Shown here: one piece after another, positions 1 to 51,224 of the stretch | How positions within the stretch are numbered: position 1 is the first letter of the stretch | Layout: every line of letters starts with the position of its first letter | Origin: Atractiella rhizophila | Lineage: Eukaryota | Direction: 5' to 3' | Length of the DNA stretch: 51,224 nucleotides | Assembly: GCA_021432655.1 (NCBI GenBank) | Contig: MU271514.1 | Span: 1 to 51,224 of the forward strand | Program-made: the position numbers and the translations under genes | The notes under the pieces: generated by a model | What the model saw: only the letters and a program-made list of their open reading frames with translations | What the model was told of the DNA's origin: nothing | Database searches by the model: none

Positions 1-582
1 GAGCTTGGTGAGAGAATTTGTGAAGGAGATGCCGTTGTGGACGAAGAGTTTGAGAGAGCGCAGCGGAGGCAGTATCAGATGATGTTCTGTTCTCCTTTTT
101 TGTCGTCTTTTGGATGTGAATGTGAATAAAACTGCCTTGCGTGTGTAATTTCGGGTAGCAAACAGACCGCCATATGTGCAATCTCAAGTATTGTCACATC
201 ATGGAAGCAAGGAAAAGAGACCGAAGTAAGGTTTTCAAGGGAAGAAGGTGGAAAGGAAGGCAAAGGGTGCACCCTTTCCGCTTGATTTGGCTGCACGATT
301 ATTTCCTGTGAGTTCAAGCCTTGAAACAAAGTGCTGCACGGTTTCCCAACAATCTTCTATGGTTAAACGTAGCTGTAATTTCCTCTATAGTACACTACAT
401 GAATTACAAGTAAACCGGTCCAAGCGAGATATCGCAAGAGAACGAGTGAATGGTTACAAACAAATGTGAACATCAAACGCACTGAATGAATGCTGCCACT
501 CCCAACGACTGATACATGCGACAGGTGAGCTTGAGCTATGTGTGAGTTTACCCTTTTGTAGGCCTTTTGATGCCACTTAAAC

Positions 583-1554
583 CTACGGTAAGCGGCCTCT
601 TGTCCAGCGGTCACCTCCACAGTATGTTATGGCATTCTCGCACCATTTCTTAATCCAGTTTCGACTCAGAGTCAGCTTGAAGGATGTCCAGATGACGATG
701 ATAACAGGTAACAAGTGTAGCGTCCACTTGTGGTCATCATGGAGGTGTTCGGACGTGAAGTTGTAGGCTACAATGAGTTGAATGATCCAAAACACTGCCC
801 AGGGAACGACTTGGCAGTCTGGTTCTCGAGTGTTATATCGTCCCTCCGCTATGTTTACTTTCAGCTTGGATGTAAGGGACCAAACAACGATGAGGACCTA
901 CCGCTTTGAGAATGGGAGCGCGCAGTTATGTCCACCCAGGCGAGCCCAGCTATGAGGAGGAGAAAGCAGATCCAACGCCAGATGTACTGTCTATTGTCTG
1001 CGTTGTCTGAAGGCATGAGCATTCCAACGGCAACGCCCATCATGATGACGGCGAGGGAGTCGGCGATTTTGATCGTTGATGGAGATGCCTCGTGTTTTGT
1101 CATGTTCTGAATGGCGTCCATAACGAGGAGAAAGCGGTCCTCAATGCGGTTTTGCTGTCAGAAAATAAATAAACCGGACAGAGATGATTGAATTTCGCGT
1201 TCACCTCGATTAGAGTGCTATTGGCAACAGCGATATTTGCTGAAGGTGAGCTCTCGAAAGCTGCCGCAGTGGGATTTCTAGCTGCGAGTGAGATGAGAAT
1301 CGACAAGGAATTACATGTGAAGCACCTTTGAGGCACAGATTCAGCTGCATCCAGGTTCAGCCAATTGCATTTCAGATAAATGTTGACTGTTGACGCTCAC
1401 GTTGGATCACCTGAGAGGATATGTTTTGCTCGGCTTGAGCTCCGAGAACGGTGTCTGGTCCCAAGCTATACTCTGTCAGTCTCATCAGACACGTTGAGAT
1501 CAAATTGAAGCACCATTTCATGGACGTAGCAGATATAACGGTACTGGACGACAT
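583..1554 (-). CDS. Orphan multi-pass membrane protein, copy 1 (spliced; ends approximate)
   Basis: Spliced ORF pieces ...LAVIMMGVAVGMLMP...WRWICFLLLIAGLAWVDIT... then a gtaggt..ctgaa..tag intron joining in frame to DCQVVPWAVFWIIQLIV...HKWTLHLLPVIIVIW. About 4 hydrophobic segments; paralogues at 7749-8331 and 12812-13300. Confidence 0.6.
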
Positions 1555-1850
1555 CGAGCCAGGCGAATTACGTAATACTTGAAGCTTGGTGAGACCTTGA
1601 TCTGACTATTTAGGCTCAGGTTAGTTGCGGCTGAGCAGCTGGACTAGATGGCTGAACTTCTGAGGCGCTGAGGTTAGAAACATTGCTGAGGTGCCACTCT
1701 CTTATTGATTGGAGAGGTCTCAGCGGAAGCGCTGAAGCGCAAGCGAAAAAGAGAAAGTTGTGTCAGAACTGTAATTCCAATGTTGCCTTTTCCGCCCGCT
1801 CCACTTCAAACAAGGAAGAACGATCAGGAAATCCGTGGAAATCTGGCGAA

Positions 1851-2130
1851 ATGTTCCCTGGCGCGTTCCCTTTCAATTCTGCACCTCTGCCGCCTCTCAC
1901 CATACTATACTACTCTCACTCCAGCACAACCCGCCGCCTCGTGTCCGTCCTCACGAAAAACATACCTGCAGATCTTGCCGTGGAAGTGAAAACAGTGCAT
2001 ATCTTGGATGGATTTGACCTGGATGATCTGTTGGATGGCTCCACGCCGAGATGGATTGTGTGGATGATACTAGCTACAAGGCGGAGGAGGGTGGTGGAGT
2101 TGTAAAAGGCTGGGTGGTGGAAAGATGGCT
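1851..2130 (+). pseudogene. TYW1: TYW1 pseudogene, exon 1 (flavodoxin-domain N-terminus)
   Basis: MFPGAFPFNSAPLPPLTILYYSHSSTTRRLV matches 8703. A 1-nt deletion (gatactagctac vs gatacccagctat) shifts the frame, and the gtacgt donor is lost. Confidence 0.8.
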
Positions 2131-3373
2131 TTCCTTTTGGAGTAAGAGGCTTCATTCTTGTTCTTCTGGTTCAAATGAAGACACGCTTGCATCTCTTTTA
2201 AGCGAGTTCTTTTTTCTTTGCATAGATGAACGCATTGCACTTTAGTTGACATGATTATGCGTTCTCCCTACCTTCATCTAAGATACGCCACCTGCTTTCT
2301 AATCTGTGAGAGTTCAACAGCTTGTGCAGAACGAAATCATGAAATCAACACTTTATCGTGGCAAAGAGCAAGATCATTTGGAGCGTTTACAGGAGCGTTA
2401 GCCTGCTGCCGGTCTGTGTAACGTTCTTATTCTTGCAGTTTCGCAAGGGCAAGAACCTGAACACCAAACTAGAAAAATTCTTATGTACGCTGGAATGCGG
2501 CATTGCTCGTTTGGTACTGCTTTTCAACTTTTCTGGTATGGTAGTAACATTTTCTGCTATGTGCATCCTCGCAGGACCCCGGCCTAACGCTAAGAGGTCA
2601 GATAAAAGCCATACAGGTTTAGACCCAGTTTGGACACGAGGGTTTTACCCCAAATTTGACACTTCTGCATCTAACCCAAATTTCGGATCGCATTTTGGAC
2701 ACAAACTAATCTAACCTGGAGAGACAAGTTTGATGGTTGATAGGGCATAAATTGCAATTCATATACATTTGTAAACCATTCTAGGTCGATTCTGAGCCAA
2801 TAGAACAAAGGGTGTAAAGAGAAGTTCTCGCTGGAGGGGGACAACCTTACTTCTGCTGGCACATCTTTCCAACAATGTCTCTTCCCGACTCAATGAAGCG
2901 AACATTTGAAGAGTTAACTGGTTGTTCTATACGCACAAGAGCACGGACGGATCACTGCTTGAGACCTTCAAAACAAATCGGTGAACGAGAAGTGAAGACA
3001 TACAGATCACAGTCACTGGGCTGACTGAGAGCACCTCCTCCGATCGCCCAGAGGTAACCTGGCCAAGGTCTTCTTCCACCTGCCGTTGCCTCAGCAGCTT
3101 CTTTCTTTCTATTCCCAGGGAAGGTAGGATTCTTTGGGGCAGCTGAATACGCCAGTGTCGAGCAGATCACAGCTGGCGCACTCATTCGCATTAACTCATT
3201 CTCGTTACTGCCGCGTTGATCAGTCGGGTTAAGTGGAGGTCAATTTTCGACTCTTGATTATTCCATATTATTCTCAATCGCCATGGACGGAGGACTCGCA
3301 CAAGGATAAGCTTGCAAGTATCATTGACCATTCGAGGCTACACATATAATAAGTACTCGCAGGAAAGAAGAGG

Positions 3374-5688
3374 ATGCCAATGCCCACCATTCCACTCTAT
3401 CTATCCTCCGCCTCCTCATCCAAGTCCAACAATCGTCCTCCCCCGCCTCCTCCCAAGAATCCTTCTCACCATCTATCCGCATCCAGCCATCTATCCCCTA
3501 CCACCCCCAACTCCCACGGATCGTCAAGTGGTCATTCCAATGAGCACTTGGATAGGAATAGGAGCCCAGTAAGGAGAAGGAGGGGAGAAGAGTTGAATGA
3601 TTCCCTGTCGACGACGAGCGAAGAGCTGGACTCTGACGAGAGCGCGGGGACACGGTTGCAGCATGTCGATACGACTACTTCTGCGCCACCTTTTCCGAAT
3701 GGAAGTGGGAGTGAGGCTGGGGTGAGGGAAGCAAAGGTGCGCAATCTTCCGCCACGAGATAGAGGAAGTGGGAATGGACGGAGTGCTGTCATGCTTGAGC
3801 GGAGTGGCAATACACTGGGGATCATGAGCGGAAGTGGAAGTGGTAGTTGGAGCAAGAATGGAACTGGGAGTGGTCTAGGGATGGGCCGACGCATCCAGCG
3901 CCGCCAAAACGCAAATCCATCCGTCTACCCTCCTTCAAATCCGCATTCAACCGCACGCTCCCTCTCCCTCCTCTCCTCCACTTCCCTCTCATCTTCATCC
4001 CCCTCTCCTAATTCTGCCTCTCATGCGTCCACCCCATCCACCTCCCGCTCTCCATACAGGATTCTCCCCGGCCTCTCCTTCTCCACAGACCACCTTCCCT
4101 CCCTCCGCTCCATCCGCAAAGTTCGTTCCTCATACACCACTCCCCACCCCTCCTCAACCACACCCTCAGACTTTCTTTCCGGGCTAAGCCAAGCATTCAA
4201 CAAACCGCCCAAATTCCCACCATCCCGCCCTCTCCGCCGGGCTCAAACAGACCTAACGAAGGTCTGGGACCAGATCAACACCGGCGTCCAAGCCCTCCCT
4301 CCCGTCCTTTGACACAGGTCCTCCTCCACTTCTCCGCTCTTCGCCGGCTCTTCGTCCTCCACATCCGCATCTGCGTCTTGTTCTCCCGCTCCAGCTGCCG
4401 GCAGGGGTCGTCCGGGGTCGTCGGGAGGAAGGGGTGGAAAGGGGAAGGGAGAGATGCTGTTTGGGAGGAGGACGTAGGTCGTCCCGAATGTGGAGAAGGA
4501 GGTTTTTGGTGTTCCTTTAGAGGTAGCAGTCTCACGCTCGCGTCTCGACCCACTGGGTAGTCGCTGTTGGAGGGGAAATCGGACAAGATGTGGATGGAGA
4601 CGGAAGGGGAGGAGTGAGGAATGGACATTGGCTCGATGTGGTGACGAGGAAGTGGTTGCCCGCTATTGCGGTTAGGTGTTTGGAGTATTTTCAGGTTTGG
4701 GGGAGAGGGAGGAGGGTGTTTGGGGGGGAGATTGAGGGTTTTAGGAGGGTGGTTGGTGCTGGCGAGTGTTTCTTCTAAGGATCTTTTTCCGGAGTGAAGT
4801 GGAAGGCGAGGCGCTGAAAGAAGCTGAGCACAAGATATAAAGTGGACCTTTGGTGATGATGTGATGAGGAAGGAAAATAATGATGACGAACAAATGGGTG
4901 ATGGAACAGGCATCGATCTCGACCTTTCACAATGTGGACCGGCGGATCTTGACCTTCATGCTGTCGCCAGCGTCTTCAAGAGCTGGCTACGAGAGCGTGG
5001 CGCCCTTTCCTCTTCCATCTGCCCTGACGATCCTAAAATAACACCTGGGAGAACAGTCTTCGAATCCGTCCTGTCAAATTCCCTGGACACAGTCGTTGAC
5101 TCCCTCGTCTTCTCCCACACCAACCAGCCCGCGCTATTGACCGACCTCGTCCCTTCGACCGCCACTCCCACCCGCGCAACGTTCCCTTCTTCCGTTAACT
5201 CTCCCGGATCTCCACAGTCCCCCTCGACGAAGACAACAGATCTAACTTGCTGGGCAAGCTGAAAGATTTGTTCGGCGGCGCATTCCCCCCTGGGAACTAT
5301 CCTTTTACATTCCCTCGCGTTTCATCTTCACCACCTCTCCCAACATGCGGACAAGTCGAAAGTGACGCCCTCAAACTTACTCCTCATCCTCTCTCCAACG
5401 CTCAGGTTCAACCCTAGCTTCCTCAAACTGTTGATCACGGAGAGGGAGACGCTGTTTGCGAGGAGGTGTGAGAGTGCGAGGATTAAGGAAGGTAGTTGGG
5501 AAATCGAGGTCATGGGCGACGTCAAGAAGAAGGTGTATGGAACTCCTAGTCCGGCGGCGAGTCCGAGGGGGGAGAAACAGTTTGCGCTCCAGCAACAGTA
5601 TCAGCAGGTGTCAGCCCAGAGACGGAGTCCGAGAGAGTTTCAGGTGTTCGCTCTGCGAGGGACAAGGGCAGGGGATGGGAAGCGATGA
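3374..5688 (+). pseudogene. RhoGAP-domain gene, disabled
   Basis: RhoGAP motifs VFGVPLE, LPAIAVRCLEY, DLHAVASVFKSWLRE, HLSQHADKSKVTPSNLLLILSPTL. In-frame stops at 4310 (TGA) and 4475 (TAG), frameshifts near 4570 and 5250-5300, and the EGIYR arginine-finger segment is not recognisable. Confidence 0.8.
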
Positions 5689-5713
5689 GACGGCGCAACT
5701 CAGGCAGCACATG

Positions 5714-6048
5714 ACTAATTCCACTCTTCGCACAGATACGATCAACGCTTGCACACCTCGACAACACAGTCGTCCCATACCGTCTATACCCTTTCGCAAT
5801 CGGCGACTCCTCCTACGGTCCGCTCTTCTGCAAACAACCCCTCCATCTCTCTTCTCTTGAGTGAGATTGGTGCACGGCAATCCTCCCATTCGTAATGCCT
5901 CTCCTCCGTCTTATCATGTCATGATTTGTTCCCACAAGCAGAGGGAAAAAGTGCGATGTAGATGTCGGTCCTGAAGAGACCATCCGCCAGTTCGCATCCA
6001 GTCTATCAGACCGCGTCAACGAACTAGGATCCCAATATGATTCGAAAA
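5714..6048 (+). pseudogene. TYW1: TYW1 pseudogene, end of intron 1 + exons 2-3 fragment (copy of ~9547-9887)
   Basis: actaat..gcacagatacgatcaacg and gaagagaccatccg..cccaatatgattcgaaaa are shared with the 9547-9887 copy; indels break the frame. Confidence 0.85.
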
Positions 6049-6073
6049 CCCTTCTCGACCTCCTTGCGACCGA

Positions 6074-6820
6074 TGATCGCATCTTTGTACACCGATGTGA
6101 TACGTGACGACTCCTATACGCCACACAAGATCAGCATACGCTGCGGAACGAACCTGGGCGACTTGCACGAAGCGCTTTGTTGCTGAGTTGAACAGGCCGA
6201 CAGGATGGCAGCACTTCAGTTTGGTCCATGGACAACTTGGTATGAGTGATTCGCCTGCAGGTATGATGGATGACAAGTGCGTTCTCCTTCCTTTCACCCC
6301 GCTTTTGTTGTTGAAATGTATAACGGACAGAGAGAAAGAGAAGAATGTAGCGCGAATCTCCATCTTACAAATCGCCGTCCTTTCCAATCACCTGAATGGC
6401 AAAGACACCCACATCCGTTCCATCCGTATCTTTTCCCCTCTTCCCTCTCCATCCTCCTCCTCGACCTCCCTCATTACATCCCTCTCCTCTAACTCGCCCG
6501 CCTTCTCCGCTCTCCCATTCCCGGTACCCTCCACGCGAGTCGGTGGCTACGGCGGCGCTGAGGGTGGAAAGATGTACCTTCCACTACCTATGTCCATGGG
6601 AGGGGCCCTTTTGGAGAAGACGGAGGATATGTTTGAGAGGAGAGACATTCTGAGATCTGCATATGAGGAGAGGAAGGGGGATATTGAGAAATTGTCAGGG
6701 AGGAGTTTGAGTGAGGAGGATCTGGGCTTTGATGACGAGAGCTTGGTGAGAGAATTTGTGAAGGAGATGCCGTTGTGGACGAAGAGTTTGAGAGAGCGCA
6801 GCGGAGGCAGTATCAGATGA
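6074..6820 (+). pseudogene. APC10: APC/C subunit 10 (Doc1), 5'-truncated copy with a frameshift
   Basis: [30 protein letters not shown], then (one extra T at 6176-6178) [12 protein letters not shown]...[25 protein letters not shown], typical Doc1 motifs. The N-terminus is replaced by TYW1 sequence. Confidence 0.8.
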
Positions 6821-7134
6821 TGTTCTGTTCTCCGTTTTTGTCGTCTTTTGGATCTGAATGTGAATAAAACTGCCTTGCGTGTGTAATTTCTGGTAGCAAA
6901 CAGACCGCCATATGTGCAATCTCAAGTATTGTCACATCATGGAAGCAAGGAAAAGAGACCGAAGTAAGGTTTTCAGGGAAGAAGGTGGAAAGGAAGGCAA
7001 AGTGCACCCTTTCCGCTTGATTTGGCTGCACGATTATTTCCTGTAAACTCAAGCCTCGAAAAAAAGTGCTGCACTGTTGCCGACAATATTCTATGGTTAA
7101 ACGTAGCTGTATTTCCTCCATCGTACACTACATG

Positions 7135-7748
7135 NNNNNNNNNNNNNNNNNNNNNNNNNNNNNNNNNNNNNNNNNNNNNNNNNNNNNNNNNNNNNNNNNN
7201 NNNNNNNNNNNNNNNNNNNNNNNNNNNNNNNNNNNNNNNNNNNNNNNNNNNNNNNNNNNNNNNNNNNNNNNNNNNNNNNNNNNNNNNNNNNNNNNNNNNN
7301 NNNNNNNNNNNNNNNNNNNNNNNNNNNNNNNNNNNNNNNNNNNNNNNNNNNNNNNNNNNNNNNNNNNNNNNNNNNNNNNNNNNNNNNNNNNNNNNNNNNN
7401 NNNNNNNNNNNNNNNNNNNNNNNNNNNNNNNNNNNNNNNNNNNNNNNNNNNNNNNNNNNNNNNNNNNNNNNNNNNNNNNNNNNNNNNNNNNNNNNNNNNN
7501 NNNNNNNNNNNNNNNNNNNNNNNNNNNNNNNNNNNNNNNNNNNNNNNNNNNNNNNNNNNNNNNNNNNNNNNNNNNNNNNNNNNNNNNNNNNNNNNNNNNN
7601 NNNNNNNNNNNNNNNNNNNNNNNNNNNNNNNNNNNNNNNNNNNNNNNNNNNNNNNNNNNNNNNNNNNNNNNNNNNNNNNNNNNNNNNNNNNNNNNNNNNN
7701 NNNNNNNNNNNNNNNNNNNNNNNNNNNNNNNNNNNNNNNNNNNNNNNN
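7135..7748. other. Assembly gap (N run)
   Basis: Run of n. Confidence 1.
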
Positions 7749-8331
7749 CCAGCTATGAGGAGGAGAAAGCAGATCCAACGCCAGAGGTATTTCCCATTGT
7801 CTGCGTTGTCCGAAGGCATGAGCATTCCAACAGCAACGCCCATCATGATGACGGCGAGGCCGTCCGCGATTTTAATCGTTGATGGAGATGCCTCGCGTTT
7901 TGTCATGTTCTGAGTGGTCTTAATAACGAGGAGAACAAGCTCTTCAATACGTGTATGCTGTCACAAAATAAATAAACTCGACAGAGATGATTGAATTTCG
8001 CGTTCACCTCGATTAGAGTGCTGTTTGCAACAGGTATATTTGCGGAAGGTGAGCTCTCGAAAGCTATGACAGTGGGATTCCTAGCTGCGAGTGAGATGCG
8101 AATTGAGAAGGCATTACATAGAAGCACCTTTGAGGCGTAGATTCAGCTGCATGCAGGTTCAGCCGCTCACTTTGGATCACTTGAGATGGTGGAGGTATGC
8201 TTTGCCCAGCTTGAGCATCAAGGACGGTGTCTGGTCCCAAGCTATACTCTGTCAGTCTCACCAGACACGTAGAGGTCAAAGTGAATGTACCATTTCATGG
8301 ATGCAGCAGATGCAATAGTGCAGGACGTCAT
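7749..8331 (-). CDS. Orphan multi-pass membrane protein, copy 2 (3' part lost in gap)
   Basis: EASPSTIKIADGLAVIMMGVAVGMLMPSDNADNGKYLWRWICFLLLIA is nearly identical to copy 1. Confidence 0.6.
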
Positions 8332-8702
8332 GGAAGTGACCCAATTACGTAATGGTTGAACTGCAAATTTGAGTCTGACTAGCTCACTTATTTATCTTCC
8401 AGCCTTGGACCAGGGTCGGTGGTTAGTTGGGGCTGAGAAGCTGAACTACCCACCTGAACTGCAGAGCTCTCTGAGGCGCTGAGATTGGAAACATTGGAGA
8501 GGTTCCTCTTTTTAAACTACAAGAGGGCAGAAAATGTAGCTGGGACAGAGGGATGAGAAGGTTTGGATTTGGATTATCAAGGCGGACCAATTCAAAAATT
8601 CCAAAGTTTTGAATGTCAGAACTGTAATTCTTTACCATTTCCGCCCGCTACAATCCAAATAAGGGGAAGAGCTTTGGAGGAGAGCGAAGAGGATCTGGCG
8701 AA

Positions 8703-10967
8703 ATGTTCCCTGGCGCCTTCCCTTCTACTTCTGCACCACTGCCGCCACTCACCGTGCTATACTACTCCCACTCCAGCACAACCCGCCGCCTCGTATCCGT
8801 CCTCACCAAAAACATACCTACAGATCTTTCCGTCGAAGTGAAAACGGTGGATATCTTGGATGGATTTGACCTGGATGATCTGTTGGATGAGTCCACACCG
8901 AGATGGATTGTATGGATGATACCCAGCTATAAGGCGGAGGAGGGTGGAGGTGGCAAAGGCAGGGAGGTGGAGAGATGGGCAGAGGATATGAAGTACGTAG
9001 TTTCCCTTTGGCGCAAGAGATTTCGTTCTCGTCCTTCTTGGTACATGGAGACATATTTTCTTCCGTCTAAGCGAGATCTTTTTATTCGCATATTTGAACC
9101 GCCTTGCGCCTTAGTTGAAAGTGCTTATGAGCTCTCTCTACTTTCATCTAAGATACGCCACCTGCCTTACCATCTGCGAGACTCAACAGCTTGTGCAGAA
9201 CGAAGTCATAAAACACAATACTTTCTCATCGTGAAGCGCAAGGTCATTTCGAGCGATGCAAGAGGGTTGACTTGCTCCCAATTGGTTCATGCATTCACTC
9301 AAACAACTTTCTTATTTTTGCTCTTTCACAAGGTCTAAAGGCTAAACCAGAAACGTCTAATGTAAACTGGAATGAATCCTTGATTGTTCGGTACCGGTTT
9401 CCAACTTTTTCTGTGTCTTAGTACAATATTCTCTGTTGCTACATATGTTCCCTCACATCTATGTCGAAGTAGGGGAAACCCTCCACATTCTCTCTTAAAG
9501 ATTTAGTATACATTTGTCTATTGGGATGCAATGCAAGCAGTACACAACTAATTTCATTGTTTGCACAGATACGATCAACGCCTGCACACCTCCACAACAC
9601 GCCTGTCACATACGCTCTATACGCTTGTCGCCATCGGCGACTCTTCCTACGGTCCGCTCTTCTGCAAGCAACCACTCCATCTCGCTTCCCTCATGAGCGA
9701 AATGGGTGCACGTCAGTTCCTCCCGTTCGTAGTGCCTCTCTTCCGTCTTATCAAGTCATGACTTGTGTCCCACTGGCAGAGCGAGAAAGTGCGATGTAGC
9801 TGTCGATCCTGAAGAGACCATCCGTCAATTCGCCTCCAGTCTATCAGATCGTGTCAACGAACTGGCATCCCAATATGATTCGAAAAACCTAGAAAGCTGG
9901 AAAGAATTCCTCGAGCTCGTCCCCATCCAAGCTCCCTCAGTCCGCGCTCGCTCCTCAAAAGCGAAACAAAAGCTAGCGGCGGCGAAAGAGAAAGCGGCGC
10001 TCAAAGCGCGCGTGAACGGAGCAGCTTCTCTTTCGTCCGATGATGAGGGAGAGGGCAAGGCGGCGGAGGAGGATATGGATATTGAGGATTTGGTTGCGAT
10101 TGGGAAGGCGGAGGAAGAGAATGTGCCGAAAGATAATAGGAGAGAGATGATTACACCGCTTACGAGGAAGGCACTTACTAAGCAGGGGTATGAGCTTGTG
10201 GGATCCCACTCTGGAGTTAAGACGTGTCGCTGGGTACGTGTGTACTCGTACCTCAGTTTTATGTCATTAACCCATGATGTTCGTGTAGACAAAAAGCGCA
10301 ATTCGTGGCCGTGGGTTCTGCTATAAGCATGCATTCTACGGAATCCAATCACACCGGTGAGTGGCGACGGCTCGAGCTTCCGTCTTGGACTAAGATATAC
10401 AAGCTGTATGGAAACGACACCGTCTCTCGCATGTGCGAACAAGTGCACCTTCTGCTGGCGTTCGCATACGAATCCGGTAGGAACGACGTGGCGATGGAAG
10501 GTTGATGATGCGGAGGAGATTGTGGATGGCGCAATTAAAGGGCATCTGAGACTCATCGGTCAGTTGAAGGGACTTCCTGGGCTGAGGGAAGAGCGGTTTG
10601 AGGAAGGTGCGTCGCCTTCTCTCTCTATCCCTGATCCTTAAATCACCCCATGTTACAGCGAAGACCCCACGGCATGCTGCTCTCTCGCTCGTCGGAGAGC
10701 CTAGCTACGTGAGGTTCTTTGCGAGGGTTTTTAGGAATACGTCTCCAACCAGCTGTGCGAAGTCTGAGAGGAAGCAGGGTCGCAGCTACCTCTCTATGTC
10801 GACCCAGTGGAAAGGATTGCTTGCTTCTCCACGGCCTTTAACACGCAAAGCAGTGATTCTTGCAACTCTATACAAAGACGGTTATATAATCTACCTTACT
10901 TTTCACCTATCCCTTCTGCTTGTCTCACGTCCACAAGTTACATGAGGGCATAAACTCCCATCTTTTA
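8703..10967 (+). CDS. TYW1: tRNA wybutosine-synthesizing protein 1 (flavodoxin + radical SAM); 10703-10967 written mirror-reversed; 3' end in gap
   Basis: Flavodoxin exons (IGDSSYGPLFC), LTKQGYELVGSHSGVKTCRW, CMETTPSLACANKCTFCWR (CxxxCxxC), HAALSLVGEP. Reading 10967->10703 without complementing continues IFYPQI...TQLYLSIDA...DFWERF. Confidence 0.95.
10703..10967. other. Mirror-reversed (reversed, not complemented) segment next to gap
   Basis: The backward read attttctaccctcaaata... encodes the exact TYW1 residues expected after GEP and contains a gttcgt...ggcag intron. Confidence 0.95.
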
Positions 10968-11756
10968 NNNNNNNNNNNNNNNNNNNNNNNNNNNNNNNNN
11001 NNNNNNNNNNNNNNNNNNNNNNNNNNNNNNNNNNNNNNNNNNNNNNNNNNNNNNNNNNNNNNNNNNNNNNNNNNNNNNNNNNNNNNNNNNNNNNNNNNNN
11101 NNNNNNNNNNNNNNNNNNNNNNNNNNNNNNNNNNNNNNNNNNNNNNNNNNNNNNNNNNNNNNNNNNNNNNNNNNNNNNNNNNNNNNNNNNNNNNNNNNNN
11201 NNNNNNNNNNNNNNNNNNNNNNNNNNNNNNNNNNNNNNNNNNNNNNNNNNNNNNNNNNNNNNNNNNNNNNNNNNNNNNNNNNNNNNNNNNNNNNNNNNNN
11301 NNNNNNNNNNNNNNNNNNNNNNNNNNNNNNNNNNNNNNNNNNNNNNNNNNNNNNNNNNNNNNNNNNNNNNNNNNNNNNNNNNNNNNNNNNNNNNNNNNNN
11401 NNNNNNNNNNNNNNNNNNNNNNNNNNNNNNNNNNNNNNNNNNNNNNNNNNNNNNNNNNNNNNNNNNNNNNNNNNNNNNNNNNNNNNNNNNNNNNNNNNNN
11501 NNNNNNNNNNNNNNNNNNNNNNNNNNNNNNNNNNNNNNNNNNNNNNNNNNNNNNNNNNNNNNNNNNNNNNNNNNNNNNNNNNNNNNNNNNNNNNNNNNNN
11601 NNNNNNNNNNNNNNNNNNNNNNNNNNNNNNNNNNNNNNNNNNNNNNNNNNNNNNNNNNNNNNNNNNNNNNNNNNNNNNNNNNNNNNNNNNNNNNNNNNNN
11701 NNNNNNNNNNNNNNNNNNNNNNNNNNNNNNNNNNNNNNNNNNNNNNNNNNNNNNNN
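10968..11756. other. Assembly gap (N run)
   Basis: Run of n. Confidence 1.
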
Positions 11757-12811
11757 TGTCTTAAATGTCATGTGATTATTACCACGTTTCCTACCTTAAT
11801 ACCTAAGGTTTACTCAATACAACACTGACACTACAGCTATGCGTAATGACACTCTGCTCGACGCAGCTGACAACCTAAGAACAAACTCAAACTTGTTGTG
11901 CAAGCTTAGTCGCCCGTAGTTGTCGCCAGAACCTGTCTCCATTGAGTAATATTGAGTGCCTGCTTACATTATCAACCTGAGTCGGATGAAGATGCCAGGA
12001 GGTTTGTGTCGACTGGCGGGGCTGAGAGCGGAAGTAAGTGCGAGGTAGTTACGTTTGTCTGAGCTCTTGCAAACTCAGAGCATCAGGAAGTGAAATTGCA
12101 TGTGTCTGTAGGGCCATAGCTGTGGCATGCTGACGACCAGAAGTGCTGAATCATTCAAGAAAAATAAAGAATTTTGTGACCGAGTCGTCGGATTAGGAGT
12201 TATCTCAAATCAAGAAGATGTTCATGTGTTTGTTTCCTGGGAGCATCCAAGCAGCTGAAGAGAGGTATTCCGAGGGCCCGGAGGACGATTCTCAGTTTTC
12301 GCAAAATTTGTGACTGCCCGTAGGGCAGATCTGCTTTTCGATTTCCGCTGGTGAGGAGCGTATGTGGCTCTGTAGTGGATCCAGAATTACGGTAGAGTCA
12401 GACAGACTGACAGTACTCCAACTTTTAACACAGGGTACACTGGAAAGCGTGTGCTCATCTTCATTCTGCTAGCCCAAACTCGCCCGCCACCGCAGTCCTC
12501 TCATGTAAGAGAGCCTTGACAGGTCCCTCCGAGTCAGCCAACCAGCTAGTCTGGTGGAAGAAGTCAGGAAGGTAGTGAAGGGAAGGTTGGAAGGGAATTA
12601 AATTGAGTGGAAAGAATCCGAAAGAACGGGTTGGGAGGGGAAAGTAGAAGGGGAAGGAAACCCAGCTGCATTCGGTGTCCTTCGCTCCAACACCCAGTGG
12701 CGTACGTATGTAGAATAGAAAGCGCTCGTGATTCCATAATCGTCATCTTAAGGTATAATGTACACTAGAATCCAAAACCTGTGCTGCTTTCCTGTCGGTC
12801 TACCCCAGCGA

Positions 12812-13300
12812 TCACCTCAAAGCCCTCACGAAGTTATGCCAGATGTCTCGAATTTGCCTGTGACAAATTATCGCTACGGCTATCGCCCAACCACAGGCGA
12901 TACAAGGAACCAGCATGAGGATCCATTCGTGCTGTTTCTTGATGTGCTTGCCGATGCAACCGAAGGTGACGATGCAGAGGGCGATCCAAACGGCGAGCCA
13001 AGGCACTATATGCCCAGTCCTTCCTTGGATAACTGCCACATTTGTCATTTATGGCTGAGCAAGCAGGAAAGCATGGAGAATTAAATTGATAGCGTACCAT
13101 CACGGCGTGAGCTGACATCGAACCAGGCTACAGCAAAAAGGATAACGATAAGGGCCCAGAAGATTGCCATGAATTGGTCTGGATCCTGATCATCTTCCTC
13201 CCTCGTGGACAATGGCAACAGGCAAGCCAGGATAACAGGTATGGCTGTTACCAGCAGCTTTATTGCAATAGATTTGTAACCCTGAGAACATGCCCCATCA
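12812..13300 (-). CDS. Orphan multi-pass membrane protein, diverged copy 3 (partial model)
   Basis: KLLVTAIPVILACLLP...FMAIFWALIVILFAVAWFDVS, then an intron, then GHIVPWLAVWIALCIV...HEWILMLVP. Aligns by eye with copy 1 (AWxD, VPW..W, HxWxLxLxP). Confidence 0.5.
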
Positions 13301-14979
13301 GAATTTGTCCTTGGATGGAAAGAAGCAGACAGAGTTGCTCACATGGTCGTTTGCGGTGCCCGTATTCCTGTGGACATTTAAATAAAGACACAGTAAGGAT
13401 ATGCTTGACAAACCTAGCCGCTTGAGGGTCTAAACACAAACTCATTAGGATTCATTTCCCAGCTAAGAAAAACTTCTGCGTACTGTGAGAGCCTTGAGAG
13501 GACGATATTGGGTGCATTTCTTCACCCATATTGAGGCGCGTATGAGCATCTTGATTGGAAGACATTTTAAGGGCAGATCTAGAGGGGCGGGTGGTTTGGG
13601 AAGGGAACGATCTCACAGGTTTTATATCCCAGCCCTTCGCGGCCGGTTTTGCATTACACTTTGCATTTCTACCCCCCCTAAAGGAGTTACCCTTCAAGCC
13701 GTGCTGGAAGGCTCGACGAATCGGTCGGTAGAGGCCAATGTGAGGACACGACAGGTGCACTCTGTACCAATACTGATCTTAGTAGGGCAGTTTCCGTGAC
13801 TGTGCTCTCCCACGGGCTGCCTCTTGCTCCTGCTCTCTTGCTACATGCCATCCAGCATTCTCATCAGCGATGGTGCATGAGTAACAACCAACAACAGCCT
13901 CCTCACGTGCTAACATATGCACATATCCATATTCGCAGCGTTTCGCAGCTTTTGAGCTCGAAGCGAGATAATATAGCTGCAGTAATTGGAGTTCGGGTTC
14001 ACGTGCTTTCATACACATATTCGCACCTTCGAGCTCGAAGCACAGCTACTGTAAATGGAGTCCATGGTTGATTTGCCGCCTAATTAGAAATGTTAAAGTC
14101 CGACTGGCATGGCAACAAAGTGTGGTGTGGCTCTGGAGGGACCGTGGGCTCCTAGCTCCGCAAGTGAGACACCCGACACCCGCTTATGCCTTCGATGTGT
14201 GCCTCCGATGTGTGCCTCCGATGTCAGCTTTGGGAGCTGTGTGGAATTACATGGAAATAATGGATGATGAGGTAATTCAACTTGTCTACTCCTTTCAGTC
14301 TAGGATCTACCAGAGGATCACCATCGCTGCTGACCCAGCAGAAATGAAAGCTGAATCCATGACCTATCAAATGATCCAACATTCAACCCAAGCCATACAT
14401 CCCTCGTCACTTCCTAGGTATCCGCAGCATTGCCGTCCAGGACGTAGTTGTTGTGTTCTCCAACAGGTCATTAATTCCTTGTTAATAATGATTAATCATC
14501 GAAGTTATGTAGTACAAATGTAAGAAGCAACTTTCTCGCTCTAGACTAGGCCCAGACTTCAAATTGTGTCCGTGTTGGGAACCACGTCTGAAAAACTTCA
14601 GGATGGTTGATTTGCAAATTCGGCCTTTATGTCCCTCATTCTCGCACTCCTCTACCACGAATCTGCAGTTCTTCAAGTTGTTCAGATATAGTGTTAGCGC
14701 TCAGCTGATGCCATTCAGTACTAAGTCATTACTCAGTACTTGATCCCCCATGAGTTTGTTTGCAAACTGGATGGGTGTTTTCCCGCTCCCGGAAGACAGC
14801 TGGGAAGGTACACAGAGGAGCAGAGCACTGCAGAGCATCCAATTTGGTAGCGAGGCCAGCGAGGCTTGAGACTTTGATCTTGAGCTGCAGAGTGAATAGA
14901 GATCGTAAATTATATGTACTTTTAGGACTGACCAGTGATTATAAATTAGGCACAAACCTCATCCACCCAACGAAAACGA

Positions 14980-17900
14980 TCAAATCAACTTGCCCTCCAT
15001 CCTCGCCGTCCTCCTCTCTCTCCTAACCCTATCCCTCTTCTTCTTCCTCATGTTCTCCCTCCTCTTCCCAAACCTACTAATACCCTCCGGATCGACCTCT
15101 CTCTTCTTCCTCTCCTCCAAACCAGCCACCCTCTCCCTCTCCTCCTCCTCCAACACATCCTCAACCTCCACCCCCTTCTCCTTAACCTCCGCCTTCGACC
15201 TCCTCCCCACAACAGGCACCCCAGGCCGCTTCGGTCGATGAGGGAAAGCGTCTCCCCAATGGGACTTTCGAGCATCATAGTACGCCTGGCGACCCTGAGA
15301 CCGAGGGATGACTTGGTCTTCAAGCCATCCAGACGACGCACAGACGTGCATCGCGACGTGTCCAGACCTTTTGAGCGGTGGGGAGATGAGACGCGGCCAG
15401 TAGAGCGATTCTTCCCTCTTGATTCCCGTGCCCGCCAACTCTTCGTCTAGTTCTATACTCTCTGTATCACCTTCTTCTTCTGCGGCTGATCCTGAGTGGT
15501 TTGACCACGTCCCCTCCACGTTGTTGGCGTTGGCTCCTGCCTCGAGATCTACGTGTCGGTCCCAAGAAGGGTTTGGGTTCGGAGGCTTCTTCCCTCGACG
15601 AATGACGAGGTACGAAAACTTGGCGTCCTCCTCTGCCTCCGCCGTCTTCCCTCCTTTCGTAGCTCTATGCCACTCCTCCGTCTGCACTCTCTGCGAAAAA
15701 TTGCAGGTCCTCTTCAAGTTGGCCAAAGGACAAGAATACATATGAGGACAAGGGGCGACGATATGGGCTCCCCTCTCTGCTCCCTCTCCCTCTCCCGCAG
15801 AATTAGCCTCCTTCATATACTTCAACATCTGCGTCCTAGCTTCATTCAGATACCTGAACCCCCTGGGCGTCCCTCTCTCAATCAAGACCATGACTTCCGC
15901 TCCGCTCTGCCACAACAATCTCACCGTCCTCCGTCTCGCTTCATCGTCACCTAAGTCCTGCAGCGTGAACGCGCACAACGCGAGGGTCTCCTTTCCTATC
16001 ACTTGCTCTTCTTCTGTGAGCTGTGTGGAAGATGATGAGGAGGAGGGAGGGAGGAGGGAGGAGAAAGCTGCGCGACGGAGCGGGTCGGAGGGGAGGGTGA
16101 TGTCTGTTTTTGTGAACGTGGTGCGGAGGTGTGAGAGGGGCGGGAGGAGCGGTTGATGGTTTGCTTTTGATGGTGAGATGAGACGCGGCCAGTAGAGCGA
16201 TTCTTCCCTCTTGATTCCCGTGCCCGCCAACTCTTCGTCTAGTTCTATACTCTCTGTATCACCTTCTTCTTTTGCTGCTGATCCTGAGTGGTTTGACCAC
16301 GTCCCCTCTATCGCGTTAGTCGTGTTGGTTCCTGCTTCGAGGTCTACATGACGGTCCCAAGAAGGGTTTGGGTTCGGAGGCTTCTTCCCTCGACGAATGA
16401 CGAGGTATGAAAACTTGGCGTCCTCCTCTGCCTCCGCCGTCTTCCCTCCTTTCGTAGCTCTATGCCACTCCTCCGTCTGCACTCTCTGCGAGAAATTGCA
16501 GGTCCTCTTCAAATTGGCCAAAGGACAAGAATACATATGAGGGCAGGGGGCGACGATATGGGCTCCTCTCTCCGCAGCCGCTCCCTCTCCCGCAGAATTA
16601 GCCTCCTTGATATACTTCAACATCTGCGTCCTCGCCTCATTCAGATACCCAAATCCCCTTGGCGTCCCTCTCTCAATCAAGACCATGACTTCCGCTCCGC
16701 TCTGCCACAACAATCTCACCGTCCTCCGTCTCGCTTCGTCGTCCCCTAAATCCTGCAGCGTGAACGCGCACAACGCCAGGGTCTCCTTTCCTATCACTTG
16801 CTCTTCTTCTGTGAGCTGTGTGGAAGATGATGAGGAGGAGGGAGGGAGGAGGGAGGAGAAAGCTGCACGACGGAGAGGGTCGGAGGGGAGGGTGATGTCT
16901 GTTTTTGTGAACGTGGTGCGGAGGTGTGAGAGGGGCGGGAGGAGCGGTTGATGGTTTGCTTTTGATGGTGAGGCGGTCGTGGGGTCTGAAGACTGATCGG
17001 AAGAGGAAGAGACGGGAGGAGGAGAGGGGGTTATGGATGGAGGGCGGGCGGTGTGTAAAAGACGGTGGGAGAGAGAGATCATCGTTTGACTTATCTCCAA
17101 CCCAGTGTATTGCTGCAACGTGGAACCAAAAACTTCGTGTGCAGCCCTACTCACACGCATCAATGACATCTCCCGGAAGAAGAGAAGAAGCAAAGGGATG
17201 TGCATACCAAACCCCACTCCCCGTCCCACTCCCCCAATCCACCACCCTCCTAACCGTAACCTCCTCCCCAATCCTCGCCTTCGTCTCCATCAATACCCTC
17301 AACGTAGTCGCATACGCATAAGGCATAACGGTAGCCGCATAAGCGATACAATTCCCCGGCAACTTAAACGACGGTCGTCCATCCTTCCCCTCTCCCTCCC
17401 CCGCCGCCTCCCTCTCCGCCGCACGAGCGAGCTCCCGCTCCCGCTTCTGTTTGGCAGCTACCTCCTCCGGCGAGTCCGAGGTCAGGATGGGGTCGTTTAG
17501 ATCTTCTTCTTCTTCGGCGGTCAGACGGGGAGCGAGGGAGGCTTGGGCTTGGGAGCGGAGGAGGTTTTGGAGGGACGCTTTGCGGGAAGGCTCGTTCTTG
17601 TTCTTTAAGGACGAAGATGAGGATGGAGAAGAGGAGGAGGGAACGTCGGCAGCTGTGGAGCGGAGGTAGGCGTAGATGCTCTTAGAAGAAGAGAGGAAAG
17701 TGCTCCTCTCCATGCCTACCATCATCATCCAACTTTCATCAGTTCATCTCTCTCGCGATATAGATGCAATACAACACAACAGAGATGCAATACAAACACA
17801 AAAAAATCAAACTATAAAAGAGAGGAAGAAGGAGGAAGAGAATACGAACCAGCAACGAACCCCCCAACACCCAACGCGAGCTCTTTCGGGAGTACGACCA

Positions 17901-18144
17901 TCCCTACCCGCTGACTCCCCAGCCTGGCAGCGGCACTGCGCTTGCTGATCTCCCCCGGATTACGCCCTGGACCGACGCTTCCGCGGTGCGCGAAGAAGTC
18001 AGTGGCATAGGGCAGGTCCTGTGTAGACTTAGGCAGAGGTGGGGGAGTGGGGGATGGAGATGAGGAGAGGATGGTGGAGGTGCGGAGCGGGGGGAGGGAG
18101 GAGAAGCGTCGGATGGCTGTGTGGGGAAGGAGGGGACGGGGCAT
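14980..18144 (-). CDS. RSM22: Mitochondrial small-subunit protein Rsm22 / METTL17-like, with internal tandem duplication (spliced)
   Basis: Presequence-like N-terminus MPRPLL, VVDWGSGTGSG methyltransferase motif, LIERGTPRGF, HIVAPCPH..CPL..CNFSQR, KFSYLVIRRG, WPRLISPPLKRSGHV, YYDARKSHWGD. Confidence 0.92.
15384..16970. repeat. Direct tandem duplication (~790 bp x2) inside RSM22
   Basis: gagatgagacgcggccagtagagcgattc occurs at ~15384 and ~16175; the protein repeats SKANHQP...YWPRLISP twice. Confidence 0.95.
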
Positions 18145-19668
18145 TGGGTGAGAAGAGGGACAAAAAAGTCGAAGGGGATTGGTGGAGCTGCCGTGATATG
18201 AAAACTACGGGTAACATTTTGTAGTGAGCGAGTGGACTTACAACCAATAATTGTGCCATTTTCATGTCGATAGCAATGGTGCTGAGTAAATGTGAGGGTG
18301 ACATGAATAAGATGGGGCGAGGTAAAAGGTACACTTTGAAAGGACGTGAGTTCCCGTTTCTTGGTGGACAAAATCAATTTCGATTTCACATTTATTTGAG
18401 CCCCTTTCCAGAAGGAATGCTATGACCAATGTTCTTTAAAGCGGACAAAACAGACATAGTTTCGTTGACTGGTATTACCAGAATTGAAAGTCGACCCCGC
18501 TCTTCACTAGCTTGTCTCTTTCATTTGAGTATTGGTGAAGGGTAACGAAGGAGCTCAGTGCACTTTCCTTTCTCACAAATGCATGTGGGACAGTTCACTA
18601 GCTATGGCATGCGTGAACCAAAGGCCAAGGTGGTGACGCCTTAATCTCTGAATTATTCAACCTTCTACCCTTCCACAACTTCTATCATTGTCTTGAGTCA
18701 CAGGCAATGACAGCAATCAAGAAATAGTGCAGCTACTAGACCTATATCAGGTTGATTTATGTTGGTTCGATTTGAGTTGCTGCCCGTAGTGCCCCGTTCG
18801 AATACACTGTGGGGAGCGAAGAGGCAAGCGGCAAGAGGTCGAGGAAACTGTCCGTTGTTCTTGTGGAACTCTCAGGGTACGATGGAAAATGGTGTTTCTC
18901 TCGAATCGATTCGTGCCACGTTTCATCTTTCACATCTCAACATGTGAGCGACGATAGTTGCTATCATCCATCGCTGAGGATGATCATTCAGCGCGCTTCT
19001 ATTTCCCGTCGTTGCTCCTCCATCTTAATATGCTGATGGCAAAGTCGTTGGTCCTTCATGTCACTATGTTGATGTCAAAGAATGAGAATTGAGTTGCTCC
19101 CAGTAACGACGGTGAGAGCAGAGACGTATAAGTTCCAAACACTTTCCGTAAGATTGCAATCTATTTTGACTGGATTCCTGTTTTGTGCCTTGTGCTTTTG
19201 GAAAGAGGGACAACGTCCCGCCGCCCGCAGATCGAGAAATCAAGAGCAGTCGATTGGGCGTCATATGGAATGACCACACCATCAATTATCGACCACTGAC
19301 GGTGCATAACCGTTGGTGTGTTCGGTCTGTTTGATCACTTCGAATATTGTGGTGCGTTGACAGGATATACCGTGACAGCCATTGATTTTACAACGCGAGA
19401 AGTGGCGAGGAACAAGGGAGAAGCGTCCACCTTGTCAAGACAGCGAGAAAGAGGAAGAGGATCGTGTAGATTGAATCTCTTCTCTTTCGTCGTCGTCGAA
19501 GTCAATAGCAGGCAAGGCCAGCTCGTTCATTGACGCACCTGTTTCGACACAACACGACGTTCGAGCGAATTGTAAGATAAGATTGATGACATGGGCCTTT
19601 TGAGTATGTTTTCTTCTCTACCGTCTTAATCAATGCCATAGGGAAGTGAGGATGACGAGGATCCGTGA

Positions 19669-20999
19669 CCATTAGGACTCAGCACGGCGCAGCCACCAAT
19701 CCCTTCTCCCGTTGCAATTACTAGAGTAGCCCCGGGTCATTCGGGTTTGTTGAGGCGATCTGTGGCTGCTGAAGTTGAGAAAGTAAGGGGAGGTTCGAAT
19801 GAGAAGGCTGTGAAGCAGAAATGGGAAGAAGAGAGTCAAAAGAAGAAAGAGGAGGGAGAGGATGAGGATGAAGAAGAGAATGAAGAAGAGAGTGAAGAAG
19901 AGAGTGAAGAAGAGGAAGAGAATGAGGAAGAGGAAGAGAATGAGGAAGAGGAAGAGAATGAGGAAGAGGAAGAGAATGAGGAAGAGGAAGAGAATGAGGA
20001 AGAGGAAGAGAATAAAGGAGAGGAAGAGGGTGAAGAAGAGGATGGAGACTTGAAACCCAATGCGGCCACCAAGGAAGAAAACCGTGACCAAAAGTTAGCA
20101 TCCACGAGAGATGACACGACACAAGATGAGGACAAAAGTTCCTCAGGATCATCTTCAGATGCACAAACAGCGCATGAGGGTAAAAACAGCGCTGATACCG
20201 TTTCAGTAGCAATGAACTTTCCCGTGTGTGGTGCGTTTTCGCTTTGGTTTTACCAAGTGTAACTCAAGACTGGAATTACTCCCACATCGTCACCTCTGCA
20301 GGGCCCTGCAACAAGGTACACAAGGCATGCGAATATGAGGGAAAGAAACGGGTTTCTGGAGACCTTATTCCCTGCGACCGTTGTGTCAGGAAGGGCTACG
20401 ATTGCCTGTACGTGCTTTGTCACATTCATTATTCTAGACCACCAACGTGGACATTGCATAGCCCGTTTGAGAGGTTCATACGAAAGGGAGTAAGTTTTAA
20501 GGATCGAATTGCTTGCGGTGGGCCATTTTCTCTCCCTCCCCAACCGTTAACAACTAATTTTTTATCCAGAGGAGTGTCATCGAAGGAAGAAGAAATGCAA
20601 CAAAGACGAAGGCGCGGTATCTTGTCAATTTTGCTGGAACAAAAAAATCCCTTGCAAGTTAGTTGCTTCATTACAGTACTACCTTGAAAGCCGAGGATGA
20701 CTGCTACTAGGCCTTACGTTCCTCGAAGAGGGGGGAACGGGATTTCACAACTCCAGCCTTCAAATCGTAGCGTGATCAGGATTCTTGTGGGAAACAAACG
20801 AGTTCTAAACGGACAAAGTCCAAATGGTGCCAGCTCTGTAGTTTCTCACACAGGTCTCAACAACGAAGGAGGTGCAGGCGTAAGGGCGAAATATGAAATT
20901 GATGACCTTGAGGTAGCTCATCGGCTTACGAACTTGAAGAAGCGTGCGAAACCCGAGGAGGACAGGGAGGTAAAACGAATTAAAACTGATGCAGTGTAA
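19669..20999 (+). CDS. Acidic-repeat protein with two Zn(II)2Cys6 clusters (5' end uncertain)
   Basis: Splicing 20231-20301 gives CGPCNKVHKAC-x14-CDRCVRKGYDC. Splicing 20518-20569 gives ACEECHRRKKKCNKDEGAVSCQFCWNKKIPC. Intron 20658-20710 leads to a last exon ending 20999. An in-frame TGA at 19666 leaves the start unresolved. Confidence 0.75.
19870..20012 (+). repeat. Coding minisatellite, 18-bp unit gaggaagaggaagagaat (EEEEEN) with degenerate 12-bp units upstream
   Basis: Direct reading; about 5 perfect units. Confidence 0.9.
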
Positions 21000-21218
21000 A
21001 GACAAGCTTCATGTTGAGCTAACTTTATCTATGGGTCTCTAGTTTCCGATCTGGCAGTGTCATAGATAGATGCAAGAATGAATTGTATTGTGGTATTAGA
21101 CATCAGTTATTGATGCGTCGAGTACATTTGACATTGACCAGCTCTAACGTGGTCTTCGTCAGCCAAGTCTTGGATTCTCATCACTTTGTATCCTGTTCAA
21201 ATGATTTAAGTGAATGAT

Positions 21219-23898
21219 TTAAGCCGCTGCTACCGATACTTGCTGCCCTTTTACGTTGTTCCATGGAAGTGTCGGCGAAATCACGACCATGCACACAGCC
21301 AAGGCGACTGGAGGAATGAATGCTTTCGTCAATGCATCCCTAGAAGAAAAAAGTCAATGTGATATAAACGAAGAATGAGAAACCGCACATGGCTGCTCTC
21401 ACAACCGTTGGCAAGAGCTCAGGAGATACAAACCCACGGAACGCAGAAAGCCCGTTCGCAATGATTGGGCCAACTTCTGCGGGTGGGACGGTCGCGATCA
21501 GGTTGTTGAGCAGGTAGTTTTGGTAGATAGATTGCCCTGTTGTATCACTGTCAGCGTCGATCCATGCCGTGCAGAAGTAGAGCTTACCGATGGCATTAAA
21601 GAAACAACCACCGAGTGTTTGAAAGAATATGTTGATGGCAGTAACCACTTCTACGTCGGTTGTGCCTGATCCCAAAGTGAACCTATTATCCGGACAGGTT
21701 AATGGAACATCTTACCTGTGTAAGCCGCCTGGACAATGTTGACCGGCGTCATGAAGGCCATCCCGAGTCCCAGCCCTGTGAGAACTTGGAATCCAATCCA
21801 TTTATCAGAATCTAAAGGTCTCGTGAGTCGTGCATGTCGTTACAACGGGGAATTGAACGGCATACGGGTTCCCACATCCCAAGTGTAAATCAATCCAGCG
21901 CCAATGGCAGCCAGTACACTTCCCAAAATCAGGAAAGGGTTCGAGTAGCCTAGGCCGTGTCGTTAACGCTTTGCATGACCACGGAAACCAGAAAGATCTA
22001 CCGATGGCGGGCACAAAGCCGCCAGCGACGGTGACAGCAATGATAGCAGACAGAATCAAAGGCAAACTAAGCAAGCAATAGGATGAGATCTAGAGCGAAT
22101 GGCCGACAGAGCAACTCGCCTTTGAATTCCGCTGTGAATGGCACTGCAAATCGAACTCAGTCGCTGCCATAATGAGAATCAAATGGAAACGCACGAGCTA
22201 CCCTTAATGGTCTGGAAATAGATTGGAATCTTGCCTTGACATCAGCGCTCATACCTTGGAGTTTACTTGGGACGCACGAAGTAAGCTAGCGTGAAGTAGG
22301 TAGCACCAATACAAAAGTTTTCGAGCGAAGTGCAGCCGACGGTCCTCTAAGCGGTTATTAACCAAGAAGACCAAGAAGAAGTAAACAAGCGCGAATGAAC
22401 TTACCGTGGTTAACAGCCGAAGAGGAATGGTAGCATTGTCTCCCACATACCATTGCACGACCAAGAAAGCAATTGCAATCAGTCCGAAACCTTTTATGTT
22501 GATCAGGACGCCTTCTTAAGACTTGGGAAGTGTACGCACCGACCAAGAGACCAATGATCTTAGAATCGTCCCAAGGATGTTCGATACCACCCCATTGCAG
22601 TGCAAGAAGGAAACAGGTGATGCAGGCAAGAACCAACCCTGTTCCTATCCTATTGGAATGTCAGCAATAATCAAAGATGACTAAGCCATTGGCGCACCAG
22701 TCGATTCTGAAAAGCTTTTCCTTTAACGTTAAAGTATTGGTTCTTTCTGGAGGACTGAAGAGGATGGCGATGGCAAAGATAGTGGGAATTCCGATTGGTA
22801 AACTGAATTCATCGGTTTAGAACAGAATGATCTCAAAGTCGGCGAGGCTTACTTGATCCAAAAGCACCACCTCCATGTAACGGAAGAAGTAAACACGCCT
22901 GTAGATGGGAGTCAAACTAGGATAGTCGGAAGTTTCGAGAAAAACACACCACCCAGCAAGGGACCGGCGATTCTATCGATCAATTAGCACTTTCCATAGC
23001 AGCGACAAAGAATATCGTACCCGCCTGCTCCATACGCGGCACCAATCAAACCCGTGAACGTTGCTTGCTTTGAAACGGGAAGTGAGGCAGCAAGAATTGT
23101 CAAGCAGCCGATATAGCCGCCAGCCACACCCACACCAGCTAGAGAATACACGTCAGCTACGCTTGGTCATGGTCGGGGCACGCACCAATAGCTCTTCCTA
23201 CGATGAACGTCTTCGAGTTTTGCGATACGGCACAAATCAAGGAGCCGACCTCGAAGATAACCACAGCGCTGCAGTAATCGTTAGCAAATTAACGTTATAG
23301 GCAAAAGGATCACCTTAAAAACACCCATTTCAGAGAGAAAAAGGAGTAGAGACGACCATAAAGCGGTTGAAGGGAGGTAGAAGTCACTAAAGAGCCATGT
23401 CAGCTAGCTGGCTTCAGTTTGGGGCAGAACGGCTACTGAAGTAGGCAGAGATCCACCATCCTACATCCGAAATGGTCTTGAAATCATTGGAGATGACAGG
23501 GATGGCCGGTGCCTTTGTCAGAAAGCTTTAGCTACATGACTTTAGAGACGTGCACAACGTACAATAATGGTTTGATCTAGAGCAGTGAGGAAGGTGAACG
23601 CAGCGAGGCCGAGGAAAGTAATGATGAACTGGCTCCAAATTGAGCTACTTGAATTTCGGTTTGTAAATGAACTTACTTTGCTGGTCACCACAAAATCCTC
23701 ATCTTTAATGCGGGCAAACGCTTCCAGGTCGCCCTTGTGGGTCTCTGGCTGCTTCTCGTCCAGAACAACATCGCCATCAGGATCAGATCCCACAATCGTT
23801 TCCTCTCTCTCTAGCTTCTTCTCTTTACTTTCTACTGGAGATGAAAGTGTGTCATGGGAAGCCCGCGCGTCTGTTGCCTGCTTAGTGTCTGACGACAT
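21219..23898 (-). CDS. MFS drug:H+ antiporter, DHA2 (14-TM) type, many introns
   Basis: [58 protein letters not shown] motifs across short GT-AG introns. Confidence 0.9.
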
Positions 23899-25029
23899 GG
23901 TTTGAACTGTCAACCGCTGGACTGAAAGAGATGAGGACAGTGATCCAATAGAGGATCTTTATTTATAATGGAGTACATAAGGACGTGCAGCAAATGGCCG
24001 AGAGCGAACATAACCGCCGTGACCCGAGCCAGCAACACCGTGAGCGCGAAAAAGGGGGAAACCGGGGTCGTCAGCAAACAGTTGCAATGACTGAGGGTCA
24101 GGGGCCGCCGTCTGACGTCTGCGGACCGCGCTATTCACTTGAATGTTCTATGGACTGTTGCATTGCCCAAGATCTCCGGCCTCGAGCTGGTTGAGCTGGA
24201 CGCTGAACTTCGAGTTCGAATATTCAACATTCAAAATTTAACCCTGGGAGATCACCGAAGTTGGCCCCACAGAATGAAGTCAAAGGACTGGAGGAGGAAG
24301 GTCCATATCGAGTGCGGCAACAACGGACAGGAAAGACTTTGGGCTCGGACAGAGTGGGCAGGTGTCCCCTGTCCTATCCGAGGTTCAATTTGTGGGTTGC
24401 AGGGACACGAGTGTGTCAGCGATCAGGTAACCCAAACTAAGCTGCGTAGGGTTTTGAAGAAAGTAACACCGAATGCTTGCGTCAGCGAGGGACGAACATG
24501 CCGCTCAGGTGCGTCTACATGGACATGGACAGGAAAAGCTGGCCAAATCTGAAAAAGTACTTTGCGTGGAACTTTTATAGGACAAAGAATCAAGGATAGA
24601 CGGACAATTTTCGCTGAAGCATAGGCATATGCCTCAATCACACTGCATTCCTTTCATGCGTTTCCAATTTCCCATCATTCCTCTCTTCTCTGCCTTAGTT
24701 GGGAAATGGTCACTGATAGTTTATGCGGGAATGTGCCAAGAGATTTGGAAACAAAGAAATAAGCCAGTTGCTGAATTGGATTAGCTGGTCTGCATTTCAG
24801 ATTAAGTATGGGAAGTAAGTAATTAGTAACAACTCGATACCACCCAAACATTCAATGAAGTCGAAGTGCGGTAAAGCAGAGTAGACACATGTACACAGTC
24901 TTTTCGCACAAAATTTGATTTTGAGTAGTTGTAAGTAGTTACATTGTTGAATGTAGTTTGTACAATTGCTGCTGGCTTTTACATTGGCTTGTTGAAGCCT
25001 TTCCATTCCATTTCTTCATTGTGTCAAAC

Positions 25030-26932
25030 TCAAACTTCACCCCAAACATCCCTTGCCGTCTCCACCACCAACTTGAGTTTCTTCTCCATATCATCGGCCG
25101 TCACCTTGTTACCATCCGAATGACTTGCAAATCCACACTGAGGAGAAATCGAGATCCTCTTCATCGCTTCTTCGACCGTACAGTTTCCTCCCTTCGCGAT
25201 CAATTGGGCAGCTTGATTGATCTTCACTTTCAATTCCTCTTTGTCTTCGAGCTGAGGAAGCTTAGAAGAGATGAGACCGAGGACGATATTTTTGTTGGCC
25301 GGGACAAAGGAAAGAGGCTTTACACAGGTATTGGGTTGTCAGCTGGCAGAGAGGACACGGAAGGAATGGACAAACAGCAAATGTTCCCGCGCGTTCCGTG
25401 TCATATTCCAAATAGTAGGTGTCAACATCGACTTCATTGAAGAGCCGTTGAGCAATAACGTCGTATCCACCCTCTGATCAACCCATGAACATTTAATCAG
25501 CAGCCAATAAATGTAAGCAAAACAGCACCTGAGAAGTGTACCCCTCCTTTGAAGTTACCTCTGCACAGATGAAGACCAACGTGCAAATCCCTAGGTCGAT
25601 TCTTGAGGACATCTACACGATCAGTGAATATAGCTTTCACATTGGGAGATAAGTGCATCGAACCAATGTACAGATTGAGATATTTGGTAAGTTCCTTCTC
25701 GGAATCAATTCCAGCTTCCTTCATCCCATCGAGCATACTTTGCGCGCACTAAATTTCGCCACTGTCCTGAGCGTTCACTCTCGTGAGATGAAATAAAAAC
25801 GCACAAAGTAAGCCAGGAGAGGGTCATCGAACTGAACATTCCTACATCCAGCCTCGTAGAGAGCCTTCAACTCTTGTTGATAGGCAATGGCAATATCGGC
25901 GAAGTACTCCTCGTCAGTCTTGTATACAGACTTATCGTAGGCGTTTTCTCCGTGTCGAAGATGATACCACTGTCGCAAACACCGACGTTTGTTAAGTCAT
26001 TTCCCATACTTCACAGTTGGGAAAACTTACCTCAGGAGCAGCCAACGTGATCTTAACATTCTTTACTTCCTCTGGAGGGACGCAAGACGCCGTATACTTG
26101 AATTCGGGGACATACATGTCCTTCTCCCTCTTCAACTTACCCTCGCAAAGGTAAGTCTCGCCTCCTCGAAATCCTTTCGCGACGAAGGCGGCAACGTCCG
26201 GTACATAGAGTTTGAAGATTTCGAATGGTGGGTCTTTCACAAATTTCATACCAGTGAGATTGTCAAAGAAGCCGTCGTAGAACATATGCTGCAAAATTTA
26301 TTAGTCAACTTTTGAGCCAGACGCGAAAAGTTATAGCTGCTAAAGTTGTTGTAATGCACATCCTGGATTAATTCTAGGAGAAAAGTTTATGACTCCTCTA
26401 AGCGGCTCTTCGGTAAAATATTTCACGAAGTGGGGCCAAAGAGTGTTGAAAGACTGACAAGTGCCAACAGCATCAGACAAGGCAACATCCAAGCTGTCGC
26501 GACACGTCAACCTACAGAAACAAACTATACCGCAATAGCGTGGGAGGACATCCAATTTAACCTCAGGAAAGGTTCAAGGTCACAACCAGGTCCCTGGCAC
26601 GCTCGCCAGAACCAATACCTCGTTTACTTGGACATTATTACGTTACCTGATTCGAAGACCTTAAAGTAGCTAAACTCAACTATCGAATTAAACGATCGCG
26701 AGCTCCAAGGTCGATTCTTTCGCCAACCGCATCGGTAAATAAGACTCACCCTCGAGTACTCCCCATCAGTGACAGCCTTAAATCCCAAAGACCGCTGCAT
26801 GTCCACGCTTTTCTTGATTTCCCTCTTCTGGACCTCCTTCAATTTCGCGGGATCCTCTCCACTTCGCAAGAGCTGGAGCAACTCATCAGGACGGAGGAGG
26901 GATCCTAGGTGCTCAGCGTGGAAGGGTGGCAT
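25030..26932 (-). CDS. Cobalamin-independent methionine synthase catalytic-domain-only protein (UROD/MetE-like, YxjG type)
   Basis: AEHLGSLLRP, AVTDGEYSR, GCRNVQFDDP, Zn ligands LHLCRGN / LEYD / ISPQCGFAS. First intron 26289-26749. Confidence 0.92.
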
Positions 26933-27112
26933 GATTGATCAAACTGAAAGTAAGCGCTGATGGGGCGCTGATGGGAGGTGATGGAAGTTAGTGCTTTGAG
27001 GAGGAGAATTTGAAGATCGAGGGGGAGAACAAGGACAACAAGCAGATCAGGGTTAGGGCCTTTATCATTCTTCTTGCAAGCAACAAACCAGAACAAACGA
27101 CGATTTGCCACA

Positions 27113-28445
27113 ATGTCTGATCGGGAAGCACCTGAAATCCCTACTAAGCGCATTCTGACACCCGAGCATCTGAAGTACTTTTTGGGATCCAACTCCTATC
27201 GGCAGTTGGAAGGGTTTCTGAAAGAGCTAAATGATGCTGTTCAAGGTGTGTCGCTGAAGCAGAGCGAGGATGAGAAAAAGGAAGGCGTAACTTCCGCTGT
27301 GAGCTTCCCTTTAGTTGGTTGAAGCATCAGCGTTGAGACAGACCGTAGACTGTAAATGCTGTCCTGGATATCTTGGACAATATCCGAGCACTTGCAGAAT
27401 CTATTCCCCCAATCCCAAATCTCAAGTCGCGTTTCGGTAATCCAGCATTTCGTGACTTCCACGCAGCCCTCGTAGCCGTAAGCTTCATCTGCTCAGTGCC
27501 GTAGTGATCTGAGTATAGGGTAGAAATCACCATCCCTCCATGCTTCTCTCCCCAACTTCCCAAGCGAGTACGAGCCAGAGTTGGCGCGATATCTCACCAC
27601 TTCTTTTGGTAACGAGGAGCGTATAGACTATGGCAGCGGGATGGAGATCAACTTCCTCCTCTGGTTGTGCGTCTCTCCCTTAGTCGCCCTTTCCTTAACA
27701 CACCTCATATCTTCAATAGGTACGGCTTACGCCACCTCGGTCTCTTGTCCAACTCGAAAGAGGAATCTTCCCACCTTGTCAATCTGGTCTTTCAGCACTA
27801 CCTCGAACTCATGCGCTACCTTCAAAAGACCTACTGGCTCGAGCCTGCAGGCTCGCAAGGAGCTTTTGGATTAGACGATTACCAAGTGCTTCCTTTCTTA
27901 TTCGGGTCATCGCAACTCATTGGTCAGTGCCCTTTCTCGCACATGGAAGTCAAGGCTTATTAATACGGTTCTCTCGGGTAGGACACAAATACATCAGCCC
28001 AAAATCAGTCCGCGACAGCGACCTCGTCAACGAATACGGAAACCAATACATGTACCTCGGTTGCATTGCCTTCATCAACTCCATCAAGACCGGTGCGACA
28101 CTACGATGGCACTCTCCCTTACTTGACGATCTGACAGCGGTCCGAAATTGGACCAAGTTGAACGCAGGAATGCAGAAGCTGCACAACGAACAGGTGCTTG
28201 GGAAACTTCCCGTCGCCCAGCACTTCTTCTTTGGGAGTATATGGAAGTGGGATGGACCGGAGGAGCTTGATTTAAGGGCAGAAGAGGAAGAGCAGAGCGG
28301 TCATGCTCATCATCATCATGAGGCGGAGGGATTGGGCGATTGTTGTGGCATTCGAGTACCTGCTGCTTTTGCGGAGAGAGAGAAAATCGAAGTACAGGGT
28401 GTGGGAGTTCCAGGTGGAAAAATTAGACGGGTACCATTCGATTAA
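27113..28445 (+). CDS. RRD2: Phosphotyrosyl phosphatase activator (PP2A activator), Rrd2-like
   Basis: SRFGNPAFRDF, SFGNEERIDYGSG, YWLEPAGS.G.FGLDDY, VLGKLPVAQHFFFG, and a C-terminal GDCCGIRVP...RRVPFD. Confidence 0.88.
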
Positions 28446-28892
28446 AAGGGCCCAAGATCCTGCCTTTAAAATGTGTACTTCTAGACTACTCTCGCCTTGT
28501 CCAATATTATATTACATGTGTGACAAACATAATGACTGATGCAGTCTTACAGCGTTGCTACATTTACGTTGCTCCACTCGTCACCGAAGACACGTCAATA
28601 ACCAAATAATTTATGGGTATTTCTCAAAGGGGTTAAGAAGACGGCGCGTCCAAAGTCGATAGTCACGTGAGGTTATTGTGTTTGTGTACGTTTGTCGCGG
28701 CCGATCTTGGCTCAAGACGACCAACATTCTCTCTCCCGCTCTTTGAGAACTTCTGGGCTCCCATCTCCCTTCTTTCTCAGGCTAGATTGGTCTCTTTCAC
28801 GAACGCACGACTCAACGATCTTAAACGACAACCAACGACTATTTACAACACGACCGATAATCAACATAACCCCTATACTCAACAAGTCAGAA

Positions 28893-31235
28893 ATGTCACT
28901 CTCAGTATCAGGACCAACCGTCCTCTGGATATCTCTCCCATGTCTCCTGTTCTCTATCCTGCTGGCTGTACAAGGCGAAGGAATCATTCTCAAGCGTCCC
29001 GATGGAGACTTTGGGCTCAGGGAGTGGATTGGAGCTGTTACGATCGGCATTGGTGGTGTTGGAATTGGAAGCGTTCTTACAACCAATGCTATTAGCGGTG
29101 TAAGTCTATCCCTATTTCTTTTGGGCTAGTCTGGCAGTATTAGATTGGCATTTTGACTTGCCTGGTCTACGTTAAGCATCCTATTATTCACCTTAGAGAG
29201 AAGAGTCTCTGAAACACCATCCTATTTTCCTGGTGCTCCTCCTATATAATCCGCACTACTGTCTTTCAATCTTCATAACATCAGCGGACCTGAAGGAATG
29301 CTTGTGTCAGTGATGGCGTATCAAGTTAAAATAGAGTATCTTAGAATCTTATGTTTAAGGCTAAACACAAGCCAAACCACTACTGCCGTTATCGCTTTTT
29401 GACTGTTAAGCTCGACAGCATAAAACTTTGATTATTTAATTCTATCCTTGCTATACAAACCGAAGGAGGAACAAGAACTGATCTCAGGCATTGTGCAGTC
29501 ACTCAAATACGCCAGTACACCACTGCCCTTCCTCATCACTCTCCTCTTCCTAATCCCCTCATTCGTCCTCTCCCTCTTTTCCCTCATCCTCATCTTCCTC
29601 CGCACATCCATTCCTTCCGCACAATCACGATGCACAATTGGGTTAGACATCGCCTGGGTCTGGGGAGGAGGGAATGTGATCTGTCTTGACGGCGAAGGAT
29701 CAAGGACCGGATGGATCGTGCTCAGTGCGGTGAAGTGTTTATTTGTCGCCATTGTAGGTGGCCTTTGGAGCGGAATGGTCTGGGAGAGGCGGGCAGATGC
29801 GATGTTGGAGATGCAGGTGAAAGAAGCGGAAGCTGGATATGCCGTTGATGATGAGAAAGGTTTGTTTGTTTTATTTATATCGTCCTTTCACTTTCTCAAG
29901 TGAAAAATAGCTTCTTTCGCGTCCGCGAGGAGAAAGGATGCATCTCTGGAATCGTTAAAGGCGCTGCAAAAGACGTACAATCATCATTCCCACTTCTTGA
30001 CTCAGAAGGACGTCTCTGTGCTCGCATCACATTTCCAGAACACTCCCATTCACCCCAACAACGACTTTGACGCTCCCCTACCGACGAGTCCGCGTGCTTC
30101 CGCTCTCAAGTTTGGTTTCAATTACACTCCTATCGTCTTTAACCCCTACGAGGAGAAAGAGAAAGAGAAGGCATCCTCAAATGATCATGACAACGATCGC
30201 TACAGCACCTATGATTCCGTGCACGAGCGAATCCCGTCCGACGTCCATGATCTGAGAGAGGTGGAGAGGGAGTTGAATGATCAGCCGCCACAACTACCGC
30301 CGATTCAGGTGATGCAGCAACAACAAGGTTTCGCTGGATGGTTGTGGCAGTCCTTATTCCAACAACCTGCCGCAGGTCATCCATTACTCCAAGACCAAGA
30401 TCAGAACGAGGAGCCTTCTGGCCGACATGAGGGCGAACTCGTCACCTCCCCTATCCTTTCCCCCACCGTAGACCAGGATCTCGTCTACTCACCTAAAGAT
30501 GAAGGGGATTACGATCTCCCACGGACGCCACGAAAGAGCTATACTCCACTACCGAATCCCCATGATCCGCCAGTTACACCTCCAGCTCAACCAGCTCAGG
30601 AACCAACAGCGTACGATAGCTACGATGAGCGGGTGGATCGGGCGCCGCGTTCACTCTCCCGGAAAGGGAGTCGACAGTTCTCCGACCCTGGGAAAGAGAA
30701 GGAGAAGGCCAGTTCGAAGCCAGAGGGGACCGTAGCGGGGACACCGTATAATGAGCTCCCCCCTCCCGACTTCCCGCCTGTCGTGTCAGAACGGCATCGA
30801 AGGTCAACTCTCGGTGATCATGAAGTCACCCCTTCACCAGAGGCTGCGAAACCGAAGGTGTTTGTGTCGATGTTCAATGGAGGTTCCCCGGTGAGAAAGC
30901 TGTCGACCATCCAAAGCCTGGCGAGCGAGAGTACCGCGTCTGTACCACCAAAACATGCTCATACTCCGTCGTCTCGCAGTTCATCAGGAGGGATGCACTG
31001 GAGCACAACCTCTCAATCCCAGCATTCGATGAGTGAAAGCGTGCGGGAAGAATTTGAGAGCGTTGTTGGGCGGGTGAAGAGACAGAAGATGGCATTGGAT
31101 GAAGCTGCAAAGCGCGAAGCAGAGGAGAAGCGGACAGAGAGAGAGCTTTTGGAGAGGAGGGAGAAGAGGAAGAGCACGGGTGCTTGGAGCCAAAGGAGTG
31201 GAAGCGGTGGGAGTATGAAGGGAGAACGATCGTAA
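28893..31235 (+). CDS. Hypothetical membrane protein: N-terminal TM helices plus long disordered Pro/Ser-rich tail
   Basis: Hydrophobic exons 28893-29099 and ~29499-29858, and a 412-aa ORF ending 31235; long first intron ~29100-29498. Confidence 0.65.
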
Positions 31236-31684
31236 TGCTACTTGCATTTGCTTAAATGTTGGAGGGAGGGCGGACGCTGAGCTTCTTATTTATTTCTTGT
31301 GTCACGACTTGCGACGACTTCTGCTTCCACTGGAACATTTTGTGAATTTTCTCTGTTGTCATTACCTTTCCTCGCTACACCTGATGTGCACGAGCTTGTA
31401 TGCACTTCTTTGTTTGCCTCACCTGTGCCCTACCGGTGGAGTCTGAACCTGAAGTATAAGCCGATTTCGAGCTCTGTGTGCCTGAAGAAGATATTACCTT
31501 GAGACTGTAATGGGTACTGACTATGTTCGTGCGTAAAATTCTCTGCATAACGAACTTACATCTCCTCTACAAGACTATACCAGTACACATGACTAGCTAT
31601 ATCATCCTGCAGCTGGTCCAACGGTTCAATACGCGGCATAGGACGCTTCTTTCTTTCCTCCAGCCCATCTACCTCACGATCAGT

Positions 31685-33290
31685 TCAGTTCGGCAGCAGA
31701 CCTTTCACCAGGATTGCATACCTCTCCCCGACGATCTTGATATTCTTGGTGGCTTGGTCGATCGCTACTGGAATCAGAAAAGGATGTCGATAAAAGGTGA
31801 AACATACCTCCAAATTCCTCAGCCGTCAAAAGGACGTCATTTGCACCCATGTTGTCTTCAAGCCACTTTTCCTGTTTCGTTCCAGGGATGGCAAAGAAGT
31901 CATCTCCCTGGGCTATGATCCAAGCAAGCTGGTGCCGCCGCGTGATTGGTTTGTGTGGTCATCAAGGAGTGGAAGTCACGAACAGCCAATTGAGCAGGCG
32001 TGCAGCCTTTCTTCTGAGCAATAGATTTCAAGACTTCGACGAGTTTGAGGTTCTGTAGTATTCTCAACCAGCTCTCGTTTGCACCCCCGGAAGATGATTC
32101 AATGACACCGCACTTCGTAGAAGGCATTTCCCTGAAATCGAGGATATTTTTTCCTGCTATCATCATCAGGAAGATCTTCGGGTTTTTGGAAAGCGCCGGT
32201 TAGAAATCCTTGAACCATCAAGCCATTCAATGAGTTTGATAGACCGAGAATTTTAAAAATGGTCACCTCTTCCTAGTGGTCTGTCGACTTGGTCACCTCT
32301 TCCTAGTGGTCTGTCGACTTGGCGTTAGAATTGCCGTTTTCAGGCAGAAAGCAGCCAGGCAGGCTTACGAGTAAGCGACCAACGCGATCCCTAGCTCCCT
32401 ACATGTATCGATGATTCCATGTTCTTCCGCCGACCTCTCCCATGCTGAGAACTAGGCATCATCGCCGTCAAATAAACTGTTTGAATAAATGTAAACTGGT
32501 AGCGGCGGACAGACCTCCAGTTGATACGCCGACAAAGGGATGATTGCATGAGCTCTTCTTACTTCTTCTGGTGTCGCCTCGCTGATGCCGAGATATTTGA
32601 CCTTTCCTTCCTTCTTCAACTCCGAAAGAGCCTTCCACGTCTCCTCGATGGGAACTGTGCGGTCAACCTAGCAACAAAAAGTACTCCTGAGGTATTTCCA
32701 AGAGGAACCAAAAGAGGCTAGACCTACTCTGTGTTGATAGTACAAGTCGATATAATCTACTTGAAGTCTTTTCAAGCTCGCGTTACAAGCTTCCCTCACG
32801 TAAGCATAGTCTCCCCTGATCCTAGGTCTACCGTCAGTTATCGTTCCTCCGAATTTCGTCCTTCAACAACAACTAGTCAGCATCTAAAATCCAAGCAGAC
32901 ACAAGGACGTAGCAAAAGGGAGACCTACGCAAGGAACACTTTCGCTCGCACCTCTGGATCCTTCAACACGGTCCCTAAAAGCTCTTCGTTCTTGCCATTT
33001 GCGTAAACATCAGAAGTATCCCAATGGATTGCTCCAGCTTTCAGAGCCTTTCATCGTCCCGCCGTCATCATGGTCAGTGCAGCCACTTCGTCGCAAGATC
33101 GATAGCTCACCTTCATCAGCACGGCTTGGCCTTGTTCCAGAGAAGGGATGGGACCATAGTAGTCTCCTAAAGCCATGCATCCCAAACCAAGTGCCGGAAC
33201 TAACTTCAAGTTCAGAATCGAATGAGAGAGAAGACAAAGCGTACTTTTTGGTCCGTTCTTCCCAAGGGTGTGAAGATTCTTGAGCGTCAT
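31685..33290 (-). CDS. Aldo-keto reductase (YakC/AKR13-like), spliced
   Basis: [83 protein letters not shown]. The frame can be completed to ...KGLLPN*. Confidence 0.9.
32261..32320. repeat. Perfect 30-bp tandem duplication spanning an AKR micro-exon
   Basis: ggtcacctcttcctagtggtctgtcgactt x2. Confidence 0.95.
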
Positions 33291-33936
33291 TCCACCAGTC
33301 GAATTAGAGAGTAGGCAACCAGACTGTGCATCCATTATGCCTTCATTCATAAATACACCATGACGGCCCGCAATAAACCCTGTCTCTCCAATGATGAGAA
33401 ACACGGACAGGTAAACGTCAGCACAAAGATATAATCGTCGACAAACAAAAGAAGAGAGCGGAATATGAAGTTGCGAAAACAGGACGTTCACTCAAAAACC
33501 TCCGAATCTGGTCAGCATTGATGACTTCTTCACTTCAAGTTGTTTATTCAGAGTTCAGCACATTCGCGGGCCTTGGTGGCCTCATGGGAAAATGTGCTCC
33601 GTGTTGACGGGGCATTGGCACGTCATTTTGTCAGCGGGAATCAGAGGCCCGCTGTTACATTAAATTTGTAGATACGGCTCGTTTCTTCCGAGCAGCGGCT
33701 CTTTTGCAGTAGCTGGAAGATGAACATACGTCACAGTAGACACCACATTCTCTTTCCATCAGGTTTTCAATGTGCACATCACATCTTAACGGGCCTTTAA
33801 AGCCATCGTCGTTTCCCACAAACTCTGTCGCAAAGTTGTCTATGTTGAAAACACTTGCTTTGACACTGTAACGCGAACAAGAAAATCGACACTACACTCT
33901 CAGCGTCGTACGTAATCTCAAAACCACAACATATCC

Positions 33937-35664
33937 ATGTCTTCTTCCACAGCTACCTTCCCATCCACAGAGCGTATATCTAGCTCCCTGATACAGGCCT
34001 CCCGCGATTTTACGCCCCCGACTGTCCGTGAAATCCTGCCAATCGATATCACAGCGCTTTCATTTTTGAGACTTGTTTCACGCAACTTCCCATTTGTGAT
34101 CAGAGGATACCTGAACACTGGGATCGATGAGGGTTTGATCAATTTGGGAAAATGGGATGAAAAGTACCTGGCGGGTACGGTAAGCGATCAGGTGGAGGTA
34201 GCTGTTACGCCTGATGGGTGAGTGTATTGAAGTCAATGGTCACAGTGAAAGGAATGCATTGGAGTTGCTCGAATCTGAATACATATCTTGATTATTACGA
34301 GATCTACATGTTTCTGGAGCAGTAGAAAGCGGAATACAGATGTTCATCATTGGAGATTGCGCGACCTGAATGAGCGAGTCCAGTGTAATTAGTTAATGAC
34401 TGTGCCAATGTCGCTCCTCGATTTGCGTTCCACATCATGACACTTGTCCCTTGTCCATTCCTTGCTCATTGTGAATCCGTGCCAAGTCGTGATTCGTGAA
34501 ACTAGACTGTGCAGAGGAGAGGCTTAGAGTGGCCTCCTCATGCTGTTTGAAGGTTGAGGCCATTGAGCGCCATTGATCCTTTTCCTAGCCTTATGAAAAC
34601 CTGTTGAATTCATGTCTACCACAAAGCTGCTCAATTACCTCGTCACTGAAAGTGCCAACACAACATTCTTCATCGTTGATCTCCGGAGCGCACTTTCCCT
34701 CTACAGTCACATTCAGCTCATTCTTCATCATCGTTCAAGTAATAAAACTGATCTATTCCTGTAAGATGGGCAGATTCCATCCATACCACCGCCAACGAGA
34801 CGCAATACTTCGTCGAGCCTGCTACTACAAAGATGACGCTCTCCATGCTCTTTGCGCAGCTAAATCAAGATCCACCCTCGTCAGACTCTCCGGTCCATTA
34901 CCTCCAATCCCAAGATTCCAATTTGACCCGTGAGGTGGCGTTCAAGCCGCTTTTTGAAGATCTGAAAGGATCTATAGCTTGGGCAAGGGACGCGTTTGGT
35001 GGGTAAACTCCCTTTTCGCACAATGTGGTCGTGGCATGACTGGTGATGTGGCTGACATGCGGTGAGACAGATGCAGAGCCAGAGGCGACAAATTTGTGGA
35101 TTGGGAACGAACGGAGTACGAGTGCACTACACTCTGGTTAGTTCGACTCGCACCTCTCTACCTCTCTTTGACGATAATGAAGTAGATCCGTATGAGAATC
35201 TGTATCTCGTCGTAAAGGGAATGAAACGCTTTACCCTCTTTCCTCCCCTTGAGTATATTAATCTCAACGGTTCGTCCCTCCTCCCTCAAAGGTCAGAAGC
35301 GAACGTTGCTCATCTTGAGTCAAATGAAGAATCAATTTATCAGACCGCACGCTGGTCGTTCAACCCACCTTCTACTTTCACACTCGTTCCTTCTTCCCCT
35401 CCAATTACAGTCCCATGGATATCTCGTCTTTCTTCCGACATCAGCTGGAACTCAATCAATCCTCAACCTTATACTGTGGAAGTGAAAGAGGGAGACCTTC
35501 TCTACCTTCCAGCTGCGTGGTTTCACGAAGTAGAACAGAGGGGAGTCACGATCGCGGTCAATTGGTGGTTTGAGGCGGATTGGGCGGGAAAGGGAATGAC
35601 GATGAGAGATGTAGGGAGAGCGTTGGCTGGGAGGATGCAGGAGGAAGAGGAAGAGAGTTCGTGA
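33937..35664 (+). CDS. JmjC (cupin_8) oxygenase, JMJD7-like
   Basis: FLRLVSRNFPFVIRG, VEVAVTPDG|WADS, YFVEP, YLQSQDSNL, NLWIGN..STSALH.DPYENLY, GDLLYLPAAWFHEVEQ, IAVNWWF. First intron 34218-34765. Confidence 0.9.
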
Positions 35665-36397
35665 CCGATGGTTTGAGGCGATATTGTGGTTAGATTCATG
35701 AAAAGATAGCTGTGCCGCCGTAACAAAGCAACATAACTGCTAGATTTTATATAATGCAGCTTTATGATAAAGGTAGTTTCGTGAAGTGCAGGTGCGATAA
35801 TCCAGCCAATCCTAAATGTTCATTTAAGAGTAACGTCTACAACTAGCAAGGATTGATAACGTGCTCGTAAATGTCTATATCGGTGTCATGAAAATGGAAT
35901 GCTTTTATTTCATTTCAGAAGACAGGACGGTTAGTAAAATAACTTTGTCACGTCTAGATCTCGAGTTCGCATAGGTGTTCACTAAGCCTTGAGGTTCTCA
36001 AGAATGTACAGCACTTGCATTTCCCTTCTCCTTTCCTGCGCTAAAGCGAGCCTTGCAATCACACCAATTTCGATGATTTGCTGAATCGAGTGCTCAGTTT
36101 CTGAAGTGAAAGGCATAAAGGCGCGTTTGGTTGACAAATCATATGTAATGATTGATTGGGAACCTGACTGGGTTTGCATTTGTAGTATGACTCAAGTTCT
36201 CTCAGCTTTCGTTGTTGTCGCCGCAGGTTTTCTTCCGTTTCGCGTTGGCACAAGGTCCACATAATTGTAGCGTTGTTTTAAATCAGTACGCTGCTTCTGT
36301 GCTTAGAATTCCTCTCGCACTTTGCGAACCAACCCCTCAGGCGGGTACTCCACTCCCGTCTAAACCACCATCGAATTTCTTATTAGTCACAAGCATT

Positions 36398-38955
36398 ATG
36401 TCGTCTAATCCAACCACTTTCGGCGACAAAAAGCAAAGCCACACACCTCCAAACACCTCTGGTGTCACGCCTGCGAACACGCCCGACTCCACGCCTGTGA
36501 ACACTGGGATCGATGTCATTGAGCTGTCCTATGTCCAGAGGAAAGGAATTGCGCGCGAAACTCAGGGACGATTTTTTCGGGCCACAAAAGGGGAATTTCT
36601 CGCACGATTTTTCCAAGGATACGGCAATAAGTCCATATCTTCAGCTGAAGTGACAAAATGGATGAACACTATCAACAATAAGTACCCGAAGGAAACAGAC
36701 ATATACGATCCTATTGTGAGTTTTCAACATTCATGACTGCTAGCCTCAACATTCGGCATTGATATACACTTTTATAGATCGAACTTCTTAACGAAGTCTG
36801 CAAGGCATCCAACTTACGTTTCTTTAACGTTCACAAGGGCAGCGACCCGAAAGTGTCCTCTCTCAATCGACCAGATTTCTTCGCGGTCGACACGGAGGAA
36901 GTGCGGGGCACAAAGTGCTGTGGCCACTGTGACGAAGGACACCGCTTAGACAAAGTGTGTTGGCTGCATTCAGAGCTCGTTGGCGACTTCAAGTTGTTGA
37001 GGGACGAAGATCCATTCGACGAGAGGGTCAACCTGACTCAGAACCGTATAAAGGCGCTCAATCAGCTACTTTACTATCTCTTCAACATCTCCCAGACGAA
37101 GCATCGAACGAGCGCCCTTCTTATTTTCATCTTCAGAGGTTCCGGCAGGTTAATTCGATGGAGTCCGAAATGTGTCGTCTTCACTGACTTGTTTGATTTT
37201 AAGAACAAAGATGACACAGAACAGTTTTTACAATCTCTCAAGACTTTTTCTGCTTCCCCTCCAGCTGAACGAGGCATCAATCAACACTTCCAGCTGGCAC
37301 CAGAAGCCGATTGTGAACTCGCTCGAGAGTTCTTCAAGAAGCATGTGTCAAAGATCGCGGCGGCGGGTTTTAACGATCCAACCGAGGGTTCAGTAACCTA
37401 CTGGGAAATCGCAATACCGTTCTCGTATGCATGCAAGACTGTGCATAGTAGCCTGACGACACCCTCGACAATCCCTTCCATCCCTCCCACTGGATTATCC
37501 ACTCGGAAAGTCACTGCCATCCGATTGGGCGGATATCCCGGGTCTCTGTGCGGAAGAAATGCCAGGTTTTTTGCGGGATGGGACCGCGATGGGGACGAAT
37601 TTGTTTTCGTTAAGGCGAGCTGGGCGTATACGGGCAATGGTCGTCTGCCGGAGTCTGCGATTTATCAGGAGTTAGAGCAACGCAAAGCAAATCACGTTCA
37701 GAGAATGCTCTATGGTGGTCCTGCTACTGGTCGTGAATATTCAACGAGCAACTGGGAGTGCGGTGAACTGGCGAGTGAAAAATTGAACGGCCAGGCCCAA
37801 ACGGACATACTGAATCAACAGTTTCACCTCATGGCACTGCCATTCGTTCGCCCTCTGTCAACTTTCAAAAACGGGCACGAGCTTCTTGTCGGAATCCTCG
37901 GGGCACTCCAAGGTGAATGAAGAGATGTTCAGTTCCTATCCAACTGACTTCCAACTTTTGAGGTATCGTTGAACTGAACAGAGCTGGGATACTCCATCGA
38001 GACATCAGTACTGGAAACGTGGTTCTCACCTCCAACAACAAAAACGAGGAAATAGAGGCTTTGGTTCAAGACTTCGACGTCGCCATCAAGATGCAAGGAG
38101 ATGGAGATAAGAGTCGCGAGCGGACAGTAAGTTAGCGCTCTTTCACTCAGGAGCATTCCTCATTTTTCTAAGGGGACATGGATGTTTATTTCGGCCCAGA
38201 GGATTGCTGGACAAGAATCTCACACATTATCGGACGATTTCGAGTCGATCTATCACATGTTATCCGTCCTTACCTATGCACATATCACCGAAACAGTCAT
38301 CCCTCAGCTTGATTCAAAGATCATCGGATACCTTGGCAGTACGTCGGCAGACTTAAAAATAAACGATATGACGGGCCAAGCCAACGGCTTCAAAGAGGAC
38401 GAGATCATACAGATTGACATTTTTGGGCCCATCATAATTCTTTTTCGCCTTTTCCTATCTACTCGCTACGCGAGAAATCCAGATCCAAAAAGCGTTCGAT
38501 ATGATATAGCCAAAGAATGTTGCACAATGCTCGATCTTTCCGACATTGACAATCTGTTGACACCATTTTTGCAACGACCAACGGATAAGGAGAAAGCCAT
38601 TGAGAGCGCGCTTTGGCACAGGGGCAAAAGGATCAAGATAGTATTTGATAGCGAAGAAGCTTGTCAATGTCTGATCAATGTGATTAAGGCAGCTCTCCTC
38701 CAGTCGTCTCATGTCGATGCCCTAAAACGGATGGATCACTTACGACCAGATCTCCTTCTCCAATATATGGAAGTAAAGCCTAGCATCAGCAGCTTCACCG
38801 ATGTCAGCACTGGCAACGTCAGCAACGTCAACGGCAACAAAAGAATTGCACTGCAGCAAGCCGGCCCTCAATCAAAGGTCCAACGAACGGCTACAACTAC
38901 ATCTTCATTGTCCAAGCCAGACCCTCAAGCACCTACGACTACACGACTGCGTTAG
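36398..38955 (+). CDS. Fungal-specific protein kinase (FunK1 / Pkinase_fungal)
   Basis: VFVKASW, PLSTFKNGHELL, ILHRDISTGNV, QDFDVA, GTWMFIS, HTLSDDFES; RLIRWS..VVFT in the N-lobe region. Confidence 0.85.
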
Positions 38956-40331
38956 TTTTATTAAGGCGTCTTTCCTGCAAAAAAGGGTAGAAGTGGGAAG
39001 TTGTAACTCGCGCTGTGGTTGAAAAATGGTAATTCCTGTTGAAACTGGGGGTGCGTGAGCTCCCATTGCAATGCATAACGGCATCACGGGTCGTATAACT
39101 TATATCACGGGTTTGGTGCACTGTTACCCTTAGCTCTTTATTGCCTGGGCTGCACTGACATTTCACACCGGCTTTGACTGCCCATGCTGGTTGGTACCTG
39201 GGGACACAAGCATAAGAAATAGCGGCCCAAAGTCCTGAACACATGCCAGATTCCATATTCACCTCACTCCATTCTCTTCGTGCAGCGAAACCAAACACAA
39301 ACAAATTTACTCCAAACTCTTACACCTGAGACATCTTCAAGTCTGTGAAAACCTGAGCCAACAAAAGCTGGTAAGGAACGAATGGCGGACAACACGGTCT
39401 TTGAAAGAGATCCGAAGTTGGCGGAACAAACTCCTCAACTCAACCACTACCTTTGACTTTACATCGTCCTGTGCTCAATCTCTCGCCTTGAGCACACCGT
39501 CCTGTAGCAAAATTATTGTTCGTACCAATACCCAACTCCCAACAGAGCTTTTTGCTCCACACCAAAGCACCAATGTCCAACGTACGGCAAAGTATGCCAT
39601 ACAGTACCAATGTCGAGTGTTGGGAGAGCTGCATGCTCCATGTCAATATTCAATGTATGGTAGAACTGCATGCTCTATGCTACAAGTAACAACACCCAAT
39701 GCCCTGCAACGTGCTACGGGCCATAAAGTATTCAGACAGTCGAATAAAGTAACCTGTGCAATCCAACAACTCTGCTCGTCACTTTGGTTTGGATGCAGGT
39801 CAGAAGCGCTACTGCTCTTTGCCCTGAAGCGCCGAACAGCATTTGGGATGAGTGTGCTGCTCTGTCCTTTCTGTGGGCTCTTGCCGGCCCTGTTATCTTA
39901 CGCGGGGTCTTGTGCCCTGCCTGGACGAAAGCATTCAGCCCAGGCCCACGAGCGCGCACGATCTCCCCGCGCTAACCAGCTGGCGTATACCCCAACATCC
40001 TGTTCTTGTATACCATTGCATTGCTAGGCCACCGGAGAGCTGCTTGCAAAGACACCACAACCTCAAGACTTAGCTTCCGCCCATCACCAGCCGGGAACCT
40101 TCCTGTAGACGCGATCGACGAAACTTTTTGGTCTTTCCCTCAACCTCTCTCAACAGCTCCATCTTACTTTTATCCACTTTGAACGGCGAAGCGAGGGGCA
40201 AAGGAGAAGCATGGGAAAGAAGCGGAAAGCCTCTGAAGTCGTTCACGTTAGTCTCGTTGGTCAAGCTGTGTGGGACCCGCTGAGGTTATAGCATGTGATA
40301 GGACGAAGATGTGAGTACGAGCACTATACCT

Positions 40332-43300
40332 ATGGCCAATGGGAATGCGTTTCAACCTGTGGAGGGTGATGTTGTCGAAGCTAAAGTGGAGAAGCGGCGG
40401 AAGAAGAAAATTTCGGCTGAAGACCTTCACGAGCATGAGCGAGACAAACCTGTAGCTGAAGCAGGAGAAGGTAAGGGGAAGAAGAAGAAGCGTGAGGAGG
40501 AGCCATTCGATGCTGGGCTCGTTGCAGTTGAAGAGGATGGAGGCAATACCACGAAGCCGAAAAAGAAAAAGAAGCGATCTCTTCTGTCTGAGCCATCACA
40601 GCTGCTGCTGGCGAATGAGGAGGACGAACAGGCAGCTACGCCTACACCCTCTACCTCTAAAACCCGTTCTAAATCCAAGAGCAAGAAGCGGAAGCCTTCT
40701 GTTGTCCCATCTCTGCCTCCTACCGTCGAAGAACCGCTGGAAGAAGTTTTGGTAGAGGAACACCGGGTGGAGGAGCCTCTTCCTGAGCAGGAGGACGAAG
40801 AACCAGCTAGGAAGAAAAAATCGAAAAAGCGGAAGAAGTCGACTGGCCAGGAGGGGGAAGGTGAAGAGGAAGAGAGACCAAGGAAGAAGAAGAAGCGGCG
40901 TTTGGAGCCTCCTGAACCAGTGGAAGCTGGAGCTGACGAAACTGAAGGGGAGGAAGCTGAAGCGGAAAAGACAGATAAACAAGAGCGGAAGAAAGACAGA
41001 AAGAAGAAGCACGGGAAGCAGAAGAAAAAGGAGAGGAAAGCCGCTTTAGATCCTCCAACTCTGGAGGAGTTGGATGAACCCGCCCTCTCGCACAATGAGC
41101 GCACTCCGACTCCGCAACTGGAGCGAAAACCCGCTTCGCCTCCTGTATCTCATCCCGATCAACGCGAGCCGACTCCGACGCCTACTCTGGCCAAGGAGAA
41201 GAAGAAGAAGAAGAAGAAGAAGCGGAGAGATCCCTCTCCTCCTTCATCCTCTCCTCTAGCCCCATCTCCACCTTCTGAACAGTCACCTGAGCCCGAGCAG
41301 CTTGAGGAGCCTCGGGATTATGAAGACATGACACGGGACCCTGTTTCTCTTGTAGATGCGGAAGAGGATGCCGAAGAAGAGGTACCTCGGACGAAGAAGG
41401 GGAAACGGAAAAAGGGAGATGAGAAGAAGAAAAAGAAAAGGCGGAGACCGGAGGAAGGGGAGGCTGAAGCCATGCTGATGGAAGAGGAGGTGCCTTTTGG
41501 GAGCGAAAACGAAATGACTGCCGAAGTGCAGGACAGTTCTCAGGCTGTAGCAGAGGATCTCATCGCTCCTGCTGATGAAAATGAACTAGGAACGAAAAGG
41601 AAGAAGAAGAAACGGAAGGGGAAAGAAGGGGAGGATGGACTGCGTCTTGATGATGGGGAACAGGATTCTATGATCCCTGTAGAGCGAAAGACAAAAAAGA
41701 GGAAACGAAAGGACACTGTAGCGTCTGAAGCAATGATGGACGCGGAGGAGCGGGGAGCTGAATCACCACCAGCCAAAAAGAAGAGGAAAAACAAGATATC
41801 TCGTCCATTGATGGAGGAGGACGAGTCTGTCCAACAACCGATTCCTGTTCATGAGTTATCTGTGGAGAACCAAGATCCACTCGTCCCTCTTTCAAAGAGG
41901 GCAAAGAAGAAACTGCGCAGGAAGAAGGGGAGTAGCAGCGTTGGTTCGTCTGCCTTTCTTTCATATTGTCACATTCAACTGATGGGTATGCGTAGATCGA
42001 CTTCCTTCACAGGCCACGCCGCCCTCGCTTTCGATTTCTGCCATCATGTCCAAATCACCGAGCACACCAGTTCAACCCCATGCTGTCTCTCAACGCAATA
42101 AAGGGGTTCAAACTTCGCCCCATCTCGCGAAGGTCTCTCGTCGCGACATTGGGGTGCAAACATCCCCCAATCTAGGGAAATCGACGCTTCACCGTTCCAC
42201 AGCTACACTCGGAGGTGATGTGAGACATGGTATCCAAGAGTGGAAAGAGGGAGGAAAGGCCACTTCGACGCGAGCTTTCTCTTCAAACGAGGCGTCTCAC
42301 GTATCAACGCCAAAGCAATCAATGTCAGAGTCTAGTTCGGAGTCGGAAGAAGACGAGGAGGACGAGCTGCAGTCACCCAAGAAACGGATAACTGCTGCTC
42401 GTCCCCTGTCGTCTCTCCAGCCTACGGCGACGAGAAGCGTACTACAGAAGGATATGGACGATATACCTGATGAAGTTTTCGGAAATCTCTTGCCTGCTTT
42501 CAAGTTGAATGGCCCGAGAAGAAAGTCAGACTTTGGCTTGGATGACTCGGAGGATGAGATGGCAAATGGAGAGAAAATGACACATGAGCGGGAGCGTTCA
42601 AAACCGAATGGGGAGATAGCGCAAAACAGTAACCGATCATCATCTGAACCGCGAGAACAAAAAAGTGCAGCCTCGTCGTCATCTCCAACTCCTCAGCCTG
42701 AAACTGCAACAGCATCATCTGCTGCCAAGGGCGAACAAACCACAGAAAAAGCATCATCAGATGAAGGGGCTGAAGTGTTCAGCACTCCTCTTCCCACCCA
42801 ATCCTCAATCCATAACGCTTCAAAACTTGTGCCAAATACATCTTCCCAAGTGGATGAGGCCGCCATCGAGGCTCTCATGCGGAAGTGGGACGATGCCGAT
42901 TCCCGCCCCACGAACTATAACAGGACAGCCCCCTCTTCTAGCTCCAGCGACGAATCGACGGACGAGGAGGAGGAGGAGCGAAAGCGGATTTCCAAGGAGA
43001 GAATGGCAGAGTTGGAGAGGAACGCGAAAAAGGTCGAGATACTGGATGCGAGCGAGTTCGACCGTATTGCTAGGCAACTGGAAGAAGAGCAAAAGCAGAG
43101 TAAGATGGGGTTGAGGGAGATGTTGGGTGCTGAGGCTACTGAGGAGGAGGATATTGAGGAGAACGCGAAGGAAGCGAACAACCGAATTTCGGACAGCGAA
43201 AACGAACGGGAAGAGGGAGCGAGATTCACGAAGAGCAATATCGAACACCGATACGACGATTCTTCGGAAAGCGAGACTGGAGCAAGGCCTGGAGGCGACG

Positions 43301-44400
43301 AAGATAGCGAAATAGATGTGGCTACAGGTCCAATGGTGGAGTTTGATGACATAAATCCAGAGTGTGAAGCAGCGAACGATGTGACTCCAGATCCTTTACC
43401 GTCCGGCGCCAATGCCCAACAACCTCCAAGGGATGCATCTGGAGAAATAGGTCCTAAGTCACACATAGAGGAGCGAACACAGGATGCCTCTCAACCTAAG
43501 CTCAGAGATGTTGCTTTGATTTTGGAAGAAGACTCTCAATTTGTCCATCCTCCACAGTCTGAAGACGTCGAACCGTCTTCCGTCCAGAATGACGAGATAC
43601 CGTCTTTTGAACAAACTCGAAAGGGGGCTATTATCGTTCCCCAGATGATTGTGGTCGAAGCTCCCGCTCCCAAGGAAGACGATGAGCCTCAGGCTCTCGC
43701 CTCGAGTATATCTCCAGTGCAGGAAACAGAAACTATTTCCGAGAATAAGGAGGCAATGTCATCCACGACGGAACTGCCACATTCTGTCAACCTGGATTCA
43801 GAAGTTGCAATGACACCGGACCAGCCAAGCCATCTCTCAAATGGGAACAACTTACAATCGCCAGTTCCCCTTGGCGTTCAGACCTACCAGGAACAGAGTA
43901 GCCAGTCACGTCCGCTGGATCGACAAACGCCTCCACCACTATCTCCCACGAGAAGCAATCCGCCACGTTTTGCAGGTGTCGTTATCAAAATTCCGACTAA
44001 CAAAGAATCAAGTCATTCTCCAAAACGACAAAGTTCCGAGACCTCGCGTCGCGCTGAGCAGAATAGTGGTCAACAAACTAAGCTCGGTATGTAGTCCTTT
44101 CAGAAAATGAGCTTTCTGACATTTAAGTAGACCGGACGTCGTCTCAATCTCAGGAGTCTGGCGCTCACTCGTCTTTGCTGGAGGGTAACTTTGGTTTCAG
44201 CCGTTCGTTGCACAATCCTCAAGAACAAGGCACGCCGACTTTGAAAACCCTCGAAACGAATGGCCTTGAAACAGAGACTACACCAGTGGTGACGGAACAA
44301 CCACTGTTTTTTCCTCAGACTCAGTTGGACACTATTCGGCAGGAGAGTCCTTCAGAGCCAGATAGTACGCCTGTGCAGCACAGCCCAATCCTGTTTTCCC
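40332..44400 (+). CDS. Large disordered Lys/Glu-rich protein (poly-Lys clusters); last 130 codons lie mirror-reversed at 48210->47818
   Basis: Long ORFs 40311-42101, 42046-44094 and 44175-44400 joined by short introns. The frame continues LFS|QVEAQVHSPISQ...SSSEEDSE* when 48210->47818 is read backwards without complementing. Confidence 0.75.
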
Positions 44401-47400
44401 GCCTAGATTATTTCTCTAGCACAGCGAGAAAACGCAGTAATCCATAAGTGGTTGAAGTTAAAAAAAGCTAACTAACTATTGTTCTTACGAAGTGAGAGTA
44501 CGCGACTCAGATGTACCAACGTAGGAAAGTTACGTTACACCATTTTCTACATCGTACTCGTTGCTCTTGGTCTCGATTCAACGTATCGGTAAACAGTTTA
44601 CTCGGAACCCTCAAGATATGAAAATGAAGTTCGCAGAGTAAGACATAGTCTTATTTCTTTTGATCTTATACTCCTTGCTCCTGGACAGGACCTTTCTCAC
44701 GACACCGTGTTTTTTTTTTGGATAAAATTTATAGTTATACACGATTTGCAGCAGGGACTTTTGGTAGCGTCAGTAACAGAAGCCCAAATGCAACAGTTGG
44801 AAAGTCCTTCCACACGCGACTATGATTAAGAATCAGTAATGGGCTGGGTTTGCCTTTAGGTGATCTCCGTCGTTCTTTGACAATGTGGAAAATGTTCGCT
44901 GAAGTCAGCCGCCTGCCCGTGACCTCGCCAAATATGCTACCTGGTCCACACTATAGTAACCAGCAGTGTTACTTTACTCGACTGGTCATACTATCTTAAG
45001 AACTACACACCACCGTATAAGAAACAAAACCGCCCCTGACTGTCCTGCGTCGGGTCCCTAACAAAAGCGTTACATGTAGTGCTTTTGTGGCTAAGGTCTC
45101 CTCACCTCCTAACTTTAAAGCGCTATAGAAAAGTTGTGGGTTTCTTTCCCCCTCTTCCTGTTAGCACCTACCCCTTACAGTCAATAAAGTAGCTAAGAGA
45201 AAATATACGATATGATTATGTCGCCACAATCTGTATAGCTCTCAGTTAGTTGACACAAGCCTTGTCGAGACTTGATGCAACGATACGCTTATAATCCGCA
45301 CCTACGCCTTCTCCTTACGTACCAAGTTCGAGCACCTTGTGATGTACGTGACCCAAACACGAAGGTCAGTAGATTTTGACACAAATTGGTCGTATCACGT
45401 CCGCCTCGATGACCGCAAGGAAGTACCCCTTTTAAGACCGAATCAGAGTACTTGGAAATGCTTACCCTACCACAGTCAGGACATGGTGGTCTCGACACCA
45501 CCCAACAGAAGAAAGCAGTGATGGTACAATAATTAAGGTTACTTTTTCCGAAGACGGTTTGGAGGACGGGTAGGTAGGAACCGCAACCATACACCTAGGA
45601 GGAATACGCACCGCTCGATTGGCCACAGGACCTCCACCTAAGTATGTGCCTTACAGATGTAAGGGCACCCGATAGATACGCCTGAGGTCATATTTTGCGG
45701 AAATTGCGGTAATGAGCTCTTTTAAGCTCTCCTCTAAATGCAGGTTAGTATAAGTCTCTAAGTGACCGGGTCAACAGCGTGAATGCAGCGGGGCTATCTG
45801 GAAATAAGAGGTGTATGTTTTTGCCAGCTACGGGAAAAGAGAGAAAATCCCGAGACCCTATTTACCTAGACGGGAAGCTAACACTCTTTCTTTCCTGAGC
45901 TCCGCCGTATGTTCGAGTAGCAAATGCTTCTACTCTTGTGCGGAATGGTCTGCACGCAAAGGGAGTGAACAAACGCATCCTTGACTCGTAACCGCGTCGT
46001 AACCCGGACACAGGTTCCATCCGTTTATGGGCGGTATTTCGTTCCTAGACTACCTATGATTTTTCCGAAAGTTGTACCACTCGGCCAAGCAGCGCCTCCC
46101 TCTCGTATCACTTCGACAGGCCAACGTAGCACTCTTCCAAGCCCTAAAATACCACTCACAAAAGAAGAGACTGTCTTCAAACACAATTCAAAACAAGCAA
46201 TCACCTACAGAGGTTTTCCTAACCACTACTGTCCCTGGTTACCAAGTGTTGACACCCTATGGCCATTCGTTATCACACAAATGAGTCGGAGGGAGAGTGT
46301 CATGTTGGTCGCAAGTAGTGCGTTCGTGAGCAACTGTGCCCCGAACGTTGGCTAGGTAGTTTGTTTTTCAGGTAGGAGTTTCGAGTAGTTACCGAACTGC
46401 TAACGGTTTAGTTTCTGTTAGGCTTTGTAATGGTAAGACGTATGGCAGTCCGAAGCTTTCCACGAACCGGCAAGTCGTGGTCCCTCGTCAGAATATGGCA
46501 AAGGCTGTGCTGCCGACTTCCAAACTTTAGACACGACAAAAACGTCCTCTTCGAATCCATGCCCAAGCAAGCAAATGTTCTCTGTAAAAACTCGTACGTA
46601 TGGTCAAAGCAGGGGTTCAGTTATAGCTTCGTCTCCGAAACGCTATGACAGCTACAGGAAGACAGGAATGTCTTACGACTACCTCCTAAAAGCTCAATGC
46701 TCGGGTAGGCGCCTGGGGAGAAAACACTTACCGACTTAACACGACTCCAGAAACCCACTCAAAAGGGTGTTAGTATAGCGACCACCCGGAGTCGGCTTAA
46801 AGGTCCTTATAGTACCAACTTATGAGAATAGGGCCATGCAGGAACCAATAGCACGCTATAAGTAAATAAATAAATAGATCTCACATGTTTAAGGCAACAA
46901 TGACCAGATCAGGTAAAAGCCTCCTGCATAGGACTGATGTCCTTCCTGCTATAGCTCATTTAAACAGCAGACGCTCTCTTCCACAATGAGTGGGACAGAA
47001 TGTCACATAGTTACTTCGCACGATATAGAATGTAAGTATCGTTCGTTGCAAGTCCAGTCAAAGACTGCTGAATACCTACGGCTGACGAGTGGCATATCGT
47101 CTACCTTCGACCATGCCAAGTACCCGTTACATGTAGCAAAGTCTTATAATAGAAACCAGACTGATCTCGACGACTAATCAACAAAATGAATGCGGTACTA
47201 CAAGCGGAACCTCAGCAACCGAGAACACCCTCTTTGTATACTGTGATCACTGTCTCACGCGTTCCGTACAGTCAAAGAGGATAGTTTCGTCTTCGGCCTA
47301 CCACCTACCCCTCTTTCGATGGAGCACTCAACTTAAATGGAGAGGTCTTTTTACGACCCTAATTATCGTACAACATCTCAACGCTCGACGTTCTCATATG

Positions 47401-48210
47401 CGTTGTGGTTCTAAGTGTTCAACAGGTCTGGTCAACCCGATAAGATAGGAATAACGTGCGTTTCACGGGGTTGGTACTACGGTAGTCCTCACGTACGTTG
47501 AATTAGTACTCGTCTGTTGCCGGTCTACCCTCGAAATTTGTTCTCCGCTAACTTCCCCAAAAGTTATTTTTAACGCGTTAACGTATCATGCAAAGAAAAG
47601 CTGAAGTGTCTGCACCGATTACAGCTACGAGTCAGGATTAATGTTCAAGAGTACCTGCTAAACCCGAGACCCTGCTCGCGTATTCCTCGAGCGCTTCCTC
47701 TTTACCATTTCAAAGCCCAATCCGACATGGTGAACAGTATTATAAATGTAACTCCCTATTAGATTACGACGTACGACCATATATAAGGTACTCTCACGTG
47801 AATCTCGGTTCGGCAACAATGAGCGACAGGAGAAGACTCCTGCTGACAACATGACGTAGAAGGGAACAGTGACTATGAAACAATGATGACGCGCCCTCCA
47901 ATTTAAACTCGAGTAAGCAAAATTGTGCCGAACGTTCGACACGATTACTTCCAGAGACAGCGACTCTCTCGGCGACGCTTTCCGCGTGTCTAACGCCCCC
48001 CTGAACTCTACTTAGAACATCAACATCGGCACGTCTGACAGAACACCATGCGCAACGACGAGCACTCAGGCTGACAAAAACGACACTTCTAACAGCACGG
48101 CAGGCGAAACGTCCTCTTCCCCCTCCTCTGCGACTCACGCTGCCACTAACTGCTCCATTTCCATACCTCTCTCCAACTCTTTATCCTCTCACCTGAACAC
48201 GAAGCTGAAC
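44400..48210. other. Mirror-reversed (reversed, not complemented) 3.8-kb segment next to gap
   Basis: No meaningful ORFs in six frames, but the simple complement read left-to-right gives a complete intron-exon structure of lanosterol synthase. Confidence 0.97.
44835..47709. CDS. ERG7: Lanosterol synthase / oxidosqualene cyclase, exon 2 to stop, encoded in mirror orientation (read complement left-to-right)
   Basis: The complement translates to [127 protein letters not shown]...KW*, with canonical GT..CTRAY..AG introns. Confidence 0.95.
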
Positions 48211-48211
48211 G

Positions 48212-48743
48212 NNNNNNNNNNNNNNNNNNNNNNNNNNNNNNNNNNNNNNNNNNNNNNNNNNNNNNNNNNNNNNNNNNNNNNNNNNNNNNNNNNNNNNNNN
48301 NNNNNNNNNNNNNNNNNNNNNNNNNNNNNNNNNNNNNNNNNNNNNNNNNNNNNNNNNNNNNNNNNNNNNNNNNNNNNNNNNNNNNNNNNNNNNNNNNNNN
48401 NNNNNNNNNNNNNNNNNNNNNNNNNNNNNNNNNNNNNNNNNNNNNNNNNNNNNNNNNNNNNNNNNNNNNNNNNNNNNNNNNNNNNNNNNNNNNNNNNNNN
48501 NNNNNNNNNNNNNNNNNNNNNNNNNNNNNNNNNNNNNNNNNNNNNNNNNNNNNNNNNNNNNNNNNNNNNNNNNNNNNNNNNNNNNNNNNNNNNNNNNNNN
48601 NNNNNNNNNNNNNNNNNNNNNNNNNNNNNNNNNNNNNNNNNNNNNNNNNNNNNNNNNNNNNNNNNNNNNNNNNNNNNNNNNNNNNNNNNNNNNNNNNNNN
48701 NNNNNNNNNNNNNNNNNNNNNNNNNNNNNNNNNNNNNNNNNNN
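48212..48743. other. Assembly gap (N run)
   Basis: Run of n. Confidence 1.
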
Positions 48744-48946
48744 TCTTCATCTGTCATCTCCTCCTCCTTTCTATCTCTAACACGTCTCTTGTCCTCCCTC
48801 CAGACCTCCTCATACGCTCCTCTCTCCTCCCCTTCTTTCTCATTCCTCACATAAAACCAATTGTGTCTTCCGCTGTCCGACGAGTCCAGACGCCAATTTT
48901 GGATGCGCGTTTGTCCCAGTGGGCCTGGCGGATACACTTCTGCCAT
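48744..48946 (-). CDS. ERG7: Lanosterol synthase exon 1 (normal orientation, runs into gap)
   Basis: MAEVYPPGPLGQTRIQNWRLDSSDSGRHNWFY matches the OSC N-terminal WRL...GRxxWxY motif; the strand agrees with the un-mirrored rest of the gene. Confidence 0.8.
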
Positions 48947-49729
48947 AAATTGAGGAGTTCTATACGATATTCTAAGAGTAAACTGAGAAAAGACTGAAGA
49001 AAGGGATGAGGAAAACTCGATGGAGGTTTATATGGAGAGTCTAGATCTGCCGTCACGTTCCCGCAACGGGTTTGTGGCGGGTATGCGCATCAATCATGGC
49101 GAGTGTCCAACGGATCCCAACTACAACGACAAGATGTTTACAGTATTCACGACTGAAGGCTCCACTAAGTGTGGCCAGTTTCAAGTCGTTGTGGATGTGG
49201 CCTTGAAGTTTTATTGAATACTAGAAATCTCTGAATGATCTGTTGTAAGAGGTGTTTTGGGTGCTCTCAATCCATTCCTTCAGAGTTTTGACTGGGAGAG
49301 CGTCCGATTTGGAAACGTGAAGGTACTCTGATAGGCTAATGTGCCATTATGCTATGAGGTTGCACTTGGACTCCAACTCTGCAACAAGAAACGGAGTTAT
49401 TCAAAAGAACCATTTACAACTCCAGCAACCACGAACTCCACCCAGCTCCAAATCTTCCCTAAACGGCACCGGTATAATACGGCTCTTACTGAGTTCCTTA
49501 TGATATTTCAGTGGATACAATATTTCTTTGATTCAGCGCTCTCAGACAGCCCTCGCACGTGAGTGGAGAGCGTGAGAGCGCCTTCCGCCGCGATGACGTC
49601 TTGCCTTGCTCAATTTAGCAGCCAATGTTAATAAGAGTCTTCCTCCTGGTATTCGTTCCCATCTTTTCGCTTGAGTATCAGCTTGTGCGAGCTACATAGC
49701 ATATATTCACTTAAAACAGTTGCACGATT

Positions 49730-51058
49730 ATGTCGACCTCCTCCAAACAACGTCTTCCTTCTCCGACATCCTCGACAGAGGCACAAATACTGCACTACTC
49801 TCCCACCCGCCATCATCTACCCTTCTTTCATCCCACACGTGCGGCATTCAACTCCTCGACTGACGCTGAAGCACCAGCAGCGAAATGGAACTCTCGAGCC
49901 CATCGGAAGGGTCGGTATCCGCTCGGGAAGGAAGTCGAGGTTCACCATCGTCCTACCACCCCGGCTGCGGCTGAGAAACTTGCAGAGAAGGAAGAGGAGG
50001 AGGTGAAGAGGACAAGACATCGGATGCGTCTGCATCGGACCGGAGGGAAGAAGAGATTTGGAGTATGGGCAGATGTCAGCTTTTGGGTGGTTCGTTTCTC
50101 CCTCTCGCATTCATACCTTGCTTAACCTAAACAATCAAAAAGGCAGTAATATTTACTTTTGGATCCATCGCGTGGATAGTTAACGGATTCTTCGTCTTTC
50201 TTCCTCTCCTCGCACCCTGGAGAGATACTATGAGCGAGCACGAACAAGGTGTGTGGGAGAAGATCGCGGTAGCCTGGGCATTCGTTGGTGGATCGAGCTT
50301 CGAGATTGCATGTTACTTGATGGTTGTAGAGTCCCTGAATCGAGGGAGGGAAGGATCCTTTGGCGTCGAGATGGAGCATTTGTTGGGGGCAAAAACCATG
50401 GACAAGAAATGGGTGTGGTGGTATGTCTTGTCCTTCCTGCATTAGGCAAGGCGTCCTAACACTGCTGAGTGAAGGGGAAAGGGAAATTGGCGAGACTTGG
50501 GATACATGGCGAGCATCATACAATTTGCAGGGGCGACGATTTTCTGGATCTCTACCCTTACTGGGCTTCCTGGTGTGATACCGGGGTATCCTGACGGCGA
50601 GTATTCCGTTGCGATCGTGGACATCTTCTATTGTTTGTCTCCTCCCAGTGCTTATTCCTTCTGACACGAGCCTGACGATCACGAATTCAGGGGTACCCCA
50701 AGTCATCGGCGGCTCAGGCTTCATTATCTCCTCCATTCTCCTCATGCTTGAAGTCCAGCACTCCCTCTTCGTCCCCAACCTCAGGTCTTTAGGTTGGCAC
50801 ATCGGATTATGGAATCTCATAGGAGGCACCGCTTTCACTCTATGTGGAGCACTAGGTATCGCTCCGACTGCAAATCAGAACTTGACAGGTGTAGAGTTCG
50901 AGTCTGCCAATTCAACGTTCTGGGGCAGTTGGGCTTTCTTGATTGGAAGCGTCATCCAAACCTGGGAGACTGTGTACAGGGAAGATCCGACTGAGAAGGG
51001 GAGGGTGAAGGAGGTCGATGAGGAGAAGGGCACGGTTACGGAGACACAAGCAACTTGA
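49730..51058 (+). CDS. Fungal integral membrane protein (multi-TM), spliced
   Basis: WNSRAHRKGR, DVSFWV|AVIFTFGSIAWIVNGFF, AFVGGSSFEI, PQVIGGSGFIISS, GWHIGLWNLIGG, STFWGSWAFLIGS. Confidence 0.75.
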
Positions 51059-51224
51059 CGAGTGATGTGCGGGAAAAAAAGTGTAAGAATCGTGATTGTA
51101 CTAAGCAAACTGTGAAAAGGTATTTTTGGGGCAAATTGAACAAACAATGATCAGTGAGAGGCACGCAGAAGACTGAACATATGAATGCTGAGTTGGGAAG
51201 TAAAGTACACTGCAATATTTATGG

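Follow-up and report, generated by a model that had tools for sequence, protein, structure and literature searches.

The window, i.e. the whole 51,224-nt scaffold of Atractiella rhizophila analyzed here, contains a 3813-nt block whose letters run backwards without having been complemented. On its left side the block interrupts a gene of the plus strand, referred to below as the upstream gene, and its right end adjoins a run of N. Beyond that gap lies the first exon of a predicted lanosterol synthase gene, ERG7, and ERG7 from residue 80 onwards is located within the block together with the 3' end of the upstream gene. A shorter block of the same kind cuts into TYW1 at another gap. The coordinates of these features are summarized in Table 1.

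Table 1. Features of the mirrored blocks and of the genes that they interrupt in the 51,224-nt window; gene names are assigned from sequence, and a point marks features that are given no real strand.
Feature	Position	Strand	Remarks
TYW1 gene, correctly written part	8703..10702	+	public model P0125 (KAH8918306.1)
Second mirrored block, 265 nt	10703..10967	.	at the left edge of the N run 10968-11756
Upstream gene, correctly written part	40211..44398	+	P0004 (KAH8918317.1), residues 1 to about 1346, exact map, 4 exons
Mirrored block, 3813 nt	44399..48211	.	the true sequence after 44398, written backwards and uncomplemented
False C-terminus of P0004, 15 residues (RLDYFSSTARKRSNP) and stop	44399..44447	+	read from mirrored letters
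Mirrored non-coding stretch, 436 nt	44399..44834	.	probably belongs to ERG7 intron 1, which would be long and extend into the N run
ERG7, residues 80-746 and stop, 18 exons	44835..47709	.	read only as complement from left to right
Last 130 codons and stop of the upstream gene (true 3' end)	47818..48211	.	read right to left without complement
N run, 532	48212..48743	.	hides ERG7 residues 68-79 (end of exon 1) and the start of intron 1
ERG7 exon 1, residues 1-67 and two bases	48744..48946	-	correctly written, cut by the N run, 100% identity to P0002

A tblastn search of the window as deposited with the 746-residue P0002 (KAH8917940.1), a public Atractiella rhizophila protein, gives a single match, which covers residues 1-67 at 48946-48746 on the minus strand. 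The preliminary description of this locus had proposed that the reversed block be searched with a fungal ERG7; with P0002 as the query, the reversed window aligns in seven matches that cover residues 75-746 at 44820-47706, as the complement read from left to right. The exon map agrees with the earlier reading of this plain complement as an oxidosqualene cyclase gene with canonical introns, and comprises 18 exons with 2004 coding nucleotides including the stop and introns of 42-98 nt, of which 17/17 are bounded by GT-AG. We also note that one of these exons is only 19 nt long. An AG acceptor stands directly before the codon of residue 80, and the translation is identical to P0002 at 666 of 667 residues, with A350P as the sole difference. 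On the far side of the gap, a loose end of a read contig before 48744 extends exon 1 as EKYWLGLDLG, which corresponds to residues 68-77 of P0002. In the true sequence the ERG7 part of the block belongs to the minus strand and is continuous with exon 1; un-reversing the block puts residues 80-746 on the strand of exon 1, as had been described for exon 2.

Domain searches, run on the allelic P0002 rather than on the mirrored translation, identified SQHop_cyclase_N (E = 2.5e-41) and SQHop_cyclase_C (E = 6.7e-46), and P0002 aligns to human lanosterol synthase 1W6K over residues 58-737 (E = 2e-189). Both domains and the near-full-length alignment are features shared with lanosterol synthase. The difference lies in the catalytic motif, VSDTTAE in P0002 and VSDCTAE in 1W6K, in which the catalytic aspartate is conserved and the neighbouring cysteine is replaced by threonine. 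Judged by its sequence, the gene hidden in the block is a lanosterol synthase/oxidosqualene cyclase, ERG7.

The upstream gene is completed by reading the block in the opposite direction. From 48211 down to 47818, uncomplemented, the letters continue the frame broken at 44398 through ILFS, with the serine codon split as tc|g, and run for 130 more codons to a stop that ends at 47818. This in-frame continuation had been described with a start at 48210; the frame, the number of codons and the end are reproduced, and the start is shifted by one base. Residues 458-540 of the allelic public protein P0003 map only in the mirrored reading, at 48194-47946. As deposited, the 1361-residue upstream protein lacks its final 130 residues and ends in 15 false ones instead. 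Reversal of the block in place restores both junctions, the upstream ORF on the left and the strand continuity of ERG7 on the right.

Contigs from three public sequencing runs (X1, X2 and X3) were compared with the window. They represent mostly the other allele, differing from the window by ~1-2% in the flanks, and strictly, therefore, the order that they display is that of the allelic haplotype. In X1 and X2 the 30 letters that follow 44398 match the window in reverse order from 48211 down to 48182 (30/30), and they occur on neither real strand of the window. The inner junction 44398|44399 is exact to the base, and nothing has been lost or duplicated there. The location previously given for the block, 44400..48210, is accordingly correct apart from its edges, each of which was off by one base. 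No contig of the three runs supports the deposited order, the depth being zero over 44408-48621 in 3/3 runs; the loose ends instead follow the un-mirrored order. In X3 the two flanks are bridged by a single contig of 2841 nt, in which 2536 letters separate 44398 from 48744, against 2540 expected by our arithmetic if the block is un-mirrored and spliced and the 436-nt stretch removed. The X3 contigs skip short GT..AG stretches and were treated as transcript-like for this bridging argument only.

The composition of the block was assessed by held-out 5-mer log-odds, in which each word is compared with its own reversal over segments of 200 nt. Inside the block 17 of 19 segments are negative with a mean of -13.5, versus a mean of +15.4 outside the block, where 14% of 225 segments are negative; the statistic is noisy at this length, and that same 14% is the share of normal segments that score negative. 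The word composition of the block is reversed with respect to the rest of the scaffold and hence lends independent support to mirroring. Together with tblastn, the exon map and the read contigs, it confirms the mirror-reversed block that had been proposed.

The second mirrored block contains residues 309-381 of the TYW1 protein P0006 (410-482 of P0126), again from right to left without complement. A mirror tblastn of TYW1 at this site gives E = 1.4e-30, and TYW1 of Puccinia coronata (P0025) matches the block only in the mirror (E = 4e-18). The public model P0125 runs on through the mirrored letters to 10942 and thereby acquires a junk tail of 80 residues; its Wyosine_form match is lost and Radical_SAM falls below the cut-off, while the allelic P0126 has both. 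No reading of the window yields the last 164 residues of TYW1, which are presumably hidden by the run of 789 N. Like the first, this block begins in the interior of the sequence and ends at the left border of an N run, and no base is lost at the inner junction of either.

P0004 and P0125 are both annotated on a 51,224-nt contig, and P0004 maps exactly on the deposited plus strand into the block. Since both models are exact translations of mirrored letters, the error belongs to the public record and is older than its annotation. Among the public proteins of this set is the intact 746-residue ERG7, P0002, on an allelic scaffold of 48,333 nt, where P0003 is also located; both proteins are encoded by the un-mirrored order. 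Proteins of the contigs of 51,224, 48,333, 33,183 and 13,833 nt are at least 90% identical, i.e. the region is represented by several allelic copies. The earlier concern that ERG7 would look absent from this genome holds for the 51,224-nt scaffold, on which the gene cannot be called, but not for the allelic contig, and in the annotated genome ERG7 does not seem to be missing. PMC13347111 refers to the Atractiella rhizophila genome as unpublished data.

The block is almost certainly an in-silico artefact in the public Atractiella rhizophila assembly. That the error arose in silico and is not a structure of the DNA itself had been suggested before, and the read contigs and the public annotation support this view. 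The letters between a point inside the contig and the scaffold gap that follows were written reversed and uncomplemented; a minus-strand piece that is complemented but left unreversed gives the same string. The true order runs from 44398 into the last 130 codons of the upstream gene, then through ERG7 on the minus strand to exon 1 at 48946-48744. With the error already present at annotation, gene models on this scaffold enter mirrored letters and end prematurely, and ERG7 could not be called there. A gap-extension or patching step may be the cause. The earlier wording, a gap extension written backwards, would be one such step and agrees with both blocks running up to an N run from its left side. 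Among the observations that sit less easily with an artefact is the length of the first ERG7 intron: once the block is un-mirrored in place, this intron must measure at least 436 nt, which is unusual beside the other 17 of 42-98 nt.

An alternative places the fault before assembly, so that the artefact would be one of the input and not of a string-handling step. Reads of a library reversed without complement, for instance during re-orientation of mate pairs, could have led local gap-closure assembly to produce mirrored filler, and both mirrored blocks do adjoin N runs, where pair-guided local assembly would act. This account appears unlikely, because the junction 44398|44399 is exact to the base and because an in-place reversal of 3813 nt fits one delimited string, which assembly of mirrored reads onto a normal contig is unlikely to yield. 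It is far less probable still that the reversal arose only once the sequence had been deposited, while the window was being handled or as a planted decoy, with the public record being correct. Reversed, uncomplemented genome copies do serve as deliberate nulls in homology benchmarking (bioRxiv 10.64898/2026.04.14.718546), but P0004 and P0125 translate the deposited order inside both blocks and were callable only on sequence that was already mirrored. Real DNA, in the form of a haplotype-specific rearrangement, an inversion or a mirror repeat, is the least credible source and can practically be discounted: the several allelic copies make structural differences between haplotypes conceivable, but the deposited order has no support from any read contig, the real minus strand of the block, where an inversion should show as a reverse complement, has no ERG7 match in tblastn, and the forward copy expected of a mirror repeat is missing, with no blastn match at E <= 1e-5 between the reversed and the real window. 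A real inversion is a reverse complement, and we know of no polymerase or recombination process that makes a non-complemented reversal.

The artefact resembles known phenomena in part. Misorientation of contigs is common in draft assemblies. Such inversion errors likewise arise at the edges of scaffold gaps, break gene models and are exposed by reads and by an allelic copy; ordinary misorientation, however, is a reverse complement that still translates on the other strand, whereas here no real frame encodes the gene and homology searches miss it. Mirror repeats carry both arms on one strand and are usually short and homopurine-homopyrimidine. As in those H-DNA-forming elements, a sequence and its uncomplemented reversal are at issue, but the window contains no forward arm and the gene content is ordinary. 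Decoy reversed genomes (bioRxiv 10.64898/2026.04.14.718546) are generated by the identical string operation, which keeps composition and destroys homology; they are made on purpose and held separate from the data, in contrast to the present string, which is inside a deposited scaffold and annotated as real. A literature search of titles and abstracts found no paper on reversed-but-not-complemented blocks in deposited assemblies, and a search for Atractiella found no genome paper.

The mirrored block is thus a data error and no new biology. At least three genes are damaged on the scaffold: ERG7 cannot be called, the upstream protein is altered and TYW1 is truncated. Sequence that is only reversed escapes ordinary homology searches of both strands, and consequently presence/absence calls, orthologue sets and phylogenomic matrices derived from this assembly can be wrong near gaps. 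The record needs correction, and two cases within 51 kb suggest screening the whole assembly near its gaps.

We lean towards the view that the reversal is a systematic pipeline fault by which contig ends before gaps are written backwards throughout, as seen at two of the three gaps here. If so, many gene models near gaps would be silently truncated or missing, possibly also in other assemblies from the same pipeline, and a scan of words against reversed words combined with mirrored tblastn could find all such blocks. A mirrored left flank is present at only 2/3 N runs of the scaffold; at N run 1 (7135-7748) composition indicates none beyond a possible 35 nt. Immediately to the right of N run 2, from 11757 to about 11900, no protein maps in any reading, and the reversal score is negative, at -4.7 and -12.5 per 100 nt. 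The strongest composition outlier outside the blocks, at 32601, was a false positive, where normal aldo-keto-reductase-like ORFs are encoded on the real minus strand.

Immediately to the right of the third N run, 67 residues are encoded at 48946-48744 on the minus strand and match the start of P0002 with 100% identity (one match among 10 candidates). P0002 (KAH8917940.1, 746 aa) is an allelic public protein carrying the name 'terpene synthase [Atractiella rhizophila]'; domain search finds both the N and C domains of squalene/oxidosqualene cyclase in it, and its residues 58-737 align to human lanosterol synthase 1W6K with E = 2e-189. From the deposited window, tblastn recovers only residues 1-67 of P0002, versus residues 75-746, at 44820-47706, from the letter-reversed window, in which the reading amounts to the complement taken from left to right. 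The ERG7 exon map of the mirrored block comprises 18 exons at 44835-47709 with 2004 coding bases including the stop, GT-AG borders in 17 of 17 introns, and A350P as the sole residue difference from P0002. The preliminary description had placed such a gene here, with canonical introns, and its proposed tblastn check on reversed sequence returned the expected cyclase. As fungal oxidosqualene cyclases go, the hidden gene is ordinary. Its catalytic-Asp motif (P0002 residues 472-478, window exon 46311-46563) is VSDTTAE versus VSDCTAE in 1W6K, a Cys to Thr replacement adjacent to the catalytic Asp. A leftover oddity of un-mirroring in place is that it implies a first intron of at least 436 nt, compared with 42-98 nt for the other 17.

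The leftward, uncomplemented reading from 48211 adds 130 in-frame codons to the upstream gene before a stop whose last base is 47818, in agreement with the join claimed earlier. The closest public protein to this gene, P0003 (allelic model, 540 aa, 94% identity), shares with P0002 a 48,333-nt contig, which is the allelic copy in the correct order; P0003 residues 458-540 map solely on the reversed reading, at 48194-47946. These 83 C-terminal residues occupy two frames, neither of them that of the one 130-codon ORF obtained by un-mirroring the window; this suggests indels between haplotypes or a faulty allelic contig or model. P0004 (KAH8918317.1, 1361 aa), the second member of the 90% cluster of P0003, comes from a contig of 51,224 nt, exactly as the window, and maps exactly to the deposited plus strand at 40211-44444. 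After ...HSPILFS, the last 15 residues of P0004 are translated from mirrored letters until a stop is first reached. Since this tail is possible only if the model was called on mirrored sequence, the reversal is part of the public record and predates the annotation.

Of the words sampled from 38212-48211, a fraction of 0.31-0.42 is present in three public sequencing runs (X1, X2 and X3), used as contigs. When their contigs were aligned over 42000-51000, depth was zero in every bin of 44408-48621 in all three runs, with the flanks covered. Contigs of X1 and X2 extend beyond 44398 with a 30-letter loose end, which is absent from both real strands of the window and matches it backwards from 48211 to 48182 at 30/30 letters; this fixes the block limits. 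The letters preceding contigs that end at 48744 extend ERG7 exon 1 as EKYWLGLDLG (P0002 residues 68-77), and the third N run therefore conceals real sequence. In X3, a single 2841-nt contig runs directly from 44398 to 48744, the intervening sequence being 2536 letters long, versus 2540 (502 + 2004 + 34) in the spliced, un-mirrored prediction for this span. X3 contigs skip short GT..AG stretches, so that this run looks transcript-derived. The runs mostly carry alleles of the 48,333-nt contig (e.g. 44301/44303) and in places those of the window. Flank positions at which read contigs and the window disagree amount to ~1-2%, mostly transitions, and in-frame indels occur at 42207-42227 and 43156.

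Composition agrees with the reversal independently of any protein. Each 5-mer was scored by log-odds against the same word reversed, with training on the remainder of the scaffold and held-out evaluation. Of 19 windows (200 nt each) in the mirrored block, 17 are negative (mean -13.5), opposite in sign to the rest, where 14% of 225 windows are negative (mean +15.4). The strongest false positive, 32452-32862 (-17 per 200 nt; aldo-keto-reductase-like ORFs on the minus strand), shows that the statistic is noisy at short scale.

A second mirrored block lies in the TYW1 gene, its first sign being a TYW1-like reversed reading at 10851-10636. The allelic proteins P0006 (545 aa, partial, 13,833-nt contig) and P0126 (646 aa, 33,183-nt contig) map on the real plus strand up to 10702 and continue beyond it solely on the reversed reading (10967-10923, 10876-10850 and 10848-10702), and TYW1 of Puccinia coronata (P0025) makes the same switch; the block is therefore mirrored in place, hiding residues 309-381 of P0006. 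The model of this scaffold, P0125 (KAH8918306.1, 485 aa), reads straight through the block and acquires an 80-residue false tail; it lacks a Wyosine_form match and scores 19.8 bits for Radical_SAM against a cut-off of 29.5, whereas both domains are found in P0126. The last 164 TYW1 residues were not found anywhere in the window and presumably fall inside the second N run.

Coordinates of mirrored blocks, gaps and duplicated segments in the window
Feature	Position	Detail	Basis
Mirrored block (ERG7)	44399-48211	3813 nt, reversed without complementing	
Second mirrored block	10703-10967	reversed in place, ends at left edge of second N run	TYW1 mapping
N run 1	7135-7748		
N run 2	10968-11756		
N run 3	48212-48743		
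Duplicate pair	1-401 ~ 6739-7134	95%	
Duplicate pair	946-2555 ~ 7749-9432	74%	
Duplicate pair	5695-6052 ~ 9528-9890	85%	
TYW1 5' fragments	1851-2098; 5737-6047		

Two substrings are thus reversed without complementing, each starting at an internal position and extending up to a gap, and no base is lost at either inner junction. A software artefact in the public assembly is almost certainly the explanation; a step that extends or patches contig ends into gaps would have written the string wrongly, and reversal of a plus-strand string or complementing of a minus-strand string without reversing give identical outcomes. The in-silico error suspected in the preliminary description is borne out by run contigs in the un-mirrored order and by the P0004 tail, read from mirrored letters. 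Mirrored input reads, instead of a string bug, are a possible source, but fit the base-exact junction more poorly. The same string operation is used in decoy genomes, there deliberately (consulted portion of bioRxiv 10.64898/2026.04.14.718546); a decoy or a handling error after deposition is ruled out here by P0004 and P0125. Were this a real inversion, the mirrored block would be translatable from the real minus strand, which it is not, and a mirror repeat requires a forward arm, of which the window has none. A literature search at title/abstract level found no report of reversed, uncomplemented blocks inside deposited assemblies, and the A. rhizophila genome is termed unpublished data in the consulted portion of PMC13347111. 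The mirrored block is no biological feature and its biological interest is low; a corrected record is needed, as is a screen of the remaining assembly near gaps.

By reversal log-odds, the first N run has no clear mirrored flank. At the right edge of the second, 11757-11900 gives -4.7 and -12.5 per 100 nt, and may be a small mirrored block flanking a gap from the opposite side; none of the proteins maps to this stretch, whichever way it is read.

In the public assembly this region is represented two to three times, on separate contigs with ≥ 90% protein identity (the window, 51,224 nt; P0002/P0003, 48,333 nt; P0126, 33,183 nt; P0006, 13,833 nt), which suggests unmerged haplotypes. The scaffold start (1-7134) duplicates, in diverged form, the sequence surrounding the first N run (6739-9890); either a genuine segmental duplication or a haplotype placed in tandem may account for this. 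A tandem duplication of ~0.8 kb is also present at 15368-16177 and 16164-16972, with 94.7% identity.
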